From contig CAXBYZ010000002.1 of assembly GCA_963980215.1 (NCBI GenBank), positions 1,726 through 65,725 on the forward strand: a stretch of DNA of 64,000 nucleotides. The letters are read 5' to 3'. This document shows, piece after piece, positions 1-64,000 of the stretch; the stretch's first letter is position 1, and each line of letters starts with the position of its first letter. A program made the position numbers and the translations under genes. Source of the DNA: an uncultured bacterium (GTDB lineage: Bacteria; Patescibacteriota; Microgenomatia; UBA1400; CG1-02-47-37). The notes below the pieces were generated by a model. It made no database searches. It saw nothing but the letters and a program-made list of their open reading frames with translations, and was not told the DNA's origin.

Positions 1-1
1 C

Positions 2-1117
2 AATGACAAACTGACCACTGCTACCGATGACACTCTCAACCTTCCTCCAGGAGAATACCAAGTCAAGATCGCCAAAGACGGCTACACTCCTTGGGAGAAA
101 ACTCTTAAACTTGAACCGGAACTAGTCACCCAAACCAATACTAGGTTATTCCCTTCTGTACCAGACCTAAAACCACTCACTTTCACTGGAGCTACCAACC
201 TCGCTCCTTCCCCAGATGGCCAAAAAATCGCTTTTGTTATCAACTCAGCTACCACTAACGACAAAAATGGTCTATATATCCTAGACCTCCTCGATCGCCC
301 TTTTGCTCTAAACTCAGATGCTCGTCAAATCACCAGAAACTCCAAAGCCTTTGACTACTCAACCGCTAGTTTCACTTGGTCTCCGGACTCTACTCAAATT
401 ATCGCTACCTTCAAAGATGCCAATCTTTTACTCTCTATCTCTAACTTTAGTGATCAAAAAGATCAAAAAGACATTACTGCTAGCTTACCTATTCTTCTTA
501 AAGAGTGGAACCTAGAACTCGATAAAAAAGAACATGAAAAACTAGTAAAGTTACCTGATTTTATTCAACAAGTAGCTACTACCTCAGCAACTGCCGTTTA
601 CTTCTCTCCTGATGAAGACAAGTTAATGTACACCGCCACCGCTTCTGCTCAAATTCCTGATGAACTCATCATTCCTCTTCCAGCCAGCTCTACCCAAAAA
701 CAAAATCGAGATATCAAGCCTGGTAATGTCTACATCTACGACATTGAAGAAGATAAAAATTTCTGGATCGCATCTGCCGATTCAAGGTCCGTTCTTGAAG
801 GTACTCCTTTAAGGCCGGACCTTAATGAAAATTCCGAACCTTCACCGGATCTCCTCTCTCATCTCTCCAACCGCTACTCACCCTTAAATCTTCAAAACAT
901 CCAATGGTATCCAGACTCACGCCACCTTATTAAAATCCTTGAAGATAAAATCGACATTATCGAGTATGACAACACCAACCACCAAACTATCTACGCCGGC
1001 CCTTTTGTCAACTTCTTTGCTTATCCTTGGCCCAACGGCAATCGCCTTATCATCCTTGCTTCTCTAAACGGCGGCTCTCACTTACCCCCAAACCTCTACT
1101 CTATTAATCTAAAATAA
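2..1117 (+). CDS. PEGA-domain / TolB-like beta-propeller protein (5' truncated by the window edge)
   Basis: Frame 2 is open from base 2 to the TAA at 1115-1117; the track only reports the part from the internal Met at 626. The N-terminus reads PPGEYQVKIAKDGYTPWEKTLKLEP, a PEGA-like motif. It is followed by propeller-like PDGQKIAF... and SPDSTQI... repeats. Confidence 0.45.
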   Translation, partial: NDKLTTATDDTLNLPPGEYQVKIAKDGYTPWEKTLKLEPELVTQTNTRLFPSVPDLKPLTFTGATNLAPSPDGQKIAFVINSATTNDKNGLYILDLLDRPFALNSDARQITRNSKAFDYSTASFTWSPDSTQIIATFKDANLLLSISNFSDQKDQKDITASLPILLKEWNLELDKKEHEKLVKLPDFIQQVATTSATAVYFSPDEDKLMYTATASAQIPDELIIPLPASSTQKQNRDIKPGNVYIYDIEEDKNFWIASADSRSVLEGTPLRPDLNENSEPSPDLLSHLSNRYSPLNLQNIQWYPDSRHLIKILEDKIDIIEYDNTNHQTIYAGPFVNFFAYPWPNGNRLIILASLNGGSHLPPNLYSINLK

Positions 1118-2235
1118 TGAAAGTTGTCAACTTAACTTCGACAAACCACGCATCCGTAACCAACCAAGCCGTTAAAACTCTTAAAAATAACGGCCTAGTT
1201 ATCTACCCTACTGAAACCTGCTACGGCGCCGGAGTTTTAGCTACCAGCCAACCGGCCATTGATAAACTTCTAGCCTACAAAACCCGTCGTGAAGGTAAAC
1301 CCCTCTCCATCGCCGTCACCAACAACACCATGGCATCAAAATATGTCACACTAAATACTTCTGCTAAAAACTTATATCAAAAATTCCTTCCCGGACCCCT
1401 CACTGTCATCTCTCGTGGTTTAAATAAAGTGGCCAAAGGTGTTCAATCAGAAACCCACACTCTAGGTATCCGCATTCCCGACTACCCCCTCATTACAAAA
1501 ATTGTTAAAACTCTAGGCCAGCCCATCACCGCCACTTCCGCCAACGCTTCCTACAAAAAACGCCCCTACTCAATTAAAGACATTTTAAATAATACTAGCC
1601 AAAAACAACAAAACTTAATTGACTTAATCATCGACGCCGGCACCTTACCTAAAAGACCCCCAAGCACCGTGGTTGACACCACCCTCGATGATCCTCTTAT
1701 CCTACGCAAGGGAGGTTCCGAACTTCAGGCTTTAGCCGATGCCAATTTCATTGGCACTAGTTCGAAACCTAAAAAACTCACCACCAAATCTCCCCAAGAC
1801 ACCATCAATCTTGCCAAAACTCTAATGCTTAAAAACTGGAACCACCTCCAAAAACACCCCCTCCTATTTCTCCTAATCGGTGACCTAGGCGCCGGCAAAA
1901 CCAAATTTGCCAAAGGCATTGGCCAGTTTTTAAAGATAAGCAACCCTATCACTTCGCCCACCTACACCATTGAAAAAGAGTATCCCTACACCCGCCACTC
2001 CATCTCCGGCCTCTTTCTTCATCTAGATCTTTGGCGTCTACAAAATCTAGAAGAACTAGACCAACTCAAGCTCAACTCCCGTCTTCTGCCCAAAAATGTC
2101 ATCGCTATCGAATGGGCTTCCCGCACTCTAAAACCAATCTTCTCCCTCGCTCGCCAATCCAAAGCCAAGATTATCTCAATTCAAATCTCTCCCGGATCCT
2201 CTCCATCTCATCGGCAGATAATAATTAATCATTGA
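1117..2235 (+). CDS. tsaC/tsaE: Fusion of L-threonylcarbamoyladenylate synthase (TsaC/YrdC domain) with the t6A ATPase TsaE (YjeE domain)
   Basis: The N-terminal ~200 aa show the YrdC/Sua5 fold signature (LVIYPTETCYGAG...ATSANASYKK...PSTVVD). The C-terminal half carries a TsaE P-loop (LLIGDLGAGKTKFAKGI, with PTYTIEKEYPY and HLDLWRL). It is a single ORF with no internal stop. Confidence 0.65.
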   Translation: MKVVNLTSTNHASVTNQAVKTLKNNGLVIYPTETCYGAGVLATSQPAIDKLLAYKTRREGKPLSIAVTNNTMASKYVTLNTSAKNLYQKFLPGPLTVISRGLNKVAKGVQSETHTLGIRIPDYPLITKIVKTLGQPITATSANASYKKRPYSIKDILNNTSQKQQNLIDLIIDAGTLPKRPPSTVVDTTLDDPLILRKGGSELQALADANFIGTSSKPKKLTTKSPQDTINLAKTLMLKNWNHLQKHPLLFLLIGDLGAGKTKFAKGIGQFLKISNPITSPTYTIEKEYPYTRHSISGLFLHLDLWRLQNLEELDQLKLNSRLLPKNVIAIEWASRTLKPIFSLARQSKAKIISIQISPGSSPSHRQIIINH

Positions 2236-2269
2236 CAAAAAAATATAAAGACACATATACTAATAGTTA

Positions 2270-3259
2270 ATGTTCAAACCACTAAAAAAGTTTGTCAAAA
2301 AAAATAGCACTACTTCTCTAGCTTTAGCGACCATTGCTATCTCCCTTTCAGTTGGCTTATCAATCCCCTCTGCTATCAATCCTAACATTAGCCAAATTTG
2401 TTTTGACTGGGATGTCAACTGCACTCAAACTAGGGCAACAAAAGAAAAAGCCAAACAAGCAGCTACCACTAGAAAAACAACCCCCAACCCACCAACACCC
2501 ACTAGACCAGATCCCGAAGATCTTCTTCCAGAAAATGAATTTTATGTTCCACCTGCCACGACTCCTGCCCCCCCCAAATCTGATGGCTGTAGAGAAGGTG
2601 AACGTCGATGCTATGGTGGTAAAAATCAATTCTGCGCCCCCCTTCCTAATAATCAAGGTACCGAGTGGATTAGTCTTGGCGGATCATGTGATCCTTCCAA
2701 ACCTTTAACAAACTACACCACTCAAACCACAACCGCTGAAACTCAAGAGGAAGATGAAAATTATGGAGTTCCTAAATGCAACCCTACATGTAAAGCACCA
2801 TATGTTTGCACCTGGCAAACAGGTAACTCAACTACTTGTATTCTTGAACAATTTACTTGTGTAGATGAAAATACAGGTGGAAATTATAAAAACGGGGTTC
2901 CTCTATACCTTCCCGGCCCTAGCGATCCTTACTGTAACTCATACAAAACCGGAGCAAATTCGGGATACGAATTTATCTCTCGAACCTGTGTCAATGGTCA
3001 ATGGAAAACCTCCTATTCAAAGAACCCAACCAGTAATTGTCCTGATACCGGTGGATGCCGAAGCTATACGAGTTCAGAAGAATTTCAGTTTAATAATTGC
3101 TGTGAAATAATGAAAAATCAATCAGATTGGGGTCAATATGAAAGTATGTGTAAAGGCCAATCTCAAATAGATAATTCAGATTCAAACCATTCAGTCATTG
3201 AAAAAGCCAAAGGATTCTTTGATGCTATCCTCTCAATTTTTGGCCTAAAAAGAACCTAA
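2270..3259 (+). CDS. Secreted cysteine-rich protein with a Pro/Thr-rich linker
   Basis: An N-terminal hydrophobic signal/anchor (LALATIAISLSVGLSI), a PT-rich stretch, and more than 20 Cys in the C-terminal 250 aa. No recognisable catalytic motif. Confidence 0.35.
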   Translation: MFKPLKKFVKKNSTTSLALATIAISLSVGLSIPSAINPNISQICFDWDVNCTQTRATKEKAKQAATTRKTTPNPPTPTRPDPEDLLPENEFYVPPATTPAPPKSDGCREGERRCYGGKNQFCAPLPNNQGTEWISLGGSCDPSKPLTNYTTQTTTAETQEEDENYGVPKCNPTCKAPYVCTWQTGNSTTCILEQFTCVDENTGGNYKNGVPLYLPGPSDPYCNSYKTGANSGYEFISRTCVNGQWKTSYSKNPTSNCPDTGGCRSYTSSEEFQFNNCCEIMKNQSDWGQYESMCKGQSQIDNSDSNHSVIEKAKGFFDAILSIFGLKRT

Positions 3260-3265
3260 GTCCTA

Positions 3266-4195
3266 ATGTCTCCCAAACGGCAATTTTTGATCTTGTTTTC
3301 ATCAAGTTTGTTTGGCCTGTTTCTCTCTTTCTTAATTAACCAAAACAGTTTTTACCAATTACCCACCATTCAACAAATTAACACTTCTCAAGACACCTTT
3401 GAATTAAAAATTGAGAATAAGTTCTTAGAACCAAATCAAACTTTTTCAGTTATCCTTGGCTATCATACTTCACAACCAGTTCAATTTCTTCAAGCCTTAC
3501 TGGAATTTGATCCAAACATCATAAAGATTATTCCACCCGATGAAAAACTTCATTCACTTAACTTTCATAAATTTGATACTCCTCAAAGAAATCAAATCAA
3601 AATTACTGCCAACTCTATTAATCCTTTAAATCTCATTAACCACTCAGATTCTCTTGAGGGTAATGGAGATATTGCCAAACTCAATTTTATAGTTATTGGT
3701 AATCAATCAACTCAAACCCAAATTAAGTTTATTGTTCCCGATAAAAATAACACTGATTGGAATAAAACCAACCTTGTCTTTCTAGATAATTTATTATCCC
3801 CAAACCAAATACTAAATCACACTCCAGAGTCATTAGTTTTAGATATTATTCTACCTTCACCTTCACCTTCACCAACTCCTTCGGCTACAGCCTCGGCTAA
3901 TTTAGTAGACAACAACCCATCTTCATCTTCAAACTCCGCTAGTTTTATTGAATACCTTAAACTATTCCCAATGATCGCTTCACAAGCTTCAGAAATTATT
4001 GAAGCTAGCCCATCTTCTTATCTTATCCCATCTCCAGAAGCAACTTTTACTGCCACCCTACCAATACCTGAACCTAAAGATGAACAACCATTAATCGTGA
4101 TCGAAACAAAAAAACCAACATTTTGGGATAATATTATTACAAAACTAAATCAAATTTTTATATACTTAGGTTCACTCACTTTAAACCGTTCCTGA
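3266..4195 (+). CDS. Secreted or membrane-anchored hypothetical protein with a PSPSPSPTPS linker
   Basis: An N-terminal TM/signal (FLILFSSSLFGLFLSFLI) and a low-complexity SP-rich linker. The 3' ~45 nt overlap the convergent HIT gene, so the true C-terminus is uncertain. Confidence 0.3.
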   Translation: MSPKRQFLILFSSSLFGLFLSFLINQNSFYQLPTIQQINTSQDTFELKIENKFLEPNQTFSVILGYHTSQPVQFLQALLEFDPNIIKIIPPDEKLHSLNFHKFDTPQRNQIKITANSINPLNLINHSDSLEGNGDIAKLNFIVIGNQSTQTQIKFIVPDKNNTDWNKTNLVFLDNLLSPNQILNHTPESLVLDIILPSPSPSPTPSATASANLVDNNPSSSSNSASFIEYLKLFPMIASQASEIIEASPSSYLIPSPEATFTATLPIPEPKDEQPLIVIETKKPTFWDNIITKLNQIFIYLGSLTLNRS

Positions 4196-4539
4196 ATCCT
4201 CTCCATCTCATCGGCAGATAGCTTTTCACCTTTAAGTGTATCTTTTCTCCCCGGTTTTAAGTGAATATGAGCATGGGGCACTTCCCAACCATAAATACTC
4301 GACCTAACCCCCTCACTAACCACTTCTCGAAAATGCCTAGCTAGTTTACCCACTACTTCAAAGTACTTCCCTAAATTTTCATAATCCCAAACCCACTCTT
4401 CATGCTGTTTTGGAATCACCACTGTGTGTCCGTAGGTATTTGGAAATATATCCAAAAAAGCCAAAAACTCCTCATCCTCGTAAACCTTATACGCCGGCAT
4501 CTCTCCTTTAATAATTTTGCAAAAGATACAATCCGTCAT
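4150..4539 (-). CDS. HIT-family (histidine triad) nucleotide hydrolase
   Basis: CIFCKII, HTVVIPKQH and the HxHxHxx triad (HAHIHLKP). The start is moved to the ATG at 4537-4539 (MTDCIFCKI); the track's 4572 start is a TTG that overlaps tsaD. Confidence 0.75.
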   Translation of the reverse strand: MTDCIFCKIIKGEMPAYKVYEDEEFLAFLDIFPNTYGHTVVIPKQHEEWVWDYENLGKYFEVVGKLARHFREVVSEGVRSSIYGWEVPHAHIHLKPGRKDTLKGEKLSADEMERIQERFKVSEPKYIKI

Positions 4540-4563
4540 ATCTTTGAGTATATAATACAGTTT

Positions 4564-5661
4564 ATGAAACAACCAGTAATTTTAGCTATCGACACTTCCT
4601 GCGATGAAACCGCCGCCGCCGTTTCTCGTGGCCGTAAAATTCTTAGTAACGTCATCTCCTCTCAAATTAACATCCATAAAAAATGGGGCGGCGTCGTCCC
4701 TCATCTAGCTAAACGCGCTCATTTGGAAAAAATAAAACCAGTGGTAAATAAAGCTTTATTACAAGCAGGGTTCGGAACTTCAGCAATTGCGACTCCGACG
4801 AAAGTCGGAGCTAGTTCCGAACCTAAAAACCTTACCGGCATCGACGCCATCGCCGTCACCATCGGCCCCGGCTTAGCTCCGGCTCTAGAAGTAGGTCTGG
4901 CCTACGCCAAAAAACTCGCCCAAGAGCACCACAAACCCCTCATCGCTATCAACCACATGGAAGGCCACCTACTCTCTTCTCTCGCCCTACCCAACTCTCA
5001 CACACATACTGGTTCGGAACCAGTATGTGACTTCCCCACCATTGGCTTACTCGTCTCCGGTGGTCACACCCAACTAGTTTTAGTTAAAAAAATTGGCGAC
5101 TATCAGCTCTTGGGTGAAACCCTAGATGATGCCGGCGGCGAAGCTCTAGACAAACTAGCTAAAATGTTAAAACTAGGCTACCCCGGTGGCCCGATTGTGG
5201 AAGAACTAGCCAAAAAAGGTCTTCCTGGCACTATTTCCTTACCAGTGCCAATTCAACACTCCAAAGATTTTAACTTTAGTTTTAGTGGTTTAAAAACCGC
5301 TGCCCTCTACCAAATTCAAGCTCAAAAAAAAATCACCAAAACCTACACCTCCAACATGTGTTATTCCTTTCAACAAGCCATCACTATATCTTTAACTACC
5401 AAACTTACTCGAGCCATCAACCAATATCGTCCCAAAAGCATCTTGCTTGGTGGTGGTGTCTTTTCTAACATCTACATTAGAAGTCAAGTCAGACAAACCG
5501 TCAAAAAATTCAACTTACCCTTACACCTTCCCTACTCCAAAAAACTATTTACAGATAACGCCGCCATGATTGCCATTCCCGCCTACTACAAATTCATGCA
5601 AAAAGACTTTGCAAAAAATCTTGACACCCTCGACCGCCAACCTAGTCTAAATTTTAATTAA
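4564..5661 (+). CDS. tsaD: tRNA N6-adenosine threonylcarbamoyltransferase TsaD (Kae1/YgjD family)
   Basis: MKQPVILAIDTSCDETAAAV..., GVVPHLAKRAH, IAVTIGPGLAPALEVGL and the His pair (INHMEGH). The start is refined to the ATG at 4564. It contains two in-frame hairpin elements (4769-4823 and 5003-5029). Confidence 0.85.
   Translation: MKQPVILAIDTSCDETAAAVSRGRKILSNVISSQINIHKKWGGVVPHLAKRAHLEKIKPVVNKALLQAGFGTSAIATPTKVGASSEPKNLTGIDAIAVTIGPGLAPALEVGLAYAKKLAQEHHKPLIAINHMEGHLLSSLALPNSHTHTGSEPVCDFPTIGLLVSGGHTQLVLVKKIGDYQLLGETLDDAGGEALDKLAKMLKLGYPGGPIVEELAKKGLPGTISLPVPIQHSKDFNFSFSGLKTAALYQIQAQKKITKTYTSNMCYSFQQAITISLTTKLTRAINQYRPKSILLGGGVFSNIYIRSQVRQTVKKFNLPLHLPYSKKLFTDNAAMIAIPAYYKFMQKDFAKNLDTLDRQPSLNFN
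4769..4823. repeat. 55-bp composite hairpin element inside tsaD
   Basis: GGTTCGGAAC...GACTCCGACGAAAGTCGGAGC...GTTCCGAACC; a near-identical copy at 19503-19557. Confidence 0.8.
5003..5029. repeat. 27-bp perfect palindrome CACATACTGGTTCGGAACCAGTATGTG in frame inside tsaD
   Basis: Encodes HTGSEPVC; related copy at 54033-54057 in leuS. Confidence 0.8.
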
Positions 5662-6373
5662 ATGCCCACTCAATTTCATGGGTTTTTGGATCAACTCCAT
5701 GATCACGAATCCAATTAGCTATTTCCTCTATTGAAACCTCTTCTTGTGTCAAAACCAAAACTTTAATTTTTTTTCTGCCAACATATTCAATCTTATAATT
5801 TAATGATTCATAGGGTAAAAAATTCACCAAAGGATAATTTTCTTTTTGAAAATTATCTAGTTGTTCCATCCCAATCGATCTCAATTTTTCTTCCCCAGTA
5901 GTAATTTGCCAAACATAAATCAACTGATCACCCTTATATACCATTACCTCATACCATTGACCGGATTTTAATATCTCAAGAGGATAAAAACTCACACTCA
6001 TCTCTCCCTTATTTATCAATGTTTCTCCCAAAATCACCGGATTTAATTGAATATTCATCTTATCTAAATCAATTAATTGATCAAACATCACTCGAATCAC
6101 ATCCAATTTTCTGTTAACTGTCTCATCAGCACTCGGTTCAGTTCTCATAATTTTTACGCTCTCGCCTCTTTTAATAGCCACCTGATCACTTAATATTTTC
6201 CCTAACTCTTCTTCCCTCAACACATCATTAAGTCTAAGCCCAAACATCGATTTCATCTCCCCTTTACTAACCATTTCTTGCTGTCGTTTAACCACCACTC
6301 CACCCACTACCAACAATAAACAACCAATACTAATCCCACCAATAACTAACAAAAATTTATAATCAAGTTTCAT
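5654..6373 (-). CDS. Membrane-anchored hypothetical protein
   Basis: One N-terminal TM helix (FLLVIGGISIGCLLLVVGGVVV) followed by a soluble domain. No motifs recognised. Confidence 0.35.
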   Translation of the reverse strand: MKLDYKFLLVIGGISIGCLLLVVGGVVVKRQQEMVSKGEMKSMFGLRLNDVLREEELGKILSDQVAIKRGESVKIMRTEPSADETVNRKLDVIRVMFDQLIDLDKMNIQLNPVILGETLINKGEMSVSFYPLEILKSGQWYEVMVYKGDQLIYVWQITTGEEKLRSIGMEQLDNFQKENYPLVNFLPYESLNYKIEYVGRKKIKVLVLTQEEVSIEEIANWIRDHGVDPKTHEIEWAFN

Positions 6374-6957
6374 GAACCTCCCAAAGGCCTCACGACAAAG
6401 TAGCTTAAATCTGCAGTCGGCACACTTGGTAAAGTAATCGTCCTACAATCACCTGCTCCACTATTTTGATAATTAAAGTCACATATGCGTACAAAATAAT
6501 CTCCATTTGACGTATTAATTGGATTACCGACCACCACCATAATATGCCCTTCATCTCTAGGAACCCCATCGTTTTTCGGTACTATATATTCCCCATCTAC
6601 CCATCCATTACTTCCATTCAATACAATTCCATCACCATCTTGAATTCCAATAGTGCTTGCTCCATAACTATTTATCAAATCACCTTTTTGACACCAATTA
6701 TTACTTCCAGGGTTACATACTGACGGTAAAGCACCAGCAATATTCCCATAAGTATCTACGCCAAAATGGCCAAAGCTTGGATTAATAGTAATCGCACCAT
6801 CCAAACACCTATAAACGATCTCTCCATTTTTGATATAAAAATCATAAGAAGTAGGATAATCTTCTCCAAGGCATAATTCCATATCACGATCAACCTGATT
6901 ATCATTAATCACCTCAATACTTTCCACACATAAATTAACCGCATCCACAATAATCAT
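6370..6957 (-). CDS. CHAP-like (Cys/His amidase-peptidase) domain protein, possibly the C-terminal part of the upstream ORF
   Basis: NNWCQKGD (candidate catalytic Cys) and DEGHIMVVVG (a GHVxxV-type His motif), typical of CHAP domains. It overlaps 6935-7807 by 23 nt in another frame. Confidence 0.35.
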   Translation of the reverse strand: MIIVDAVNLCVESIEVINDNQVDRDMELCLGEDYPTSYDFYIKNGEIVYRCLDGAITINPSFGHFGVDTYGNIAGALPSVCNPGSNNWCQKGDLINSYGASTIGIQDGDGIVLNGSNGWVDGEYIVPKNDGVPRDEGHIMVVVGNPINTSNGDYFVRICDFNYQNSGAGDCRTITLPSVPTADLSYFVVRPLGGS

Positions 6958-7807
6958 CTATCCAAAAACTACCTCCCAAACTTAATCTATCATCCACACT
7001 CTCCGTCACTGAAGTATTCTGATTAAATCCATTCAAAAATGATCCATAATTATCTCCATACACCCCCCACTCATCCCCTTGAACTTCATCAACCTCAATT
7101 ACAATATCAGCATAATCATGATACGAATCTCTCAATTCTTGTGGCCCATAAGTCACTTGACAATTAGGACAATAAACCCACGAACCAGTTGGCCCATCAC
7201 ATTTATATGTAGTATATCTTTCTCCAGCTCTCAACGGCCCAAACGCCACTACAGGATTACCCGATGCGTCTTTACTCACAGCATTACCATTCTTATCACG
7301 ACAAGGTATATCTCGCTCGTTATTTCCACTACTGCTATTTCCAGTAGTAACACCAGGAATTTGCCCTTGTTCTGCTACCGCATTTCCCCCTACATTATTC
7401 AAGTACTCCTCTCTCTCAGTTATAAATTCACCACTCAAACTATCATTCATTGCTCCGTCGTGATTTCCTTGCCATAAGTCAGCCAACCCCTTCCACCTAT
7501 CCGCATCTGCTTGCTTACCCTCCTTTAGTGTAATTTCTTGTTCTTTCAAAGGTTTCCTATTTTTCTCAAAAGCCTGCTTTACTTCTTCAGTTATTCGTTT
7601 TGCATCCTCTCGCCTCTGTTCTAACAAATTACTCTTATCAATTTTATCTTGTGTCTCTCTATCCAAGCCCGCTCTTCCATCTATATTAAATATCTTCGGC
7701 ACCTCTCCCTGATTACTCACCACATACTTACTCACCGGCACCATCAACGCCACTACCGCTACAATCACTAAAATCGGTAAATGAACAAAACCACGGCAAG
7801 CCTTCAT
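6935..7807 (-). CDS. Membrane-anchored coiled-coil protein (possible N-terminal portion of the CHAP protein)
   Basis: A signal/TM (LPILVIVAVVALMVPV), a charged coiled-coil segment and a Cys-rich C-terminus. Confidence 0.35.
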   Translation of the reverse strand: MKACRGFVHLPILVIVAVVALMVPVSKYVVSNQGEVPKIFNIDGRAGLDRETQDKIDKSNLLEQRREDAKRITEEVKQAFEKNRKPLKEQEITLKEGKQADADRWKGLADLWQGNHDGAMNDSLSGEFITEREEYLNNVGGNAVAEQGQIPGVTTGNSSSGNNERDIPCRDKNGNAVSKDASGNPVVAFGPLRAGERYTTYKCDGPTGSWVYCPNCQVTYGPQELRDSYHDYADIVIEVDEVQGDEWGVYGDNYGSFLNGFNQNTSVTESVDDRLSLGGSFWIDDYCGCG

Positions 7808-7861
7808 AGTTATATCCTATCAATACTTAGTCGAATTCTCAATGATATAATACTTCCAAAC

Positions 7862-7933
7862 GCTCTCATAGTTTAATGGATAAAACAGAGGTTTCCTAAA
7901 CCTCCGATGCAAGTTCGATTCTTGCTGGGGGCA
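7862..7933 (+). tRNA. tRNA-Arg (anticodon CCT)
   Basis: Hand-folded. Acceptor GCTCTCA/TGGGGGC (two G-U pairs), D-arm GTTT-AATGGATA-AAAC, anticodon arm GAGGT-TTCCTAA-ACCTC, a 4-nt variable loop, T-arm GCAAG-TTCGATT-CTTGC. No encoded CCA. Confidence 0.55.
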
Positions 7934-7938
7934 CATCT

Positions 7939-7963
7939 ACATGAAGGTTCGTAACCTTCATGT
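7939..7963. repeat. 25-bp perfect hairpin element ACATGAAGGTTCGTAACCTTCATGT in the spacer between the two tRNAs
   Basis: An identical 25-mer recurs at 24160-24184. Confidence 0.8.
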
Positions 7964-7968
7964 ACCAT

Positions 7969-8041
7969 CGGGGTGTAGCGCAGTTGGTAGCGCGCGTCGT
8001 TCGGGACGGCGAGGTCGTGAGTTCAAATCTCACCACCCCGA
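7969..8041 (+). tRNA. tRNA-Pro (anticodon CGG)
   Basis: Acceptor CGGGGTG/CACCCCG, D-arm GCGC-AGTTGGTA-GCGC, anticodon arm CGTCG-TTCGGGA-CGGCG, T-arm GTGAG-TTCAAAT-CTCAC, discriminator A. Confidence 0.75.
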
Positions 8042-8046
8042 CTTTA

Positions 8047-8694
8047 TTATTCTCTTGAAGCAATATCTGCCAAACTTGTCTTAATTATCTCATCATCTAC
8101 TTTAAACCCCGGCATAAACTCTACCGTTTCTGAATAATCCACGTCCTTAAAATATGACAACTGGCTTCGTAGTAAAACTTCATCAAATAAACCCCCTCCA
8201 AAAATATCTACAGTCTTCTTACTAATCTCTTCTAGAGAAAACTGTTTCAATAAAAAATACACATCCACATAATCTTTCCACTTGGCTCTTTGACCCAAAG
8301 CAAATGCCTTCATACAACCAATCGATAACACATCAGGCATCTTAATCACTTCATCCCAATTCTCATTAACCGGCACCGGATATTTATACTGATACCAAGT
8401 CATTTTTACTCCATGAGTCATCACCGTTAACTGATTTTTCTGATTCACAAACGTTTCTTCAACTGGAAAATACTTGCCAACTTTTCCAATAATTTGATTA
8501 TTATCAAAGTCTATTTTTGTAAACAAATCAAAGTCTATCGACCTCCTATGACCGATCTGCAAAGCCAGGGCTGTTCCTCCCACCAAGTAATAATCATCTT
8601 TAAACTCCCTCACCAAATCAATTAAATCTTTCTGCTCTTTAGATAAAATATCAAGCTCAAACATATCTATTAAAATAGTTGCCAAATAAAGCAA
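8047..8694 (-). CDS. AbiEii/AbiGii-family nucleotidyltransferase (type IV TA toxin-like)
   Basis: YYLVGGTALALQIGHRRSIDFDLFT matches the GGTAL...R.S.D.D nucleotidyltransferase signature of AbiEii. Confidence 0.55.
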   Translation of the reverse strand: MLYLATILIDMFELDILSKEQKDLIDLVREFKDDYYLVGGTALALQIGHRRSIDFDLFTKIDFDNNQIIGKVGKYFPVEETFVNQKNQLTVMTHGVKMTWYQYKYPVPVNENWDEVIKMPDVLSIGCMKAFALGQRAKWKDYVDVYFLLKQFSLEEISKKTVDIFGGGLFDEVLLRSQLSYFKDVDYSETVEFMPGFKVDDEIIKTSLADIASRE

Positions 8695-8914
8695 TCCTTT
8701 CCGGCCGTAAATTCACTCTTCGTTTTTCTTGCGTCATATACAAAAACAGTTTCTTTATTTTTTTTAAACCCATCTTTTTCTTCAACCACAAAAAATCTTT
8801 CCACCGACCATAATTCAACACCCCTTCCACCACTGCTTCATCATCTAGTTTTGTCACATCACTCACCCACCACCATTTTTGCTTATTCTCAGTCAACCAG
8901 TTATTCAACTGCAT
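8657..8914 (-). CDS. Small hypothetical protein upstream of the AbiEii-like gene (possible cognate partner)
   Basis: The start is trimmed to the internal ATG (MQLNNWL...) so that it does not overlap ndk. No motif recognised. Confidence 0.25.
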   Translation of the reverse strand: MQLNNWLTENKQKWWWVSDVTKLDDEAVVEGVLNYGRWKDFLWLKKKMGLKKIKKLFLYMTQEKRRVNLRPERIALFGNYFNRYV

Positions 8915-8916
8915 TT

Positions 8917-9387
8917 TTATTCCCGCTCTTCCTTCGAATAAATCAAGCAATCCGAAGCACTCTCCCACTCTATAATCTCACTATCTTTAAAGACCAGTTT
9001 TCTCTCTTTTTCAGCCGACTCCACTCCATCCGAGGCATGAATCAAGTTTAACTGTTGGCTCATAGAAAAATCTCCCCGAATCGAACCTGCCTCAGCCTCA
9101 CGACCATGAGTCGTACCGACTAGTTTTCTAACCGTATCAATCGCTCCCACCCCACTCCAAACCATGGCCACAATCGGTGAAGACATCATAAATCCCTTCA
9201 AGTCACTAAAAAATCCTTTGTCTTTATGATGAGCATACCACTCATCCAAAATCTCGTCAGTTAACAACATCATCTTCAACCCAGACAACTTCAAACCCTT
9301 CTTCTCAAACCGATTAATAATCTCCCCCAACAAACCCCTCTGTAATCCATCCGGTTTTAGTAAAATGACTGAGTATTCAAACTTCAT
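8917..9387 (-). CDS. ndk: Nucleoside diphosphate kinase
   Basis: ILLKPDGLQRGL, the NLIHASD active-site His motif and GTTHGREAEAGSIRGDF. Confidence 0.85.
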   Translation of the reverse strand: MKFEYSVILLKPDGLQRGLLGEIINRFEKKGLKLSGLKMMLLTDEILDEWYAHHKDKGFFSDLKGFMMSSPIVAMVWSGVGAIDTVRKLVGTTHGREAEAGSIRGDFSMSQQLNLIHASDGVESAEKERKLVFKDSEIIEWESASDCLIYSKEERE

Positions 9388-9401
9388 ACCATCATTATAA
9401 C

Positions 9402-10679
9402 CTACCCCACCAATTTTTCAAATCGAGCCTTGTCTTTAAAATCCCCCAAGACCGTCAAATTTAACTTATTTTCTTCAAATACCCTCTTAGCAGTTTTACT
9501 AATCCCGGCCACACTCACCTCGTCAATCTTGGCTTTAATTTTTTCCACTGTCCTAATCTCGTTCTCCATCAATAAATTCTCACCAAACAAGTTAGCCACC
9601 GACTGACTATCCTCCAAAGATAAATCAATCCTCCCTTTCAAGTACTCTTTGGCTCGCTTCAACTCCACTTCACTCACCGTCTCAATTTTTTGATACTCTC
9701 CCCGCACCACCTTGATAGCCTCATCCACTCGCTTGGCATCACAACCGGCTTGAGTTACCAAGTAGCCGGTATCAAGCAGTAAATCTATACTGGAGCGAAC
9801 ATAGTAGACCAAGCCCCGCTTTTCTCGAATTTCATCCCACAACCTTGAGCTAGTGTTGCCTCCCAAAATAGTGTTTAACATCATCAAGTTATACCGATCG
9901 GGGTCAGTTGACTTAAACGTCTCCATTCCCAAGCAAAAATGGGCTTGCTGTATTGGTTTTTTCACTAATTTAACTCTCGCCTTTTCCTGTTTCACCACCA
10001 CTTGATTAGGTTTATCCGTAAACTTAATTTTCCCCTTCCGGTTGGATACAAATACCTCCTCAATCTGTTTTTCGGCCGTTTCCAAGCCACCTCCAGCCAA
10101 GACCAAAACCATATTAGCCGGTTGATACCAATAATCCAAGTACTTCACAAACTCCTTGTGTCCCAAAGATTTTATATTCTCAGCCGGTCCAATCACCAAT
10201 TGACCTAACTGGGTCGCACTATATACTTGTGATACAAAAGACTGAGCCACATTCCTCATCGGGTTATCCTCATACATCTTGATCTCCTCCAAAATCACTC
10301 CCCGCTCTTTTTCCAACTCATCCGCCGGCAGTAGCGGTTCAAACACCGCTTGATGCAAAAACTCCAAGCCCAACTCTAAGTGTTTCTTACCAATCTTCAT
10401 CCAAAAAGCAGTCATTTCTTGAGAGGTAAAAGCATTAAAGACGCCACCAACCGACTCAATCACCCGATTCATCTCCATTGGTGTTGGCCACTTCTTAGTT
10501 CCCTTAAACACCATGTGCTCCAAAAAATGTGAGATCCCGTTTATCTTGGCCGACTCATCCCTACTCCCCACTCGCACCATCACCATCGCCGTCACCGACT
10601 CGGTGGCCATCGGTATTTTTACCACCGTCAAACCATTTGCTAAAACCTGATTTTTTACTTGAAAACTCATAATAACCAC
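9402..10679 (-). CDS. M16-family zinc peptidase (pitrilysin/insulinase-like)
   Basis: The inverted zinc motif HFLEH plus a downstream E (GISHFLEHMVFKGT), with a ~420-aa two-domain length. Confidence 0.8.
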   Translation of the reverse strand: MVIMSFQVKNQVLANGLTVVKIPMATESVTAMVMVRVGSRDESAKINGISHFLEHMVFKGTKKWPTPMEMNRVIESVGGVFNAFTSQEMTAFWMKIGKKHLELGLEFLHQAVFEPLLPADELEKERGVILEEIKMYEDNPMRNVAQSFVSQVYSATQLGQLVIGPAENIKSLGHKEFVKYLDYWYQPANMVLVLAGGGLETAEKQIEEVFVSNRKGKIKFTDKPNQVVVKQEKARVKLVKKPIQQAHFCLGMETFKSTDPDRYNLMMLNTILGGNTSSRLWDEIREKRGLVYYVRSSIDLLLDTGYLVTQAGCDAKRVDEAIKVVRGEYQKIETVSEVELKRAKEYLKGRIDLSLEDSQSVANLFGENLLMENEIRTVEKIKAKIDEVSVAGISKTAKRVFEENKLNLTVLGDFKDKARFEKLVG

Positions 10680-11008
10680 CTATATAAAGGTGTCACCTGT
10701 ATTCTACCACTTTTACTTTTTATTACATCTTCTTCTGCCTCGGTAACAATTATCTTCCTCACTCCCCTAATCTCTTTTGAAAGCTCCACCAATGACCTTA
10801 CTTCTCGATTTCTAATTACTTCATTATCCAAACTCAAGCTAGCTTGAATCGCCAGCTTTTTCTCCGGTACATAAAAATCCACTTCCAAATTATTTTTAGT
10901 TTGATAATAATATACTTGTTTATACTGCTGTCTCAACCTTAAATAAACCAAGTTCTCCAACAACCGACCGGAATTAGCCGAAAATGAAAATCCCACCGAC
11001 TTTGCCAA
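10667..11008 (-). pseudogene. 3' fragment of a DUF4143-type AAA ATPase gene (C-terminal domain only)
   Basis: LENLVYLRL...EVDFYV...IQASLS match the C-terminal DUF4143 region of the full-length paralogs at 43932-45110 and 54857-56017. The P-loop half is missing. Confidence 0.45.
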
Positions 11009-11169
11009 ACCAGTATCAATCGAGTAAACCTTGCTTTATTTTAGTAGCCAAACTGCCACAATCTTGATTCAACCTCTAGTTGGCGCAGAAACTCCACCTA
11101 CAATTGGAGTAGATCACTCCAATGCTTTGACTCTCAAGAAAACAACTACTAACCTGAATTTTGAGTCAT

Positions 11170-11565
11170 TTACGCTACTATTGCTCCAACGGGTAGAGGA
11201 TTAGCAGAAAAGTCATAATCATCCACTATCAGTTGAGCTAATCTCTCCCACATTCCCACCTCCGCCATCACATCAGGGTCAATATGTAAATCAAGCAAAT
11301 TAGTTGGATAAGTATGATATTTTTGGTGTAAATATTTTAAGGTTTGTTCATAATAGCTATCTAAACTTCCACCTTGAACAACAAACACCTTGGTAAACTC
11401 CCGTACTGCCACTGCCCGTAAAAAGTCCCCTGCACCTAATTTTTCAAATAATCCCCATTGATGAAGTGAATCCCAAAACTCCCGAGACACCCCCCTACCC
11501 TTAGGGTCTGGAGCCTTTATCCCACTTATTAGTGACCCATCTGGTCTGCAAAATATTTCTCTCAT
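11170..11565 (-). CDS. Hypothetical protein (ORFan operon, gene 4)
   Basis: A long ORF in an operon-like array; no motif recognised. Confidence 0.4.
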   Translation of the reverse strand: MREIFCRPDGSLISGIKAPDPKGRGVSREFWDSLHQWGLFEKLGAGDFLRAVAVREFTKVFVVQGGSLDSYYEQTLKYLHQKYHTYPTNLLDLHIDPDVMAEVGMWERLAQLIVDDYDFSANPLPVGAIVA

Positions 11566-11569
11566 ACAA

Positions 11570-12436
11570 CTACACCACCACCAAACTCTTTTTAAACTTC
11601 AATACTTCTTCTATTAAATCTTTTTCTTTCCAAGTTGTTACAACCCTTAATGGATCCAAACACCAAGTAATTAGTTTCAAGTGTTTATTCATTAACGCAC
11701 CTCCTGTTTCTGAAGGTACTTTTACTTTCCTAGCCAATCTTTTTCCAAAGCTTTTTCCATAATTTACAGCCAACAATCCATTTTGATTAGCAGTCACTTC
11801 CAACAATACTTCATTCCGATGACCGTACCACTCCTTAGAGGGATTCAATGAATATTCCTCACTTTGTGTATCAACCAATCTTACACCTATGCCTTTATCA
11901 CTCTCAACAAATACATATCTAGATTCAGGCACCCTATTAGGGTTTTGCCCATGAACTCTATCATCTCCATTCAACCAACCACCACGTAAACTATACTCCC
12001 CATTTTCTGGATGCGAAAACAACAAAAAACTCGCTTGTACCCCCTTCCAACTCCATGACTTCATCAGAGTATCTTGAATCTCAAGACCCTCTCTAGCCAT
12101 ATGCACCTGAACACCAACCTGAGAGTACTGAAACACCCCTTGCCCATCCATAAATACTTGTACTTGAGTATCAATACTTGCATTTTTATCGTCAAGCAAT
12201 AGCGTTACAGCGTGGTGATCCGCAGAGAGTCTCTTATACTGTATTCTCCACACACTCTCATTCTCTCTCCCTTCACTTTCTCCAACTTCTAAATAAAAAT
12301 TTGGATCATCCATATTTTTGGGGAAAAATAGTTCAAGTCTTGGTGACTGTCGACTACCAACACATCCCTCATAGGAGGAAATATCAACAGTGGGAGCTAT
12401 GCTTCTCTCAGTTGACATGACCCCCCTCAAACCCAT
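11570..12436 (-). CDS. Hypothetical protein (ORFan operon, gene 3)
   Basis: A long ORF, tightly spaced with its neighbours; no motif recognised. Confidence 0.4.
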   Translation of the reverse strand: MGLRGVMSTERSIAPTVDISSYEGCVGSRQSPRLELFFPKNMDDPNFYLEVGESEGRENESVWRIQYKRLSADHHAVTLLLDDKNASIDTQVQVFMDGQGVFQYSQVGVQVHMAREGLEIQDTLMKSWSWKGVQASFLLFSHPENGEYSLRGGWLNGDDRVHGQNPNRVPESRYVFVESDKGIGVRLVDTQSEEYSLNPSKEWYGHRNEVLLEVTANQNGLLAVNYGKSFGKRLARKVKVPSETGGALMNKHLKLITWCLDPLRVVTTWKEKDLIEEVLKFKKSLVVV

Positions 12437-13208
12437 CTTTAAACAAACATTCCGGTATAGTATATCCAGGAGTAAACCATATCCACTTTTCTATATTTTC
12501 TCTATCAAAAGTTACCGTGCTTCCGGAGTTATATTTTTTTCCTGCTAAATTCATTAAATTCCCCAACAAAGCTATAGGTGTTTTAGCAAGAATTCCAATT
12601 GAACTAACTAATTCTTTCATCATCGTTAACATTCCTTCTCTACCTCCATCCAAGACTAATTTTCCAGAGCAAGAGGTCACTGGATATTGAAATATTCCAT
12701 CATTTTCAATCTTAAACGGATTCAAACTAAAACTCTCCCCAAACTGTTCTTGATATCTTGCCAAAATTGCCCCACAACAATCATCCATAGCATCATTCAC
12801 ACCCACAAATTCACTATCTTTTTCCCACTTAACTACTTCTTTATATGAAAGACTCATCTTCCAACCATATCTGTCCACTGTAAACTGCAGTGGCACTCTA
12901 TATTTACACATCTCTTCATGCTCCCTAATCTCAGTAGAGCTCATATTTGACCTAAACACCTCACTCTCCCATCTCCACTCACCCTTCGAATTCACTACAC
13001 TCGTAATCCCGGGAACGTCTAGTACCAACCCATGGTCTTTCAAAACAGTAAATATAGGTAAAAATAATTTATCAAGACCTAATCTCTCAAATTCATGTTT
13101 ACGTGTATCTCCAAACGCAACAATCGTTGAATCTGGATCTATACGTAAAGCAAGTGGAGAACCACCGGATGATGAGATAGTAATCGTTTTTTCATGTTCA
13201 TTAACCAT
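12408..13208 (-). CDS. Hypothetical protein (ORFan operon, gene 2)
   Basis: A long ORF that overlaps the downstream gene by 29 nt. Confidence 0.4.
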   Translation of the reverse strand: MVNEHEKTITISSSGGSPLALRIDPDSTIVAFGDTRKHEFERLGLDKLFLPIFTVLKDHGLVLDVPGITSVVNSKGEWRWESEVFRSNMSSTEIREHEEMCKYRVPLQFTVDRYGWKMSLSYKEVVKWEKDSEFVGVNDAMDDCCGAILARYQEQFGESFSLNPFKIENDGIFQYPVTSCSGKLVLDGGREGMLTMMKELVSSIGILAKTPIALLGNLMNLAGKKYNSGSTVTFDRENIEKWIWFTPGYTIPECLFKDGFEGGHVN

Positions 13209-13219
13209 ACCACCACTCC

Positions 13220-13801
13220 TTATACTGCTACCAAATTTATAAACGCTTTAGTTACGGCACTCGCAAATCTAAGGCTATCGTGCACATACCATGGAGTTAA
13301 CGCCAGCGCTTGCTTATCATAACCTTCACCAAGTAATGAGTTTCTTTCAAATCTCAACCCATTTGCGGTCCGTCTTGGTTCCATCAGTAAGCCCCACCTC
13401 AATGATCTTGCTCTTGAAGCATTTAGTGTTTCAAGTTTGGAATGATTATTATCACCCGAAAGCAATATCATTGGTACCCAAACACTGTGCATATCATTAT
13501 TAACCAAACTCCACTGCGCCCTCACCCCATCACCTATTTGATGAATTTCTGAATAAGATTTTATTGATCCACCCATCTCTCTCCTCAATTTAAAATAAAT
13601 ATCAAATCCACTTGTTTCACCTCCAGTTTGTTCAAAAGTCATTTGATCTTGAGTCAAACCTTCTCTCGACAACCTTTGGCCCACCACCACTATTCCAGTG
13701 TGTAAATTTGCTCCAGGAGCTAACACTGTCCGTAATCCCGGAACTTCCCCCCATGGGGCATCATTGTTCAATAAATCTATTGCTTGCTCTGGTTCCCTCA
13801 T
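13220..13801 (-). CDS. Hypothetical protein (ORFan operon, gene 1)
   Basis: A long ORF at the head of a four-gene co-directional array. Confidence 0.4.
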   Translation of the reverse strand: MREPEQAIDLLNNDAPWGEVPGLRTVLAPGANLHTGIVVVGQRLSREGLTQDQMTFEQTGGETSGFDIYFKLRREMGGSIKSYSEIHQIGDGVRAQWSLVNNDMHSVWVPMILLSGDNNHSKLETLNASRARSLRWGLLMEPRRTANGLRFERNSLLGEGYDKQALALTPWYVHDSLRFASAVTKAFINLVAV

Positions 13802-13972
13802 ACGCTCGGAATTCTACAATAACTTCCAATAGTTGTCAACTATAAGCCTATATTGACAGATCGAGTTCCAAATGATATATTCCACCAACTATAACTTATA
13901 GTAAATAAATGTATGATAATAGAAGATAATTGACTTCTTTTTTCAATAAATAGTAAAAAAAATTAAAAAATT

Positions 13973-16690
13973 ATGTCACCACAGGAAAGAGCAGTAGTCA
14001 GGCTAGCAAAACTTCCTATAAGACTTGCCCTATCTGTTGTAGATACTCCAAATGCTGTGCTCACTAGAGACCTAGAAGAGAGTCTCTCTTTCGGAACCAG
14101 GCCAGGTCTTACAAATTTTCTCCTAAACACCTTTAATGACCGACTACAAACAGAGGTAAATTGGAAACTAAATCATCCTCAATTATATTACCCTCTAGCA
14201 AATAAACCAGAAGAAGCCGTTGTCTTTGAGCTTTATGATACTCACGCTCAGCTTGCTACCAACTTTTTAGCTACCGCAGGCAGAACTCTACCAAGTTCAG
14301 AAACATCTAAACATAACGCCCAACTTTTAACTAGACTGGCTATTAATTTAATTATTCAGTCAGAAAATTGTTATAAACCCAGCACCAGCACTGAAATATT
14401 TGAAGATAAAAGACTAGCCTCCATCACTACCAGAGTTGCCCAAACTCCTCTCGATCCAAACACCACCAAAGCTCTTGTAGAAGTCATAAAAACCTGCTTC
14501 AACAACAAAAGCCCAAATATTGACCAACAAGGTAAACCCATCCATCCACTCCTAAAAATCAAAACTGGCAGCAGAGTCGACCCAGAGACGAATAAAGTAA
14601 AAGAGGTAAATCTAACCCTGGAAACGGCTGAATATCTTTTAGGGCTTCTCACCGACCTCAAATTTAGTCGACCTCCAAAAGAAGTAGTTCCCTTAATACA
14701 ATCCCTTGCTTTTGGTATCGAAAACTGGACCAGGTTTGCTATTAAAAATCCAGAAAAATTTGCTCTAGAAGTTATTAGAGATATGACTAATACACATCCT
14801 TTTGGGAGTTACATTTATACCAAAACAGCCTGTGGACCAGATACTCAAGTTAGTCATACAAAATCAGAGAATCGCGCTGATGACCTAGGAACTTTACCAG
14901 AAAACTGGATGAAAAATGGTAATTTAACCATGGGTAAACAAAGTCCATATCCAGAATATACCACCGATACTTTTACTCATTTCCGTCCAAAACAAGCCAC
15001 CCCAACCAGAAAATTAGAACCAATCGGAGGCGAAACCCCAACCCCATTAAGAATTAACGATAGGATAGCATCAACTGCAATCAGACATTTCTCTAAATTT
15101 CATCCTGGTAGATGGATTGAAAATTTTTCTAGATTTCCTTGGTACTCTGAAAAATATAAAACTATGGGCGGTGAAGTCGCCTATGTTGATGACCGTCATA
15201 GTTATCAAGAATTAGCTAATGCCCAAGCTGAAATTGTAAAAAAACGAGTCGATCAACTCAAAATTATTATTGATAAAAGTAACTCACCAGACTCCAAACT
15301 CACTGCTACTCACGCCTTAGCTTGTTATCTGGTCGATTATCAAGATGACGAAAGAGGAATTAGTCATAGTTTAAGAAGTGCTCTAGACAAACACATTGCC
15401 CCCTTACTGGCACAAATAATTATCAATAGTCAACCTAATGATGCTATCTGGCCCATGCTTCAAAACACAGTGCCACTCATGCCGTTTAGTAGTATTGACA
15501 CCATGCTTCAACACATGGAGCAAAATATGGGCACCACTCAACACTGCTTTAACTGGGCCGCCTTTTGCTACATTGCCCACGGAGATATTGCTCAAAGTGG
15601 TTTTAATGGAATACACGTTAGCGATGAAACCAGAAAAGCCATTTTCTATAGTGCTCAACGAGTTATTTTTGACAAACTTCCAGATCAAAAAAGTGCCGGA
15701 GTTAACTTTGTTCACCCTATTATGGCTTTTGCCAACCCCAAACAATATCCTCATTTTCAAGAATCTATTGAAGTTGCAAGTTTAAATGTCCACGCTCTTG
15801 CCCCCAGAATAACTCAATCATGGAAAGAGTATGTAGCTTATGATTTACGAGGCCACGATACTAACCCTCCGTTTACAGCAGAAAAAATCAAACCATTACT
15901 CAATCTTCTCCCAGATCCAGAATCTGTTAGAGAACTCATGCAACAACTTCAAAAGATTAAAGATCCAGCAAGTGAACTAGACTCTATCCTCCCTGGCCTT
16001 GCTCAGGAACTAAACGAATCAAGACAATCCTTAATCCAAGCTCTTGACATTCTTGCCCCCACAGACAAAATAGTAGATTTCGATGAATTACAAGATTTTT
16101 TAAATAAAGAAAGCCTTAATCCGCAAGATATTGAAGATCTCCAAGCAAGAATAGTAGCTAAAATTTTTGATAAACCTGGTGACGCCGCCATCATCATTGC
16201 CTTAAAGGAATCAGGACTCCTTCCCCTTCTTACCAAAAATGAAGCAATAAAAGCTGCTAAAATTACTGCTCTTAGAGGGGTTGTCTCAAGTACAGCTAAA
16301 AATCTCTCTGATAGTGCCATGGAAGCTATGCTCACCAAAATTGAAACTCAACTAGAACCAATCAAAGCCACTCTCGCTCTTCAGCAAACTGCTCTTGATA
16401 TCACCAAAAGTATCAGAGAAGGGTTTTCTGATATTATGAAAACTCAAATTAATTTAAAACTCAAATATGTTAATCATCTCCAAAATCTGGTCAACTCCCA
16501 ACATGAAAACACAGAGTTGCAAAGGGTTAGAAAAACAGTTTATAACAACTGCGGTAAAATTAGAAAAGAGTTAAAATGTAACATAAGTCAATTATTACCT
16601 AATCTTACCCTTGAAGAGCTTGTCGAAATCCTTAACCTTCCCCCAGAAATACAAGAAATTTTACTACAAACAAATACAACTACTACCTAA
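13973..16690 (+). CDS. Large hypothetical cytoplasmic protein (905 aa)
   Basis: An uninterrupted 2.7-kb ORF with no TM or signal peptide and a helical, repeat-like C-terminal third. No catalytic motif recognised. Confidence 0.45.
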   Translation: MSPQERAVVRLAKLPIRLALSVVDTPNAVLTRDLEESLSFGTRPGLTNFLLNTFNDRLQTEVNWKLNHPQLYYPLANKPEEAVVFELYDTHAQLATNFLATAGRTLPSSETSKHNAQLLTRLAINLIIQSENCYKPSTSTEIFEDKRLASITTRVAQTPLDPNTTKALVEVIKTCFNNKSPNIDQQGKPIHPLLKIKTGSRVDPETNKVKEVNLTLETAEYLLGLLTDLKFSRPPKEVVPLIQSLAFGIENWTRFAIKNPEKFALEVIRDMTNTHPFGSYIYTKTACGPDTQVSHTKSENRADDLGTLPENWMKNGNLTMGKQSPYPEYTTDTFTHFRPKQATPTRKLEPIGGETPTPLRINDRIASTAIRHFSKFHPGRWIENFSRFPWYSEKYKTMGGEVAYVDDRHSYQELANAQAEIVKKRVDQLKIIIDKSNSPDSKLTATHALACYLVDYQDDERGISHSLRSALDKHIAPLLAQIIINSQPNDAIWPMLQNTVPLMPFSSIDTMLQHMEQNMGTTQHCFNWAAFCYIAHGDIAQSGFNGIHVSDETRKAIFYSAQRVIFDKLPDQKSAGVNFVHPIMAFANPKQYPHFQESIEVASLNVHALAPRITQSWKEYVAYDLRGHDTNPPFTAEKIKPLLNLLPDPESVRELMQQLQKIKDPASELDSILPGLAQELNESRQSLIQALDILAPTDKIVDFDELQDFLNKESLNPQDIEDLQARIVAKIFDKPGDAAIIIALKESGLLPLLTKNEAIKAAKITALRGVVSSTAKNLSDSAMEAMLTKIETQLEPIKATLALQQTALDITKSIREGFSDIMKTQINLKLKYVNHLQNLVNSQHENTELQRVRKTVYNNCGKIRKELKCNISQLLPNLTLEELVEILNLPPEIQEILLQTNTTTT

Positions 16691-16705
16691 AAACCCTAAG
16701 TTAAT

Positions 16706-17068
16706 ATGAATCATGAAACCACATCACCCATCAAGCGACTAGACTCAAATTCCCCACCATCTTCTCCGCCCAACATCATTGATTTCTATCAACATATTTT
16801 TTTTCAAAAAATTATTCTTCCATTTCTTCTCAATCCAATAATGAAAGCACGAGCCAAAGAAGAAGAACATTATTTTGGAGAAATAGTAACCGAAAAAACT
16901 CGTAAATTTTTTGGATTACCAGTTAATCCTTACGGAAATAGAGCATGGAGGGAAGTAAAACAAGAAAAATATCTTGTTCGTGATGAGCAAGGACGTATAA
17001 TGTCTCTAGCTGAGTATCGAGAAAAATACCCCAATAGTAACCAACACCCTGTACAAAACATATATTAA
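16706..17068 (+). CDS. Hypothetical protein
   Basis: An ORF immediately downstream of the 905-aa gene. Confidence 0.3.
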   Translation: MNHETTSPIKRLDSNSPPSSPPNIIDFYQHIFFQKIILPFLLNPIMKARAKEEEHYFGEIVTEKTRKFFGLPVNPYGNRAWREVKQEKYLVRDEQGRIMSLAEYREKYPNSNQHPVQNIY

Positions 17069-17086
17069 ATCAATCATTACCAAACT

Positions 17087-18337
17087 CTAACTCAATATCT
17101 CCCTTGCCACCTCACTTTCCCTCATCTCCCCCAGTAATTTCTGCGCTTCAAGATACATCCCTGCATTATATCCACTATTCTCCCAATCACGACTACAGAC
17201 AACATCCGTGCTCACAGTGCTTGACCTATCCAAATTATATGGCCGTAAACCCACCCGATTAATCTTCACTCTCCGAATAACCGGCACCATCGTGCCTCTC
17301 TCGGTCAACTGCAACCCCAAAGCCCGACCATCTAGCTTAGATAAATCATTTTCCTGTATCTCTGCCAAAGTCCTCGCCGTCAACCAATCAACTAACCTTA
17401 CTACTCGATCTACATAACTATTATCACCTGTCTGACGGACTGGCCAACCCGGCATAAAATTCCATACCTCCCATTTATATCCATGACTATCATCCAAAGT
17501 CACCCTCAACTTATCCGGCCTAATAGAAAAAACTACACCCAAACCATGCATCACCGCACTTACCCGCAAACCACAACACTGAGTAATTTGACTACTCTCT
17601 TTATTCCGCAGATTACTAGTCCAAGTTAAGTTATCTCTATGATATTTGCGCAGATTATCAGCCATTGCTAGCAACATTCCCCCCATTTCCATTTCCTTCC
17701 AAGCCAGAGTCATCTCTTGCGGACCAGGGAACTGCACCAGCCATTGACTCCGTTCCTGAGGATCCAAACTATCAAATGATAAAGTACCGCTAAACGGATA
17801 ACCAGCCCTGATCTTAGCTATTACTTTCTCCATCATTAAGTTATATGCAAACTGTCCGTCTACTTCTTTCTCAAGGATCGTCTGATTACTGTTATATCCA
17901 ATCGCCAACCTCCTATCATCCAAAGTCGACCTCACCCAATTCAACCCCTTCTCTGATATTGTAGGAGTTACTATCCTAAAGCTATTATCTAAATATCTAA
18001 TATATTCCCCATAATATGCGTCATCATCTTTTTTATAAATCAACGGCACACCACCTTCGTCAGACTTAACCGGCCTTGATGCCCACCACAAATCCGTCAA
18101 CCTAGACAAATGACTTATCCCCACCCTCATCGCCATCCTCAAATGCTCCTGTGTTACTTTCTCTCCTTTCATTAATGCCTCAGCATAACCTGGATGATCC
18201 ATCGCCCAACCAGCCGCCATCAGCTTACCCAAAGAAAGTTTAGGATATGGTGACTGCCTTTCCGGCCTACCATCCACCACACTATATCCACTCACGAAAT
18301 CTGGCATTAAAGATTTCTGCCTTGCGCGTTCTGTCAT
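17087..18337 (-). CDS. Hypothetical protein (416 aa)
   Basis: A long ORF convergent with the 905-aa gene. Confidence 0.4.
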   Translation of the reverse strand: MTERARQKSLMPDFVSGYSVVDGRPERQSPYPKLSLGKLMAAGWAMDHPGYAEALMKGEKVTQEHLRMAMRVGISHLSRLTDLWWASRPVKSDEGGVPLIYKKDDDAYYGEYIRYLDNSFRIVTPTISEKGLNWVRSTLDDRRLAIGYNSNQTILEKEVDGQFAYNLMMEKVIAKIRAGYPFSGTLSFDSLDPQERSQWLVQFPGPQEMTLAWKEMEMGGMLLAMADNLRKYHRDNLTWTSNLRNKESSQITQCCGLRVSAVMHGLGVVFSIRPDKLRVTLDDSHGYKWEVWNFMPGWPVRQTGDNSYVDRVVRLVDWLTARTLAEIQENDLSKLDGRALGLQLTERGTMVPVIRRVKINRVGLRPYNLDRSSTVSTDVVCSRDWENSGYNAGMYLEAQKLLGEMRESEVAREILS

Positions 18338-18437
18338 ATATACACCACAATGCGAGCAGGCTTATATTTACTATATACAACTTTACACTCTTACTCAAAC
18401 TACCGTATAATCTCCTCACTGCCCTATACTATAATAT

Positions 18438-19667
18438 ATGACACCAAAATCCTGGCAGCTAAAACTTTTCTACCTCATCTTATTTTTAATTCCTTCCAAT
18501 CTCGCCAAACACTTCATCCTCCCTTCATCCTACGTCTCCGGCATCTTAGTTGACTACCTCATCCCTACTATTTATCTCACTGATATTCTTATCCTCACCC
18601 TCCTTGTTTGTAACAAAGGACTGTCCTTTGTTACAGTTGTTAAATCAAGCTTTTTTGTTTTCTTGCTCTGCTTACTCCCCTCAATCATTTTCGCCTCCTC
18701 CCCAATTCCAGCTATCTACAAGTACTTAAAACTCATAGAGCTAGTCTTATTTTCCCTCTGGGTCAAACAAAATATTAATCTAAAAAAACATCTACAACCC
18801 ATTATTACTATCCTTACCCTCTCTACCCTCTTTCAATCTCTCCTAGCCTTAACTCAATGGTTCAAACAATCATCGCTTTTTGGTTACTATTTTTTGGGCG
18901 AACAACCCTTTACCTCAGCTTCAGTTGGTATTGATAAAATCACTTGGTTCACTGGCGCTATCAAAATCCCCCCTATGGGCACCTTCCCTCACCCCAATGT
19001 TTTAGGAGGCTTTTTAGCCGTAGTTTTACCGCTTATCCTCTATAAGGGTCTTAATTCCAACACAAGGTTACGAACCTTGTGTTACACCTCATTTTTGCTC
19101 GGTCTCCTCACCCTTTTTCTCACCTTCTCTCTCTCCGCTTGGTTAGCCTTTCTCTTAATCGGCCTTCCCCTCACCCTAAAGAAAATATTTAAGGTTCGGA
19201 ACCTTAAATTTATCTTTATCTACTCAGGGCTTTTCTTAATCCTCTTTTCTTTTGCTACCAAATTTACCTTTCTTGCTCCCCAAAGCTCCTTTAGCCGTCG
19301 TTCTCAACTAACCCAGATTGCTCTCAAATCTTTTACCCACTCACCCATTGTTGGTGTTGGCCTTAATAACTTTACCATTAACATGGAACACTACGGCTAC
19401 ATCACTTCCACTACTCGTTTTCTCCAACCCGTCCATAACATCTTTCTTTTAATCCTCTCCGAAACCGGCCTCATCGGCCTTGCTGGCTTTCTTTATCTTT
19501 TAGGTTCAAAACTTCAGCAATTGCGACTCCGACAAAAGTCGGAGCAAGTTTTGAACCTAAAAATATTCTTAATCCCTCTCCTCACCCTCCTCTTCCTCGG
19601 CCTCTTCGATCACTACCCTTTTACCATCCAACAAAGTTTATTGCTACTCTTTACCCTAATTAACTAA
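18438..19667 (+). CDS. Polytopic membrane protein, O-antigen ligase/polymerase (Wzy)-like
   Basis: About 10 predicted TM helices and a central loop, lying in a glycan locus. It carries four in-frame palindromic elements (18610, 19063, 19185, 19503). Confidence 0.4.
   Translation: MTPKSWQLKLFYLILFLIPSNLAKHFILPSSYVSGILVDYLIPTIYLTDILILTLLVCNKGLSFVTVVKSSFFVFLLCLLPSIIFASSPIPAIYKYLKLIELVLFSLWVKQNINLKKHLQPIITILTLSTLFQSLLALTQWFKQSSLFGYYFLGEQPFTSASVGIDKITWFTGAIKIPPMGTFPHPNVLGGFLAVVLPLILYKGLNSNTRLRTLCYTSFLLGLLTLFLTFSLSAWLAFLLIGLPLTLKKIFKVRNLKFIFIYSGLFLILFSFATKFTFLAPQSSFSRRSQLTQIALKSFTHSPIVGVGLNNFTINMEHYGYITSTTRFLQPVHNIFLLILSETGLIGLAGFLYLLGSKLQQLRLRQKSEQVLNLKIFLIPLLTLLFLGLFDHYPFTIQQSLLLLFTLIN
18610..18634. 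repeat. REP copy (GTAACAAAGGACTGTCCTTTGTTAC) in frame inside the Wzy-like gene
   Basis: Reverse-complement-centre version of the RAYT-flanking REP; it encodes CNKGLSFVT. Confidence 0.8.
19503..19557. repeat. 55-bp composite hairpin element inside the Wzy-like gene
   Basis: A copy of the 4769-4823 element with about 6 substitutions. Confidence 0.8.
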
Positions 19668-19703
19668 TATTGTATATTATTATTTGTCTTTTCTTATCTT
19701 CAT

Positions 19704-20315
19704 ATGCAAAAAAATAAGTTACTTAAAATTAGCATTCTTTGTTCACATAAAGATCCAGAAAACAAAGACAAAATCTTAATTAACTCCATTATCGATAAGA
19801 TTATTACTAACAAGCTTGATCAAAAAATCCAAATCTTTCATGGTGGTAGCATAGGTACTATGATGTATCTGAGGGACCAATTAACCCAAAACAATATCTA
19901 TAATACTGGGGTCATTTCTGATCCGTATATCAACCATGAACTAGAAAACAAATCATTTAAAGTTATTAGATATAAAAGTATTTTTTCAAGATTCGAAAAA
20001 CTTGTTCAGTCTAAAATAATCCTCACTCTTCCTAATGGTGGCGAAGGTACTGAAGCTGAACTAAGAGCTGCGTTAACTACAATTAAAGTTCTTGGTTGGA
20101 AACAAAAAAATAATTTTCCAATACTAAACTGTGAAAAAAAAACTCTATGCGTGACCGGAAAATTTATTAAACGAACAAAAAACTATTTAAACTATTGGCT
20201 TGATCAAGGCAATACAAGTTTTATCTCCCCAATTGTATCTCAATCAATTCATTACCTAAGCAATAATATTCCCAAACAGCTTATTACCATCATCAACCAA
20301 TCTATTTATTTATAA
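19704..20315 (+). CDS. LOG/TIGR00730-like Rossmann-fold nucleotide-binding protein
   Basis: HGGSIGTMMYL and LPNGGEGTEAEL resemble the GGGxGxMG / PGGxGTxEE motifs of the LOG family. Confidence 0.35.
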   Translation: MQKNKLLKISILCSHKDPENKDKILINSIIDKIITNKLDQKIQIFHGGSIGTMMYLRDQLTQNNIYNTGVISDPYINHELENKSFKVIRYKSIFSRFEKLVQSKIILTLPNGGEGTEAELRAALTTIKVLGWKQKNNFPILNCEKKTLCVTGKFIKRTKNYLNYWLDQGNTSFISPIVSQSIHYLSNNIPKQLITIINQSIYL

Positions 20316-20320
20316 GCATC

Positions 20321-20926
20321 ATGTTGCCAATTAATGAAAAAATCACTACATGGCTAAATCATCTTAAACTTAAGTTTTCCCTCCAGCAAAAAGAACAGAC
20401 AGAAATTACTATTCCTTTATCTAACAATCAAATCATATCAAGCCTTTCAAAGAATAAAAATCTAAAATTTATTTCTAAAATTCTCATTAAGGATGTTTTC
20501 CTTAATCGAACATTACCTTACAAAATAAGAATAAGATTTAAGTATCATAAGAAAAATCTTTCTGAGTTGTTAATCCTTGAATCTAAATCCAATATGCAAC
20601 TATTGCCCTCTTATCAACTAAAAACAAAAAAACTCAATGTTTATAAAATATGTCTTACAAATAATCATAACATCCAAACGAAGCTCTTAAGCTCAATCAC
20701 GGAGCAAAAACAATACCAGATTACTAAAATCAGAACAACTCTTCAATCGCATATTAATAATACTCCTATTTTTTTTGACTTCGACGCTCTCGAGCAAGTC
20801 ATAACATTCTCAAAACACTTACCTTCAATCTCTATTCCTAACTACTGTCTTGATATCGAAACTTCAAGTCAATTCGATATCAAACAATTACTTAATTATC
20901 TAAAAAAAATTGACATACATTTGTAA
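20321..20926 (+). CDS. Hypothetical protein (AT-rich, K/N/I-rich)
   Basis: An ORF whose composition differs from its neighbours. Confidence 0.3.
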   Translation: MLPINEKITTWLNHLKLKFSLQQKEQTEITIPLSNNQIISSLSKNKNLKFISKILIKDVFLNRTLPYKIRIRFKYHKKNLSELLILESKSNMQLLPSYQLKTKKLNVYKICLTNNHNIQTKLLSSITEQKQYQITKIRTTLQSHINNTPIFFDFDALEQVITFSKHLPSISIPNYCLDIETSSQFDIKQLLNYLKKIDIHL

Positions 20927-20966
20927 TATTGCACGAATACTAATCTACCATTCTAAAAAACTCCCA

Positions 20967-22712
20967 TCACATCTTTTCCGGCGCCTCTATTCCCAACATC
21001 CCCAAACCTCTCTTTAATATCTCCCCGGTTACTTTAGTCAACCACAATCTAAAATTCTTTTGCTCTTCACTCTCCGCTTTTAATATCGAGCACTTATTGT
21101 AAAAACTATTATATTTTTGGGCCAAATCATACAAGTAATTAGCTACCAAATTAGGCGCCAACTCCTCCGCCGCTTCTATAACCACTTCCTCAAACCGATA
21201 CAAACTTCTCAACACTACTTTCTCCTCCTCTTTCAAATTTTCCAGGTTCGGAACCTGGAATTTACTATCGGACTTGAGTAGTACCGACTGAGTCCGGGCA
21301 TAAGTATACTGCAAATACGGCCCCGAGTTCCCCTGCAAACTCACCGCTTCTTCCATATCGAAATTAATCTTCACCCCTGGTCCAACCTTTAAAAACGAGT
21401 ACTTCACCGCTCCCACTCCAATCATTTCCGCCGTTTTTTCGTCCACTTTATAACTAGCTTGAACTTTTTTTACCGCCTCATCCAGCAACCACCAACCAGT
21501 CACCACTCTTCCGGTTCTCGAGGACATCTTACCACCCTTTAAATCCACCAACTCATAAACCCGATGGTACTGCTTATCTTTAAACATCTTTGGATCTAGC
21601 AATTCTTCTACCTTAAAAGTCACCTCAAAAAAACTCCTCTGTTCCGGACCCACTACATGAATACACTTATCAATCTCCCCAAAATCACTAAACTCTTGTG
21701 GCGCCAAACCCAACTCCTTGGCTTCATAAGTTGCCAAGCCAATACTATTAATAAACACCCTAGTATCCAAACCATACTGAGATCCGTCAAACACCACTGC
21801 CCCTTCACTTTTCTTTAATATTCCCCTCTCCAAGGCTTTCTTTGCAATCTTTAAACCCTCACCACACTCCGACTCAAAATATAGTTTATCGTACTTAGTT
21901 CCCACCCGTTTATAAATCAGTTCAAAGTACTCCAAACTCCAATTTCTGGTCTCCTGATAAATCTCAATCACCTCCCCCTCTCCTTTACCTTCATAAATCT
22001 CTTGATTAATCTTAATAATCTCAATCTTGACTTTTTCATGCTTTTCGTAAGCCGTTGCCCCCTTAGCATAAGCCTTCCCCAAAAACTCAATTCTCTCTAA
22101 AATTGACTTACTTTTAACTAGATTGAACTCTTTTGATATAGATAAAATCCCCCACAAGGCTTTAGCAATATGAAGACCCACGTCACCTTGATAATTGACT
22201 CGTATTACCTTGATTCCCACCGCTTCAAGCAATCTGGTGATCGACTCTCCCAAGGAGATATTCCTCAAATGGCCAATGTGAAACTGTTTATGAGTGTTGG
22301 GGTGAGCATACTCCACCATCACTTTTTCACCCCACTTAGTCTTACTTTTAAACTTACCCTCTAGCACTCTTTCAGCTTCTTTGATAAGGGCATCCTCTTG
22401 GATTGATATATTAATAAATCCTGGTCCAGCAACTTCAATTTTTTTAACCAATTTCTTTGACATTTGTTCGTGTAATCTCTCAACAACCTTCTCTGCTAAC
22501 TCTCGAGGTGACCTCGGTTCCGAACTCACACCTCCAAGGTGGTGTTGCGCCTGCGGCTCACCTTGAAGGTGTGACCAAATCACCATCGCCACATTACAAG
22601 CAAAATCCCCATGAGTCATGTCTTCAGGATGCTCCACTTCAAACTCAACTTTTTCTAGCCCCATTTGACTAACTACTTCTTGGATTTGTTTTTTAATTTT
22701 ATCTTTTAGCAT
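20967..22712 (-). CDS. argS: Arginine--tRNA ligase
   Basis: The class I HIGH motif (FHIGHLRN), a KMSS-like motif (GGKMSSRTG) and a C-terminal DALR anticodon-binding region. It contains in-frame elements at 21241 and 22527. Confidence 0.9.
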   Translation of the reverse strand: MLKDKIKKQIQEVVSQMGLEKVEFEVEHPEDMTHGDFACNVAMVIWSHLQGEPQAQHHLGGVSSEPRSPRELAEKVVERLHEQMSKKLVKKIEVAGPGFINISIQEDALIKEAERVLEGKFKSKTKWGEKVMVEYAHPNTHKQFHIGHLRNISLGESITRLLEAVGIKVIRVNYQGDVGLHIAKALWGILSISKEFNLVKSKSILERIEFLGKAYAKGATAYEKHEKVKIEIIKINQEIYEGKGEGEVIEIYQETRNWSLEYFELIYKRVGTKYDKLYFESECGEGLKIAKKALERGILKKSEGAVVFDGSQYGLDTRVFINSIGLATYEAKELGLAPQEFSDFGEIDKCIHVVGPEQRSFFEVTFKVEELLDPKMFKDKQYHRVYELVDLKGGKMSSRTGRVVTGWWLLDEAVKKVQASYKVDEKTAEMIGVGAVKYSFLKVGPGVKINFDMEEAVSLQGNSGPYLQYTYARTQSVLLKSDSKFQVPNLENLKEEEKVVLRSLYRFEEVVIEAAEELAPNLVANYLYDLAQKYNSFYNKCSILKAESEEQKNFRLWLTKVTGEILKRGLGMLGIEAPEKM

Positions 22713-22755
22713 TTTGACTTAATCAATTAATTTGTTATAATATTCTTATCACGAT

Positions 22756-22810
22756 GAGAGGACTACCAAAGGAGGACCTTGCTCCCCTAGGGAATGCCTC
22801 TCTTTTTATT
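22756..22810 (+). terminator. Hairpin plus T-tract (rho-independent terminator-like) in the argS/NYN intergenic region; possible tiny + strand transcript
   Basis: The GAGAGG...CCTCTC stem is followed by TTTTTATT on the + strand. A TTGACT-16-TATAAT sits at 22714-22741, just upstream on the same strand. Confidence 0.3.
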
Positions 22811-23321
22811 GCTTCTTTTTTAATTTTTCTTTAAGCATCGAGATTACTAAAATATACTTAGCAAACCCCCTCAATAAAGAAGAGTATTTCTGGTTTGGCG
22901 CAATCACTTTATCTAGTTTACCCTTTTTTGCCAAATACTCAATCAGGCAATGAAAATCTCCATCTCCTGATACAATCACCGCCTTTTGATAATTATCAAA
23001 CTCAATCATAGCATGTAGCACTAGTTCAGCGTCCACATTGCCTTTAATTTTCACTTTTTTACCTTTACCCTTTCCACTAACTACTTCCAGGGTCGGCTTA
23101 AAAATGCAAATATAACCAACCGACTGCAAGTAAGTATATAAAGATTGATTCCCCTCTATATACCCAATAAACAAATATGTTTTCTTGACCTTGTACTTAG
23201 TCCTTAGATACTGCCTAAATCTACCGTAGTCCAATTCCCAACCCTGAGACTTAACCCCCAAGTGTAAATTCTGGGAATCAATAAAGGCGTAGTTACTTGT
23301 ATCCTTCAACAATTTTTTCAT
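22806..23321 (-). CDS. NYN/LabA-like (PIN-fold) nuclease domain protein
   Basis: AFIDSQNLHLG ... NVDAELVLHAM ... VIVSGDGDFHCLIEYL, matching conserved acidic residues of the NYN domain. Confidence 0.55.
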   Translation of the reverse strand: MKKLLKDTSNYAFIDSQNLHLGVKSQGWELDYGRFRQYLRTKYKVKKTYLFIGYIEGNQSLYTYLQSVGYICIFKPTLEVVSGKGKGKKVKIKGNVDAELVLHAMIEFDNYQKAVIVSGDGDFHCLIEYLAKKGKLDKVIAPNQKYSSLLRGFAKYILVISMLKEKLKKKQ

Positions 23322-23387
23322 AAACTTTCACTGCCATTTCTACCTTCTCTAGTTTAGCATATTCATTATGCTGATCGTACTTCCCCC

Positions 23388-24122
23388 TTACTCTCTCACT
23401 ACCCCCGCTCGCAACACAAATTTCTTACACTTCTCTGCCGCCCAATCACTTGGTAACAACTCACTTGGTAAAAACGGATCTTTGATCACCACGTCCAAGT
23501 ACTCCGAGTAAATCTTTTTCAAAAACTCCTCCCTTTTTCGTTTATCACTAATTCCAAATCGAGTGCTAAGCTTATCTATCAGCTGGTTATACTCCTTACT
23601 CACCTTATCCAATCCCCACACCTTACTTGCCAACATCTTTGGGTTGCCCAAGTGCTTCTGTTTAGCTTCCATTAGTAAAACACTTCCGGATAAACCCTTT
23701 ACTTGCAAGAAGTTCATAAAACTCTTTGAAAATTCGTAAGGGGAAATATAAGTGCTATCTTGCAATCTACCAAAACCTTGCTTCAAAATCTCTTTTCGCA
23801 AACTATCCCTACTGCTCCTCTTTCTCTCTGGAATATCAAACATAATCACTCTCCAAAATCCATCCCATTTATCTTGGTCAATTCCCAGTACCGGATAAAG
23901 GCTAAATAGCTCTTTCATCCCGGATCCTGTCAAGCGAAAGTTCATCTGGCCATTAATAATCACTTTTTGGATAAACCCGTCTCGGTACATTCGATTGCTA
24001 AGATCACGATATTTTTTCTTTGAGTACTTTGGCGGTGTCCATAAAAACAACTTATCTTTATAGCAAGCCCTCGAACCCCCGCTCACCGCCAACCCCCACA
24101 GTAATCTATCTCTAAGTTTCAT
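23388..24122 (-). CDS. PaaX-like transcriptional regulator family protein
   Basis: WRVIMFDIPERKRSSRDSLRKEILKQGFGRLQDSTYISP matches the conserved core of PaaX C-terminal / Cas2-like-fold regulators. Confidence 0.35.
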   Translation of the reverse strand: MKLRDRLLWGLAVSGGSRACYKDKLFLWTPPKYSKKKYRDLSNRMYRDGFIQKVIINGQMNFRLTGSGMKELFSLYPVLGIDQDKWDGFWRVIMFDIPERKRSSRDSLRKEILKQGFGRLQDSTYISPYEFSKSFMNFLQVKGLSGSVLLMEAKQKHLGNPKMLASKVWGLDKVSKEYNQLIDKLSTRFGISDKRKREEFLKKIYSEYLDVVIKDPFLPSELLPSDWAAEKCKKFVLRAGVVRE

Positions 24123-24159
24123 AAATATATTCTACTCCACCCGCATCAAAATTTCCACA

Positions 24160-24184
24160 TGAAGGTTCGTAACCTTCATGTAAG
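24160..24184. repeat. 25-bp hairpin element ACATGAAGGTTCGTAACCTTCATGT (second copy)
   Basis: Identical to 7939-7963; intergenic. Confidence 0.8.
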
Positions 24185-24244
24185 AATCTCACTACTCTGG
24201 AGTGGCACTTGATGACTCTCCGGAGTGGACTATATACTACCCTT

Positions 24245-25675
24245 ATGAAAATAGTCATCGGCTACCCCCCCTTAGAATCCAAAAAAGGCACCGCCCTTCT
24301 TTCTCAAAATCGCCAGTTCCAGTGGTTTTCTTCTCCCACCTACATCTATCCCGTCATTCCCGCCTCAACAGCCACTCTTTTAGCAAAAAACGGTCACCAA
24401 GTTCTCTGGCTCGACGGCATTGCCGAAAACTGGACCTACCAACAATGGTTAAAACAACTCAAAGACTTCAAACCCGACCTTTTGTTCATGGAATCCAAAA
24501 CCCCAGTCATTAAGGCTCACTGGAAAATCATCAAAGATCTCAAACGCAAGGTTCCGAACCTTAAATGTGTCTTGGTCGGTGACCATGTTACCGCCTTACC
24601 CAAAGAGTCCTTCAAACACTCGCCCGTCGACTTTGTTATCTCTGGTGGCAACTACGACCTCGCTTTACTCGATCTCGTAACCAAACTCAAAAACAAAAAG
24701 AAAGTCACTCCAATCACTTATGCCCCTTCAAACTACAACCTCACCAAGCTTCCTTTCATCGATCGAAAGCTAACCAAGTGGCACCTCTACGCCTCCAAAA
24801 ACGGTAACTTCAAGTACTTCCCCGGTACCTACACTATGGCCGGTCGGGATTGCTGGTGGCGCCAAAATGGTGGCTGTACTTTTTGTTCCTGGACCACCTT
24901 GTATCCCCAATTTTCCTCCCGCACGCCAACAAATCTCCTAGACGAAATTGGTCAATTGATCAAGATTGGAGTCAAAGAAGTTTTTGACGACACCGGCACT
25001 TTTCCCATCGGTGATTGGTTAACCAAGTTTTGTCAAGGCATGGTCAAACTCGGCTACCACAAACAAATCACTTTCGGGTGCAACATGCGTTACGGAGTTT
25101 TAACCAAAAAAGACTATACATTAATGGCCAAAGCTAACTTTCGCTTCATCCTCTACGGCCTTGAATCGGTAAACCCCAAAACCATCAAACGTTTAAACAA
25201 AGGCACCAAGCCTTCAAAAATCAAAGCCGAGCTTGAAGTTATCAAGCAAGTAAATCAGGAATTAAAAGGTCATCTAGAACCCCACGTTACTTGCATGATT
25301 GGCTATCCATGGGAAAGCTATCAGGACGCCCAAAACACCGTCAACTACACTAAATCTCTCTTCAAAAAAGGCCTCATCGACTCTCTCCAAGCCACCATCT
25401 GCATTCCCTATCCAGGCACCAAACTCTACAGCCAATGTCAAAAAAATCACTGGCTCAAAACCACCAACTACAACCACTACGACATGCGTCAACCAATCAT
25501 GAAAACCAAGATAAAAAACCAAGACCTACTCAAACTCACCAGAAACATCTACACCTCCTGTCTCACTCCAAAGTTCATCCTAAAAAAACTTTTTTCTATC
25601 AGAAACTTCAACGACCTCAAATGGTTCTACAACGCTAGCTTTAAAGTCCTCGCTCACTTACTAGATTTTTCATGA
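24245..25675 (+). CDS. B12-binding-domain radical SAM protein
   Basis: An N-terminal cobalamin-binding-like Rossmann segment (VLWLDGIAE...KCVLVGDHVTALP) followed by a Cys cluster (CWWRQNGGCTFC) and a TIM-barrel-length remainder. The start is refined to the ATG at 24245. Confidence 0.5.
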   Translation: MKIVIGYPPLESKKGTALLSQNRQFQWFSSPTYIYPVIPASTATLLAKNGHQVLWLDGIAENWTYQQWLKQLKDFKPDLLFMESKTPVIKAHWKIIKDLKRKVPNLKCVLVGDHVTALPKESFKHSPVDFVISGGNYDLALLDLVTKLKNKKKVTPITYAPSNYNLTKLPFIDRKLTKWHLYASKNGNFKYFPGTYTMAGRDCWWRQNGGCTFCSWTTLYPQFSSRTPTNLLDEIGQLIKIGVKEVFDDTGTFPIGDWLTKFCQGMVKLGYHKQITFGCNMRYGVLTKKDYTLMAKANFRFILYGLESVNPKTIKRLNKGTKPSKIKAELEVIKQVNQELKGHLEPHVTCMIGYPWESYQDAQNTVNYTKSLFKKGLIDSLQATICIPYPGTKLYSQCQKNHWLKTTNYNHYDMRQPIMKTKIKNQDLLKLTRNIYTSCLTPKFILKKLFSIRNFNDLKWFYNASFKVLAHLLDFS

Positions 25676-26487
25676 CTCACTCCATTGCCACTATTATCAA
25701 TTTTTGTAGTAACGACAAACTTTTTATCCACCACACTATCAACCAAGTTAAAAAATTCTCAAGCCAAATAATTATTCCTTACTGCGACCACTTCTACGAC
25801 GGCACTCCTGAAGATCAAAGCTTAATCTCTAAAACCATTGCAAAACACCCCACAGTTAAATTCATCCCCTTTCAATACGACCCCAATGCCACCAAAACTT
25901 TATGGCGCGGTTGGCAATTTATCTTACGCCGCCTCACCAAAACCCAAGTCTGGGGACCCCAACACTGGATCTGTCATGCCCGTTTACTAGGAACTACTTA
26001 CCTCAAAAAAAACATCAAATACGTCCTCTTTTTAGACGCCGACGAAGTCCCCGATGGCAAACGCTTTAAAGGTTGGCTAGACACCAAAAACTACCAAAAA
26101 TATAATGCCATAAAGTCTGCTAATTACTGGTACTTTAGATCACCCAAACACCAAGCCACTACCTTTGAAGACTCAAGCTTATTAGTCAAAAGAACTTCTT
26201 TAACTCAAGCCGTCTTCATGGATCACGATGAACGAAACGCTACCTACAACTCCATCCCTCACCCCAAAAAAAGAATGGTTTTAGGTTTAGACAGTAAACC
26301 CATGATCCACCACTACGGCTGGGCTAAACCCAAAGCCAATCTCCTTAAAAAAGTCAAAACCTGGGGGCACTCCAAAGACCGAAATTGGACCAAGTTAATC
26401 GAAAAAGAGTTTCAAAAACCTTTCTCCGGCACAGACTTTATCTACCACCGTCGCTTCACCACCGTCAAACCTTTCCTTCACTTGTAA
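25672..26487 (+). CDS. Hypothetical protein, possibly a glycosyltransferase (DxD-like LFLDADE)
   Basis: Its stop codon lies inside the upstream REP. Confidence 0.3.
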   Translation: MTHSIATIINFCSNDKLFIHHTINQVKKFSSQIIIPYCDHFYDGTPEDQSLISKTIAKHPTVKFIPFQYDPNATKTLWRGWQFILRRLTKTQVWGPQHWICHARLLGTTYLKKNIKYVLFLDADEVPDGKRFKGWLDTKNYQKYNAIKSANYWYFRSPKHQATTFEDSSLLVKRTSLTQAVFMDHDERNATYNSIPHPKKRMVLGLDSKPMIHHYGWAKPKANLLKKVKTWGHSKDRNWTKLIEKEFQKPFSGTDFIYHRRFTTVKPFLHL

Positions 26488-26508
26488 CAAAGGACAGTCC
26501 TTTGTTAC
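26484..26508. repeat. REP, 25-bp perfect palindrome GTAACAAAGGACAGTCCTTTGTTAC (5' flank of the RAYT gene)
   Basis: It is identical to the copy at 27165-27189. It contains the stop codon of the upstream gene and ends 9 nt before the RAYT start codon. Confidence 0.85.
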
Positions 26509-26517
26509 AATAATAAT

Positions 26518-27168
26518 ATGCCTTCCAAAAACGAACTTAAACAATACCTAAAAAATGGTTACTATCATATATACAATCGTGGGGTTGATAAAAGAATCAT
26601 TTATAAAGATGAGCAAGACTACGGTGTCTTTTTAAACTTCCTAAAATATTACCTATCTTCCCTTCCAAAACTAAATCCACTTAGAAAAATAACAATTAGA
26701 GAAAGTAAAACGTATCAAATTAGCGATTACAAATGCAAAAACTATCACCAAGCCGTCACTTTACTCGCCTACTGCCTAATGCCCAACCACTTTCATTTAC
26801 TCATCAAACAAACTGAATCCAGAAATATTGAATCTTTCATGAAATCTATTGGCACCAGATACTCAATGTACTTTAACAAACGCTATCAAAGATCTGGCCA
26901 CCTCTTCCAGGGTAGATACAATGCCGTCTTGGTTGATTCCGACGAACAACTCATTCATCTTTCTCGCTACATTCATTTAAATCCCTCTCCAAATCTTTTT
27001 AAGCAGCCTTCTAGCTATCCTGATTATCTCAACCAAAAAAACACCCCATGGCTTCAGAAGCAAGATGTCACTCAACACTTCAAAAATTCACTTGCTTACA
27101 AAAAATTCGTCCAAACTCCCGACCAATCCGCCCTCTCAATCCTCTCCAAACTCACCCTAGATTCGTAA
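26518..27168 (+). CDS. REP-associated tyrosine transposase (RAYT / TnpA-REP, IS200-like HUH Y1 transposase)
   Basis: YHIYNRG, AYCLMPNHFHLL (the HuH motif) and RYSMYFNKRYQRSGHLFQGRYNAVLVDSDEQLIHLSRYIHLNP (catalytic Tyr region). It is collinear with E. coli RAYT motifs and flanked on both sides by the palindromic REP. Confidence 0.85.
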   Translation: MPSKNELKQYLKNGYYHIYNRGVDKRIIYKDEQDYGVFLNFLKYYLSSLPKLNPLRKITIRESKTYQISDYKCKNYHQAVTLLAYCLMPNHFHLLIKQTESRNIESFMKSIGTRYSMYFNKRYQRSGHLFQGRYNAVLVDSDEQLIHLSRYIHLNPSPNLFKQPSSYPDYLNQKNTPWLQKQDVTQHFKNSLAYKKFVQTPDQSALSILSKLTLDS

Positions 27169-27189
27169 CAAAGGACAGTCCTTTGTTAC
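27165..27189. repeat. REP, 25-bp palindrome (3' flank of the RAYT gene)
   Basis: Identical to 26484-26508; overlaps the RAYT stop codon. Confidence 0.85.
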
Positions 27190-28628
27190 ACTTTTATCAA
27201 ATATACCCTCATCATCTCGTCATTAAAACCAAAAATCGATAATAATTTCAACCACGGCCACAACAACACTCCTACAAAAACTTGCCCCACCCCTCTTCCT
27301 AGTTTAGCCGTGATGTTATGGAAAAAAACTTGATGCCAAACCAAACCTTTTCTAATCACCTTGTACCCCGCTTTATTTATCACCTTTAAAAACTCATCTT
27401 TCGTCCAAAAATTCACATGAGTCTTGTCCCAATAAGCAAGGTAATCTTTTTTCAACCACTTTTCTGACAAATTCCCGGTTAACGGCACTTCCAAAACCAA
27501 AACTCCACCTGGTTTCAACCATTTTTTAATCCGCTTCAACTGCTTGACCGGATCTTTAATATGTTCCAACACATGATACATACTTATTACCTCATATTTT
27601 CTATTTGCCTCATATGCTTCAATCTTTTCCCCTTTTTTCTCATCTATTCCCATCGCCTTGATTCCCCACTCATTAGCCATCTTTACCAACTTGCCATCCC
27701 CACACCCCAAATCCAACCACTGAATACTTTTTTTCTTTACCACTTGCCTAGCTTCTCTCAACCTCATCCTCACAAACACCTCCCCCATCAACCAATCCAA
27801 GCTCATCAACATCGCTTTTACACTCATCTTTAATCTTCCCGAAACCAAACTCACTCCAACCAACAATCCCCACCTCAACCATCTCTCTCCTCCTGAAAAA
27901 TTCTTTAAAACCGTCACCAATCGATTTCGTCGATAATAAAAGACCACCTCATCGCTAGCCACATTTTGATTAAAACTCAAAGACCCTTTGTGCTCAATCA
28001 CACTCTTCATCACCCCCACAGCCGACCCTCCTAACCTTTTTGCCCTCAACTGCAAATCTACATCTTCGTAAAAATACTTGTACCACTCGTCAAAACCACC
28101 AAGATCAAAAAACCACTCTTTATTCACCATCAAGCAAGTACCATTGGCATACTCTCCTCTGATTATCTCTCCAAACTGCCCCCTATCTTCCTGCCCTCTT
28201 CCTACCGCTACCCCAAATCCTGGCCACAAATACTTCCCCGCTACGCAATCAATTTTACTGCTTTTGTATGTCAAAATCTTTGGTTGCAACATCAACTTTT
28301 TATTTCCCTCAGCCTGACCCCACAACTCCTTTAACCAGCTTTTTTGGACCACCGTGTCTGAGTTCAAAAACACTAGCCACTCACCCTTTGCCTCTCTAGC
28401 CCCCAAGTTACTCCCCCCTGCAAAAAACTTATTTTCGCAACTCACCACTATCCGCACTTTTTTACTCCCCCCATATTTTTTCTTTAACAACCCCAAGCTC
28501 CCATCACTAGACCCATTCTCCACCACCACCACTTCAAAACTCACCTCCACACTCTTCAATACCGAATCGACACACTCCCTGATATATTTCTCGCCGTTAT
28601 AGTTAACTATGACTACGCTTATCTTCAT
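27186..28628 (-). CDS. Bifunctional GT2 glycosyltransferase / class I SAM-dependent methyltransferase
   Basis: An N-terminal GT2 signature (VVIVNYNGEKYIRECVDSV...VVVENGSSDGS) and a C-terminal methyltransferase motif I (WLDLGCGDGKLV) with post-I motifs. Confidence 0.55.
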   Translation of the reverse strand: MKISVVIVNYNGEKYIRECVDSVLKSVEVSFEVVVVENGSSDGSLGLLKKKYGGSKKVRIVVSCENKFFAGGSNLGAREAKGEWLVFLNSDTVVQKSWLKELWGQAEGNKKLMLQPKILTYKSSKIDCVAGKYLWPGFGVAVGRGQEDRGQFGEIIRGEYANGTCLMVNKEWFFDLGGFDEWYKYFYEDVDLQLRAKRLGGSAVGVMKSVIEHKGSLSFNQNVASDEVVFYYRRNRLVTVLKNFSGGERWLRWGLLVGVSLVSGRLKMSVKAMLMSLDWLMGEVFVRMRLREARQVVKKKSIQWLDLGCGDGKLVKMANEWGIKAMGIDEKKGEKIEAYEANRKYEVISMYHVLEHIKDPVKQLKRIKKWLKPGGVLVLEVPLTGNLSEKWLKKDYLAYWDKTHVNFWTKDEFLKVINKAGYKVIRKGLVWHQVFFHNITAKLGRGVGQVFVGVLLWPWLKLLSIFGFNDEMMRVYLIKV

Positions 28629-29350
28629 AATTTTCTTACCTTAATAGCTAAAGCAGCTCCGCTTTTTAATCTCATAAATTTTCTCTTCTCTACCTTAAAA
28701 GAAATTCCCAACTTATTCAACCACAAGCACTTATGCCACTCACCAATCGTCTTTGTATCCAAGTAATAATAACTATCTACCAACTTCAATCCGAACTTTT
28801 TCAACAAACTCACCCACTTTTCTCTCGAGTACAAATGATAGTGATTATATTTTTTATTAAACAAAAAGCCATATAATTTTCCCCAACCAATATATGAGAT
28901 TAACTGATCACTCGGCATGGTGGCTACCAATAAACCACCCGGCTTTAACACCCGGCTCACCTCTCTTAGCACTCTTTCCAACTTACTGATATGCTCCAAG
29001 ACACTATTACTAAACATCACCTCAAACTCACCGTCAGCAAATGGCATCTCTCCAGCATCAGCCAACACCACTTCTTTATACACCCCGCTCTTCCTGGCTT
29101 TCCTCACCATCCCTTCATCATTATCAAGCCCTGTAACAAAGGACTGTCCTTTGTTACACTTTCCACCAAACACTTCCTTAGCAATCTCACCCTCGCCACA
29201 CCCCAAATCAAGAACTTTTTTACCAATAAAGTCTTTCCCCCACTCTTGTTTCACCAGCCCCACCTCAATTTCTCTCCAAATATTTGTTACTTGATCAAAC
29301 TTCATATTAAAATGGTTTCCCGGTAATATATGCCAAAGCCTTCCCAGCAT
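28625..29350 (-). CDS. Class I SAM-dependent methyltransferase
   Basis: Motif I VLDLGCGEGEIAKEV, motif II (VVLADAGEMPF) and a motif III region. Confidence 0.6.
   Translation of the reverse strand: MLGRLWHILPGNHFNMKFDQVTNIWREIEVGLVKQEWGKDFIGKKVLDLGCGEGEIAKEVFGGKCNKGQSFVTGLDNDEGMVRKARKSGVYKEVVLADAGEMPFADGEFEVMFSNSVLEHISKLERVLREVSRVLKPGGLLVATMPSDQLISYIGWGKLYGFLFNKKYNHYHLYSREKWVSLLKKFGLKLVDSYYYLDTKTIGEWHKCLWLNKLGISFKVEKRKFMRLKSGAALAIKVRKL
29134..29158. repeat. REP copy in frame inside the methyltransferase gene 28625-29350
   Basis: Encodes CNKGQSFVT on the - strand. Confidence 0.8.
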
Positions 29351-30371
29351 ACCAACTAACCCCTCTTTTCACCAACACTTTATCCATCCAGTTGTCATCA
29401 CTCATCAAATGCTTCTTAACCCATCTTCTTTTCCGCCACAACTTACCCAAATTACCAATCCACCAACCCGTTGCTCTTTCAATAGCCCACACATGATTGA
29501 TTTTACCTTTAATTAAAAACAAAAACTCCAGCCCCACCCAACCCACCGCTACACCAACCAACATTTGCCACTTTTTTAAACCCTCCCCATTCTTAAACAC
29601 CGTCATCGCTTGGTTTCTACACGCCAAGTACACCTGCTGATAATCCGTCTCTCTGGGGATCGGCTTAAGTTTGGTTCCATAAGCATGCTCCACTACCCCC
29701 ATCCACAAAAACCTTACCTCATATCCACTCTTCCACACTCTCCAAAACAAATCCGGCTCCTCCCAATAGTACACATAATCCTCATCCAAACCTCCAACTT
29801 TATAAAACACATCTTTTCGCACCACCATGCCCGCTCCCTTGCCAGAAAAAATTGCATCATCGCTATCAAACTGCCCCTCATCTTTTGCCTCTCTGGCTCT
29901 CTCCACCAAAAACCCATTTAAAGTCACCAACTCCCCCGCACTATCATACTTTTTACTTCCAATCCGTAGTAACTTCAACTGTCCCGCTCCAACCCTGGGA
30001 TGTCTATCTAAATACTTCACCACTCTATCCAAGCCCTCTCCCAACTTAGTATCATTATCCAAAAAGACCAAGTACTTTCCCCTGGCCACTCTAGCCCCAA
30101 CATTCCTAGCTTTACTCGGATTACCTTCCTGAATCTGTAGCAACTTAACAGGTTTATTCTTTAACCATCTCCTTACTCTATCTGCTTTATCAAAATCCAA
30201 CCCATTATTAATCACAATTATTTCTGCTTTTTCCACCTCCGAGGTGGTGTTGCGCCTGTGGCACACCTCGGAGGTGTGGTTAAGCACAGATTTCACCGTC
30301 TCTTTGAATAACGAGTCCCAGCGATGATTGGCAATAATTATCGACACCCTTACAACCATCTTCGTCTCCAC
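29307..30371 (-). CDS. GT2-family glycosyltransferase
   Basis: The SIIIANHR start motif and a DxD (YLVFLDNDT). It carries an in-frame palindromic element at 30234-30279. Confidence 0.6.
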   Translation of the reverse strand: METKMVVRVSIIIANHRWDSLFKETVKSVLNHTSEVCHRRNTTSEVEKAEIIVINNGLDFDKADRVRRWLKNKPVKLLQIQEGNPSKARNVGARVARGKYLVFLDNDTKLGEGLDRVVKYLDRHPRVGAGQLKLLRIGSKKYDSAGELVTLNGFLVERAREAKDEGQFDSDDAIFSGKGAGMVVRKDVFYKVGGLDEDYVYYWEEPDLFWRVWKSGYEVRFLWMGVVEHAYGTKLKPIPRETDYQQVYLACRNQAMTVFKNGEGLKKWQMLVGVAVGWVGLEFLFLIKGKINHVWAIERATGWWIGNLGKLWRKRRWVKKHLMSDDNWMDKVLVKRGVSWYAGKALAYITGKPF

Positions 30372-31090
30372 TTTAAATAATTTCTCACTCTCTCCAAAAT
30401 CTTTCGTCGATCCACATAAACTCCACCCTGACTAACCTCATGTCTCAAACGAACCCCCCGACTCCACACTAACCTAATCCCAAGCTCCTTTACCCTCATC
30501 GCCAAATCCAGTTCACACCACTCGGCCGTACCCTTATAACCCTTATCAAAGCCACCCACTCTCTTTACCAACTCCCGCCTCAAACACATATTACACGCCT
30601 CCAAGTAATCCACTTCCCACAAACCCTTCAACTTCAAACAACTCTTAAAGTTTGATCCCGGCGACCACCAACCATTACTATAAATTCTCCCCACATCACT
30701 TGGTCGACCTTGCAAAACCCACTTAACCCACACTTTAGCCAAAAAGTCATCCCGACCATACCACCAAAACACCAACCGATTATTCAGTAACTTCTCCGGC
30801 ACCAGAGTCGGCCCGGAGACTCCCCCCACCTTCGGATCTTCATCAAAAATCTTCACCAAATTCTTAGCCCAATTTTTACTCAAAACCACATCGTCATCAA
30901 TCCATGCCACCAACTCCCCCTTGGCTCGCCGCCACCCCAAATCCCGGGCTCTTGCCAGCGGCCTTTCTTTGACTACCACCAACTCCCAGTCAGAAAAACT
31001 CTGAGCCTCTAAACTTTTAACCGTTTTTTTTAAACTCTCCGGCCGCCCCCCCGAACAAATAATTACAGACAACTTGACCATAATCTCCAT
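30350..31090 (-). CDS. GT2-family glycosyltransferase
   Basis: LSVIICSGGRPESLKKTVKSLEAQ and a DDD motif (WIDDDVV). Confidence 0.6.
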   Translation of the reverse strand: MEIMVKLSVIICSGGRPESLKKTVKSLEAQSFSDWELVVVKERPLARARDLGWRRAKGELVAWIDDDVVLSKNWAKNLVKIFDEDPKVGGVSGPTLVPEKLLNNRLVFWWYGRDDFLAKVWVKWVLQGRPSDVGRIYSNGWWSPGSNFKSCLKLKGLWEVDYLEACNMCLRRELVKRVGGFDKGYKGTAEWCELDLAMRVKELGIRLVWSRGVRLRHEVSQGGVYVDRRKILERVRNYLKWRRRWL

Positions 31091-31113
31091 TTTATACTAA
31101 ACTGGTTATTAGC

Positions 31114-31584
31114 ATGAAACGACTGCTCGTCTTACTAAGCTTCTTGACTCTAACTTCCCCCGTTTTTGCTTCCGGTTTTCAGCTTAAAAACATTGGTGGT
31201 TTAGATACAAAAGGCATGGCTTACACCGAATGGTGGTACTCCACCGAAAACCCTTCCCTGTCTGGTATTACTTCAGTTGGTGACTCAGTCTCTGTCACTA
31301 TCGACGGCACTGCTAGCTCTGCAACTGTAGATGCTTCCGGAAACTGGAGTTACAACCCTACTACTCTCACCGCCGGCGACCACACTGTTTCTATTACCGG
31401 CGGCGCTGGCTCCACTTCATTTACTCTTCATGTTGGCTCAAGTATTCCCAGCAATGTCTCTGCACCCACCGACTCTGACATGCCCGTAGCTGGAATCATT
31501 GACAACACCATCGGACTCTGGCTCATTGGTGGCTTGCTTCTAGTCACTGGCATCTTCGTCATTCCCAACAAAATCAACTCTTAA
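31114..31584 (+). CDS. Small surface protein with a signal peptide, a Gly/Ser/Thr-rich beta-domain and a C-terminal TM anchor
   Basis: The signal peptide MKRLLVLLSFLTLTSPVFA and a C-terminal GLWLIGGLLLVTGIFVIP anchor. Confidence 0.4.
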   Translation: MKRLLVLLSFLTLTSPVFASGFQLKNIGGLDTKGMAYTEWWYSTENPSLSGITSVGDSVSVTIDGTASSATVDASGNWSYNPTTLTAGDHTVSITGGAGSTSFTLHVGSSIPSNVSAPTDSDMPVAGIIDNTIGLWLIGGLLLVTGIFVIPNKINS

Positions 31585-32636
31585 ACCAACTCCTCAAACA
31601 TCTCCTCATAATTTTTAGCTATCCTCTCCCAACCAAACCTCTCCAACCACCTCTCTCTTTCCCGCCTCTGTGTAACAAAGGTCCGACCTTTGTTACAAGC
31701 CTGCTCCAATTTTTTTGAGTACTCCTCACCCCAAACATCTTTCACATAAATTCCAAACTCTCCCAACAACTCCCGACGAAGCTCATCATCAGTCACTACC
31801 ATTGGTAATCCACTTGCCAAGGCTTCCAAATTCACAATCCCAAACTCCTCTGTACTCTCTGATACCATCGTAAATACGTCACACGCTCTATACACCTGAT
31901 CCAAATCTTTGTACTCCACTTTCATTCTCAAAAACCTCTTACCTAATAATCGTTTCCCCAACTTCTCCATCTCATCACTCCCACCAACCAGCAACAAACT
32001 AGCTTCCTTAACTTTGACCATCGCTTTTATCGTCGCCTCCACTCGCTTATACCTATCCGGCCCAGCCACACACAAAACTACTGCCTTAGTCTCGCGACGA
32101 AGCTTTTCCAGAGATTCACTTTTCAACCTCTTTCCCTCCGGACTAAATCTTTTCAAATCCACTCCATGAGGAGCAATCTCAATCTTTACTCCCTTACTAT
32201 ATTTTCTAGCCCACTTAGCGTTTCGCTTGGTTGAAGCCACAAACACATCCGGTCGCATCAATAAGTTCCAGCGATCACACCAACCCAAACCAGCCAATCC
32301 CGGAATTACCAACTTTATCCCCGTTAACCAACTATACAATCGGCAAAGCAAACTCTGCCAACCCCCATTCACCGGAATTAAAAAATCTACCTCACCAACT
32401 TTTTTCAACGCTTTCACCGTAAACCAAAAAATCTTCAAGTGATAATAATCCAGCATCAACATTCTCCAACTATTCCCTTTAGTCATCTTTTCCCAATCTA
32501 CTTTCATTCCCAAACTCTCTGCACTTATCACCTGAACTTCATGTCTCTTTTTCCATTCTTGCTCCAACTCCCTCACCACCGTTTCCACTCCTCGGCTAAT
32601 CTGTCCGCTAGTAAAACTTAAAACCGCTATCTTCAT
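31581..32636 (-). CDS. GT4 (GT-B) glycosyltransferase
   Basis: The C-terminal E...FGIVNLEALASGLPMVVTD signature of GT4 enzymes. Confidence 0.65.
   Translation of the reverse strand: MKIAVLSFTSGQISRGVETVVRELEQEWKKRHEVQVISAESLGMKVDWEKMTKGNSWRMLMLDYYHLKIFWFTVKALKKVGEVDFLIPVNGGWQSLLCRLYSWLTGIKLVIPGLAGLGWCDRWNLLMRPDVFVASTKRNAKWARKYSKGVKIEIAPHGVDLKRFSPEGKRLKSESLEKLRRETKAVVLCVAGPDRYKRVEATIKAMVKVKEASLLLVGGSDEMEKLGKRLLGKRFLRMKVEYKDLDQVYRACDVFTMVSESTEEFGIVNLEALASGLPMVVTDDELRRELLGEFGIYVKDVWGEEYSKKLEQACNKGRTFVTQRRERERWLERFGWERIAKNYEEMFEELV
31672..31696. repeat. REP variant (GTAACAAAGGTCCGACCTTTGTTAC) in frame inside the GT4 gene
   Basis: Same arms, different centre; encodes CNKGRTFVT. Confidence 0.7.
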
Positions 32637-33652
32637 ATCCTATAGTTAGTCAAGGTTCGTAACCTTGAGTAAATAACTGCCTTTGAATATATAAATACCA
32701 TACTAACACACACCAGCGGATGCCAGAACCAAGCAATATCTGGCTTAGATATATATCCAAAAAAAGACTCCAGTATCGGCCCAATAAAAGTTATAGAGTA
32801 AATACAATATCCAATTACTTTAATCACATCCTTAAAATCTCGCACCCAAACAAAACGCCGAATCTTCCTTTGCTCCAAGTAAAGCTTGGTCATGTACTTA
32901 TAACGCTTCCTTAGTGACTTTAAAAAGCTCTCACCAGTGTCGTGAACAATCGTATTTTTCACCACTCCAAACTTATCTTCTCCCATACTAACCAAGTCCC
33001 AAAACACATCTATATGCGAAAAATTCTTCTCACTTACCTTCGCTTTCATTAGCTTCTCCCGCCACACCAAAACTCCGTTATCTCCCAAAGTTGGCATGCT
33101 ATCTTTACTAAACTTCACTCTCCACCAACTTCCTTTATCCTCCACTCTGCCCGCCAACCTCCATTTCTCACTCCCCCAACTTTGACGGTCAGCTCGACCC
33201 ATAAACTTGGCCACCGGATCGTTAGCTCCCATCAAGGCATAGTAGCGATTCAAGCTAGTGTCGGTTTTTCTCACTTCATACCGCCAGGGATAAACTGCCA
33301 CTAACTTAGGCTCACTTTCAAGCACCTTAACCATCTTTGATAGCCAATCTTTAGTTGGCAGTACATTATCACTAGCTATCAATAAAATCAGCTCGCCCTT
33401 TGCCTGCCTTAAACCAGTTGCTTTAGCAGATTCGGGATTACCAGTCTTCTCGCTCACCACTTTACAACCATACTTCTTCAACACTTCCACCGTCCCATCA
33501 TCAGATCCACCATCGGCCACTATTATCTCTACCTCACCCACATAATCTTGCTCCCTCACAATCTTCAAACAGGCCTCAACCGTTCTAATACTATTAAACG
33601 TCGGCATCACCACACTAATAGATCTCATATCTACATAGTATACTATTCCCAA
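32633..33652 (-). CDS. GT2-family glycosyltransferase
   Basis: ISVVMPTFNSIRTVEACL and the GGSDDGT motif. The 3' end contains an in-frame hairpin element (32640-32671). Confidence 0.65.
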   Translation of the reverse strand: MGIVYYVDMRSISVVMPTFNSIRTVEACLKIVREQDYVGEVEIIVADGGSDDGTVEVLKKYGCKVVSEKTGNPESAKATGLRQAKGELILLIASDNVLPTKDWLSKMVKVLESEPKLVAVYPWRYEVRKTDTSLNRYYALMGANDPVAKFMGRADRQSWGSEKWRLAGRVEDKGSWWRVKFSKDSMPTLGDNGVLVWREKLMKAKVSEKNFSHIDVFWDLVSMGEDKFGVVKNTIVHDTGESFLKSLRKRYKYMTKLYLEQRKIRRFVWVRDFKDVIKVIGYCIYSITFIGPILESFFGYISKPDIAWFWHPLVCVSMVFIYSKAVIYSRLRTLTNYRI

Positions 33653-34860
33653 TGATCTTCAAATCCACCCTTATCATCTTTGCTACCAACACTATTGCTC
33701 ACTTTTTAAACTACCTCTACCATTTTATTGCCGGTAGATTTTTATCCCCCGACCAATTTGGCTTGCTGGAAAGCTTTGTAGCTTTAAATTATCTCCTAGC
33801 CGTCGTCATCTCCGCTTTCTCTCTCTCAATCATCCACCAACTAAGCCTCACCAAAAAATCTCATCAACCAACTCTCATCAACCAACTCCAAACCTTCAGC
33901 CTCAAGCTCACTTTGGTTGTTTGGTCAATCACTCTCCTGTTTTTCCCTCTCTTAAAACGCTTGCTTCACTTTAATAACCCCTACCTCCTCTTCCTCTTCT
34001 CTCTCCAAATCCTCTTTAGTTTTACTCCCACCCTCTACCTCTCGTTTCTCCAAGCCAAACTAAAATTTACCAAATATAGCCTAGTTAACCTCCTCTCACC
34101 TCTAGTAAAAACTCTTTCAAGTCTCATTCTTTTTTTTCTAGGTTTCAAAGTCTCCGGCGCTCTCACCGGCCTCTTTCTAGCTAGTCTTATCCCTGCCATT
34201 TTTAGCTACCAACTGGTCAAACCCCACTTACCCAAGCATCAACAAAAACCTCCTCTTCCTCTCCCCCCATCTTTTTTTAAGTTCGGCCTGACCGCTTTTA
34301 TTGTCAACCTCTCCCTCACTTCTCTCTACACTTCAGACGTCCTGCTGGTCCGATTTTTTATCTCTCACCAAAGTGGCCTCTACGCCGCTGCTTCCGTCCT
34401 CTCTAAGATCATCTTCTTTGTCTCCGCCTCGGTTCTCACCGTCACCTTCCCCGTCTTCACTCTTCAGACTAACAATCTAAACAAGCTTAAAACCAGCTTT
34501 AAAAATGCCTTTTTCTTAATCTCCATTATTGCCTTTCTCGGAGTCATCGTCTACCAAACCTATCCTCATCTAGTCATCAAATTATTCTCCAGCTCCGAAT
34601 ACACCCTAGCCACCACCCTCCTTCCCGGCTTCTCTCTCTTTATTTTTTTCTTCACTCTCTTTAATTTATCTACTCAGCTTCTCCTTATCTTAAATAAACG
34701 CTTGGCCATTCTAACCACTCTCATCCCCGCTATCTTTCAAGTCATCCTCATTTTTCTCTTTCACCAAAACCTATTCCAAGTCATCACTAACTCCATTATT
34801 ACTACTCTTTTTGGTCTCACCCTCTCCTTGATTTTTATTCTCAAGTTGTTATATATTTAA
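33652..34860 (+). CDS. Polysaccharide flippase (Wzx/MATE-like) membrane protein
   Basis: About 12 predicted TM helices, lying in the GT cluster. Confidence 0.45.
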   Translation: MIFKSTLIIFATNTIAHFLNYLYHFIAGRFLSPDQFGLLESFVALNYLLAVVISAFSLSIIHQLSLTKKSHQPTLINQLQTFSLKLTLVVWSITLLFFPLLKRLLHFNNPYLLFLFSLQILFSFTPTLYLSFLQAKLKFTKYSLVNLLSPLVKTLSSLILFFLGFKVSGALTGLFLASLIPAIFSYQLVKPHLPKHQQKPPLPLPPSFFKFGLTAFIVNLSLTSLYTSDVLLVRFFISHQSGLYAAASVLSKIIFFVSASVLTVTFPVFTLQTNNLNKLKTSFKNAFFLISIIAFLGVIVYQTYPHLVIKLFSSSEYTLATTLLPGFSLFIFFFTLFNLSTQLLLILNKRLAILTTLIPAIFQVILIFLFHQNLFQVITNSIITTLFGLTLSLIFILKLLYI

Positions 34861-34956
34861 TCAATACCCACCTTCACTCAAGAACCATACCAAGCTCCCT
34901 CTACTTTAGAAAAAGTTCTAAAGCCCAGTCTTCTCGTTCCTCTTTTTCTTGGCACT

Positions 34957-35610
34957 TTGGTCCTCTATCTTATCTACTTCTTTACCCCTTCAAGCATTAC
35001 TGCCCTAATCCCCAATCCTTTCTCAAAAAAATCTACCATCACTGTTTTAGGCACCGGCACTGTCAAAGCCACTCCTGATACCGCCCAGTTTGCCATCACC
35101 GTGGCCGCCACCGGCAATGACTCTAATCAATCTTTAAGCAACGCCAAAACCAAGGTTAACTCTCTAATCGATTCTCTCAAAAATAAAGGCTTAACCGATT
35201 CAGACTTTCAAGTAGCCGCCTACAATGCCACTTCTACTCCTACAACTGATAAACTCATCTACGCAGCCGGCACTACTATCTTAGTCACTTCCCCCGATCT
35301 CAATCTAGCTGAAGACTTGATCAACACCTCTCTTTCCGCCGGAGCTAGACTCAGTATCCCTCTTACCTACACCGTCAATTCCGTCGATAAAGTATCTTAC
35401 GAGAAAAAAGCCCGAGACGAGGCTGTCAAAAACGCCAACCAAAAAGCCCAAAACATTGCCACCGCCTACCACAAACAACTAGGTAAAATGATCGCTTACA
35501 CCGAAAACCCCTCCACCCAAGGTAGTCTTTCCGACTCTTCCTCATCTTCCTCCCGCCCCGGCGAAATCGAAATTTCTCAAACAATTCAAGTAAGTTTTTA
35601 CACTAAGTAA
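34957..35610 (+). CDS. SIMPL-domain (DUF541) protein
   Basis: ITVLGTGTVKATPDTAQFAITV...GLTDSDFQVAAYNA...AVKNANQKAQNIATAY resembles the SIMPL family. Confidence 0.5.
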   Translation: MVLYLIYFFTPSSITALIPNPFSKKSTITVLGTGTVKATPDTAQFAITVAATGNDSNQSLSNAKTKVNSLIDSLKNKGLTDSDFQVAAYNATSTPTTDKLIYAAGTTILVTSPDLNLAEDLINTSLSAGARLSIPLTYTVNSVDKVSYEKKARDEAVKNANQKAQNIATAYHKQLGKMIAYTENPSTQGSLSDSSSSSSRPGEIEISQTIQVSFYTK

Positions 35611-36342
35611 CTAATTCCTACTTATCTCATCTTTTAATAAACTTAAAAGCTCCGGCCGAATTTGTTGAATGGTTTTATTCAGCACACTCACTGGTAATAA
35701 TGGATTCAAGTCTTGGTTTAATACTTTATCGGTCACTCGCCTCTCCAGAAACTCAACCACTTTATCCAGGTACTTCACATAGCTCATCTTGGTAGAATTC
35801 TCAACTACAGCTTGATTCACTGGTAATCCATTCAAGAAAAAATACCATAGATCATAAAAATCTCTACCGGCTATTTTATTAGTTTTTTCAAATCTAGCTA
35901 AACTAGCCACCAACTTATTAGCCACCATAGTCCCTAATGTATGACCGGAACAGTACATATTAATTTCTTTCAAATGAATTTTCTCATAAGTATTTTTTAT
36001 ACTCGGTTTGTCGTTAATCTCTAATTTAATCGTATTCCTCTCACCAGCCTTTGCTTCATACCTTAAAAAAAACTGCAAGTATTTTTTACTCTCATCTTTA
36101 ATTTGAAAACCCAATTTATCAAATATCCGGTAGCAAGCCTGCCTCACCTGTTTCTTTTTACTTTTATCAGGCAGGTCAAAATCAAGATCAACAGAAAACC
36201 GATCCAACACTCCCCTCAAAGCCGCGTAGGTCCCTCCCTTAAACTGCAAACATAAACGCAAATCCTTATTGCAAAGTATCTCTCTTAGTAATCTCAACAT
36301 CACCAATTTATGTTGAGCATCTTTTGGTTGTGGCAAAATCAT
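35611..36342 (-). CDS. AbiEii-family nucleotidyltransferase (toxin of a type IV TA pair)
   Basis: LQFKGGTYAALRGVLDRFSVDLDFD, a nucleotidyltransferase motif; 4-nt overlap with the upstream AbiEi-like gene. Confidence 0.6.
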   Translation of the reverse strand: MILPQPKDAQHKLVMLRLLREILCNKDLRLCLQFKGGTYAALRGVLDRFSVDLDFDLPDKSKKKQVRQACYRIFDKLGFQIKDESKKYLQFFLRYEAKAGERNTIKLEINDKPSIKNTYEKIHLKEINMYCSGHTLGTMVANKLVASLARFEKTNKIAGRDFYDLWYFFLNGLPVNQAVVENSTKMSYVKYLDKVVEFLERRVTDKVLNQDLNPLLPVSVLNKTIQQIRPELLSLLKDEISRN

Positions 36343-36890
36343 AAATAACCTACCTCTCTCTGCATGGTTTTCAATTTATCTTTTCTGATAACTAATTGGT
36401 TATCCACATAGTAATTAGGGTTAGCCCTCAACAAATCTGCCAAAGCCCGCTCCCCACTCGCCACACTAAAAGTCTTACCATCATTAATCCCCGCCCGGTT
36501 CATTAAAAATCTTGGATTTAAATACCTACACAAAAAACTATTCCCACCTAGCTCAAACTCTTTGGCTTTCTGACCGAATAAAGTTATTTTATTCACCTGT
36601 TGCTGGATTATTCCCTCTTTAACTAAAATCGTCTCACCACTAATGTAGCTATGAGGCCCACTGACTGCACAACCCAACTCAAGCAGATCAAGCTTATTTA
36701 GGGGCAAGACGCTATACATGCCTCGCTGAACCGGATAAAGAATCTTTCGTTTTATATATCTTTGAATCGTCATCCACAAACTATTCTCATTCTCAATCTC
36801 CCACAACACTCCCAAATCCCCTGTTCTAAAGATTTTCTTCTCCTGCTCCAACAAAATCTTTTGATAGTTTGTATTTCTCTTATTATACAT
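36339..36890 (-). CDS. AbiEi-family antitoxin / transcriptional regulator
   Basis: An N-terminal wHTH with FRTGDL...RGMYSV (the AbiEi RGxY motif); operonic with the AbiEii-like gene. Confidence 0.55.
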   Translation of the reverse strand: MYNKRNTNYQKILLEQEKKIFRTGDLGVLWEIENENSLWMTIQRYIKRKILYPVQRGMYSVLPLNKLDLLELGCAVSGPHSYISGETILVKEGIIQQQVNKITLFGQKAKEFELGGNSFLCRYLNPRFLMNRAGINDGKTFSVASGERALADLLRANPNYYVDNQLVIRKDKLKTMQREVGYL

Positions 36891-37035
36891 ATAAGTATAT
36901 GATACGAAATACTTATCAAAATGTCAACCCACAACCTTCAACCCTATAGTCAGTCAAGGTTCGTAACCTTGAGTTCTTCCCCCTGACAGGGACTGTCCCT
37001 GTCAACCTACAAGGATCATCCTTGTAGGCTACAAT

Positions 37036-37533
37036 CTAAAAATCCCAAGCTGACGGATCTATTGCACGCTCAACAAAGTTTCCATTTCCATCAGGAACCA
37101 ATATAGGTAGAAATTGATTATCTAGCTTTTTCACTGAATCCAAAGTTAATACTTGAATATCATTGGGAGTATCTGCAGTTCTAAAAGCCTGTAAAAATTC
37201 ATTAACAGTCTCATCGTAATAACCCCTCATTAGCTCAGGACTTAATCCTACTCTCTCCAATGCCCTCATGTCATCAGTCATTGCTCCAATTTCTTCTAGG
37301 GCATCCGCCATTACTCTACCGCTATCAAAATTAGTAGCCTGTGCACCAAACTCTAAAATATTATCTGTAACTCCACTCATCCCTCTTAGCAAATGATTTG
37401 TTTCATGATGAACTGTAGCCACTAAATCACTCGGAGCAAATAACTGACCATAATCCAATCCAATTGTTGCTTGGTTTAACCTCTGATTAGCACTTCCTGC
37501 AATATCCCCACTACTTGACCTCCTCTTTGCCAA
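37036..37533 (-). CDS. C-terminal segment of a surface protein carrying an HExxH zinc-metalloprotease motif
   Basis: VATVHHETNHLLRG contains HETNH. The ORF uses a TTG start and overlaps the previous ORF by 58 nt in another frame. Confidence 0.35.
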   Translation of the reverse strand: MAKRRSSSGDIAGSANQRLNQATIGLDYGQLFAPSDLVATVHHETNHLLRGMSGVTDNILEFGAQATNFDSGRVMADALEEIGAMTDDMRALERVGLSPELMRGYYDETVNEFLQAFRTADTPNDIQVLTLDSVKKLDNQFLPILVPDGNGNFVERAIDPSAWDF

Positions 37534-38042
37534 GGCATTAGATATTCAACACTACCTCCAACCGCTTCAATTTCTCGAATGCGTGCAGAATTTTCAGCAG
37601 ACAATGAAATAATTCCCTTAACGTCCTTAGTTACACTAACCACATCTCCAACAGAACCTAAGGCATGTAAAGTTGTCACCCCCGCAGACAATGCACAGTC
37701 AAGATAATTATCTTCTCCAATATCTGAACAAACATCCACTGTTCTAGACACATTCACACCCGCTTCAATAGTGGACACCGCTGCATTTCCATACTGAAAT
37801 AAAGTGGGAATCGTCGCTCCAACAGTTCCAAAATAATATGAAGCGCCCCCAGTTATAAGTCCGGCAGATGCCAATCCTGCATCAACCAAAGACTGCTTAC
37901 ATGACTCTCTATCACTTGTACTAGATATATCTTCACATGCATTAACCGCTTCACGCACACTATAAATAGTATTAGCAGTATTTCCCAACATCATTAACTT
38001 TGCAGATCCTAAAGCTACCCCGCCATAAGCCACCCCCCCCAA
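37476..38042 (-). CDS. Middle segment of the same surface protein (Gly/Ala-rich)
   Basis: A TTG start that lies inside the G8 tract; in the +1 frame relative to the upstream 360-aa ORF. Confidence 0.35.
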   Translation of the reverse strand: MGGVAYGGVALGSAKLMMLGNTANTIYSVREAVNACEDISSTSDRESCKQSLVDAGLASAGLITGGASYYFGTVGATIPTLFQYGNAAVSTIEAGVNVSRTVDVCSDIGEDNYLDCALSAGVTTLHALGSVGDVVSVTKDVKGIISLSAENSARIREIEAVGGSVEYLMPWQRGGQVVGILQEVLIRG

Positions 38043-39054
38043 CCACTCCAGCAGTCACTGCCCCTCCAGCCACCGCATGTTGCCAATCCTCAAACCCTTG
38101 CTCACTACTCACTGCCGATTCCGGCAAGGGAATCGATCCATTACCCGCCAAACCTGTACCCTGATAACTCACTCCCAAATCTCCAGATATATCCAAACTA
38201 CCACTCACATTATTATTCCACCAATTACTAACTCCGTCTAAAAATGTATTCGCAGCCAACTGGGTATTTCTCGCCTCTTCCGCTGCTTTTTGTTCCGCCA
38301 ATAATCTCTGTTGAGCTACCGCCGCGGCTATCTCAGCCTGTGCGGTGGGATTGTTATCTGGACTTTGAGTGGTTGTGTATCTTGAAGTAGGTTTTTGATC
38401 TACCGCTTGGTTTTGAGCATAACCGGCCCATCTTTGAGCAGCTGCTTCGGCTACCCGATCCCGATTCTCTTCCTCTATCTGAACTCTATCGTCTTCTGAT
38501 AAATAACCGGATTGGTTTAGTCTATTGGTTGCTGCTTGAGCTGCCGCCGCGGCCGCTTCGGCTTCGGCTTTTTTTGCCTCCGCCACTACTCCTCCGGTAT
38601 CTACTGCTTCAGTCTTTGGAGTGGCCTTTGGGGTTGGCGTTGGATTTAACTCATTCTTTATCGAATCTTGAGCTTGTTGATCTAACATTCCCACCAACTC
38701 CTCCGAAACCGGACTTGTACTCGTAGTGGTCGAGGTGTTATTGGCTTCTCCATCTTCCGGATTTGCCCTCCTCTCCTCTCGTCTCTCTTTTAGAACTTGA
38801 GCAAAATCTTTTTCCACCTCTTCCTTACTCGCTTTTTTACCACTATTAGTTACTTGATCCCTTATCTTTTCTACTGTCTGATCATCAAAACCCGCCTTCT
38901 CCGCGATTCTAGCAAACCCCCGATTATCAAAACTTAAATTAGGATCAGTCACGTACTTAACTGTGGGAATCATCAAACCCACTAAGGCCACTAAAACCAC
39001 TACCGGTAAAAAAGCAAATCCTCCCGATCTTCGACTGGGCAGTTGAGTATTCAT
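37972..39054 (-). CDS. N-terminal segment of the surface protein: TM anchor plus Ala/Glu/Gln-rich coiled-coil
   Basis: An N-terminal TM (FAFLPVVVLVALVGLMIP) and a low-complexity charged, alanine-rich helical region. It ends just past the G8 tract. Confidence 0.45.
   Translation of the reverse strand: MNTQLPSRRSGGFAFLPVVVLVALVGLMIPTVKYVTDPNLSFDNRGFARIAEKAGFDDQTVEKIRDQVTNSGKKASKEEVEKDFAQVLKERREERRANPEDGEANNTSTTTSTSPVSEELVGMLDQQAQDSIKNELNPTPTPKATPKTEAVDTGGVVAEAKKAEAEAAAAAAQAATNRLNQSGYLSEDDRVQIEEENRDRVAEAAAQRWAGYAQNQAVDQKPTSRYTTTQSPDNNPTAQAEIAAAVAQQRLLAEQKAAEEARNTQLAANTFLDGVSNWWNNNVSGSLDISGDLGVSYQGTGLAGNGSIPLPESAVSSEQGFEDWQHAVAGGAVTAGVVGGGGLWRGSFRICKVNDVGKYC
38034..38041. repeat. Homopolymeric C8 tract (G8 on the coding strand) at the junction of two overlapping ORFs
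   Basis: Read directly from the sequence. With G8 the 360-aa frame runs on to the stop at 37972; with G7 it would join the 188-aa frame. Confidence 0.8.
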
Positions 39055-39713
39055 TCAATAATCTCCCCTTTAAGTTTACTCGCTTCCTGCTTAAAAAAAT
39101 CTACCAATTTTTCCTTATCCAAACTCTTCATCAAAATCGGATCATCCAAAAACTCGCCTACTCGACTCAACTGAGTCCCTAGCTGCAAACTATCAACATG
39201 CCAGTCAAACTTAATCTTTGCTAACTTTCTCAAATCGTCTATTCGATTATCAAGTTTTTCTAATATAAAAAACAAATCATAGTAATCTCTACCCCTTGGA
39301 TTTTGACTAATTGTGAATAACTTATCCACTCCAATATCCAATAAACTGTTAACCTTTAATCCGCCTTTACTCAAACCCGCCCCAATTCTTTTAAAGGGAA
39401 AATAAGTAAACTCTACTTTAAGAAAATCTTCTTTACCAAACCTCAACAAAAAAATATTCCGATTAAAACTAATCTGCAGATCTATTGTCTTATAGCCAAT
39501 TTTTTCCTTATTTTGCTTCAGCCAAGCACTAATCATTGAGGGCTCAAATTCATCTTCACAAAAAAAATCCAAATCCTCTGAAAATCTATGTTTTAAGTAA
39601 TACAAAGACAATGCCGTTCCACCAGTAAAGTAAAACTGATCAGCTAATTTAGAATCTGCTAGTAGTTTTAAAAACTTTTTTTGTCTTTTAACTACCTTTA
39701 ATTGCTTGACCAT
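39051..39713 (-). CDS. AbiEii-family nucleotidyltransferase
   Basis: FYFTGGTALSLYYLKHRFSEDLDFF. Confidence 0.55.
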   Translation of the reverse strand: MVKQLKVVKRQKKFLKLLADSKLADQFYFTGGTALSLYYLKHRFSEDLDFFCEDEFEPSMISAWLKQNKEKIGYKTIDLQISFNRNIFLLRFGKEDFLKVEFTYFPFKRIGAGLSKGGLKVNSLLDIGVDKLFTISQNPRGRDYYDLFFILEKLDNRIDDLRKLAKIKFDWHVDSLQLGTQLSRVGEFLDDPILMKSLDKEKLVDFFKQEASKLKGEIIE

Positions 39714-39904
39714 AATAAATTTTTTAAAAACCTTCTTTTATATTCATCAATATTTAGCCGATCCCAGTATTTTCTCAAACTTTTCTCTGACAATTTCTGA
39801 TCATTTAAACCAAAATTAATCATTTGCTCCAATTGAAAAACTTCAAAAGCTTCATGATTTTGCTTCAATCTCTTTGTATCTACCGACCAATTATACATAA
39901 GCAT
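39698..39904 (-). CDS. Small protein upstream of the AbiEii-like gene (possible antitoxin remnant)
   Basis: 68 aa, overlapping the downstream toxin-like gene by 16 nt. Confidence 0.25.
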   Translation of the reverse strand: MLMYNWSVDTKRLKQNHEAFEVFQLEQMINFGLNDQKLSEKSLRKYWDRLNIDEYKRRFLKNLLWSSN

Positions 39905-39919
39905 ATTTTACCATTATAA

Positions 39920-40654
39920 TTGACCCTAATGAAACTCGTCTCCATCATCATCCCTGCTTTCAAGCAGGAAAAGACTATCTTAAAAGATTTAAAGCGCATC
40001 GAAAAATCTCTAAAATCTATTAGATACCCTTACGAAATTATCGTGGTTATCGACGGAGCCATCGACCAAACCTATCGTAAAATAAAAAAACTAGCTAACC
40101 CTCAACTCAAAGTTTACCTTCTCAAAAAAAACTTAGGCAAAGGCTACGCCGTTCGCTTCGGCATGACCAAAGCTAAAGGCGACTATATTGCTTTTCTAGA
40201 CGCCGGCATGGAGATAGACCCCAACGCCATCTCCATGTTACTTGAACATCTCGAGTGGTACCACGCCGATATCGTGGTCGGCAGTAAACGCCACCTAGCC
40301 TCAAAAGTCTTTTATCCCTGGGACCGAAAGATTCTTTCATGGGGTTACTACCAACTCGTCCGCCTCCTTTTTGGGGTCAAAATTAGAGACACCCAATCCG
40401 GCATCAAGGTTTTTAAACGAAAAGTCTTAACCACTATCTTACCCAAACTGGTGGTCAAAAAATACGCCTTCGACATCGAGATCTTAGCCGTAGCCCACCG
40501 CTTAGGTTTTAAAAAAATCTACGAAGCCCCCATCAAGCTCAAGTATCACTTTGGCTCAGTCACCGACGCCGCTACCATAAACACTATTTATCACATGCTA
40601 ATAGACACACTCGCCGTCTGGTACCGATTAAAAATCTTAAAGTTTTATGACTAG
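39920..40654 (+). CDS. GT2 glycosyltransferase (dolichyl-phosphate mannose synthase-like)
   Basis: VSIIIPAFKQEKTILKDL, DGAIDQT and a DxD (FLDAGME). Confidence 0.65.
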   Translation: MTLMKLVSIIIPAFKQEKTILKDLKRIEKSLKSIRYPYEIIVVIDGAIDQTYRKIKKLANPQLKVYLLKKNLGKGYAVRFGMTKAKGDYIAFLDAGMEIDPNAISMLLEHLEWYHADIVVGSKRHLASKVFYPWDRKILSWGYYQLVRLLFGVKIRDTQSGIKVFKRKVLTTILPKLVVKKYAFDIEILAVAHRLGFKKIYEAPIKLKYHFGSVTDAATINTIYHMLIDTLAVWYRLKILKFYD

Positions 40655-41639
40655 TCAAGGAAAGGGTTCCGAACTTCAAAGTAATAGGGTTCCGAACCTC
40701 CAGCGGTCTGCAGCGTCAGCGAAAGACGGTTCGGAACCTTCAACGTTTGCCATCATCATCCCCTGTAAATCCCTAAAAGACCTTTGCCCCGAGCTCCTCC
40801 CGGCCCTAAAAACCCAATCTCTCCCTCCCGCCAAAATCATTATCATTCCTGACTCCCTTAACCATGTTAACAAAGGAGACTCCTTTGTTAAAGTTTTACC
40901 CAAGGCTGGCGACCCCGCCACCAAGCGCGACTATGCTGTTAAACACCTCAAGAAAACAGTAGGAACGGTTCCTACTGTTTTAGCCTTTATCGACTCGGAT
41001 GCCTACCCGGATAAAAACTGGCTTAAGAATGCTACTAAACACTTGAAACCAAAAAACATCGCCGCCGTCTGCGGGCCGGGCCTCACCCCACCCCAAAACT
41101 CCAAACTTCAAAAACTCTCCGGCCTCATTTGGTCCAGCTTTATTGGCGCTGGCCCTTACCGCTTCCGAAACCGCCCTTTAAAACCCCGCTTCGTCGACGA
41201 CTACCCCACCTTCAACCTCCTCGTCAAAACCAAAGACTTTCAAAAAATCGGTGGCTTTGACACCAAGTACTGGCCCGGTGAAGACACCAAGCTTTGCCTC
41301 GATCTCACCCACCAACTCCATAAAAAAATTCTCTATCACCCATCTATCATCGTCTTTCATCATCGCCGTCCCCTTTGGCTCCCTCACCTTCAGCAACTCT
41401 CCCGCTACGGCTTTCAACGCGGTCGATTTGTTAAACTTTTCCCCCAAACCTCCCGTCGCTTCTCTTACTTTTTACCCCTGCTATTTCTTCTCTCCCTACC
41501 CCTAACTTGGCCTTTCTATCTCGCCACTATCTTACTCACCGGCATCTATCATCAATCCCTTCTCCTGCCCCAAGCCCTACTCTTAACCCACCTCACCTAC
41601 GCTATCTACTTTCTCAAAGGCCTTCTAACAAACTCTTGA
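40647..41639 (+). CDS. GT2-like glycosyltransferase with C-terminal TM helices; its N-terminus is built from tandem hairpin elements
   Basis: FAIIIPC start motif, FIDSDAYP (DxD) and WPGEDTKLC. The first ~35 codons are three GGTTCCGAACC-type elements (40667-40747). It also contains a REP variant (40866). Confidence 0.5.
   Translation: MTSQGKGSELQSNRVPNLQRSAASAKDGSEPSTFAIIIPCKSLKDLCPELLPALKTQSLPPAKIIIIPDSLNHVNKGDSFVKVLPKAGDPATKRDYAVKHLKKTVGTVPTVLAFIDSDAYPDKNWLKNATKHLKPKNIAAVCGPGLTPPQNSKLQKLSGLIWSSFIGAGPYRFRNRPLKPRFVDDYPTFNLLVKTKDFQKIGGFDTKYWPGEDTKLCLDLTHQLHKKILYHPSIIVFHHRRPLWLPHLQQLSRYGFQRGRFVKLFPQTSRRFSYFLPLLFLLSLPLTWPFYLATILLTGIYHQSLLLPQALLLTHLTYAIYFLKGLLTNS
40866..40890. repeat. REP variant (GTTAACAAAGGAGACTCCTTTGTTAA) in frame inside the GT2 gene 40647-41639
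   Basis: Encodes VNKGDSFVK. Confidence 0.6.
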
Positions 41640-41704
41640 CAAATCCTCTCATTTACTATAAATTTAAACCAAATATCTTAATATTTAATATCTTTAGTTT
41701 AAAT

Positions 41705-42274
41705 ATGTCAAAGAATTTCATTCTTAAACTCTATCAACAGCCTCAAACTGTCTTTAGTTTCACCGACCTTACCCTCCTTTTTCCCCAGAAATCTCCAAAG
41801 TCACTTCAAAATAAAATTCACTATGCCACCAAAACTAATAAGCTCCAAAACCTTCGAAGAGGCATCTATGCCAAACCAAATTTTCAACTGTTCGAATTAG
41901 CCAATAAAATTTACACCCCGTCATACATTAGCTTCGAAACAGTTTTGCTAAAAGAAGATATAGTTTTCCAAACTTACCAAACTATTTTTCTTGCCTCCTA
42001 CCTCACCAGAACCGTTTCAGTTGACCAACAATCCTTTTCATTCAAAAAACTAAAAAGCTCTCTCCTTTCTAACCCTCAGGGATTAACCTTAATGCCCGGT
42101 TACACTATTGCTACCAAAGAACGAGCCTTTTTGGATGCTGTTTATCTTTACGGTGATTATCATTTTGATAACCTTAGACCCCTAGATTGGAATCTAATCA
42201 ATCAACTTACTCCTATTTATCAAAACAAGGCTTTTAATAAAAGAGTTAAGAAGTACTATACTCAGTCAAGATAA
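41705..42274 (+). CDS. AbiEi-like antitoxin-family protein (orphan)
   Basis: LRRGIYAKP (the RGxY motif) and an N-terminal wHTH-like region. The start is refined to the ATG at 41705; the upstream part of the track ORF is P/S-rich noise. Confidence 0.4.
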   Translation: MSKNFILKLYQQPQTVFSFTDLTLLFPQKSPKSLQNKIHYATKTNKLQNLRRGIYAKPNFQLFELANKIYTPSYISFETVLLKEDIVFQTYQTIFLASYLTRTVSVDQQSFSFKKLKSSLLSNPQGLTLMPGYTIATKERAFLDAVYLYGDYHFDNLRPLDWNLINQLTPIYQNKAFNKRVKKYYTQSR

Positions 42275-42482
42275 ATACTTTATTTTTCTTACTTAACTAC
42301 GAAAAACATAATAGAAATATAAAAATCGAAATCTCCAAACGTCCCGCTAAAAACCAATTTAAAGTTAAAATCCACTCAACTAATGCCAGGCTTAGGAGAG
42401 CTGGTTGATAAAAAACAACAACACTGGATAAAAAATCATCTGATAGAGGAAACAATTTTCCAACTCAAGCTCTACCAAAAAA

Positions 42483-43925
42483 TTACTTAGTTTCCTTGCC
42501 CCCCATATACTCCTCAAGCCTCTTCAACTGCTCGGCCGACTGCCACAGCTTCGGCTTACTCTCCAAGGCTTTTTGGTAATACTCACGCGCTTTATCCAGT
42601 TGCCCCATCACCACGTAAGTATTAGCCAAGTTATGCATGGCATCAGCATAGTTAGGATTAATGGCAATCGCCCGCAAAAAATGCATCTCCGATCGCTTTA
42701 AATCTCCCATCCGGCCATAGTAATCCCCCAAGTTATTGTTGTTTTGGGGGCTATTGGGCGAAGTCCGCTCGGCCGAAAGCCACAACTTATCCGGTGTCTG
42801 CCAATTGGCATTTCGCACCCAAGTTCTACCCATTAATAAAACAGCTACCAGTCCAAACCCCATCATCACTCCTTCTTTTAAACCCTCTTTTTGAGCCAAC
42901 CAATCAACCACCATTCCCACCAACATCCATACCCCAATCGCCCCCAAGTAAACATACCTCTCGGCCACTACCCAAGACACCCCTAAAGGAGTCAAGGTCG
43001 GACTCAAAGCCACTACTAACCACCCCAACCAAAAACTAACTCGTTTCCAAACCCCATTCCCTTTCAACCAACCCCACAACCCCATCCCTATCAACCCCAA
43101 CACCACCCCAACCCTCATCCAATAACCAACAGCTGAAAAAAACATCTCCGAGTGATACAAGGTTAATTTACTCGGCCAAACCGCCAACTTCAAGTACTCG
43201 GCTACAGCCACCGGTACTTGAACTAAGGGGTTCATCTTAGCTCCCCCGCCGGAATAATCTGTTTGTAAATAACCTAAACGAGCATCAACTTGGGTAAAAC
43301 TTGACCAGATCCACACTCCTGCCAAACTTACAAATGGAATCAAGTCCCAATATTGACCTCGTTTTTTAGCAAAAATCAGCCGGTACATAATTAACATCGC
43401 CGGCAACACCATCGCTTTTTCGCTATACTCCAAAGAAAATAAATAACTCAAACTAGACCATACTATAAACTTATGATCATCTTTTGCCTTTATATATAGT
43501 ACCAAAGCTAAAAGCAACCAAAAACTATACTTAACATACCCGCCCCCAGAAATCCAAGTCACTGACTCGGTCATAAGCGGGTGAACGGCAGTTAACACTC
43601 CCGCCATCAATCCTACCCGTTCATTTACCAATCTCTCTCCCAACCACAGCACTAAAACACTCACCCCCGCATGGGCCAATATATTTGAAAACCGAAAAGC
43701 CCATTCATTAATCCCAAACAGATTACTAATTACAAAATACTCCAACCGCCCCAAAACCACCAATGGATTCTGCCACACCCAACCCCACCTGGTAATCTCC
43801 GGATTATTAACAATCCCAGGCAAATCATCGGCTACAAACTTAGCTCCCCAGGTATTCATGTAGCCAATCACCACCAAACCAACCAACAAAACTATCTGCC
43901 ATTTATTTTTATTAAACCAACTCAT
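42483..43925 (-). CDS. Polytopic membrane protein (GT-C/PMT/ArnT-like) with C-terminal TPR repeats
   Basis: About 11 TM helices followed by three TPR-like repeats (YYGRMGDLKRSEMHFLRAIAINPNYADAMHNLANTYVVMGQLDKAREYYQKAL). Confidence 0.45.
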   Translation of the reverse strand: MSWFNKNKWQIVLLVGLVVIGYMNTWGAKFVADDLPGIVNNPEITRWGWVWQNPLVVLGRLEYFVISNLFGINEWAFRFSNILAHAGVSVLVLWLGERLVNERVGLMAGVLTAVHPLMTESVTWISGGGYVKYSFWLLLALVLYIKAKDDHKFIVWSSLSYLFSLEYSEKAMVLPAMLIMYRLIFAKKRGQYWDLIPFVSLAGVWIWSSFTQVDARLGYLQTDYSGGGAKMNPLVQVPVAVAEYLKLAVWPSKLTLYHSEMFFSAVGYWMRVGVVLGLIGMGLWGWLKGNGVWKRVSFWLGWLVVALSPTLTPLGVSWVVAERYVYLGAIGVWMLVGMVVDWLAQKEGLKEGVMMGFGLVAVLLMGRTWVRNANWQTPDKLWLSAERTSPNSPQNNNNLGDYYGRMGDLKRSEMHFLRAIAINPNYADAMHNLANTYVVMGQLDKAREYYQKALESKPKLWQSAEQLKRLEEYMGGKETK

Positions 43926-43931
43926 ATCTAA

Positions 43932-45110
43932 CTATCCTACAAACTTTAAATAATTATCTTGATCAATCACACTGTAGCTTGCTTGCTTGTAATTTTCTAG
44001 CCAATCTTTGGGGGGGGTTTTTTGTTTCATACTCCCCCACTTAAACTCATATCCAAACAACTTCCCCCCTCTCTCTTCCACCAAATCTATCTCTTTTTTG
44101 TCATAAGTTCTCCAAAAATAATAATTACCCCTAATTTTTAAGTACTCTCGCAACTTCATTCGTTCAATAAACAAAAAATTCTCCCACAACTGCCCCACAT
44201 CATCCCGGCTACTCAACTGATTAAAGTTACCAATTACCGCATTCCTCACCCCATTATCATAAAAGTAATACCTAGAGGTTTTCGAAATCTCTTTTCTTAA
44301 ATTTCTCGAAAACCCCCCCACATTGATCAACACAAAAGATTTTTCTAATAAATCCAAGTATCTCAAAACTGTATTCCTACTCATAGACAATTGACGCCCC
44401 AATTCCTGATGAGATACTTCATGTCCAATTTGAAAAGCCACTAGTCTTAGTAGGTCATAAATTTTCCTTGAATTTCTTACACTCTCTAGCTCCAAAATAT
44501 CTTTATATAAATATGAATCTCTTATCAATTCAAGATACTCTGTTTTTTCCTGAAAAGAGGTGGCCATCATCACTTCTGGATATCCCCCATAAATTAAATA
44601 ATTTTCTAAATTTTGTTGCACCACTCCCGTTCCCAACTCTTTTCTAAGCTCCATTATAGATACCGGATAAAGTTTTAAAATATTTTGTCTTCCGACTAAA
44701 GGCTCTCCTAATTGATTTGATAAGTCAAAAGAAGAAGATCCTGTAGCAATCACTTTCACTCCCGGAATCTGATCCACTACTATCTTTAAACCTTGGCCCA
44801 CATTGGCAATTTTTTGAGCTTCATCAATAAAAATCAAGTCATAATCACTAAAGAAAGGGATAATTTTTGAAAAATCAGAAGATTCTAATACCTCCCTTAA
44901 TTTAACATCTTCGCCAGTGCTCCTGTAAACCTTCCCCTTGTAACCCTCTAAAAATTTCTCCACTAAAGTTGTCTTACCTACTCTTCTGGGGCCATAAATC
45001 ACCAACACTTTATTGGGTACCAATAATTTTAATATCTTATTGCTGTAATACCTGTTAATCATTGCTTTATAGTAACATATTTTCTTATTTGCGTCAATAT
45101 ACTGACGCAA
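43932..45110 (-). CDS. AAA ATPase with a C-terminal DUF4143 domain
   Basis: The Walker A motif YGPRRVGKTTL, a Walker B (LIFIDEAQ) and a DUF4143-like C-terminus. Confidence 0.6.
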   Translation of the reverse strand: MRQYIDANKKICYYKAMINRYYSNKILKLLVPNKVLVIYGPRRVGKTTLVEKFLEGYKGKVYRSTGEDVKLREVLESSDFSKIIPFFSDYDLIFIDEAQKIANVGQGLKIVVDQIPGVKVIATGSSSFDLSNQLGEPLVGRQNILKLYPVSIMELRKELGTGVVQQNLENYLIYGGYPEVMMATSFQEKTEYLELIRDSYLYKDILELESVRNSRKIYDLLRLVAFQIGHEVSHQELGRQLSMSRNTVLRYLDLLEKSFVLINVGGFSRNLRKEISKTSRYYFYDNGVRNAVIGNFNQLSSRDDVGQLWENFLFIERMKLREYLKIRGNYYFWRTYDKKEIDLVEERGGKLFGYEFKWGSMKQKTPPKDWLENYKQASYSVIDQDNYLKFVG

Positions 45111-45125
45111 ATTAGCTTAATTGCA

Positions 45126-45983
45126 TCATTTTATCCACCACTTTTCACCAGTACTAACTAACCTCACCAAACCATCTTCATCAGTCCGCTTAATCATCGC
45201 TCCCAGCTCTCTCAATCTCTCCAGCACTTCCCTAGTTGGGTGCCCAAATCGATTTTTGCCTACCGAAATCACTGCCAACTCCGGCTTCACTGCTAAAAGA
45301 AACTCCCCACTTGTACTAGTTTTGGATCCATGATGAGCTACTTTTAACACTTCTACGTCTGTTAGTTTATCAGTTAACCTCAACTCATCCTCTATCTTTG
45401 TATCAATATCTCCGGTTAACAAAAACTCAAATTTCCCATAGCTTCCCCTCAACACCGTCGACACTTCATTAATATCTTTAATCTCACACACCTCGGAGGT
45501 GATCTCAATCGGATACAGCACCTCTAAACTCACCTCTCCCAACCTCACCCCATCCCCAGCCTTAAATTCGAGGTTCGTAACCTCGAATTTTTCCATCACC
45601 CGCTTCAACTCCCTTACCTCAGCAATGTCATTCTCCACTCCACTCATATAAAAATTCTCTACCTCATATCTCTTCAAAACCTCGATCATCCCTGTCATAT
45701 GATCTGCTTGAGGATGAGTCACTACCACCAACTCTATCTTTCTATCCCAAAAAGGCATACTCTTCCCCAAACAAGACAAAACCGAACTATCCGGACCCCC
45801 ATCTACCAACATCTGATAACTTCCCCAAGACACTAAAGTTGCATCTCCTTGACCTACATCACAAAAAGATAACTCTAATCTCTTTTTTGGCAACTGAAAA
45901 GCCACCAAAACCAACAAAAATAACAGCAACACCAAACTAAAATTAATCTGTTTTAATAAATTTTTCTTCTCAATCTCATCCAT
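45126..45983 (-). CDS. ComEC/Rec2 metallo-beta-lactamase domain protein (ComEC C-terminal module as a separate gene)
   Basis: An N-terminal TM anchor, then MLVDGGPD and VVTHPQADH (the MBL HxHxDH motif), then VAHHGSKTS. Confidence 0.6.
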   Translation of the reverse strand: MDEIEKKNLLKQINFSLVLLLFLLVLVAFQLPKKRLELSFCDVGQGDATLVSWGSYQMLVDGGPDSSVLSCLGKSMPFWDRKIELVVVTHPQADHMTGMIEVLKRYEVENFYMSGVENDIAEVRELKRVMEKFEVTNLEFKAGDGVRLGEVSLEVLYPIEITSEVCEIKDINEVSTVLRGSYGKFEFLLTGDIDTKIEDELRLTDKLTDVEVLKVAHHGSKTSTSGEFLLAVKPELAVISVGKNRFGHPTREVLERLRELGAMIKRTDEDGLVRLVSTGEKWWIK

Positions 45984-46068
45984 AATCCACTCCGTTTTTA
46001 ATCAAATTTAAAGAGATGGTTTAACAACTACGTTCGTAATTATTAAACTTCACCTGTCATTATTCATG

Positions 46069-47319
46069 CTAACCCCCAATATTTTTTAACCTTTTAACTC
46101 TAAATATTACCGCAAACAAAACAATATAATAACCCACCGCCCACCACCAACTCAACCCCTCCACCACTCCCCCATCTTTCATCGGCCAGGTGATAAAACT
46201 TCTCTTGCCAAACCACTCAATCACTCTCACCATCACCATCAAACCTGAATAGCAAATAAACCCCACTATAGAAACCAAAAACTCTAAACCGCCCCCCGTA
46301 AACACCAAACTAAACAAAGCCAACACCCCACCCCAAGTCATCAAAACCGGCACCAGCCACAAAATTAAACTATTTACCACCACTGAAAACAAACTCAAGC
46401 TATTAAAATATATCATCAATATTGGCCAAACCATAATCTGAGCAGATACTGTCTCAGACATATACTCTCCAATCACAAAAACATGCTTAAAAACCCCATT
46501 TAACATAGGAGAAATAAAGATAAGTCCTAAAGTTGCCGCCACTGACAACTGAAACCCAACATCCCAAATCAACACAGGGCTATAAATCAACATTAGCATC
46601 ACCGTTGCTAGCAACAGGCGTATCGTATCCGCCTTCCTCCCTATTACCTGCCCAAAAAAAGCCAAAGACCCCATAATCGCCGCTCGCACAATCGCCGGCT
46701 CCCCTCCAGCCATAATTACATACCCAATTACCGCTAAAATACCCAAGGAAACTGCCATTCTTCTCTTAAAAATTCCCGCAAACATCTTGATTACAAAACT
46801 AATAATTATCATCACATTAAACCCTGAAGCCACTACAATATGAAGAGTGCCAGTTTTCTGTAAACTATCATAAAACTCTCGAGGTAATCCTCTTTTTGAC
46901 CCCAAAACTATTCCGGCTAGCAGACTAGCCTCTGGCTCAGACAAGACCTGATTATACCCACCTTCTATCTTTCTTCGTAAACCCATAATTTTTGAACTCT
47001 CAGCTTTAATGACCTTAATACTTGGATACATCAAGCTAAATCGACTGTACCACTTGTTTACCACTTTCCTCTGGAGAGTGCCAGAAATTTGGACATTTTG
47101 ACCATACTCATAAACAGGATACTGCTTGGCATACACCATCACTCTACCTATATAGAACCGTTGAGAGCTACCCTGTAGTATAGGTTCTGAAGATATTTTA
47201 CCTTCCACCATTATCCGCTTTCCGACCTTTTCCCGTAAATTACTCTCCGTCTGAAATTGTGAGTTTAATCTAATAAAAAATGAGACAAACCATATCACTA
47301 ACACCAAAAGTACCCTCAT
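46069..47319 (-). CDS. comEC: ComEC/Rec2 membrane channel module (DUF4131 plus competence domain)
   Basis: An N-terminal TM, an OB-like region, then ~9 TM helices. Adjacent to comEA and to the MBL module. Confidence 0.55.
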   Translation of the reverse strand: MRVLLVLVIWFVSFFIRLNSQFQTESNLREKVGKRIMVEGKISSEPILQGSSQRFYIGRVMVYAKQYPVYEYGQNVQISGTLQRKVVNKWYSRFSLMYPSIKVIKAESSKIMGLRRKIEGGYNQVLSEPEASLLAGIVLGSKRGLPREFYDSLQKTGTLHIVVASGFNVMIIISFVIKMFAGIFKRRMAVSLGILAVIGYVIMAGGEPAIVRAAIMGSLAFFGQVIGRKADTIRLLLATVMLMLIYSPVLIWDVGFQLSVAATLGLIFISPMLNGVFKHVFVIGEYMSETVSAQIMVWPILMIYFNSLSLFSVVVNSLILWLVPVLMTWGGVLALFSLVFTGGGLEFLVSIVGFICYSGLMVMVRVIEWFGKRSFITWPMKDGGVVEGLSWWWAVGYYIVLFAVIFRVKRLKNIGG

Positions 47320-47334
47320 AAGTTATAGGGCCAA

Positions 47335-47973
47335 TTAATACACTGATATCTCATCTTTTATCTCTTCATACACATTAGCTTTTACTATTTTTCGAGTCAG
47401 CAGTTCATCAATCGACCCATACGGTCTTCCTTCTACAATCTTCTTGGCCGTGGCCTCACCCACTCCCCAAAGAGTATCTAAGTTAGAGATGCTTGCTGAA
47501 TTTATATTAATCTTATCAGTCAAGGACGTTCCTTTGCTTTGCAAGGGTGCGTCCTTACTGGATTCACCTTCAAATGGTATATACAGTTTCTGCCCATCCA
47601 CCACTTTTTGAGCTAAATTCAAGTTCTTGCTCACCCAATTATTGTCCGCTTTATCAGAAAAACCACCAGCCAACACTAAAACATCATTAATCCTTGAGTC
47701 AGACTTCAACGAATACACCCCCGGTTTCTCGACCGCTCCACCCACATCCACAAAAACCTCACCCGACCCCCTCGTCTCTTCATCTACCAACATCACTTCT
47801 ACCCCTGAACTCACACTCTTGTTTGCAATCAACACAGCAGACAACACCCCGACACCCAATAAAAACACCCCCAACAAGCCCACGCTCACCAAATACGGTC
47901 TCTTTTTCGCCTTTTCCACCCAATCAACTCCACCACCTTCATTACCCAACAAACCTTCAAGCTCTTCGCTCAT
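47335..47973 (-). CDS. comEA: ComEA-like DNA-binding competence protein (HhH)
   Basis: An N-terminal TM anchor and a C-terminal IDINSASISNLDTLWGVGEATAKKIV...YGSIDEL helix-hairpin-helix. Confidence 0.6.
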   Translation of the reverse strand: MSEELEGLLGNEGGGVDWVEKAKKRPYLVSVGLLGVFLLGVGVLSAVLIANKSVSSGVEVMLVDEETRGSGEVFVDVGGAVEKPGVYSLKSDSRINDVLVLAGGFSDKADNNWVSKNLNLAQKVVDGQKLYIPFEGESSKDAPLQSKGTSLTDKININSASISNLDTLWGVGEATAKKIVEGRPYGSIDELLTRKIVKANVYEEIKDEISVY

Positions 47974-48021
47974 ATTACTATATTAAGTCCCTCGACCCAA
48001 TCCAGTCAAGCTCATTTTTTC

Positions 48022-48051
48022 TTGACAACATGTGTATACACATGTTACCAT
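48022..48051 (+). promoter_or_regulatory. Candidate sigma70-type promoter with an embedded 18-bp perfect palindrome (ACATGTGTATACACATGT) directly upstream of the vapB-like gene
   Basis: TTGACA (48022-48027), an 18-nt spacer formed entirely by the palindrome, then TACCAT. The start codon follows at 48058. Confidence 0.4.
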
Positions 48052-48057
48052 CTATCT

Positions 48058-48297
48058 ATGTTAACTAAAAGAGCTCAAATTTTATTCGAACCCGAAACTT
48101 GGCAAATCCTCCAGCAGGTTGCTACTGCCAAAAACATCTCCACCAGCGAACTTATCAGGCAAACACTTGAAAAAACTCACAAAGCCGGACCTGCTTCCAA
48201 CAAAGCTCTCCAGGCTCATAAAACTATTCTAAAAACTAGAATCTCTAGCAAAAACATAGATTACAAAGCTTTAATTGAACATGGCCGAAAATACTAA
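48058..48297 (+). CDS. Ribbon-helix-helix (VapB/CopG-like) antitoxin
   Basis: MLTKRAQILFEPETWQILQQVATAKNISTSELIRQTLE, a typical RHH N-terminus. The start is refined to the ATG at 48058. Confidence 0.5.
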   Translation: MLTKRAQILFEPETWQILQQVATAKNISTSELIRQTLEKTHKAGPASNKALQAHKTILKTRISSKNIDYKALIEHGRKY

Positions 48298-48676
48298 ACC
48301 TAATTCTGTCGTTGACGCTTCTTTTGTTTTAAATTACCTATTCCCTGACGAAAAAATGCCTGCAGGTGATAATATTTTTAAAAACGCCACCAAAAATAAT
48401 CACCACTTAATTTCCACCACTCTCCTCCCTTACGAAGTAATTAACGGACTTAAATCAGCCGTTCTACGAAAACGGCACCCCGAAAACAAAGCTAAAATCT
48501 TAGCCAAAAACTTTCAAAATCTACCCATAAAACTAGTCGCCCCCAACATATCTTCTTGCTTATCTCTTGCCCTCAAACACCAGCTCTCCGTCTACGACGC
48601 CTCTTATCTCCAACTTGCTATAGAAAAAAACTGCCCCCTCCTCACCCTTGACAAAAAGCTAAACCAATTGACCTAA
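48275..48676 (+). CDS. PIN-domain (VapC-like) toxin
   Basis: An N-terminal VVDASFVL, a central E, and C-terminal YDASYLQLA plus LLTLDKKL acidic motifs. It overlaps the vapB-like gene. Confidence 0.55.
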   Translation: MNMAENTKPNSVVDASFVLNYLFPDEKMPAGDNIFKNATKNNHHLISTTLLPYEVINGLKSAVLRKRHPENKAKILAKNFQNLPIKLVAPNISSCLSLALKHQLSVYDASYLQLAIEKNCPLLTLDKKLNQLT

Positions 48677-48686
48677 ACCTTAACTT

Positions 48687-50042
48687 ATGCTATCCTATAG
48701 CATGTTAAAAAAGGTTCCCTTCCCTCAAGTTCACCAACAAATCGAAAACATAGTCAAAAAATACTCGCTGACCCTCAGCGAATCTCAACGCAGTCAAATC
48801 GCCCTCCTCTCTGGCCAACTTCAAAACTGGATATCTCCCCTTACCAAAATCATTGCCAAAAATCCCAACCACACTCTTGACAGTCTCTTAAAACTTCCTC
48901 AGATCAACCAACTCTGCCAAGATTTGTTTTCCCTTATCCCTCAAGACCAGTGGTTTTATCTAGTTAACCCCAAATCAAACACCAAAAGTCCCTACTCTCC
49001 TCTCTTTACTCACTGGCTCAAACACCAACCCCTAACCGAAAAATTTAAACTCTGTCAAGCCACTCTCACCGCTTCAGAGGCCAAAATTACCCGCCTCCTT
49101 CACCAAAAACTTGGCCTGATCTGTTCCCGAGACGAGATTGCCCAAAGTTTGTGGGGTCAAAATTGGATGGAAAAATACTCCGACTGGTGCATCGACACTC
49201 TCATTCATCACCTTAAAACCAAGCTTAATCAATCTTGGAAGCTCACCACCATTAGAAATCGAGGCTACCTTCTCTCCCCATCTTCTTCGGTTGTTCCTCC
49301 CAAAACCCCAACCAATTCCGTTCCCGGCACTCGCCCCACCAAAGTTTATCTAGACTACATGAACAACCCCAACAATATTCGTCAAACCATCAAAGACTTA
49401 CTTTCCGCCACCGATCAAGCCCACTTGACCTCAAATCTTATCACTTACCTTAAAAAAGACCCCCAACCGTCTATTCTAGCCATCAACTCCTACTCTTATG
49501 ACAATGTTGACAGTCTCCACTCTTTTACCAAAAATATATTAAAAAACCCTCCCTCAATCTACTTCACCAATTCCGACGATCGCGCCCTTGAACTCCACCG
49601 CAATCGAGCCTCCAAACTTAATCTTCATCACCTAGTCACCCTCTATGACGATATCCGCCACTCTCGACTTCAAACCCAATCTCTTTCTATAGTCATCAAT
49701 GACTTTCGTCTCAACTTTAACATCACCAACAAGCAAAACCAACAAGCCATGAAGCACACTCATCGGATCTTAAAGCCAAAAGGTTATGTCTTGATCTCGG
49801 TGGTAATAGATAATCGCTATGAATCAGCTCGGTACGGCACCAACCAACAAAAAGCACCCCTAAACCACCACAAACCCTGGACTTTCAAAGCCCAAGAAAA
49901 TCTAGAACGACACTGCTTTACCGTTCCCTACTACCAGGAATTATTTAAAAAAGCCGGCTTTAAAGTTGTTAAACAGTTTGACACCAAAGCAGGCAAAGCC
50001 TGGCAACCCGCCTTTAGGCGTTTCTTCCTCCAAAAAATCTAA
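48687..50042 (+). CDS. OmpR/PhoB-type winged-helix domain fused to a class I SAM-dependent methyltransferase
   Basis: Residues ~100-190 (LTASEAKITRLLHQKLGLICSRDEIAQSLWG...DTLIHHLKTKL...TIRNRGYLL) match trans_reg_C. The C-terminal third (HRILKPKGYVLISVV) looks like a methyltransferase. Confidence 0.4.
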   Translation: MLSYSMLKKVPFPQVHQQIENIVKKYSLTLSESQRSQIALLSGQLQNWISPLTKIIAKNPNHTLDSLLKLPQINQLCQDLFSLIPQDQWFYLVNPKSNTKSPYSPLFTHWLKHQPLTEKFKLCQATLTASEAKITRLLHQKLGLICSRDEIAQSLWGQNWMEKYSDWCIDTLIHHLKTKLNQSWKLTTIRNRGYLLSPSSSVVPPKTPTNSVPGTRPTKVYLDYMNNPNNIRQTIKDLLSATDQAHLTSNLITYLKKDPQPSILAINSYSYDNVDSLHSFTKNILKNPPSIYFTNSDDRALELHRNRASKLNLHHLVTLYDDIRHSRLQTQSLSIVINDFRLNFNITNKQNQQAMKHTHRILKPKGYVLISVVIDNRYESARYGTNQQKAPLNHHKPWTFKAQENLERHCFTVPYYQELFKKAGFKVVKQFDTKAGKAWQPAFRRFFLQKI

Positions 50043-50154
50043 TCAACTTCCCCACCACATTTTTTCCTCAAGTCAATATTTACTACAGGGCGTAATTTAT
50101 TAAGTTTCAATTCAAATAATACTAATAAATATCTGATACTATTTACTTTATAAT

Positions 50155-50373
50155 ATGACAAAAGTTGAACAACAAATCTCTCAGATAGAATTTGTAACCA
50201 GTATTATAGAGGCGGAAAATTCTCTACTGGAACAAATGCTCAATAGACGCGCAGATGCCATAAATAGATATGCTAAATCACTAACACCAACTTCCTTGCA
50301 TAGAAAAAGCATAGCAGGAAAGCAAGCAGAAGGTTCACCACGCCCCTGGGGTGATGGTTTAGGTCCTACTTAA
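50155..50373 (+). CDS. Small hypothetical protein
   Basis: An ORF preceded by a copy of a ~40-bp direct repeat. Confidence 0.2.
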   Translation: MTKVEQQISQIEFVTSIIEAENSLLEQMLNRRADAINRYAKSLTPTSLHRKSIAGKQAEGSPRPWGDGLGPT

Positions 50374-51099
50374 CAACACACCACCATATAATCAAACAGC
50401 TCCCCTAATCTCTCCCTCTCATTCAACGGCACAAACACCTAATCCCCCACACCCTCCCTCACAAAATAAAATTTACCAAAATGTACTACATCTTAGCAAA
50501 TTTATTTGACAAAATGTATATTTATCCAATCATCCTCACATCTTCTACCTCTCTTTAGGCACAACACCCATAAAAGATCTATTTTCAGTTGTCAAAATTC
50601 TTGGTTTAAGTAAGTTATTGTATTGCTAAAAACACGATTTTAGGTTGTAATATCAGGTAAAAAAGGAGAACCTTTATTGGTCTTTCCACCTTAGTGAAAG
50701 CTACTCAGCCTTGGAGTCTGATCTGGTTAAATTGATTGAATTATTAGAGGGAAAGGGAAACTACCCGGTAAGGGCCGTCAGTGATTGGAAAGGAGTGAAA
50801 GACTCTCCTACCAAAAAGAAGCCCGCCACAAACAAACTAATTAATCACAGAGGCATGAAACCACAACAACAAATATCTTTTCTTCGTTGGTACTTTACCT
50901 TTAGTCGGGTTAAAAACAAGCAAGATCTGAGAAAACTATGGGTCTATTGGAAAGCCGTCAATAATTCTGTTTAGCAACACAAAAGGTTACTTAAACTAAA
51001 GTTCCGAACCTTCCTCTAAAATCTCTTTACTACAGGACGTAGATTATTAAGTCTCAATTCAAGTTTCTATAGACTATAGCAGTTAAAATTCCCGGTAAT

Positions 51100-52143
51100 A
51101 TGACCGAAGTTACTCAACCACAATCTAATGAACCGATTGCTGGCTTAACGACCGAAGCTGTAAAGAGAATAAAAGGAGAAGAGCTTGATCCTAACGGCAT
51201 AGTTGAGTTATTTCAGGAACCAGCATATGCTGGTATTCCTCCTCTAGATGTATGGGCTCAAGTAGGTAATTTGGATCTAGCTCTACTAACAATAGACAAT
51301 ATTCAGCTCATTAGAAATATAGGTAATCAAATCCTAAAAGAATCTCAATCAGACACTAGTTTAGACTCAAATGCTTTAGATGCTTTAACTATAATAGCTG
51401 AAAGAGTTTCAAAAATTGGAGATTTTGTACTTGAATCTACATTTCAACCAATAGATGTAATTGGTATGTGTAAGGATATTGATCTTGAAACGCCAGATAC
51501 AATTCTCGATGAATTTAGAAAGCTTCCGAACATCATACAAGAAGAAGAATTATATATTTGGGCAACAGCTTCAAAAATTCCTCTTTCCAGTATTTCCTTC
51601 CCCAATCTAATCTTCTTAATTCAGATCGGAGCTAGAATTAATGGTTTAGAAAACCCAGAACAAGCAATCAAAAAACCTGAATTAGATGGACTTGTTGTTC
51701 TTACAGGGGAACTCAATGAACGAATCACAAGTCTGACTATTGAACAAACAGAAACTCCCAACGCCAATCTCACTCCAAATGAGATAGCTACTTTACTAGA
51801 TGAAGTAAAAACAACAATTTCTGGAAAAAAACTTCACCCTAACCAAGTCGTTAAATTATTCAAAAAAAAAGAAAGTAAGTTTTCTAATCTTCCCGCCATT
51901 AATGTTTGGAGTCAATTGGAAAATCTTTCCCCAGAAGATCTTAGTCTAGAAAACGCTCAATATATGAGTGAATTAGGAGTAAGAGCTATGAGTATAATTA
52001 CTAATAATATCCCTCGATCAGAATTATCTTCACAAGCTAAAGAATTAGTAGAAAAAATAGGAAAAAAAGTAAATAGTATTACCAATGCAATAGTTATAAA
52101 AAACAGTGACATGCAAAAAAATCAACCTCACCCCGCCACCTAA
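51100..52143 (+). CDS. Hypothetical protein with an internal duplication
   Basis: LDPNGIVELFQEP...PPLDVWAQVGNL and LHPNQVVKLFKKK...PAINVWSQLENL are repeated modules. It is preceded by the second copy of the direct repeat. Confidence 0.4.
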   Translation: MTEVTQPQSNEPIAGLTTEAVKRIKGEELDPNGIVELFQEPAYAGIPPLDVWAQVGNLDLALLTIDNIQLIRNIGNQILKESQSDTSLDSNALDALTIIAERVSKIGDFVLESTFQPIDVIGMCKDIDLETPDTILDEFRKLPNIIQEEELYIWATASKIPLSSISFPNLIFLIQIGARINGLENPEQAIKKPELDGLVVLTGELNERITSLTIEQTETPNANLTPNEIATLLDEVKTTISGKKLHPNQVVKLFKKKESKFSNLPAINVWSQLENLSPEDLSLENAQYMSELGVRAMSIITNNIPRSELSSQAKELVEKIGKKVNSITNAIVIKNSDMQKNQPHPAT

Positions 52144-52276
52144 CCTATTGCTCAACTACCCCCCTCCAACTTCTTCTCCAAATACACCACAATATAATCA
52201 AACAACTCAACACATATTTACAGATGACACATTCCACCTATTTTAGGTGGTTTGTATCACCGTATTACCAGCCAAA

Positions 52277-54763
52277 TTACCCCACCACCAAATTCACCAA
52301 TTTCCCCGGCACAAAAATCTCTTTCACAATCTTTTTATCCCCCACAAACTTCTTGACCGCCTCTACTTCTCTAGCTAACTTCAACACCTTCTCTTTATCC
52401 CCGCTCTCCTCTTTACTTATCTCCAGTTGTCCCCTTAATTTACCATTCACCTGGACCACTACAGTCACTTGATCCGACTCAATCAACTTAGCATCATACT
52501 TTGGCCACAACTGCTGATGAATTGAACCTTCACCCCCTAGTTTTGCCCAAACTTCTTCGCTCATGTACGGCGCCATTGGGGCCAATAACTTCACCAGTCT
52601 CATCCCATCCTCACTACTTAAAACCTCCCCCTTCTCCCGCCACACATTCACACACTCCATCATTGAAGCTATAGCTGTGTTATAACTAAATCTCTCCATA
52701 TCCTCGCCCACTTTTTTAATGGTTTGCTCTAATTTTTTTAGTAACTTCTCACTGGTTTTAACCCCCATTTTTCCCTCAAACAAGAGCCACAATCTGTTCA
52801 AAAACTTGCTTATTCCCACCATCCCCGTATCTCGAAAATCCCCACCTTGTTTATAAGGCCCAATAAACATCAAGTACATCCGCAAAGCATCGGCCCCATA
52901 CCTACTCAAGTACTCATCCGGATTGACAATATTACCTTTACTCTTACTCATCTTAGTACCGTCTTTAATAATCAAACCATGACCAAACAAAAATGGGAAC
53001 GGCTCTTCAAAATCAATCATCCCCCAATCTTTTAACGCCATAGTTACAAACCGTGCATACATCAAGTGTAAAACCGCATGTTCGGCTCCGCCAATATAGG
53101 CATCCACCGGTAGCCACTTCTTGACGATTTCATCGTCAAACGGCCATTTCTCCATCACACTCCCGGAGTGTGAACTTCTTTCACTCCGGGAGTGTAAAAT
53201 ACTCGGATACCTTAAAAAATACCAACTGCTGTCCAAAAAAGTGTCAGATACATCCGTCTCCCTCTTAGCTTTACCACCACACTTAGGACAGTCAGTATAT
53301 AACCAGCTCTCGTCCGCCTTCTCCAAAGGTGACTTGCCATCCCCGGTCGGCTTGTAATCTTGTACCTCCGGCAACCTCACCGGCAAGTTCTCCAACTTCT
53401 CGGGCACAAAACCACACTTCTCACACTCGATCATCGGAATCGGTGGCCCCCAGTAACGCTGACGCGAAATACACCAATCCCGCAATCGGTAGCTCACCAC
53501 CCGTTTCCCCCAACCTTTTTCCTCAAAATAATCCATTATCTTTTCTGTTGCCTTGTGAATATCCATTCCATCCAAAAACTCAGAGTTTATCATCGTCCCC
53601 TCATCCTCTTGGACCTGCTCCACCTTAGTTATCTCACTCTTATCACCATCACTAGCCACTACCACCCTAATCACCTCTAAATTAAACTCTTTTGCAAACT
53701 CAAAGTCCCGCTCATCGTGCCCCGGTACTCCGACTACCGCCCCGGTTCCCACATGGCCCAAAACAAAATCTGTCACAAAAATCGGCATCTCTCGACCAGT
53801 TAAATCATTAATCGCCACCAATCCGGTATCCACTCCCGTCTTCTTTTTCCCTTCGGCAATCCTATCTATCTCACTCTTCTTTAATGCCTTCTTCACATAC
53901 TCTTCCACCGCTTTTTTATCTTTCACTTTAATTTCACCAGCAATCATCTTCTTGACCAACTCATGCTCGGGTCCCACCACCACAAACGTCGCCCCAAAAT
54001 TCGTATCCGGCCTAGTCGTAAAACATTTCACACACACTGGTTCCGAACCAGTGTGTAAACCTTTAATTTGGTATGATATATCAACCCCTGTCTTCCTCCC
54101 AATCCAGTTCTTCTGGGCAATCTTGATCTTCTCTGGCCAATCAATCTTGTCAATGTTATCCAGTAATCTCTGAGCGTACTCGGTAATCTTAAAAAACCAC
54201 TGAAACGTTTCCTTTTTGGTCGTCTCGGTCTTGCACCGCTCACACTGCCCTGCTTCCACTTGCTCATCGGACAGCACTGTCATACATGACGGACACCAAT
54301 TCACCAAGGATTTTTTTCGATAAGCCAACCCCTTCTCAAACATCTTCACAAACAACCACTGGGTCCACTTGTAATACTCCGGATCGTAAGTTTCCAGTCG
54401 ATTATCCCAAGAAAACCGATTACCAATTTTTAACAACTGCTCGTAAAAATGTTTCTGGCTAATCTTGGCCTGTTCCGCCGGGTGCTTACCAATCTTAATG
54501 GCATAGTTCTCGCTGTGTATCCCAAAGCCATCCAAACCAATCGGCTCAAACACATCGTACCCTTGCATCGCCTTAAACCGCCCATAAAAATCCGCCCCGG
54601 TAAAGGCATACATGTTACCTACATGAAGTCCCTCAGCACTAGGATAGGGAAACATCATTAGGTTATAAAAAGGCTTCTTAGCTTTATCTAAATCCACCTT
54701 ATACGTCCCCTGTTCTCGCCAGGTTTTATTCCACTTCTCCTCAATTTTTTTATGATCAAAACT
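52277..54763 (-). CDS. leuS: Leucine--tRNA ligase
   Basis: HVGNMYAF (the HIGH region), KMSKSKGN (KMSKS), a CP1 editing region and FTTRPDT. The start is refined to MSFDHKKIEEKW. It contains the in-frame element at 54033-54057. Confidence 0.9.
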   Translation of the reverse strand, partial: SFDHKKIEEKWNKTWREQGTYKVDLDKAKKPFYNLMMFPYPSAEGLHVGNMYAFTGADFYGRFKAMQGYDVFEPIGLDGFGIHSENYAIKIGKHPAEQAKISQKHFYEQLLKIGNRFSWDNRLETYDPEYYKWTQWLFVKMFEKGLAYRKKSLVNWCPSCMTVLSDEQVEAGQCERCKTETTKKETFQWFFKITEYAQRLLDNIDKIDWPEKIKIAQKNWIGRKTGVDISYQIKGLHTGSEPVCVKCFTTRPDTNFGATFVVVGPEHELVKKMIAGEIKVKDKKAVEEYVKKALKKSEIDRIAEGKKKTGVDTGLVAINDLTGREMPIFVTDFVLGHVGTGAVVGVPGHDERDFEFAKEFNLEVIRVVVASDGDKSEITKVEQVQEDEGTMINSEFLDGMDIHKATEKIMDYFEEKGWGKRVVSYRLRDWCISRQRYWGPPIPMIECEKCGFVPEKLENLPVRLPEVQDYKPTGDGKSPLEKADESWLYTDCPKCGGKAKRETDVSDTFLDSSWYFLRYPSILHSRSERSSHSGSVMEKWPFDDEIVKKWLPVDAYIGGAEHAVLHLMYARFVTMALKDWGMIDFEEPFPFLFGHGLIIKDGTKMSKSKGNIVNPDEYLSRYGADALRMYLMFIGPYKQGGDFRDTGMVGISKFLNRLWLLFEGKMGVKTSEKLLKKLEQTIKKVGEDMERFSYNTAIASMMECVNVWREKGEVLSSEDGMRLVKLLAPMAPYMSEEVWAKLGGEGSIHQQLWPKYDAKLIESDQVTVVVQVNGKLRGQLEISKEESGDKEKVLKLAREVEAVKKFVGDKKIVKEIFVPGKLVNLVVG
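54033..54057. repeat. 25-bp palindrome ACACACTGGTTCCGAACCAGTGTGT in frame inside leuS
   Basis: Encodes the same HTGSEPVC peptide on either strand. Confidence 0.8.
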
Positions 54764-54856
54764 CATACCTGTTAGTATACCAAACAAAACTATATCCCCA
54801 CAAACACAAAAAAACTTGACTTTTTCTACATTCAATGTAATAATAGTCTATACTAA

Positions 54857-56017
54857 ATGAACATTCGACACCTAGATAACTCCATCAGTTCTCACTTTGA
54901 CACCTATCGTCAAGCTATAATTTTACTCGGAGCTCGTCAAGTTGGTAAAACCACTTTACTAAAAAAACTCTTTCCCAAAGCTCACTATCTTCTCCTTGAC
55001 AACCAACACACCAAGCAAGTTCTAGAAAGTTATGATATCAATACCTACCGTCAAATATTGGGCCAACACAAAGTTGTCATTCTAGATGAACTTCACCTAC
55101 TTACCAATCCCGGTAGAGCTGTCAAAATCATCTACGACCAACTCCCCTCTATTAAGCTTGTTGTCACTGGCTCATCCTCTTTTCACATCAAAAATAAAAC
55201 TTCTGAAAGTATGGCCGGCCGAAAAATAGACTACCACCTATACCCGCTTACTTTTTCAGAATACTTAGTTCAAACCAAAGTTGAATCATCTTTAAATACC
55301 CGTCTCCTTGACCATCTGATTCAGAATTCCCCACCTTCCATTCACAGCTACTCTCCATCAGAAATTGCCAGCAACGCCATGGTATTCGGTCTCTACCCGG
55401 AGATAATTAATCTTCCTCAAAACACTACCTACCTTTCCAACTTAGCCGACTCTGCCATCTTCAAAGACATTCTTGAATTAAATTTAATCGATAATCAAAC
55501 CAAAGCCAAACAACTCCTAAAACTTCTAGCTCACCAAATTGGCAATCTCATTAATTATTCAGAATTAAGCAATAAACTTGGGCTTGACCAACGTACTGTT
55601 AAAAAATATATCGAAATTTTTGAGCAAAGTTTCATTGTTTACAGACTATATCCCTACTCCACTAGAACTCGTAATGAACTTACCAAAACTCCAAAAATCT
55701 ACTTCTGGGATCTTGGTCTAAGAAATGCAATTATCAACAACTTTGAACCCATAACCCTCAGGCCAGACGCCGGCGCTCTCTTTGAAAACTTTATTATCAC
55801 CGAAATTCACAAACTTAATATCTATACCAGCGCCAACTATAAACTTCACTATTGGCGCACCAAGGCCGGAGCCGAAATAGATTTGGTATTAACGAAAAAT
55901 AACAACCTTTATGCTTGTGAAATAAAACTAACTAATGGTCGCCTCACCCCCGCTTTCAAATCTCGCTATCCTGACGCCAAAACCAAACTCATCAATCTCA
56001 ATAACTTTTATCCTTAA
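54857..56017 (+). CDS. AAA ATPase with a C-terminal DUF4143 domain
   Basis: The Walker A motif LGARQVGKTTLL, VVILDELH and a DUF4143-like C-terminus. It is a paralog of 43932-45110. Confidence 0.6.
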   Translation: MNIRHLDNSISSHFDTYRQAIILLGARQVGKTTLLKKLFPKAHYLLLDNQHTKQVLESYDINTYRQILGQHKVVILDELHLLTNPGRAVKIIYDQLPSIKLVVTGSSSFHIKNKTSESMAGRKIDYHLYPLTFSEYLVQTKVESSLNTRLLDHLIQNSPPSIHSYSPSEIASNAMVFGLYPEIINLPQNTTYLSNLADSAIFKDILELNLIDNQTKAKQLLKLLAHQIGNLINYSELSNKLGLDQRTVKKYIEIFEQSFIVYRLYPYSTRTRNELTKTPKIYFWDLGLRNAIINNFEPITLRPDAGALFENFIITEIHKLNIYTSANYKLHYWRTKAGAEIDLVLTKNNNLYACEIKLTNGRLTPAFKSRYPDAKTKLINLNNFYP

Positions 56018-56018
56018 A

Positions 56019-58488
<2,470 letters not shown>

Positions 58489-58499
<11 letters not shown>

Positions 58500-59889
58500 T
58501 TTTTATCAACCTCTTCACTAATTTCTTCTTAATTGTAGATAAATCACTACACCCATCCACTAATTTCTCCACCTTATCAATAAAATCATCATCAATCTTG
58601 ATCTCCTTTTTAGCCGACCATTTTCCTATCAAAATCATCACCCCCAGATAACTAATTACCTTTGAGTCCAAATTCAACCACTGCTCGTTTCTCAAAAACC
58701 TCCACAAACTCTCACCCCTTGATAAAATTCTCTTAAAACTCTCAGACAACTCCGCCCCAAACTTGGTATATCTCTGGGTCTTCTCATACTGAGTAATTAA
58801 ACTCAATAACTCCCGAGATAACTCCCGTCTTAGTGGTGTTTGAGCCTGGCGCCCCACCCTGGTCACCGATAAAAATGGGTTTATGGCCGGCCGAACCCCT
58901 TTAACATACAACTCATTATCAAAATAAACATGACCGTCGGTCATACTCATCAAGTTAGTCGGAATATAACCAGTCAAGTCTCCAGCCTTGGTGTGACAAA
59001 TGGGTAAACAAGAAATACTTCCCTCTTTTTTAGAAAAATTTCCGGCCCTTTCAAGAAGGCTGGAGTGAACATAAAAAATATCACCAGGGTAAGATTCTCG
59101 CCCCGGAAAACTCTGGCCAAGCAAAGCTAGCTCCCGATAAAATTGAGCGTGGGTAGATAAATCGTCCATCACCAAAATAACCCTCTTTCCTCTAGACATA
59201 AAGTACTCAGAAATGGTCATTGCCGCATACGGAGCTTCAAAAATCTCTCCCAAACTATCAGCTGAGCTTGCCGCCACTACCACACATTTTTTTAAGATTT
59301 TAGCTTTCTTTAATCGACTCACCACCGCCATAATTTCCGACTTTCGTTTGCCAATACAAGCATACACCCCGATCGCCCCCCGACTCACTTGAAACTCTAA
59401 AATCTTTAACGCCAAGTCACTCTTACCAGTGGTTCTGTCTCCCACCAACAGCTCCCGCTGGCCCTCACCCATCGGCACCATCAAATCAACCACTGGCACT
59501 CCGGTTTCCAAAGCCTGGCTAATTCTCTCCCTCACTTCAATCCCTGCCGGCTGTACTTTTGTTTCATGACCCTTCATCAAATGAGCTTCATTTTTTGTTC
59601 CCACAATCTTCTCTCCCAATGCATTATAAACTTTTCCTAGTAATTGCTCGTGAGTTCTAAGCTTAAACCTAGATCCTGTTCCGGCTACTTTCGTTCCCAC
59701 CTTGATTGACTCTCGCGAAAAGACCACTGCTTCCGCCCCAGTTTCCTCAATTTCTCTTACCTGACCCCACTGTCCGGACCTAAACTTTAGCACCTCCCCT
59801 ACCACCACTTTTTTTAATCCATTCACCATCACCAACGACTGATTTACCTTAATTACCTCCCCCAAATATCTTTGTTTTGACTCTGTCAT
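58489..59889 (-). CDS. atpA: F1 ATP synthase alpha subunit
   Basis: The P-loop GDRTTGKS with alpha-type length and order. Confidence 0.85.
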
Positions 59890-59920
59890 AATATTATTTA
59901 ATATATCAATATATAAATTA

Positions 59921-60724
59921 CTAGATCGTTAATATAAAGTAAGCTGCCAGCAAACCTACCCCCATCACTACAGCAGTTAAGATTAAATTTAGTCCCATAC
60001 TAAACTGAATCTTGCCCATAGCCCTAGGATTTCTCCCTACCGACTCGACTCCACTCTTGACCACTTTTCCAAAAAATCCAACTCCCACCGCTACTCCAAC
60101 CGCTGTCACCAAGGCCGCCAATGCATGTCTAAAACCCACTCGAGCTGGACCAGCAATAATCCGTATTTGATTTCTAACTCTATCCACCATGGTTCTGGCC
60201 TCAAGCACTACCGGTCGAATATTTAACTCCACTAACACCTTACTGATCTCTTTTAGGTCTTGAGAATCATAATCTTCCAGAGAAATGCCCAACATCTGAC
60301 CAGATCTAGCCGCCTTCTGGCCCACCCCTGGAACTTCAGAACTAGTAATGTAGTCGCCTTTCTTGATCTCTCCTCCTTGATTAGTCACCTGAACATAGAC
60401 TCTCCCTGAAGTAATAATTGGTCTAGTGTTTAACTCAGTCGTGTTAATTAAAGCTACCGCCGGTGAATCATCAATCACTCCATACATATCCTGAGAATAG
60501 CTTTGCTCACACAAAACCTTGCCAAACTGAGTATCGCAAATTATCAAGCCATCAGCCACTTCCACTAAAGCCTCATTTAACTGAACCTCAACCGCAACCC
60601 CCGGCGCCATCGCCTGTGCCGAACGCACAGAAAAAAGGTCCGTTTTTGAAGGTACTCCTTTAAGGCCGAACCTTAATGGAATTAACAAACAAATAAAAGT
60701 GAGTAAGGCAGTCAGTACTTTCAT
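59921..60724 (-). CDS. Signal-peptide protein with a C-terminal two-helix hairpin resembling an F-type ATPase c-subunit
   Basis: The N-terminal signal MKVLTALLTFICLLIPL. The C-terminal ~65 aa read LVTAVGVAVGVGFFGKVVKSGVESVGRNPRAMGKIQFSMGLNLILTAVVMGVGLLAAYF: a Gly-rich helix, an RNP loop and a second helix without Asp/Glu. It lies immediately upstream of atpA. Confidence 0.35.
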   Translation of the reverse strand: MKVLTALLTFICLLIPLRFGLKGVPSKTDLFSVRSAQAMAPGVAVEVQLNEALVEVADGLIICDTQFGKVLCEQSYSQDMYGVIDDSPAVALINTTELNTRPIITSGRVYVQVTNQGGEIKKGDYITSSEVPGVGQKAARSGQMLGISLEDYDSQDLKEISKVLVELNIRPVVLEARTMVDRVRNQIRIIAGPARVGFRHALAALVTAVGVAVGVGFFGKVVKSGVESVGRNPRAMGKIQFSMGLNLILTAVVMGVGLLAAYFILTI

Positions 60725-60869
60725 GCTTAACCAGTATGACTAATAACCTCAAACTATGTCAAGGTACCAATACTTAGACAAACTTGGACATACATACCCA
60801 ATTTTACTCTTGACAAAGCCCCTCAAGCTGTGAGCATAATATATTACTTATTATATATAGTCAGTTAAC

Positions 60870-63800
60870 ATGTCTCTGCCCAACGACTTCAAACTCTCCA
60901 TCCAAGATGCCGCTGACCGCTTGGGTGTCTCCACCAAAACTCTTAGACGCTGGGAAACCAAAGGTTTAATTACCCCTCACCGCACTGTTGGCAATCAACG
61001 CCGCTACTCCCTCACCCAAATAGATACCTTTCAACAACAATCCACTTCCCAAGCAACTACTCCAAACTTGAAGGTAAGTTCTACCGGGTCCCTTAAACCA
61101 GTTCTAGCTGCTTTATTCTTAATTACCCTTCCCTTAGCCTCTCTATTTTTCAAACCCAAATTCATCTCTCCGATTTCTCAATCAAAAACCAACATTCTTG
61201 GTCAATTTAACACTTCTCCTCTTTCTCCCACCCAAAGTCACGTTTTAGGCAACCAAGCCATCAAATCAGACTATGTATTTAACGTCAATGTCCCAGCCAG
61301 TTTTAATGATTTAGTCTCTCTCTACTCAGCTTCTGTCTCCGGCAATCTTACCGTCCAAGGTCAAATCGTCAACCCCAATCTTCTTACCGGTTTAATAGCC
61401 GGCGAAGGTTTAGAAGTCACCGCCGGCCAATCCCCGATTATCTCAAATCTCGACCCCGGCTCCGGTCAATTTATTTTTTCAACTATTAAACTTGGTGATA
61501 ACTCCGTCACTGCCGGCAGTAATACCGATACTTTTGAATTCACGGCCGGAGGCACTACTTCCCTCTCTTTAGACACCACCAACAAAAAGCTAACCATCAC
61601 CGGAGCTACCCCAAACTACACCGAGTCCGGCTGGACCAATGCCTCCGGCAAAGTCACTCTCTCTACTATCACAGACAATATCGGTATTGGTACCTCTAAC
61701 CCAGCCTACAAACTTGAAGTCACCGGCACCGGTTACTTTTCCGATACCTTAACCGCCAACAACGGCCTCATCGTTACTGGAGCTGCCAACATCTCCAACT
61801 CCACCACTATCACCGGTGCTCTTCAAGTAAACAACTCCACTGCCAGTAACACCGACTTTAATATCAACGGCTCTGGTGATCTCACCATCTCCGACTCCGG
61901 CACTCCATTTATTACCTTTAGTGATAACGGCAACATCACCCTAGCCAACGACGCTCTCCTAGATTTATCCAATGTCACTCACGACGACTCCGCCGCCCAA
62001 GGCTTTATCCTCCCTCAAGCCGACTCCCTTGCCTCTCCATCTTCCGGTGAAGGTTACTTGGCTTGGGACTCAGACGACGACTCTCTAAAAGTCTTTAACG
62101 GCTCGGTCTGGGCCGACGTCGCAGGTTCAGGTTCCAGTAAATGGACTGATGGCGGCACCACTACTTATCTCACTGCCAACGACAACATCGGCATCGGCAC
62201 CACCAATGCTACCCAAAAACTTCAAGTGGCCGGCACCATTCAAGCCACCGGCTTCAAACTCACTACTGGCGCTACTACTAACTATGTTCTAACTTCTGAT
62301 GCCGATGGCGTTGGTACTTGGCAAGTTGCTTCCGGTGGTTCCGGCACTATCGACGGTTCCGGCACTTCAAACTATCTTTCCAAGTGGTCAGACTCAGACA
62401 CCCTCACTTCTTCTCTTCTCTTTGACACTGGTACTAATATTGGTTTAGGTACCACCAACCCCACTACCCAACTCTACCTCACTGGAGATCTCACTATTGC
62501 CGGTGGAGACTTAATCATTGGGGCTACTAATATTTTTTCAGGTGGTGACACCACTAGTCTAAATAACCTTGACGGCATCGATGCCACCACCGAATCTACC
62601 TTTGAATCTGCTCTAGATATTGCCGGAGACATCACCGGCACCGGCCTATCTTCCGTCACCATAAACGCCAACACCATAGACGACTCCGAACTTGTCAACG
62701 CTCTTACCTACACAGGATCCTTAACTCTCTCTAACGCTCTCACCCTATCTACCGTCTCCGCAGACACAGACAACACTGTTCTAATTTTAAACTCCTCCGG
62801 GGCCGTCACCAGTGACGAAATCGATCCTCGTGCATGGGGATCAACTTTACTAGACGACACAGATATCGACTCTACAGTTCAAAGCTATAACGCCAACACT
62901 TCCCTCATCGGCCAAACCATAGAAACCGGAGAGATCACCAACGATACTATTTTAGAAATCGACTTTAACTCCACCAACGCTCCCACAGATAACTACGTTC
63001 TGTCCTACGACTCAGCTTCCGGTGGCTTTACTTGGGCAGAAGACGCTGGCGGCGGCGGAGGCTCAAGTTTATTCACCGATGGCGGTACCACTACTTACCT
63101 TACTTCCCTCACCGACGATCTTGGTATTGGCGGTACCGGCCCCGAAGCCTCACTCTTTTTTGATCAATCTGCTTCTGCTTTAACTCTCAACCCCTACAAC
63201 ACCGCTTCTGGTAATACCGGCGAAATTAGACTAACTGAACTAGTAGCCAACGGCTCAAACTACTCCGGCTTTAAGGCTCCCGATTCTCTTGCAGATAACG
63301 TCATCTACACTCTCCCTTCTGCCGATGGTTCTTCTAACCAAGTTCTAGCCACCGATGCTTCCGGCAACCTCTCTTGGATCGATGTTTCTGCTGGTGCCGG
63401 TGGTGGTGTTTGGTCAGACGGTGGTACTTACCTTAAACCAACCAACAACGAATCCATGCGAGTCTATGACTCCGGTGGCACCGACTATATTGATATCTCT
63501 CACGATGGCACCAACGCCAACCTCACTTTTGCTAGCACTTCCTTATACACCATTGACACTTCCGACCTTGCCCTTGAACTCTCCTCAGGCAATCTTGGTC
63601 TTGGGACTACCGCTCCTGGTTACAAGTTAGATGTTAGTGGCACCGCCGGTTTCTCATCAACCATCTATGCTCCTAGTATTGGAGCCGGTACAGACAACTC
63701 CGTCATTGTCTTAAACTCCTCAGGAAACTTAGTTACCGACGAAATCGATCCAAGAGTCTGGGGATCTACTCTAGTTGATGACTCAGATATTGGCTCAACC

Positions 63801-64000
63801 ATCCAAGCCTACAACGCTAGCACTTCCCTTATTGGTCAAACCATCAATGAAGCCGAACTTGATGTTACCAACTCTCCTACGGACAACTTCCTCCTCACTT
63901 TTGACAACGCTTCCAGCGGCTTTACTTGGATTGACCCCACTTCCGTCGGTGCCTTTGATGGTTCCGGCACTTCAAACTATCTTTCCAAGTGGTCAGACTC
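60870..64000 (+). CDS. Giant surface protein (3' truncated by the window edge): MerR-type HTH, one TM helix, then a more than 950-aa repeat region
   Basis: The frame is open from the ATG at 60870 to the window end, so it is absent from the ORF track. The N-terminus reads LSIQDAADRLGVSTKTLRRWETKGLITPHRTVGNQRRYS (MerR/excisionase-type HTH), then a TM segment VLAALFLITLPLASLFF. Repeated NIGIGTTNxxxKLxV-type motifs follow. There are large internal repeats, for example 62349-62390 = 63960-64000. Confidence 0.6.
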   Translation, partial: MSLPNDFKLSIQDAADRLGVSTKTLRRWETKGLITPHRTVGNQRRYSLTQIDTFQQQSTSQATTPNLKVSSTGSLKPVLAALFLITLPLASLFFKPKFISPISQSKTNILGQFNTSPLSPTQSHVLGNQAIKSDYVFNVNVPASFNDLVSLYSASVSGNLTVQGQIVNPNLLTGLIAGEGLEVTAGQSPIISNLDPGSGQFIFSTIKLGDNSVTAGSNTDTFEFTAGGTTSLSLDTTNKKLTITGATPNYTESGWTNASGKVTLSTITDNIGIGTSNPAYKLEVTGTGYFSDTLTANNGLIVTGAANISNSTTITGALQVNNSTASNTDFNINGSGDLTISDSGTPFITFSDNGNITLANDALLDLSNVTHDDSAAQGFILPQADSLASPSSGEGYLAWDSDDDSLKVFNGSVWADVAGSGSSKWTDGGTTTYLTANDNIGIGTTNATQKLQVAGTIQATGFKLTTGATTNYVLTSDADGVGTWQVASGGSGTIDGSGTSNYLSKWSDSDTLTSSLLFDTGTNIGLGTTNPTTQLYLTGDLTIAGGDLIIGATNIFSGGDTTSLNNLDGIDATTESTFESALDIAGDITGTGLSSVTINANTIDDSELVNALTYTGSLTLSNALTLSTVSADTDNTVLILNSSGAVTSDEIDPRAWGSTLLDDTDIDSTVQSYNANTSLIGQTIETGEITNDTILEIDFNSTNAPTDNYVLSYDSASGGFTWAEDAGGGGGSSLFTDGGTTTYLTSLTDDLGIGGTGPEASLFFDQSASALTLNPYNTASGNTGEIRLTELVANGSNYSGFKAPDSLADNVIYTLPSADGSSNQVLATDASGNLSWIDVSAGAGGGVWSDGGTYLKPTNNESMRVYDSGGTDYIDISHDGTNANLTFASTSLYTIDTSDLALELSSGNLGLGTTAPGYKLDVSGTAGFSSTIYAPSIGAGTDNSVIVLNSSGNLVTDEIDPRVWGSTLVDDSDIGSTIQAYNASTSLIGQTINEAELDVTNSPTDNFLLTFDNASSGFTWIDPTSVGAFDGSGTSNYLSKWSD

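What the first reader, a model, noticed from the sequence alone, without database searches (positions are those of the whole stretch)
26484..27189. RAYT gene flanked by identical 25-bp palindromic REPs, with further REP copies inserted in frame inside glycan-biosynthesis genes
The ORF at 26518-27168 carries the full HUH-Y1 signature of REP-associated tyrosine transposases (YHIYNRG, LMPNHFHLL, the RY..FN.RY.RSGHLFQGRY...RYIHLNP block). It is bracketed by two identical perfect palindromes, GTAACAAAGGACAGTCCTTTGTTAC, at 26484-26508 and 27165-27189. Each overlaps a stop codon. This is the canonical REP-RAYT-REP arrangement. Four more copies or variants (18610, 29134, 31672, 40866) lie inside ORFs of the glycosylation locus. 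Each keeps the reading frame and encodes CNKGxSFVT, and because the element is palindromic it gives the same peptide on either strand. Intragenic, frame-preserving REP insertions recall Rickettsia palindromic elements. They are not the usual picture for REP/RAYT systems, and they imply either recent mobility or a tolerated-insertion lifestyle.
Basis: partly seen in the sequence, partly recalled or inferred. Interest (0 to 1): 0.8.

Follow-up and report, generated by a model that had tools for sequence, protein, structure and literature searches.

The report
Hairpin repeats and their transposase-like gene
A tiny uncultured bacterium (Patescibacteria, Microgenomates) keeps one transposase-like gene bracketed by two copies of a 25-27 base hairpin repeat, and further copies of that repeat sit inside working genes, always read in the same frame; this is a compact, mostly intragenic version of the known REP/RAYT systems.

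Summary
Six copies of AACAAAGG-N5-CCTTTGTT lie in the window where none is expected by chance. Two of them bracket an HUH/Y1 gene at 26518-27168, and four lie in frame inside Wzy, methyltransferase, GT4 and GT2 genes.

The REP/RAYT reading is largely supported:
- Pfam Y1_Tnp passes its cut-off.
- The HUH histidines and the tyrosine are invariant in 32 homologues.
- The best structural match is the E. coli RAYT-REP complex (4ER8).
- All nine orthologues or homologues examined (100-52% identity) carry a hairpin at both gene ends, and its sequence changes with the lineage.

The intragenic copies are real insertions. About half of 55 methyltransferase orthologues, and most Wzy orthologues, lack them.

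Three corrections apply:
- There is no sign of recent mobility. Twelve strain-level contigs are invariant, and four sites are orthologous in a species that differs by 20-30% in DNA.
- This family is one of several intragenic palindrome families in the lineage.
- Intragenic REPs are already described in other bacteria (Di Nocera 2013).

Two features stand out. Every one of at least 15 independent insertions uses the self-symmetric frame x[N/Y]KGx[S/T]FVx. The gene also sits in surface-glycan loci in most of the lineages examined. Genome-wide copy number could not be measured.

Verdict: a new variant of a known kind, of moderate interest.

The parts
26482..26510 (.). Left REP copy (core 26484-26508; the palindrome extends to 29 nt, TTGTAAC...GTTACAA). 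It supplies the TAA stop of ORF 25672-26487. It ends 8 nt before the RAYT ATG (10 nt for the 25-nt core). With its flank it reads as a sigma-70-like promoter, TTGTAA-N18-(TG)TACAAT.
   Evidence: (DNA hairpin -11.7 kcal/mol, z -6.2)
26518..27168 (+). RAYT-like HUH/Y1 gene of 216 aa. It carries YHIYNRG, the HUH motif (H91, H93), Y151 in RYIHLNP, and a C-terminal extension absent from the E. coli RAYT.
27165..27189 (.). Right REP copy. Its two arms supply TAA stops to both convergent genes: RAYT at 27166-27168 and GT2-methyltransferase 27186-28628 at 27186-27188. It is followed by a TTTT run and scores as terminator-like on the + strand.
18609..18635 (.). REP copy in frame in the Wzy_C / O-antigen-ligase-like gene 18438-19667 (+), encoding CNKGLSFVT in the loop after the first conserved transmembrane segment. 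Most orthologues lack it.
29132..29158 (.). REP copy in frame in the class I SAM methyltransferase 28625-29350 (-), encoding CNKGQSFVT. It forms the loop between helix A and strand beta2, and its last two residues start beta2.
31671..31697 (.). REP copy (centre tccga) in frame near the C-terminus of GT4 glycosyltransferase 31581-32636 (-), encoding CNKGRTFVT. The site is orthologous in L014-L016.
40867..40891 (.). Variant REP copy (TTAAC...GTTAA type, the form that dominates in related species) in frame in GT2 glycosyltransferase 40647-41639 (+), encoding VNKGDSFVK.

Best explanation
This is a REP-RAYT system of a Microgenomates (order UBA1400-like) patescibacterium.

A single, vertically inherited HUH/Y1 nuclease gene of RAYT type is bracketed by two copies of its cognate 21-27-nt hairpin. 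Over evolutionary time, copies of that hairpin have been placed at other sites in a genome with very little intergenic DNA. The copies that survive are of two kinds:
- Copies at gene ends, where the GTAAC/TTAAC arm supplies a TAA stop.
- Copies inside tolerant loops of proteins, read in the one self-symmetric frame, which gives a turn-plus-strand peptide x[N/Y]KGx[S/T]FVx.

Once fixed, copies persist for a very long time and their cores stay invariant, while the host gene adjusts around them by small flanking deletions.

What is shown:
- The association of the gene with the hairpins, and the co-variation of the hairpin with the protein lineage.
- An intact catalytic motif.
- The insertion status of the intragenic copies, their exclusive use of one frame, their long persistence, and the conservation of the core.

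What is inferred:
- That the RAYT binds the hairpin on single-stranded DNA and nicks or joins next to it, as the E. coli RAYT and IS608/ISDra2 TnpA do, and so disperses or maintains the copies.
- That the left copy doubles as the RAYT promoter (probably for a leaderless mRNA) and the right copy as its terminator.
- That frame exclusivity reflects selection on the encoded peptide.
For: The protein:
- Pfam Y1_Tnp scores 49 bits against a cut-off of 23.
- It is closer to NCBIfam REP_Tyr_transpos (50 bits) than to IS200 (14 bits).
- H91, H93 and Y151 are invariant in 32 homologues.
- The AF2 model has pLDDT 82, and its top PDB match is 4ER8, the E. coli RAYT bound to a REP hairpin (E 6.5e-5), ahead of the ISDra2 and IS608 TnpA structures.

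The arrangement:
- Seven orthologues (100-55% identity) all carry ACAAAGG-N5-CC(T/C)TTGT just upstream of the ATG and at or just after the stop.
- Two homologues at 52% identity are flanked on both sides by different hairpins: GCAGGGG-TAA-CCCC.. in L026 and TGTCAAGG-ATTCT-CCTTGACA in L027.

Single copy and vertical inheritance:
- There is one RAYT per locus.
- The exact protein always occurs in the same context across many samples.
- Orthologues are syntenic: PaaX, radical SAM, [271-aa ORF], RAYT, methyltransferase/GT genes.

Insertion status:
- The LeuRS of L019 carries the element as +8 aa against L020 and the window.
- About 27 of 55 methyltransferase orthologues have the short loop VFG[KR][KQ][IL]EW, and about 20 carry the element in at least 5 configurations.
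- A rough tree needs 12 or more state changes to explain that pattern.
- Most Wzy orthologues lack the element.
- Some methyltransferases carry 2-3 copies at other sites.

Frame:
- All independent sites use the symmetric frame, and no genuine frame-b peptide was found.

Constraint:
- Cores are 100% identical at four orthologous sites against a 65-85% nucleotide background.
- No decayed copies exist in the window.

Hairpin stability:
- The DNA hairpins fold at -9 to -11.7 kcal/mol, z -4.5 to -7.

Tolerance by the host protein:
- In the methyltransferase model (pLDDT 90.7) the insert is the loop from helix A to beta2.
Against: - No transposition event was caught. There is no polymorphism among 12 strain-level contigs, so current activity is unproven.
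- Only 6 copies lie in about 72 kb, all within 22 kb of the RAYT.
- Whole-collection scans returned only this locus, apart from one unrelated match in a Clostridia genome. The high genome-wide copy number typical of REP/REPIN populations is therefore not shown.
- The copies are singlets, not REPIN doublets, and they lack the GTAG/CGTC tags.
- The protein is below NCBIfam's equivalog cut-off.
- Complementarity runs right up to a 1-nt centre in all six window copies. A hairpin does not need that, and it is unexplained.
- Net length changes at filled versus empty sites are not a clean 25 or 27 nt. The commonest methyltransferase form is +18 nt, so the insertion junctions and the target rule remain unknown.
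- At least ten other palindrome families occupy ORFs in this lineage with no second RAYT in the window.
Confidence: 0.65

Rival explanations
1. The palindromes are host regulatory elements, and the HUH protein is a domesticated hairpin-binding factor rather than a mobiliser. Under this reading the hairpins act as promoter, terminator, mRNA-stability or protein-binding sites that control a surface-glycan locus, and they are kept by selection for that role.
For: - The cores are invariant against a 65-85% nucleotide background, and no decayed copies exist.
- The position relative to the RAYT start and stop is fixed in all orthologues.
- The left copy reads as TTGTAA-N18-TGnTACAAT ending 7 nt before the ATG, and the right copy is terminator-like.
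- The RAYT lies in glycan loci in the window, L014-L021 and L026.
- All window copies lie within 22 kb of it.
- No strain-level mobility is seen.
Against: - Copies also sit in LeuRS, ComEA and other unrelated genes in relatives.
- Their presence is patchy among close orthologues, with several configurations in one loop. That is the pattern of an inserting element, not of a conserved operator.
- Intragenic copies lack the flank that creates the -10-like box (and direct reading).
- One homologue, L027, is not in a glycan locus.
Confidence: 0.17
2. The palindromes arise locally through a mutational process, such as template switching or hairpin-primed repair on the persistently single-stranded strand of a genome with extreme G/C strand disparity. 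Their proximity to the RAYT would then be incidental.
For: - The window has 21 perfect palindromes against about 1.8 expected, in many sequence families with a shared shape, N6-9-GG-N5-CC-N6-9.
- Many are perfect right up to a 1-nt centre.
- The window has a GC skew of about -0.4, a lineage trait of UBA1400 (PMC7143001).
- Net gains at some sites are roughly one arm plus the loop, for example +5 aa for HTGSEPVC in LeuRS.
Against: - Identical 16-21-nt cores occur in unrelated genes and in different species, which local templating cannot give.
- The same core flanks the RAYT on both sides in seven orthologues, and the hairpin changes with the RAYT lineage.
Confidence: 0.08
3. The element is a functional peptide motif selected at the protein level, that is, an ancestral conserved CNKGxSFVT segment.
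For: The same peptide recurs in several enzymes, and in the window methyltransferase its last residues form the start of beta2.
Against: - Most orthologues lack it.
- All synonymous positions in the core are invariant while the flanks diverge.
- The same DNA occurs outside ORFs and in a stop-giving frame at gene ends.
Confidence: 0.02

Closest known systems
REP/RAYT (REPtron) systems of Proteobacteria: E. coli TnpA_REP (yafM, PDB 4ER8) and Pseudomonas REPIN-RAYT
   Same: - A single-copy, vertically inherited HUH/Y1 gene bracketed by its own short palindromic repeat.
- The repeat recurs elsewhere in the genome.
- The repeat sequence differs between RAYT lineages.
- Repeat ends can supply stop codons.
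- Copies persist for a long time at orthologous sites.
   Different: - The host is a patescibacterium.
- The protein is 216 aa with an extra C-terminal region, shares about 14% identity with 4ER8, and scores below the NCBIfam RAYT cut-off.
- The repeats are 21-27-nt near-perfect palindromes that occur as singlets, with no REPIN doublets and no GTAG/CGTC tag.
- Most copies are inside ORFs.
- Only a few copies are seen, clustered near the gene.
- High genome-wide copy number is not shown.
Intragenic REPs (Opitutus terrae GTAG repeats; Rickettsia conorii CGTC repeats = RPE-4/RPE-6) and the longer Rickettsia palindromic elements (RPE-1)
   Same: Palindromic repeats inserted in frame in genes that appear functional, probably in loops. 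Housekeeping genes are among the targets.
   Different: - Here the unit is a single 9-codon hairpin. Intragenic REPs elsewhere are often dimers of 20-30 aa, and RPE-1 elements are longer palindromic insertions (my recollection: roughly 100-150 bp).
- All insertions use one self-symmetric frame.
- A cognate RAYT is present next to two copies.
- The same protein loops were hit repeatedly in different lineages.
IS200/IS605 insertion sequences (IS608, ISDra2)
   Same: An HUH/Y1 fold, with hairpins close to both ends of the gene. The whole unit of about 706 bp is IS200-sized.
   Different: - The gene is single-copy and syntenic across species, so it does not move.
- It scores 14 bits against the NCBIfam IS200 cut-off of 55.
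- Both end hairpins are the same perfect palindrome, rather than distinct imperfect left and right ends.

Membership tests
RAYT (REP-associated tyrosine transposase, HUH/Y1) | HUH motif and catalytic tyrosine present | tested here: met
   LMPNHFHLL (H91, H93) and RYIHLNP (Y151) are invariant in 32 homologues.
RAYT (REP-associated tyrosine transposase, HUH/Y1) | Matches the Y1 transposase profile (PF01797) above its curated cut-off | tested here: met
   49 bits against 23.
RAYT (REP-associated tyrosine transposase, HUH/Y1) | Reaches the NCBIfam NF047646 REP_Tyr_transpos equivalog cut-off | tested here: not met
   50.3 bits against a cut-off of 80. It is still the best NCBIfam hit, ahead of IS200 at 14 bits.
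RAYT (REP-associated tyrosine transposase, HUH/Y1) | Fold of TnpA_REP | tested here: met
   The AF2 model has pLDDT 82. The top Foldseek PDB hit is 4ER8, E 6.5e-5, probability 1.0, TM (target-normalised) 0.61.
RAYT (REP-associated tyrosine transposase, HUH/Y1) | Gene flanked by palindromic repeats that recur elsewhere in the genome | tested here: met
   Identical copies lie at both ends, with 4 more in the window. The arrangement is conserved in 9 loci, and the hairpin sequence changes with lineage.
RAYT (REP-associated tyrosine transposase, HUH/Y1) | Single copy per genome, vertically inherited | tested here: inconclusive
   There is one copy in the 64-kb window and one per related locus. The context is the same in all samples, and orthologues are syntenic. 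The rest of the genome was not available.
RAYT (REP-associated tyrosine transposase, HUH/Y1) | Binds and cleaves its REP as single-stranded DNA | not testable with these tools
   This needs biochemistry.
REP / REPIN repeats | Short palindromic sequence (20-40 nt) able to form a stable hairpin | tested here: met
   12-nt arms, DNA hairpin -9 to -11.7 kcal/mol, z -4.5 to -7.
REP / REPIN repeats | Predominantly extragenic | tested here: not met
   4 of 6 copies in the window are inside ORFs, and the other 2 overlap stop codons.
REP / REPIN repeats | Strongly over-represented genome-wide (tens to hundreds of copies) | tested here: inconclusive
   6 copies in about 72 kb against 0 expected, all within 22 kb of the RAYT. 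The genome and metagenome scans returned only this locus (plus one unrelated match in a Clostridia genome).
REP / REPIN repeats | Organised as inverted doublets (REPINs) | tested here: not met
   All copies are singlets.
REP / REPIN repeats | GTAG or CGTC terminal tag (Di Nocera superfamilies) | tested here: not met
   The ends are (T)GTAAC, TTTAAC or GTTTAC.
Rickettsia palindromic elements (RPE) | In-frame insertion in functional ORFs | tested here: met
Rickettsia palindromic elements (RPE) | Element length of roughly 100-150 bp (this figure is from my recollection of Ogata et al. 2000 and was not read here), with sequence relatedness to RPE families | tested here: not met
   The unit is 21-27 nt. 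No similarity to RPE sequences was tested directly.
IS200/IS605 insertion sequence | The transposase gene itself is multicopy and mobile | tested here: not met
   Single copy, at the same syntenic position across species. The NCBIfam IS200 score is 14 bits against 55.

The most novel reading that the evidence does not exclude
The repeats may be more than tolerated selfish DNA. Under this reading they are portable, frame-neutral and orientation-neutral joints. Every copy uses the one codon partition that is symmetric about the centre. Recombination between any two copies, by deletion, inversion or allele exchange, would therefore keep both reading frames open. Such recombination could be catalysed by the RAYT or by host recombination acting on 21-27 bp of identity. 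The RAYT-plus-repeat set embedded in surface-glycan loci would then be a device for shuffling segments of glycosyltransferase, methyltransferase and Wzy genes, and so for varying the cell surface.
Probability: 0.06. Interest if true: 0.85.

Novelty: new variant of a known kind. Interest (0 to 1): 0.55.

Why it matters
REP/RAYT systems have been studied almost entirely in Proteobacteria, where the repeats live in intergenic DNA, and what they do there is still debated. Here the same partnership survives in an ultra-small genome with almost no intergenic space. It does so by living inside genes, in a single reading frame, for very long periods, with the host proteins adapting around the insert.

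This gives a compact natural data set for three questions:
- What constrains such elements (frame, loop tolerance, core conservation).
- How proteins absorb insertions.
- Whether the HUH protein serves the element, the host, or both.

There is also a practical point for annotators of Patescibacteria. Short perfect palindromes inside ORFs, and contig breaks at them, are a lineage feature rather than an assembly error.

Tried and rejected
- Whole-collection scans for the core. Genome contigs gave one unrelated hit in a Clostridia genome. Metagenome contigs gave four contigs, all of which map onto this window.
- Extending the window ends gained only about 8 kb, with no further copies.
- An apparent rearrangement between L014 and L015 around the RAYT turned out to be runs of N (scaffold gaps) at the repeats.
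- A search for flip of the centre base, or for presence/absence variation, among 12 strain-level contigs found none.
- A test for mosaic structure, meaning steps in identity at the repeats between the window and L015, found none.
- Two frame-b candidates (TKDNPLL, TKDHPLL) in Wzy homologues align to a native conserved Wzy motif and are not repeats.
- Plain sequence and profile searches of the PDB with the RAYT gave only marginal ISDra2 hits. The fold search was needed to place the protein.
- The scan of viral contigs returned 31 singletons, which is about what I would expect by chance on a rough estimate of the collection's size.
- Rfam found nothing at the repeats.
It was redone with database homologues.
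- A weak RAYT-like ORF at 39360-39536 (14 bits, HUH not preserved) was judged to be noise.
- The GT4 of L020 is not orthologous (23% identity), so it gives no empty-site comparison for the GT4 copy.
Full report
**1. The observation**

The 25-mer GTAACAAAGGACAGTCCTTTGTTAC lies at 26484-26508 and again at 27165-27189. With the centre left free, the pattern GTAACAAAGG-N5-CCTTTGTTAC also occurs at 18610, 29133 and 31672. A two-mismatch variant, TTAACAAAGGAGACTCCTTTGTTAA, lies at 40867. None was found in 100 dinucleotide-preserving shuffles.

A looser scan allowing up to 4 mismatches in the 16-nt core finds only perfect cores or background noise. There is no tail of decayed copies. As single-stranded DNA the element folds into a 12-bp hairpin of -9 to -11.7 kcal/mol.

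The left copy supplies the TAA stop of ORF 25672-26487. The right copy supplies the TAA of the RAYT ORF and, on the other strand, the TAA of the convergent GT2-methyltransferase gene 27186-28628.

The other four copies lie inside ORFs with clear Pfam identities:
- Wzy_C 18438-19667 (+), encoding CNKGLSFVT.
- A class I methyltransferase 28625-29350 (-), encoding CNKGQSFVT.
- GT4 31581-32636 (-), encoding CNKGRTFVT.
- GT2 40647-41639 (+), encoding VNKGDSFVK.

**2. The gene**

ORF 26518-27168 passes Pfam Y1_Tnp with 49 bits against a cut-off of 23. Its best NCBIfam model is REP_Tyr_transpos, but at 50 bits it is below the equivalog cut-off of 80. IS200 scores only 14 bits.

In an alignment of 32 homologues, the HUH histidines (H91, H93) and the tyrosine of RYIHLNP (Y151) are invariant. 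An AlphaFold model has pLDDT 82. Its best PDB match is 4ER8, the E. coli RAYT bound to a REP hairpin, followed by the ISDra2 and IS608 transposases.

Homologues are very numerous. The named ones among the best hits are Patescibacteria: Beckwith-, Curtiss- and Woesebacteria.

**3. The gene-repeat partnership is old and specific**

The exact protein is found in dozens of samples, always in the same genomic context. Orthologues at 75%, 68%, 65% and 63% identity are syntenic. The order is PaaX-like regulator, radical-SAM enzyme, [a 271-aa ORF in some], RAYT, then methyltransferase and glycosyltransferase genes.

Orthologues at 55-56% identity, and a homologue at 52%, again lie among glycan-synthesis genes. 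One homologue does not.

All seven orthologues down to 55% identity have ACAAAGG-N5-CC(T/C)TTGT just upstream of the ATG and at or just after the stop. The two 52% homologues are flanked on both sides by different hairpins of their own.

A profile of the family finds a single RAYT in the window and one in each locus. This is the defining behaviour of RAYTs as set out by Bertels et al. (PMC5581495): single copy, vertical inheritance, flanking repeats.

**4. The intragenic copies are insertions, but not recent ones**

*Persistence.*
- Twelve contigs of the same organism from different samples (about 99.9% identity) show no change at any copy.
- In the species represented by L014-L016, the flanking copies, the methyltransferase copy and the GT4 copy are at orthologous positions. 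Background nucleotide identity between that species and the window is 65-85%.
- The 16-nt cores are nevertheless identical, including every synonymous position. The core is therefore under constraint at the nucleotide level, or is repeatedly homogenised.

*Insertion status.*
- L019 LeuRS carries the element as eight extra residues where L020 and the window have none.
- L014's GT2 carries it where the window does not.
- Of 55 methyltransferase orthologues, about 27 have a short loop VFG[KR][KQ][IL]EW before GLDND. About 20 carry the element there, in at least five configurations. A few carry other inserts.
- A rough neighbour-joining tree needs at least 12 state changes to explain that distribution. 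This means repeated insertion or allele exchange at a hot loop.
- Some orthologues carry two or three copies at other sites in the same small protein.
- Most Wzy orthologues have a short loop where the window and a few others carry the element, at differing positions within the loop.

*Adaptation of the host protein.*
- At codon level, the empty site reads VFGRK-IEWGLD.
- The window reads VFGGK-[27 nt]-GLD, L018 reads LF-[27 nt]-LEWGLD, and L014 reads I-[27 nt]-GLD.
- Native codons next to the insert were therefore lost in a lineage-specific way.
- In the AF2 model of the window enzyme (pLDDT 90.7), the insert forms the loop between helix A and strand beta2, and its last two residues start beta2.
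- The window protein is 3-5 residues longer than solved methyltransferases at that loop.

**5. Frame**

The element has three frames: x[N/Y]KGx[S/T]FVx, VTKDSPLL-like, and one with a stop. The first is symmetric about the centre base, so both strands give the same peptide with the same codon boundaries.

Every independent intragenic site uses it. These sites are:
- Four in the window.
- Further sites in GT2, ComEA, LeuRS and a 140-aa ORF in relatives.
- Several sites in methyltransferases and Wzy proteins.

No genuine frame-b case was found. Two candidates proved to be a native Wzy motif. With at least 15 sites and two open frames, this is far from chance. The stop-giving frame is seen only at gene ends. 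I read this as selection on the peptide (a turn followed by a short strand), but a mechanistic cause is not excluded.

**6. Context that changes the picture**

The window has 21 perfect palindromes (arms of at least 9 nt) against about 1.8 expected. They fall into several families with a shared shape, N6-9-GG-N5-CC-N6-9. Most are inside ORFs, including ArgRS and LeuRS. Related loci have the same or similar families. Variable loops of LeuRS hold different palindromes in different species.

So the family in the finding is the one tied to the RAYT, but it belongs to a wider lineage habit. That wider habit is not explained here.

The window also has an extreme strand disparity, G 12.4% against C 28.7%. 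This is a published trait of order UBA1400 (PMC7143001), and it places the organism in or near that order.

Intragenic REPs, and REP ends that act as stop codons, are documented for Opitutus and Rickettsia (intragenic REPs) and more generally for GTAG REPs (stop codons) (PMC3733652). I found no paper on RAYTs in Patescibacteria in the library searched.

**7. Mechanism**

The best-supported account is given under Best explanation. Three steps in it remain inferences:
- Catalysis by the RAYT on the single-stranded hairpin.
- The promoter role of the left copy (TTGTAA-N18-TGnTACAAT ending 7 nt before the ATG) and the terminator role of the right copy.
- The reason for frame exclusivity.

Three observations remain unexplained:
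- Complementarity runs up to a single centre base.
- Filled and empty sites do not differ by a clean unit length.
- All copies seen lie within 22 kb of the RAYT.

**8. Verdict**

It is a new variant of a known kind for four reasons: the new phylum-level host, the minimal singlet hairpins, the mostly intragenic location with one exclusive frame, and the recurring placement of the gene within glycan loci.

Interest is 0.55.

Noticed in passing
window 1-64000: There is an extreme and uniform strand disparity: G 12.4% against C 28.7%, GC skew about -0.4, whatever the gene orientation. Related loci L019-L021 show -0.2 to -0.3. This matches the published trait of order UBA1400 Microgenomatia (Kadnikov et al. 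2020, PMC7143001), so it is already known. It does place the organism taxonomically.
   Followed up: partly
window 5003, 7938, 19059, 19187, 21240, 24157, 36984, 37006, 40953, 45564, 48027, 53155, 54032: Fifteen further perfect palindromes (21 in all against about 1.8 expected) belong to other sequence families with a common shape, N6-9-GG-N5-CC-N6-9. Most are in frame inside ORFs, including ArgRS (21240) and LeuRS (53155, 54032). The Wzy gene holds three palindromes and the GT2 at 40647 holds two. No second RAYT is present in the window to account for them.
   Followed up: partly
window 5003-5029 and 54032-54056: Two copies of one family (ACA[T]ACTGGTTCNGAACCAGT[A]TGT) lie in unrelated genes on opposite strands. 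Both encode HTGSEPVC. In LeuRS this is +5 aa relative to the orthologues in L019 and L020.
   Followed up: partly
window 26229-26454: There is a SNP cluster among strain-level contigs: 6 of about 25 variable positions in roughly 20 kb fall in the 230 bp just upstream of the left repeat, in linked groups. This could be a recombination tract that ends at the repeat.
   Followed up: no
L014 about 5029-5130 and L015 about 5733-5834: Scaffold gaps (runs of N) sit exactly at the repeats flanking the RAYT in two independent assemblies. Assemblers break at these 27-nt hairpins. The cause might be a coverage drop, or population heterogeneity there.
   Followed up: partly
L015 5030-5067: A half-site duplication lies next to the left repeat: TGTAACAAAGG followed directly by the full TGTAACAAAGGACGATCCTTTGTTACA.
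   Followed up: no
window 7938-7964 and 24157-24181: The same palindrome, ACATGAAGGTTCGTAACCTTCATGT, occurs twice in intergenic DNA. One copy sits exactly between two tRNA genes (7862-7933 and 7969-8041). The other is upstream of the radical-SAM gene.
   Followed up: no
proteins P0173, P0176, P0180, P0126, P0129, P0131 (methyltransferase orthologues): The methyltransferase loop that holds the repeat carries other, unrelated inserts in other lineages: PRTSRRRV twice in tandem, and KSFGKLRI. This loop is a general hot spot for short insertions.
   Followed up: no
window 36984-37004 and 37006-37028: Two different perfect palindromes lie back to back in the intergenic gap next to the AbiEii-type toxin-antitoxin-like pair of genes (35611-36890).
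   Followed up: no
window 39360-39536 (+): A 59-aa ORF, antisense to ORF 39051-39713, gives a weak match (14 bits) to the RAYT profile around the HUH region, but the histidines are not preserved. It is probably noise, or possibly a relic.
   Followed up: partly

What the first reader, a model, noticed from the sequence alone, without database searches (positions are those of the whole stretch)
37036..39054. Surface metalloprotease candidate split into three overlapping ORFs; the first junction lies on a G8 homopolymer
Three ORFs are co-directional and overlapping: 360 aa (TM anchor plus Ala-rich coiled-coil), 188 aa (Gly/Ala-rich) and 165 aa (which contains HHETNHLL, an HExxH motif). Together they look like one ~700-aa exported protein. 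The 360/188 junction falls on a run of 8 G on the coding strand (C8 at 38034-38041). With G7 the two frames fuse, and the encoded peptide is itself poly-Gly (VVGGGGLW). Slipped-strand mispairing at such tracts is the classic phase-variation mechanism for surface proteins. The second junction (37476-37533) has no homopolymer, so it may be a true frameshift or pseudogenisation, or the 165-aa ORF may be expressed separately.
Basis: partly seen in the sequence, partly recalled or inferred. Interest (0 to 1): 0.6.

Follow-up and report, generated by a model that had tools for sequence, protein, structure and literature searches.

The report
Effector gene broken by two frameshifts
The three overlapping ORFs are one 672-residue membrane-anchored protein gene of an uncultivated small-genome bacterium, broken here by two single-base changes in runs of G; intact and half-broken versions exist in other metagenomes, so the gene is switched off in this strain, but programmed switching is not shown.

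Summary
Three co-directional overlapping minus-strand ORFs (360/188/165 aa) are present. A G8 run lies at junction 1, at 38033-38040, 1 nt off the stated coordinates.

Public assemblies of the same species (98.97-100% nt identity) carry all four combinations of tract 1 (G7 or G8) and a second tract at 37506-37509 (G5 or G4). G7+G5 gives an uninterrupted 672-aa ORF. The window (G8/G4) is a double-frameshift allele.

Distant homologues read straight through both junctions. Of 25 homopolymers of 7 nt or more in about 20 kb, only tract 1 varies in length. Control genes with C8, G7 or A9 tracts each have one dominant full-length form; one A9 gene has a single possibly split contig.

Reversible high-frequency switching is not shown. 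G8 runs are no commoner than chance, the positional orthologue lacks the tract, and the allele pattern fits two single mutations plus recombination.

The metalloprotease reading rests on HExxH and a downstream EE, both conserved in the one distant homologue. Pfam, NCBIfam and PDB gave nothing, and AlphaFold failed (pLDDT 37-45).

The gene belongs to an unannotated family with a conserved N-terminal anchor and swappable C-terminal heads, usually next to a SIMPL gene.

The parts
37036..39054 (-). Whole disrupted gene. With G7 at tract 1 and G5 at tract 2 it is one 672-aa ORF, as in P0008.
37972..39054 (-). ORF1 (360 aa): N-terminal anchor, charged and Ala-rich low-complexity linker, and the conserved IPLPxSAVSSxQGFxxW motif. 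The last 23 residues are out-of-frame read-through after the G8 run.
38956..39021 (-). Hydrophobic N-terminal anchor (GFAFLPVVVLVALVGLMIPTV). It is nearly invariant across the family (G12 F13 A14 P17 ... K33 V35 T36 D37).
38071..38133 (-). Conserved motif IPLPESAVSSEQGFEDWQHAV just upstream of tract 1. It also holds the 5-SNP block (38071-38101) that defines two haplotypes; 4 of the 5 SNPs are synonymous.
38033..38040 (-). Tract 1: G8 on the coding strand in the window, which shifts the frame. It is G7 in L006, L007, L008/L010, L013, L016 and L024, which keeps the frame.
37476..38042 (-). ORF2 (188 aa): central Gly/Ala-rich hydrophobic helical region with two Cys-x(n)-Cys loops (CEDISSTSDRESC, CSDIGEDNYLDC). 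It is homologous to P0022 and P0030.
37506..37509 (-). Tract 2: G4 in the window, a 1-nt deletion allele that shifts the frame. It is G5 in L004, L006, L007 and L025, which gives ...QVVGDIAGSANQ...
37036..37533 (-). ORF3 (165 aa): C-terminal domain. It has no convincing start or RBS of its own; the nearest GGAGG is 21 nt upstream of the TTG.
37393..37407 (-). HETNH (HExxH) motif, aligned with HELGH of P0022.
37285..37302 (-). ALEEIG, conserved as ALEEVG in P0022, 32 residues after the second His. It is a candidate third metal ligand (inference).
39051..39713 (-). Upstream AbiEii-family gene. Its stop overlaps the start codon of the gene (ATGA), so co-transcription is likely (inference).
36985..37028 (-). 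Two perfect hairpins just after the stop codon (CCTACAAGG-5-CCTTGTAGG and GACAGGG-5-CCCTGTC) with no T run. They may mark a transcript end or a stabiliser (inference from reading the sequence).
   Evidence: not flagged

Best explanation
This is one gene for a 672-residue membrane-anchored, exported protein. It has an N-terminal hydrophobic anchor, a long charged and Ala-rich linker, a Gly/Ala-rich helical module with Cys loops, and a roughly 170-aa C-terminal HExxH domain. The host is an uncultivated Patescibacteria/CPR bacterium with strong G/C strand disparity.

In this strain two independent 1-nt indels in G runs inactivate the gene: G7 to G8 at 38033-38040 and G5 to G4 at 37506-37509. Both are the kind of error that slipped-strand mispairing makes during replication. 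The result is a 337-aa N-terminal fragment with a 23-aa out-of-frame tail, plus two downstream ORFs that lack credible translation starts.

The intact allele, both single-frameshift alleles and the double-frameshift allele coexist in related natural populations, so these are recent, segregating loss-of-function alleles of an accessory gene.

Shown: one gene, the two indel sites, and the natural polymorphism. Inferred: slippage as the cause, loss of function, and the exported or effector role.
For: 1. Intact 672-aa ORF. It occurs in two independent assemblies (L006, L007). A 525+165 form (L008/L010) and a 360+332 form (L004, L025) also occur. All are 98.97-100% identical in nucleotides to the window.

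2. Exact indel sites. Alignment places both on G runs.

3. Homologues cross the junctions. P0028 aligns at 57% identity over residues 300-348, across junction 1. P0019 matches residues 10-366. P0022 aligns at 28% identity over residues 339-631, across junction 2.

4. Not an artefact. The G8/G4 state recurs in at least 8 assemblies made with SPAdes, MEGAHIT and Logan. G7 is found only with one nearby SNP haplotype.

5. Specific to this gene. Only tract 1 varies in length among 25 homopolymers of 7 nt or more in 27036-47533. There are no other genuine indels in about 20 kb across 15 sequences. Control genes with C8, G7 or A9 tracts have one dominant full-length form in 15-46 contigs. One A9 gene (51100-52143) has a single contig with 259-aa and 75-aa products.

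6. Recent origin. ORF2 and ORF3 (about 1 kb) are otherwise identical between intact and broken alleles.

7. Relatives are intact. Relatives at the same or a comparable locus are single ORFs of 671-880 aa.
Against: No read-level data were available, so an assembler consensus effect or mixed populations within samples cannot be quantified. Two disabling indels both falling on G runs in one gene, with every intermediate present, is also what a two-tract contingency locus would give. The absence of any further decay downstream of the frameshifts fits reversible switching as well as recent loss. The truncated products could retain some function.
Confidence: 0.72

Rival explanations
1. This is a true phase-variable contingency locus. 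Tract 1 (G7/G8), and possibly tract 2 (G4/G5), switch reversibly at high frequency by slipped-strand mispairing. That would toggle display of the full protein (672 aa), an anchor plus central module (525 aa), or the anchor only (360 aa), as bet-hedging at the cell surface of an episymbiotic bacterium.
For: ON and OFF alleles differ only in tract length across samples of one species. All four tract combinations exist. Tract 1 is the only length-variable homopolymer among 25. The gene encodes an anchored, exported protein of a family with swappable heads. The frameshifted alleles show no other decay. G7-G8 lies at the lower edge of the tract lengths known to phase-vary in Campylobacter and Neisseria (background knowledge; PMC8355987 and PMC5084427 appeared but were not read).
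Against: G runs are not enriched over chance. The positional orthologue P0017 has no G run of 6 or more in the gene. Another G8/C8 run at 44010-44017 and the C8 gene at 2270-3259 do not vary. Tract 1 against the SNP block 31-61 nt away shows only 3 of 4 gametes, so one mutation suffices. SNPs themselves show four-gamete violations, so recombination or consensus chimerism can generate the four tract combinations. A G4/G5 run is too short for classical high-rate slippage. The commonest allele needs two reversions to be ON.
Confidence: 0.3
2. The split is a sequencing or assembly artefact at homopolymers, and the real genome has an intact gene.
For: Homopolymers are error-prone, and several contigs have low coverage (3-4x).
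Against: The same G8/G4 state occurs in at least 8 assemblies from different pipelines, including contigs at 10-11x coverage. G7 occurs only on one of the two SNP haplotypes. 24 other homopolymers of 7-8 nt (A, T, C and G runs) are length-invariant in the same contigs. A G4/G5 run is not an Illumina error hotspot (background knowledge).
Confidence: 0.04
3. These are three genuinely separate genes (an operon of anchor, middle and HExxH proteins), or the product is rescued by programmed ribosomal frameshifting or transcriptional slippage.
For: The ORFs overlap as translationally coupled genes can. A GGAG lies 11 nt before an in-tract GTG that public gene callers use as the ORF2 start. G8 could in principle allow polymerase slippage.
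Against: Homologues are collinear single polypeptides across both junctions. A fused 672-aa allele exists. ORF3 has no plausible RBS or start before the HExxH motif. G4 is not a slippery site, and two different shifts (+1, then -1) would both be needed.
Confidence: 0.04

Closest known systems
Slipped-strand-mispairing phase-variable surface-protein genes with intragenic poly-G/C tracts (Neisseria, Haemophilus, Campylobacter, Bordetella)
   Same: There is a G/C homopolymer inside the ORF of an exported or anchored protein. A 1-nt length difference between closely related genomes switches the reading frame on or off.
   Different: No evidence was found for high-frequency reversible switching. 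The tract is not conserved in the orthologue and not enriched over chance. A second disabling indel in a G4/G5 run makes the commonest allele a double mutant.
Ordinary frameshift pseudogenes or segregating null alleles of accessory genes
   Same: Single-base indels at short homopolymers are present, several independent disabling lesions occur in one gene, and intact alleles persist in the population.
   Different: There are no further substitutions or stops downstream of the lesions. All intermediate allele combinations are present.
Polymorphic toxin / modular effector systems (Zhang, Iyer, Aravind et al. 2012; cited from memory)
   Same: The N-terminal trafficking and anchor region and the central module are conserved, while the C-terminal heads are unrelated. 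The heads carry HEFGH, HEAGH, HELGH or HELIH motifs, a RIO/Bud32-like kinase signature (weak), or a transglutaminase-like signature (weak). Several members sit at a comparable chromosomal locus next to SIMPL.
   Different: No immunity gene follows the toxin-like gene: in L021-L023 the convergent SIMPL gene abuts it directly. No known pre-toxin, Rhs, LXG, CdiA or Tox-MPTase Pfam domains are detected.
Zincin (HExxH) metallopeptidases, minimal gluzincin type
   Same: HExxH sits in a predicted helix after short strand-like segments. H, E, H and a downstream EE are invariant between the two known members of the domain at 25-28% identity.
   Different: There is no HMM or PDB sequence match to any peptidase family. 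No confident structure is available. The residues between E and H (T, N) are unusual.

Membership tests
SSM phase-variable contingency gene | Simple-sequence repeat or homopolymer inside the ORF, or between promoter elements | tested here: met
   G8 at 38033-38040 and G4 at 37506-37509 lie inside the ORF.
SSM phase-variable contingency gene | Tract length differs between closely related genomes and changes the reading frame | tested here: met
   G7/G8 and G4/G5 occur in all four combinations among about 18 assemblies at 98.97-100% identity.
SSM phase-variable contingency gene | High-frequency, reversible switching within a clonal population | not testable with these tools
   No reads were available. 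The haplotype data fit single events plus recombination: 3 of 4 gametes with the adjacent SNP block, and four-gamete violations among SNPs too.
SSM phase-variable contingency gene | Tract maintained by selection (conserved in orthologues, or over-represented) | tested here: not met
   G7 runs: 9 observed against 13.5 expected. The orthologue P0017 gene has no G run of 6 or more.
Zincin metallopeptidase | HExxH motif conserved among homologues | tested here: met
   HETNH aligns with HELGH of P0022.
Zincin metallopeptidase | Third metal ligand (Glu, His or Asp) downstream | tested here: inconclusive
   A conserved ALEE(I/V)G lies 32 residues after the second His. Only two sequences are available and there is no structure.
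Zincin metallopeptidase | Zincin fold (mixed beta-sheet plus active-site helix) | tested here: inconclusive
   AlphaFold2 models had pLDDT 45 and 37, too low for a fold search.
Zincin metallopeptidase | Significant match to a curated peptidase family or a solved structure | tested here: not met
   Pfam, NCBIfam and PDB sequence searches gave no hits.
Polymorphic toxin system | Conserved N-terminal or central region with unrelated C-terminal domains among homologues | tested here: met
Polymorphic toxin system | Cognate immunity gene immediately downstream | tested here: not met
   In L021-L023 the next gene is a convergent SIMPL gene abutting the stop codon. In the window it is an AbiEi/AbiEii pair. 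Only L018 has an unannotated 219-aa gene downstream.
Type IV pilin-like (class III signal) protein | Basic residues, then G|F-x-x-x-E and a hydrophobic helix, recognised by N_methyl/TIGR02532 | tested here: not met
   A family-wide K/R..G-F-x-x-x-P followed by a conserved helix resembles the motif, but Glu5 is replaced by Pro and no HMM hit was found.

The most novel reading that the evidence does not exclude
The locus is a two-switch contingency gene in a CPR/Patescibacteria episymbiont. Slippage at G7/8 and G4/5 would toggle between full-length, head-less and anchor-only forms of a previously undescribed effector family. That family has a pilin-like conserved N-terminal helix, a Cys-looped Gly/Ala-rich membrane-active module and interchangeable enzymatic heads (zincin, kinase, transglutaminase), encoded in several relatives next to a SIMPL gene. 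This would be the first evidence of phase-variable host-interaction proteins in this radiation; the paper search found none.
Probability: 0.15. Interest if true: 0.65.

Novelty: new member of a known kind. Interest (0 to 1): 0.38.

Why it matters
If the tract changes are only null alleles, the practical lesson is for annotation. The public records carry this gene as three hypothetical proteins. The 90% protein cluster is represented by the 360-aa fragment, which hid the C-terminal domain from homology searches.

If the tracts do switch, this would extend homopolymer phase variation to the uncultivated Patescibacteria. It would also single out a surface protein family that probably matters for their attachment to, or attack on, host cells.

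Either way the family is a useful lead for how these bacteria interact with other cells. It has a conserved anchor and central module, swappable enzymatic heads, no Pfam annotation, and in several relatives a position next to SIMPL.

Tried and rejected
1. Word-index homology searches. The fused C-terminal half returned only the 360-aa cluster representative. A two-sequence profile of the C-terminal domain found nothing.

2. Family and structure databases. Pfam, NCBIfam and PDB sequence searches of the protein, its parts and its relatives gave no significant family. The weak DUF7217 and HisKA hits are below threshold and were dismissed.

3. AlphaFold2. The ORF2+ORF3 model (10-sequence alignment, pLDDT 45) and the C-terminal domain model (2 sequences, pLDDT 37) were both too poor. 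No fold search was run on them.

4. Collection scans. GTDB genome-contig scans with P0008 and with a 905-aa window protein found nothing. A metagenome-contig scan with the N-terminal profile gave one short contig that stops before the tracts.

5. Sample provenance. Paper searches for the run and sample identifiers gave no hits.

6. A reading I withdrew. I first took L012 (TAGAA haplotype with G8) as proof of recurrent mutation at tract 1. Only 3 of the 4 gametes are present, so a single event suffices.

7. Pilin-like N-terminus. This was considered, but the HMMs do not support it.

Full report
**1. Observation**

The minus strand of 37036-39054 carries three overlapping co-directional ORFs of 360, 188 and 165 aa. 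ORF1 and ORF3 share a frame, and only ORF2 is displaced, by +1. Removing one G joins ORF1 to ORF2 as ...AGVVGGVAYGGVALG....

G runs are not unusual here. The coding strand of this window is 28.7% G and 12.4% C. Runs of seven G occur 9 times, against 13.5 +/- 4.4 in dinucleotide shuffles.

**2. The same gene in other samples**

The 90% protein cluster holding these ORFs has members of 672, 525, 369, 360, 332, 193, 185 and 165 aa. I fetched their contigs from ENA, Logan and JGI assemblies. They are 98.97-100% identical to the window over 1.4-20 kb.

Apart from contig-end effects and a roughly 26-nt deletion in low-coverage L024, two single-base length differences separate the forms. Tract 1 is G8 or G7. 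A second tract at 37506-37509, GTAGT(G4/G5)ATATT, is G4 or G5.

| Tract state | Products | Where seen |
|---|---|---|
| G7/G5 | intact 672-aa ORF | L006, L007 |
| G7/G4 | 525 + 165 aa | L008/L010, L013, L016, L024 |
| G8/G5 | 360 + 332 aa | L004, L025 |
| G8/G4 | 360 + 185 + 165 aa | the window and at least 7 other samples |

It is a 1-nt deletion in a short G run. I had predicted that repair from the sequence before seeing P0008, and P0008 confirmed it.

**3. One gene, not three**

An exhaustive HMMER search with the intact protein found 15 relatives.
- P0028 aligns at 57% identity over residues 300-348, straight across junction 1.
- P0019 matches residues 10-366.
- P0022 aligns at 28% identity over residues 339-631, straight across junction 2.
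- All relatives I inspected are single ORFs of 671-880 aa.
- ORF3 has no credible ribosome-binding site or start upstream of its HExxH motif.

**4. Artefact or biology?**

The evidence favours biology.
- The G8/G4 state recurs in SPAdes, MEGAHIT and Logan assemblies, including contigs at 10-11x coverage.
- G7 occurs only with one of two SNP haplotypes, defined by five SNPs at 38071-38101, of which four are synonymous.
- Among the 25 homopolymers of 7 nt or more in 27036-47533, each covered by 1-13 other assemblies, only tract 1 varies in length.
- No other genuine indel exists in about 20 kb across 15 sequences.
- Control genes that contain C8, G7 or A9 tracts, and the flanking AbiE genes, each have one dominant full-length form in 15-46 contigs. 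One exception is a single contig that splits the A9 gene at 51100-52143 into 259-aa and 75-aa products.
- A second family-like gene in the window (the 290-aa ORF at 6935-7807) is likewise stable.

**5. Phase variation or null alleles?**

For phase variation:
- ON and OFF alleles differ only at the tracts.
- Every tract combination exists.
- The 1 kb downstream of the frameshifts is otherwise identical in intact and broken alleles.

Against phase variation:
- The tract is not enriched over chance.
- The positional orthologue P0017 has no G run of 6 or more.
- Tract 1 and the SNP block 31-61 nt away show only three of four gametes. L012 carries TAGAA with G8, and no GGAGG haplotype carries G7. 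One G7-to-G8 event therefore suffices.
- SNP pairs themselves violate the four-gamete test. Recombination, or chimeric consensus of mixed strains, can produce the four tract combinations without recurrent mutation.
- A G4/G5 run is too short for classical high-rate slippage.
- The commonest allele needs two reversions to be ON.

My conclusion is that these are recent, slippage-type null alleles segregating in the population. I give genuine programmed phase variation about 0.3. Read-level data are needed to decide.

**6. What the protein is**

No Pfam, NCBIfam or PDB sequence match exists for it or for its relatives' corresponding regions. The architecture, is:
- a nearly invariant N-terminal basic-G-F-x-x-x-P hydrophobic helix;
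- a charged and Ala-rich linker;
- the conserved IPLPxSAVSSxQGFxxW motif;
- a Gly/Ala-rich helical module with two Cys-x(n)-Cys loops, which suggests an extracytoplasmic, disulfide-stabilised region (inference);
- a C-terminal head.

Relatives keep the front but carry different heads. These have HEFGH (P0017), HEAGH (P0019), HELGH (P0022) or HELIH (P0030) motifs. P0020 has a weak RIO/Bud32-like kinase signature (E = 2e-4 to 5e-3). P0029 has a weak transglutaminase or CEP76-peptidase-like signature (E = 4e-4).

The locus is comparable across relatives. In L018 and L021-L023 the gene lies directly beside a SIMPL gene: convergent and abutting in L021-L023, divergent upstream in L018. In the window, SIMPL (34957-35610) is separated from the gene only by an AbiEi-like/AbiEii pair. 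L017 shares the upstream ComEC-MBL-TPR-GT2 synteny.

This is a polymorphic-toxin-like modular organisation, but without an adjacent immunity gene. I therefore describe it as working like a modular effector and do not file it as a polymorphic toxin system.

**7. Metalloprotease claim**

H, E and H of HExxH, and an EE 32 residues downstream, are invariant between the two known members of this C-terminal domain at 25-28% identity. Several sister heads carry canonical HE[FLA]GH. This is suggestive only.

**8. Organism**

The window has 12.4% G against 28.7% C on the + strand in every 2-kb bin, whichever strand the genes are on. The orthologous locus L017 shows the same disparity. Such disparity is described for the CPR order UBA1400: Ch65 (15.0% G, 29.8% C), Collierbacteria and Beckwithbacteria (PMC7143001). 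A member of the 90% cluster of the neighbouring AbiEii protein is labelled Candidatus Peregrinibacteria in NCBI. The exact taxon is unresolved, because the GTDB scans found nothing.

**9. Verdict**

Phase variation and the metalloprotease function are both plausible but unproven. Novelty is modest: a new instance of a known kind of lesion, in an unannotated and mildly interesting protein family of an under-studied lineage.

Noticed in passing
window 1-64000; also L017: There is extreme G/C strand disparity: the + strand has G 7952 and C 18368, and GC skew is -0.13 to -0.60 in every 2-kb bin, whichever strand the genes are on. Minus-strand proteins are rich in G, V, A, E and R; plus-strand proteins are rich in P, L, S, T, H and Q. 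The disparity is stronger than the published case Ch65 (15.0% G, 29.8% C) of CPR order UBA1400, where unidirectional replication was proposed (PMC7143001).
   Followed up: partly
window 6370-7807 (-): A 290-aa ORF (6935-7807) shares the family's N-terminal anchor (31% identity to P0008 residues 12-96; MKACRGFVHLPILVIVAVVALMVPVSKYV). It overlaps a +1-frame 195-aa ORF (6370-6957) by 23 nt. Unlike the finding, this arrangement is the same in 30-38 public contigs, so it is either two real genes or an old, fixed frameshift.
   Followed up: partly
window 38782-38848 (-): A window-specific patch of 17 substitutions in ORF1 (VTNSGKKASKEEVEKD against VTGGSKGQKKEEVEKD in all other assemblies) resembles the orthologue P0017 (VTNSNKGASKEEVEKD). 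This suggests a gene-conversion or recombination tract. Several public contigs also break inside this gene, at about 38560-38600.
   Followed up: partly
window 40647-42274 (+); L001 3608-4379: The 330-aa + strand ORF is a bona fide GT2 glycosyltransferase (Glyco_trans_2_3, 32.5 bits against a cut-off of 27). Public gene calls on the same DNA list two small opposite-strand ORFs (89 and 81 aa) instead. Gene finders seem to be misled by the C-rich coding strand. The ORF also overlaps a 255-aa ORF in the same direction by 133 nt.
   Followed up: partly
window 34957-39904; L018, L021-L023: In relatives the family gene lies directly beside a SIMPL (PF04402) gene. In the window an AbiEi-like/AbiEii pair (35611-36890), with its own strong promoter-like site (36927-36899, 11 of 12 matches), is inserted between them. 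A second AbiEii gene (39051-39713), preceded by a 68-aa ORF, overlaps the gene's start codon (ATGA).
   Followed up: partly
window 38956-39030 (-); relatives P0017-P0030: The family-wide N-terminus (basic residues, then G-F-x-x-x-P and a near-invariant hydrophobic helix) resembles a class III (prepilin) signal with Pro in place of Glu5. Pfam N_methyl and TIGR02532 do not match it.
   Followed up: partly
window 51100-52143 (+), A9 at 51862-51870: One public contig (3079 nt) carries 259-aa and 75-aa products in the cluster of this 347-aa protein. This may be a frameshift variant at the A9 run. All 15 other contigs have the full-length form.
   Followed up: no
L024 1-60 (about window 38114-38139): A low-coverage contig (ERZ4200993, 3.7x) has a roughly 26-nt deletion and several substitutions just upstream of tract 1. 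These disrupt the conserved IPLP...QGF motif region. It may be another disabling allele or a contig-end artefact.
   Followed up: no
window 36985-37028 (-): Two adjacent perfect hairpins lie immediately after the gene's stop codon, with no T tract (9-bp stem with 5-nt loop; 7-bp stem with 5-nt loop).
   Followed up: no

Follow-up and report, generated by a model that had tools for sequence, protein, structure and literature searches.

A giant fibre protein headed by a predicted membrane-tethered, MerR/BldC-type DNA-binding domain: a large conserved family, probably from Patescibacteria

Transmembrane transcription regulators (TTRs) such as ToxR, TcpP, and CadC combine an N-terminal cytoplasmic DNA-binding domain, one transmembrane (TM) region, and an extracytoplasmic domain in one polypeptide, and are taken to work on DNA while in the membrane. 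In these prototypes the DNA-binding domain is an OmpR-type winged helix (Pfam Trans_reg_C) and the outer part is a small periplasmic sensor. Demey et al. (2023; PMC10269533) define TTRs by a predicted DNA-binding domain together with at least one TM region, and in that survey the MerR, MerR_1, and HTH_17 profiles account for 0.77, 0.70, and 0.30% of 50,302 TTRs, respectively; the name “Patescibacteria” is absent from those of its supplementary files that were searched. Among proteins with a MerR-like fold, BldC has no coiled coil and occupies direct repeats in head-to-tail fashion, and classical MerR promoters have spacers of 19–20 bp (PMC5859096). BldC (Streptomyces) and phage Xis are free-standing soluble proteins (about 55–70 aa; BldC about 68), and the classical activators MerR, SoxR, CueR, and BmrR act at operators that are dyads within the promoter spacer. 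RacA, the chromosome anchor of Bacillus subtilis, fastens DNA to the membrane or cell pole by means of a MerR-like winged helix-turn-helix (wHTH). In RodZ, one TM helix joins a cytoplasmic XRE-type HTH, whose binding partner is MreB and not DNA, to a small periplasmic domain.

The locus described here is probably from a member of the Patescibacteria (CPR) of the Microgenomates type; the taxon-labelled loci of its family are mostly Microgenomates. Bacteria of this group account for a large part of bacterial diversity; they spend their lives fixed to other cells, and few regulators can be recognised in them. In the window (the whole 64-kb stretch of DNA that was analysed), the 5′ part of a gene for a giant fibre protein with an HTH and a TM helix occupies positions 60870–64000 (+), where translation gives 1043 stop-free codons before the frame leaves the window. 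A first-pass annotation, made from the letters alone, had described this frame of more than 1040 codons beginning at the ATG at 60870; an in-frame TAG at 60858–60860 makes that ATG the earliest possible start. As the annotation had remarked, the gene was missing from the ORF list, because the list omits ORFs that leave the window. Extension of the contig, recommended at the same time, is provided by contig L083, which equals the window over 3131 of 3131 nt and in which the frame runs on through codon 1,895 without closing (gene length at least 5.7 kb). A stop or frameshift had been named as what resequencing might reveal; neither appears, and the gene is identical among eight independent assemblies. 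In an orthologue (L001) it reaches at least 2,268 codons after one frameshift is read through. Every contig ends within the gene, with the C-terminus unassembled.

Residues 8–60 (60891–61049, +) are predicted to form a minimal MerR-like wHTH of the BldC/Xis/RacA type. Pfam MerR matches residues 10–46 at 2.7e-13 (50 bits; cut-off 28.2), MerR_1 at 1e-10 (42 bits; cut-off 21.6; only profile positions 2–47 of 69), and HTH_17 at 1.1e-08 (35.6 bits; cut-off 27). By these profiles the predicted domain belongs to the MerR superfamily, and profile and fold searches agree with the MerR/excisionase HTH originally read in the first ~45 residues. In NCBIfam, the DNA-binding domains of HspR, SoxR, BldC, IS607, and excisionases match (NF033787 HTH_BldC at 5e-6, under the family cut-off), and phmmer against the PDB finds SoxR at 6.7e-5, with KGLIT..R..GNQRRY common to both. 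The domain is modelled by AF2 at a pLDDT of 94–96. Its closest solved folds, all of them DNA-binding domains and mostly in DNA-bound structures, are those of RacA–DNA, Pukovnik Xis, and BldC in Foldseek (for BldC, rmsd 1.5 Å over 47 residues, 32% identity). Residues T24, L25, R26, W28, R38, G41, R44, and Y46 are invariant in 19 relatives and correspond to the helix-2 and wing signature of MerR DNA-binding domains, which is shared with the classical activators. Codon position 2 is conserved at 95% vs. 55% for position 3, and the HTH is under purifying selection.

No coiled-coil dimerization helix was found in the AF2 model, where the HTH helix stops at residue 60, nor was a C-terminal effector-binding domain (the NCBIfam equivalogs SoxR, CueR, MerR, and HspR cover the HTH only, far under cut-off). 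At the level of the domain this is the BldC type, a wHTH alone, and it has in common with BldC and Xis both the fold and the missing dimerization helix. Unlike those small soluble proteins, it heads a giant membrane protein, being followed in the same chain by a TM helix and another 1,800 residues or more.

Between the HTH and the membrane lies a low-complexity Q/S/T linker (residues 61–74; 61050–61091, +; AF2 pLDDT <50); the linkers of relatives differ in sequence and are 28–147 aa long (median 64). A single hydrophobic span had been reported, and residues 75–93 (61092–61148, +) are the only candidate, with a Kyte–Doolittle value of 1.98 against never more than 1.6 in the rest of the 1043 residues; AF2 models the same segment as a helix. 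The topology analysis proposed by the first-pass annotation gives one TM helix, N-in: across 71 relatives, K and R number 219 in the 15 residues before the TM segment vs. 130 in the 15 after it, in keeping with N-in topology under the positive-inside rule. The TM helix is accordingly taken as a signal anchor and the protein as a predicted type-II (N-in, C-out) membrane protein, with the predicted HTH in the cytoplasm. The architecture first proposed, an HTH followed by one TM helix and a huge fibre-like ectodomain, is supported, the cytoplasmic position of the HTH coming from topology statistics. With a predicted DNA-binding domain and a TM region, the protein is a TTR as defined by Demey et al., and like other TTRs it would presumably work on DNA without leaving the membrane. 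It stands outside the strict ToxR/CadC family, as no Pfam match to Trans_reg_C was found in the window protein; in place of the OmpR-type winged helix there is a MerR/BldC-type wHTH, and in place of a small sensor the family has a structural, tail-fibre-like outer part of 1,900 to >6,000 aa. RodZ has the same order of cytoplasmic HTH, one TM helix, and extracytoplasmic domain.

The ectodomain is rich in T (14%), S (13%), G (12%), D (9%), and N (8%), contains no Cys, and carries the motif N[IL]G[IL]G(T/G) at residues 270, 439, 523, 750, and 908, in keeping with the G/T/S/N-rich repeats and NIGIGT motif noted earlier. Its membrane-proximal base (residues 126–290; 61245–61739, +) is conserved among 19 relatives that are only 31–46% identical, with the signature VLG..YVFNVNVPAxF .. 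GSxQxIF .. NTDTxxF .. KKLTI .. GWT .. NIGIGT..KLEVTG; the AF2 monomer of the base is of low confidence (pLDDT <50 for residues 96–210), which leaves the beta-helical form first suggested a conjecture. Farther out, two copies of a fibre module (residues 615–749, 62712–63116, +; and residues 923–1043, 63636–63998, +) are 50–56% identical to each other (E 1e-26 to 1e-30) and include DNA repeats D2, D3, and D11 at offsets of 894–924 nt, with several further copies past the window in L083. The internal duplication that had been claimed is evident also at the DNA level: a 44-nt repeat of family D4 at 62352–62395 (+) is 98% identical to 63957–64000, and 62814–62920 matches 63738–63844 at 77%. A tandem-repeat search, suggested along with that claim, found no tandem DNA array in the fibre gene; the duplications are dispersed.

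The 1043 in-window residues alone gave no PHROG or Pfam fibre match, and Peptidase_S74 was not found in residues 1–1895. The supposition of a tail-fibre or adhesin-like protein is upheld by the extension and by full-length relatives. Residues 1044–1895 match the PHROG tail or tail-fibre families phrog_3269 (2.1e-6) and phrog_9942 (6.1e-6), and the continuation of L001 matches phrog_9942 at 1.4e-25. Family member P0043 also matches PHROG tail fibres and has Peptidase_S74 at residues 1014–1065, and full-length relatives end in either a Peptidase_S74 trimerisation chaperone or an H-type lectin (H_lectin). Beyond the family, “tail fiber domain-containing proteins” of KSB1, Calditrichota, and Zixibacteria, as well as phage tail fibres and tailspikes with a C-terminal intramolecular chaperone (Peptidase_S74), share the N-I-G-I-G-T..P..KL.V.G motif and modules with the fibre protein (E down to 1e-59). 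These bacterial homologues have an ordinary signal peptide where the fibre family has its HTH and TM helix, phage tail fibres are virion parts, and none of them has a cytoplasmic DNA-binding domain. A YadA-type trimeric autotransporter adhesin is not indicated, the fibre protein (residues 1–1895) having no Pfam match to a C-terminal outer-membrane beta-barrel anchor or to YadA head or stalk repeats; one distant homologue has a YadA_head repeat, sub-threshold only.

The fusion had been called unusual, which holds relative to studied bacteria, but it is not rare. The N-terminal module is common to at least 754 protein clusters (profile search, E < 1e-30; 50%-identity clusters), a large conserved family whose members reach lengths of 6,147 aa. 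Among 80 related loci from species-level genomes, with family ORFs from about 700 to >3,100 aa, the N-terminal HTH is present in all 80 and a single TM segment at residues 80–213 in 77 (in two of the other three the ORF is cut after 64 aa), counts that do not represent independent events, as many of the loci are related. Judging from these sequences, the HTH–fibre fusion is ancient and selected, not a one-off. Annotation pipelines already label the family “MerR family DNA-binding transcriptional regulator,” and our literature search found no paper describing an HTH–TM–fibre family. What appears to be new among TTRs is the pairing of a MerR/BldC-type HTH with a giant structural ectodomain, in chains that reach about 6,000 aa although the genomes measure only about 1 Mb.

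The DNA upstream of the fibre gene gives clues to what the HTH might bind. A promoter-like site consists of TTGACA (60810–60815) and CATAAT (60835–60840, +) separated by 19 nt, a spacing kept in orthologue L001. Judged by consensus matches only, strong promoter-like pairs with 19–21-nt spacers were found in 19 of 26 cases in relatives vs. 0 of 15 upstream of neighbouring genes. Two direct repeats, CTTAGACA and CTTGGACA, follow each other in tandem with a period of 10 nt (60773–60790, +); they form a candidate operator by motif conservation upstream, and are two of only three matches to the motif in the window. The consensus of these repeats is AAACTTrGACA. Within 960 kb, 83 of 104 copies of the 10-mer AACTTrGACA lie in the fibre/ATP synthase intergenic region, and motif density upstream of 82 relatives is 3.47 per kb, against 0.51 in other non-ORF DNA (7-fold) and 0.06 in ORFs (about 58-fold). 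The motif also emerges from an unbiased 8-mer screen. The intergenic core is 82% identical to that of the orthologue, and atpA DNA 72%.

Motif copies recur at spacings of 10 and 32 nt, which would align them along the same side of the helix; as for BldC (PMC5859096), the candidate sites are direct repeats spaced by roughly a helical turn. The motif is located upstream of the −35 element in the window and just past the −10 element in other lineages, so no single mode, whether activation or repression, can be assigned. Divergence from a neighbouring operon and a promoter spacer of 19–21 bp are shared with classical MerR activators. Unlike these, the fibre protein has neither the antiparallel coiled coil nor the C-terminal effector domain and is membrane-tethered. 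A dyad common to the lineages was not found in its promoter spacer, where the window and L001 have only a short TCA-N5-TGA in common. The idea of a membrane-tethered signal transducer, put forward at first pass, gains indirect support from the conserved operator-like repeats and the long-spacer promoters.

Our preferred reading, which we hold with modest confidence, is that the protein is both a membrane-anchored, adhesin-like fibre and a membrane-tethered, BldC-like one-component autoregulator. About 60 N-terminal residues would stay cytoplasmic, joined by the flexible linker to the TM anchor, and a modular fibre of 1,800 residues or more, free of Cys, would project from the cell in the manner of a long adhesin. 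The tethered HTH would bind the AAACTTrGACA repeats in its own divergent promoter region, head to tail like BldC or Xis, and would control a promoter whose 19–21 bp spacer is of the kind re-aligned by MerR-type proteins; it may additionally control the divergent ATP synthase operon. Fibre amount, clustering, or engagement would then feed back on transcription with no diffusible intermediate. Such tethered regulation would be feasible because the cells are so small that the chromosome is always near the membrane. The link between HTH and repeats is correlative. The protein could connect the surface directly to gene control, and giant fibres each with their own DNA-binding domain would, if this is true, be the shortest possible route from surface to promoter and would bring the MerR/BldC fold, and ectodomains of a structural, adhesin-like kind, into the TTRs. 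Since the family has a defined candidate operator and promoter type, it is directly testable with a 65-residue domain and 150 bp of DNA, without culture.

The HTH might instead bind DNA for tethering and not for regulation, fixing the chromosome, or the very long gene that encodes it, at the membrane; in one variant such an anchor would create a “transertion” site, at which transcription, translation, and export of the giant ectodomain all happen on the spot. Several features fit: the DNA-binding domain of RacA is the top Foldseek match, the N-terminal HTH leaves the ribosome first and does so beside candidate sites in its own promoter, and the gene is very long and paired with membrane-protein genes. 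RacA itself differs in being a soluble coiled-coil dimer that reaches the membrane via DivIVA and recognises GC-rich inverted repeats around the origin. The sites, however, cluster at one promoter (two of three matches in 64 kb) and are not scattered over the chromosome, and the long-spacer promoters point to transcriptional control; we regard tethering without regulation as unlikely. The two roles are compatible and not mutually exclusive.

We also doubt that the HTH has ceased to bind DNA and serves as a protein-interaction or retention module, or as a folded N-terminal plug, with the repeats belonging to another regulator. RodZ is a precedent for a protein-binding HTH with a TM helix. The upstream motif is one base off a −35 hexamer (CTTG-G-ACA vs. 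CTTGACA) and might relate to sigma or be the site of a different factor, and in 30 of the 82 loci no exact copy of the 8-mer occurs within the upstream 320 nt. Against this, the conserved residues are the MerR DNA-binding signature, with the R..GNQRRY wing as in SoxR, and all of the nearest solved folds bind DNA. Some family members carry two tandem HTHs, which again speaks for retained binding, and there is a hint that motif and recognition helix co-vary: locus L092, with the canonical helix, keeps the motif, and it is missing in L090 and L091, where helix and wing are variant.

The earlier annotation had also raised release of the HTH by proteolysis, and nothing we found points there. Regulated cleavage in or near the membrane after a signal from the fibre would make the HTH a latent transcription factor; prolines P78 and P88 within the TM helix, the long flexible linker ahead of it, and the precedent of regulated proteolysis in single-pass regulators such as CadC and TcpP would suit such a route. 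However, no conserved cleavage motif was found, TM helix and linker are not conserved across the family, and none of the conserved neighbours at the 82 loci is a protease gene. A freed 60-residue HTH lacking an oligomerization domain would still need cooperative binding, and release would be unnecessary in cells so small. We consider proteolytic release distinctly improbable.

An assembly chimera, a pseudo-fusion of an excisionase with a prophage tail fibre, or a frameshifted gene pair has next to no chance of being correct, even though the HTH matches excisionase and IS607 domains, the fibre resembles phage tail fibres, and all contigs break within the gene, as artefact and mobile-element remnant alike are effectively refuted by family breadth (the same fusion in 80 species-level genomes and the 754 or more clusters), the eight identical assemblies, the flanks (the ATP synthase operon and leucyl-tRNA synthetase, with no phage genes found near the fibre gene), and purifying selection on the HTH codons.

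The divergent neighbour (59921–60724, −) encodes 267 aa with a signal peptide, a beta-rich ectodomain, and a C-terminal hairpin like that of F-ATPase c subunits. The hairpin compares with c subunits at a Foldseek TM of 0.90 and rmsd of 1.1 Å; its RNP loop is conserved and the helix-2 carboxylate is absent. In one operon with it are the F-ATP synthase alpha, gamma, beta, and epsilon genes (56019–59889, −; assigned by Pfam), preceded by a divergent promoter-like site that matches the consensus (TTGACA, 18 nt, CATACT; 60733–60762, −). An extension of the autoregulator reading, to which we give a rather low probability, is that the fibre is a host-contact sensor: its engagement or clustering would re-array the tethered HTHs on AAACTTrGACA, switching the fibre gene and the divergent ATP synthase/c-subunit-like operon together. 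If true, attachment would be wired straight to energy metabolism in obligate episymbionts with very few conventional regulators. The neighbour lies upstream of the fibre gene and divergent from it in 70 of 82 loci, and synteny with the ATP synthase genes is kept in about 55–62 of 82, plus three members retrieved independently, a conserved and unexplained pairing that we flag here.

The fibre gene starts at the ATG at 60870 on the plus strand and runs to the window end through 1043 codons without a stop, so the continuous frame of more than 1040 codons described in the first-pass annotation holds on translation. No earlier start is possible, because the frame is closed by a TAG at 60858–60860; starting instead at the TTG of codon 18, the following candidate, would truncate the helix-turn-helix (HTH). 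The ORF is indeed missing from the ORF track, only because that list omits ORFs that leave the window. We traced the same genome region through the product of the neighbouring atpA gene to 22 contigs, and compared DNA from eight loci from different samples. Their fibre-gene sequences are mutually identical except for one mismatch in L082. Another, L083, equals the window at 3131/3131 nt and extends the gene to at least 1,895 codons with the frame still open and its end not reached. The stop or frameshift that resequencing might have revealed is found in none of these independent assemblies. All eight contigs end inside the fibre gene, which is expected because the gene is repetitive. For the closest orthologue (P0001, at locus L001; 74% identity), the called 1,406-aa protein stops at a frameshift, and the frame read through it spans at least 2,268 codons.

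Residues 8–60 form a MerR-type winged HTH (Pfam MerR, 2.7e-13; MerR_1, 1e-10; HTH_17, 1e-8; all exceed curated cut-offs), and NCBIfam matches to HspR, SoxR, BldC, IS607 transposase and excisionase cover only the DNA-binding parts. An AF2 monomer model of residues 1–330 was confident for the HTH (pLDDT 94–96) and the transmembrane (TM) helix only, the ectodomain base being uninterpretable. Among solved structures, the HTH comes closest to RacA-DNA, mycobacteriophage Pukovnik Xis, BldC-DNA (rmsd 1.5 Å over 47 residues, 32% identity) and DNA-bound classical MerR proteins; the best PDB sequence match is SoxR (6.7e-5), which shares KGLIT..R..GNQRRY. Profiles, model and fold matches thus uphold the N-terminal MerR/excisionase HTH that had been proposed. 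Beyond the helix end at residue 60 there is neither a coiled-coil dimerisation helix nor an effector domain; this places the HTH with the minimal BldC/Xis type rather than with classical MerR regulators, and BldC is its closest free-standing relative.

A low-complexity linker (residues 61–74) leads to the TM helix at residues 75–93, the only hydrophobic span among 1043 residues, as had been read from the sequence. In 71 relatives, the 15 residues flanking the TM helix contain 219 K+R before it vs. 130 after; the N side is richer in 46 loci and the C side in 12. These statistics, together with a folded basic N-terminus that has no signal peptide and C-terminal homology to secreted fibres, point to an N-in, C-out orientation.

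T, S, G, D and N abound in the ectodomain, and cysteine is absent from it. The recurring NIGIGT motif reported earlier (N-I-G-I-G-T..P..KL.V.G) occurs in 5 copies in the window and 10 in 1,895 residues. Internal duplication is likewise confirmed: the ectodomain is built of diverged modules, with residues 615–749 and 923–1043 at 50–56% identity, and more such pairs exist. The tandem-repeat search of the DNA that had been suggested, made with Tandem Repeats Finder, gave no tandem array; the repeats are dispersed module duplications. A phmmer search of the ectodomain against PDB sequences and a Pfam search of residues 1044–1895 gave no match. PHROG tail-fibre families match within residues 1044–1895 of the fibre gene itself (2e-6, 6e-6), as well as in the orthologue's continuation (1.4e-25) and in another family protein, P0043. 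The C-terminus of complete members is either a Peptidase_S74 intramolecular chaperone (P0043) or an H-type lectin (P0005). The protein is best explained as a giant surface fibre that is anchored in the membrane and resembles phage tail fibres, and it is probably an adhesin; its assembly may be trimeric. A prophage origin of the gene was ruled out, as its flanks are housekeeping genes.

In a first homology search, 33 of the 120 best homologues carried MerR Pfam domains at the N-terminus, and these, where named, were Patescibacteria (Shapirobacteria, WWE3, Saccharimonadales). Existing pipeline labels include “MerR family DNA-binding transcriptional regulator” and “excisionase family DNA binding protein.” Fibre homologues outside the CPR (KSB1, Calditrichota, Zixibacteria, Kapaibacteria) have an ordinary signal peptide at the N-terminus instead of the HTH. 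A query of the N-terminal 110 aa alone was uninformative, giving just 5 short fragments. Nineteen aligned N-terminal regions share only 31–46% identity, yet A14, A15, T24, L25, R26, W28, R38, G41, R44 and Y46 do not vary, and ~170 residues at the membrane-proximal base of the ectodomain are conserved. Searching with a profile of this region yielded, at E<1e-30, at least 754 clusters (50% identity), whose proteins reach 6,147 aa.

We also retrieved 80 species-representative loci with a 7-sequence alignment; the peptide VSTKTLRRW alone drove this search, so the set is biased to one recognition-helix type. An HTH lies at about residue 20–100 in 80/80 and one hydrophobic segment at residues 80–213 in 77/80; two of the other three ORFs end at 64 aa at a contig end. 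The ORFs, most of them interrupted by the locus end, span about 700 to over 3,100 aa. Where taxa are named, they are Levy-, Ames-, Woese- and Shapirobacteria, Microgenomatus and Saccharibacteria. Several members have a tandem pair of HTHs. Inteins (Pfam Intein_splicing) occur inside the fibre region of some members or in giant genes just downstream (P0019 from Shapirobacteria; L091:9293-10101). Very large genes lie 3' of the family gene in L091:7116-10101 and L092:7711-10041, encoding proteins of 720 aa, of at least 1,214 aa (intein-containing) and of 3,172 aa (Laminin_G_3 and Toxin_R_bind_N domains), which suggests a cluster of surface-protein genes in these relatives. Small four-helix-bundle genes (Pfam 23S_rRNA_IVP / bAvd) adjoin the family gene at L001:5827-6189, L092:7083-7721 and L003:3019-3381. 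bAvd is the accessory protein of diversity-generating retroelements; no reverse transcriptase was seen nearby.

The fibre gene is separated by 145 nt from a divergent 267-aa gene (59921–60724, minus strand). This intergenic region contains a promoter-like site for the neighbour, the tandem repeats CTTAGACA and CTTGGACA at 60773–60790, which are two of only three matches to their motif in the 64-kb window, and a consensus match to a fibre-gene promoter at 60810–60840 (TTGACA, 19 nt, CATAAT). Identity to the orthologue is 82% in the intergenic core vs. 72% in atpA DNA and 55% at HTH third codon positions. Across 82 loci, the 8-mer CTTrGACA, also found by an unbiased 8-mer screen, has a density of 3.47 per kb within 320 nt 5' of the family gene vs. 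0.51 in other non-ORF DNA and 0.06 in ORFs. It extends to AAACTTrGACA, and copies recur 10 nt apart (6 times) and 32 nt apart (6 times); the 10-mer has 104 copies in the roughly 960 kb searched, 83 of them between neighbour and family gene. Among strong sigma-70-like hexamer pairs 5' of the family gene, 19/26 have 19–21 nt spacers and none 17 nt, vs. 17–18 nt in 12/15 and 19–21 nt in none upstream of neighbouring genes. Long spacers are a hallmark of MerR-controlled promoters, and BldC binds direct repeats head-to-tail (PMC5859096). Rfam found two tRNAs only across the window, and no RNA element in the fibre-gene leader. A replication origin in this repeat-rich region was ruled out, since the GC skew at four-fold sites keeps its sign across it.

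Given the observed architecture, conservation, topology statistics, synteny and cis-elements, the BldC-like HTH in the cytoplasm most likely binds to the direct repeats within the divergent promoter region of its own gene, and most likely controls the long-spacer promoter, by activation or repression; the fibre protein would thus be a membrane-tethered one-component autoregulator. A small co-variation test accords with such binding at the sequence level: tandem TGGACAA/TTGGACA repeats are kept in L092, whose helix is canonical, and the motif is missing from L090 and L091, whose helix and wing are variant. Two other uses of the HTH, namely that it serves DNA tethering or transertion, or that it does not bind DNA at all, we regard as unlikely, and equally so. 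Release of the regulator by proteolysis seems less probable still. That the fusion is an artefact is scarcely credible, its architecture being that of a family and not an accident.

The neighbour opens the ATP synthase operon, and the genes for the F-ATP synthase subunits alpha, gamma, beta and epsilon come directly after it. A neighbour of ~260 aa is present in 70/82 loci and ATP synthase genes in 55–62/82, and the arrangement recurs in three members found without use of the search peptide, one from WWE3. In the neighbour protein a signal peptide and a beta-rich ectodomain are combined with a helical hairpin at the C-terminus that resembles F-ATPase c subunits (Foldseek TM 0.90, rmsd 1.1 Å to 9itt_I; sub-threshold score for Pfam ATP-synt_C), with a conserved RNP loop but a helix 2 whose ion-binding position lacks a carboxylate. 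No canonical a or c subunit gene adjoins the operon and, in the window, neither does a b or delta gene. The proposed autoregulator may also have a link to this operon. In L090:2444-2900, the c-subunit-like neighbour is separated from the family gene by two small ORFs, of which one is a called 83-aa gene with a weak DUF7387 match; the frame after it resembles a HicA-type toxin, judged by eye only.

The fibre protein fits the definition of transmembrane transcription regulators of Demey et al. (2023; PMC10269533), whose survey counts MerR-type DNA-binding domains among them; “Patescibacteria” is absent from the supplementary files examined. Lacking both a coiled coil and an effector domain, the fibre protein is no classical MerR regulator; nor is it a BldC protein in the strict sense, because its HTH is not free-standing, or of the ToxR/CadC type, because it has no Trans_reg_C domain. 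In open-access papers and bioRxiv we found no description of a MerR/BldC-type HTH joined to one TM helix and a giant tail-fibre-like ectodomain, nor of the pairing of such a gene with an ATP synthase operon.

The window as a whole (1–64000) shows extreme strand asymmetry (C 18,368 vs. G 7,952), with GC skew about -0.4 in every 2-kb bin irrespective of gene strand. Four-fold degenerate sites of the fibre gene have C 290, T 230, A 82 and G 12, and the pattern is mirrored in minus-strand genes. The bias is shared by several loci that carry an Amesbacteria label (L009, L011, L019, L026; G 15–19% vs. C 28–34%). A 451-aa ORF at 48687–50042 (+) has the unusual combination of an OmpR-type Trans_reg_C winged helix (residues 126–196) and a C-terminal methyltransferase domain. 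The cluster representative of a 905-aa hypothetical protein at 13973–16690 (+), MBT7670072.1, is labelled “Bdellovibrionales bacterium” at NCBI, and many family loci are labelled “uncultured Gammaproteobacteria bacterium.” Both labels conflict with CPR-type gene content and synteny and look like binning or labelling errors; the Gammaproteobacteria-labelled loci also have the same unusual neighbour.
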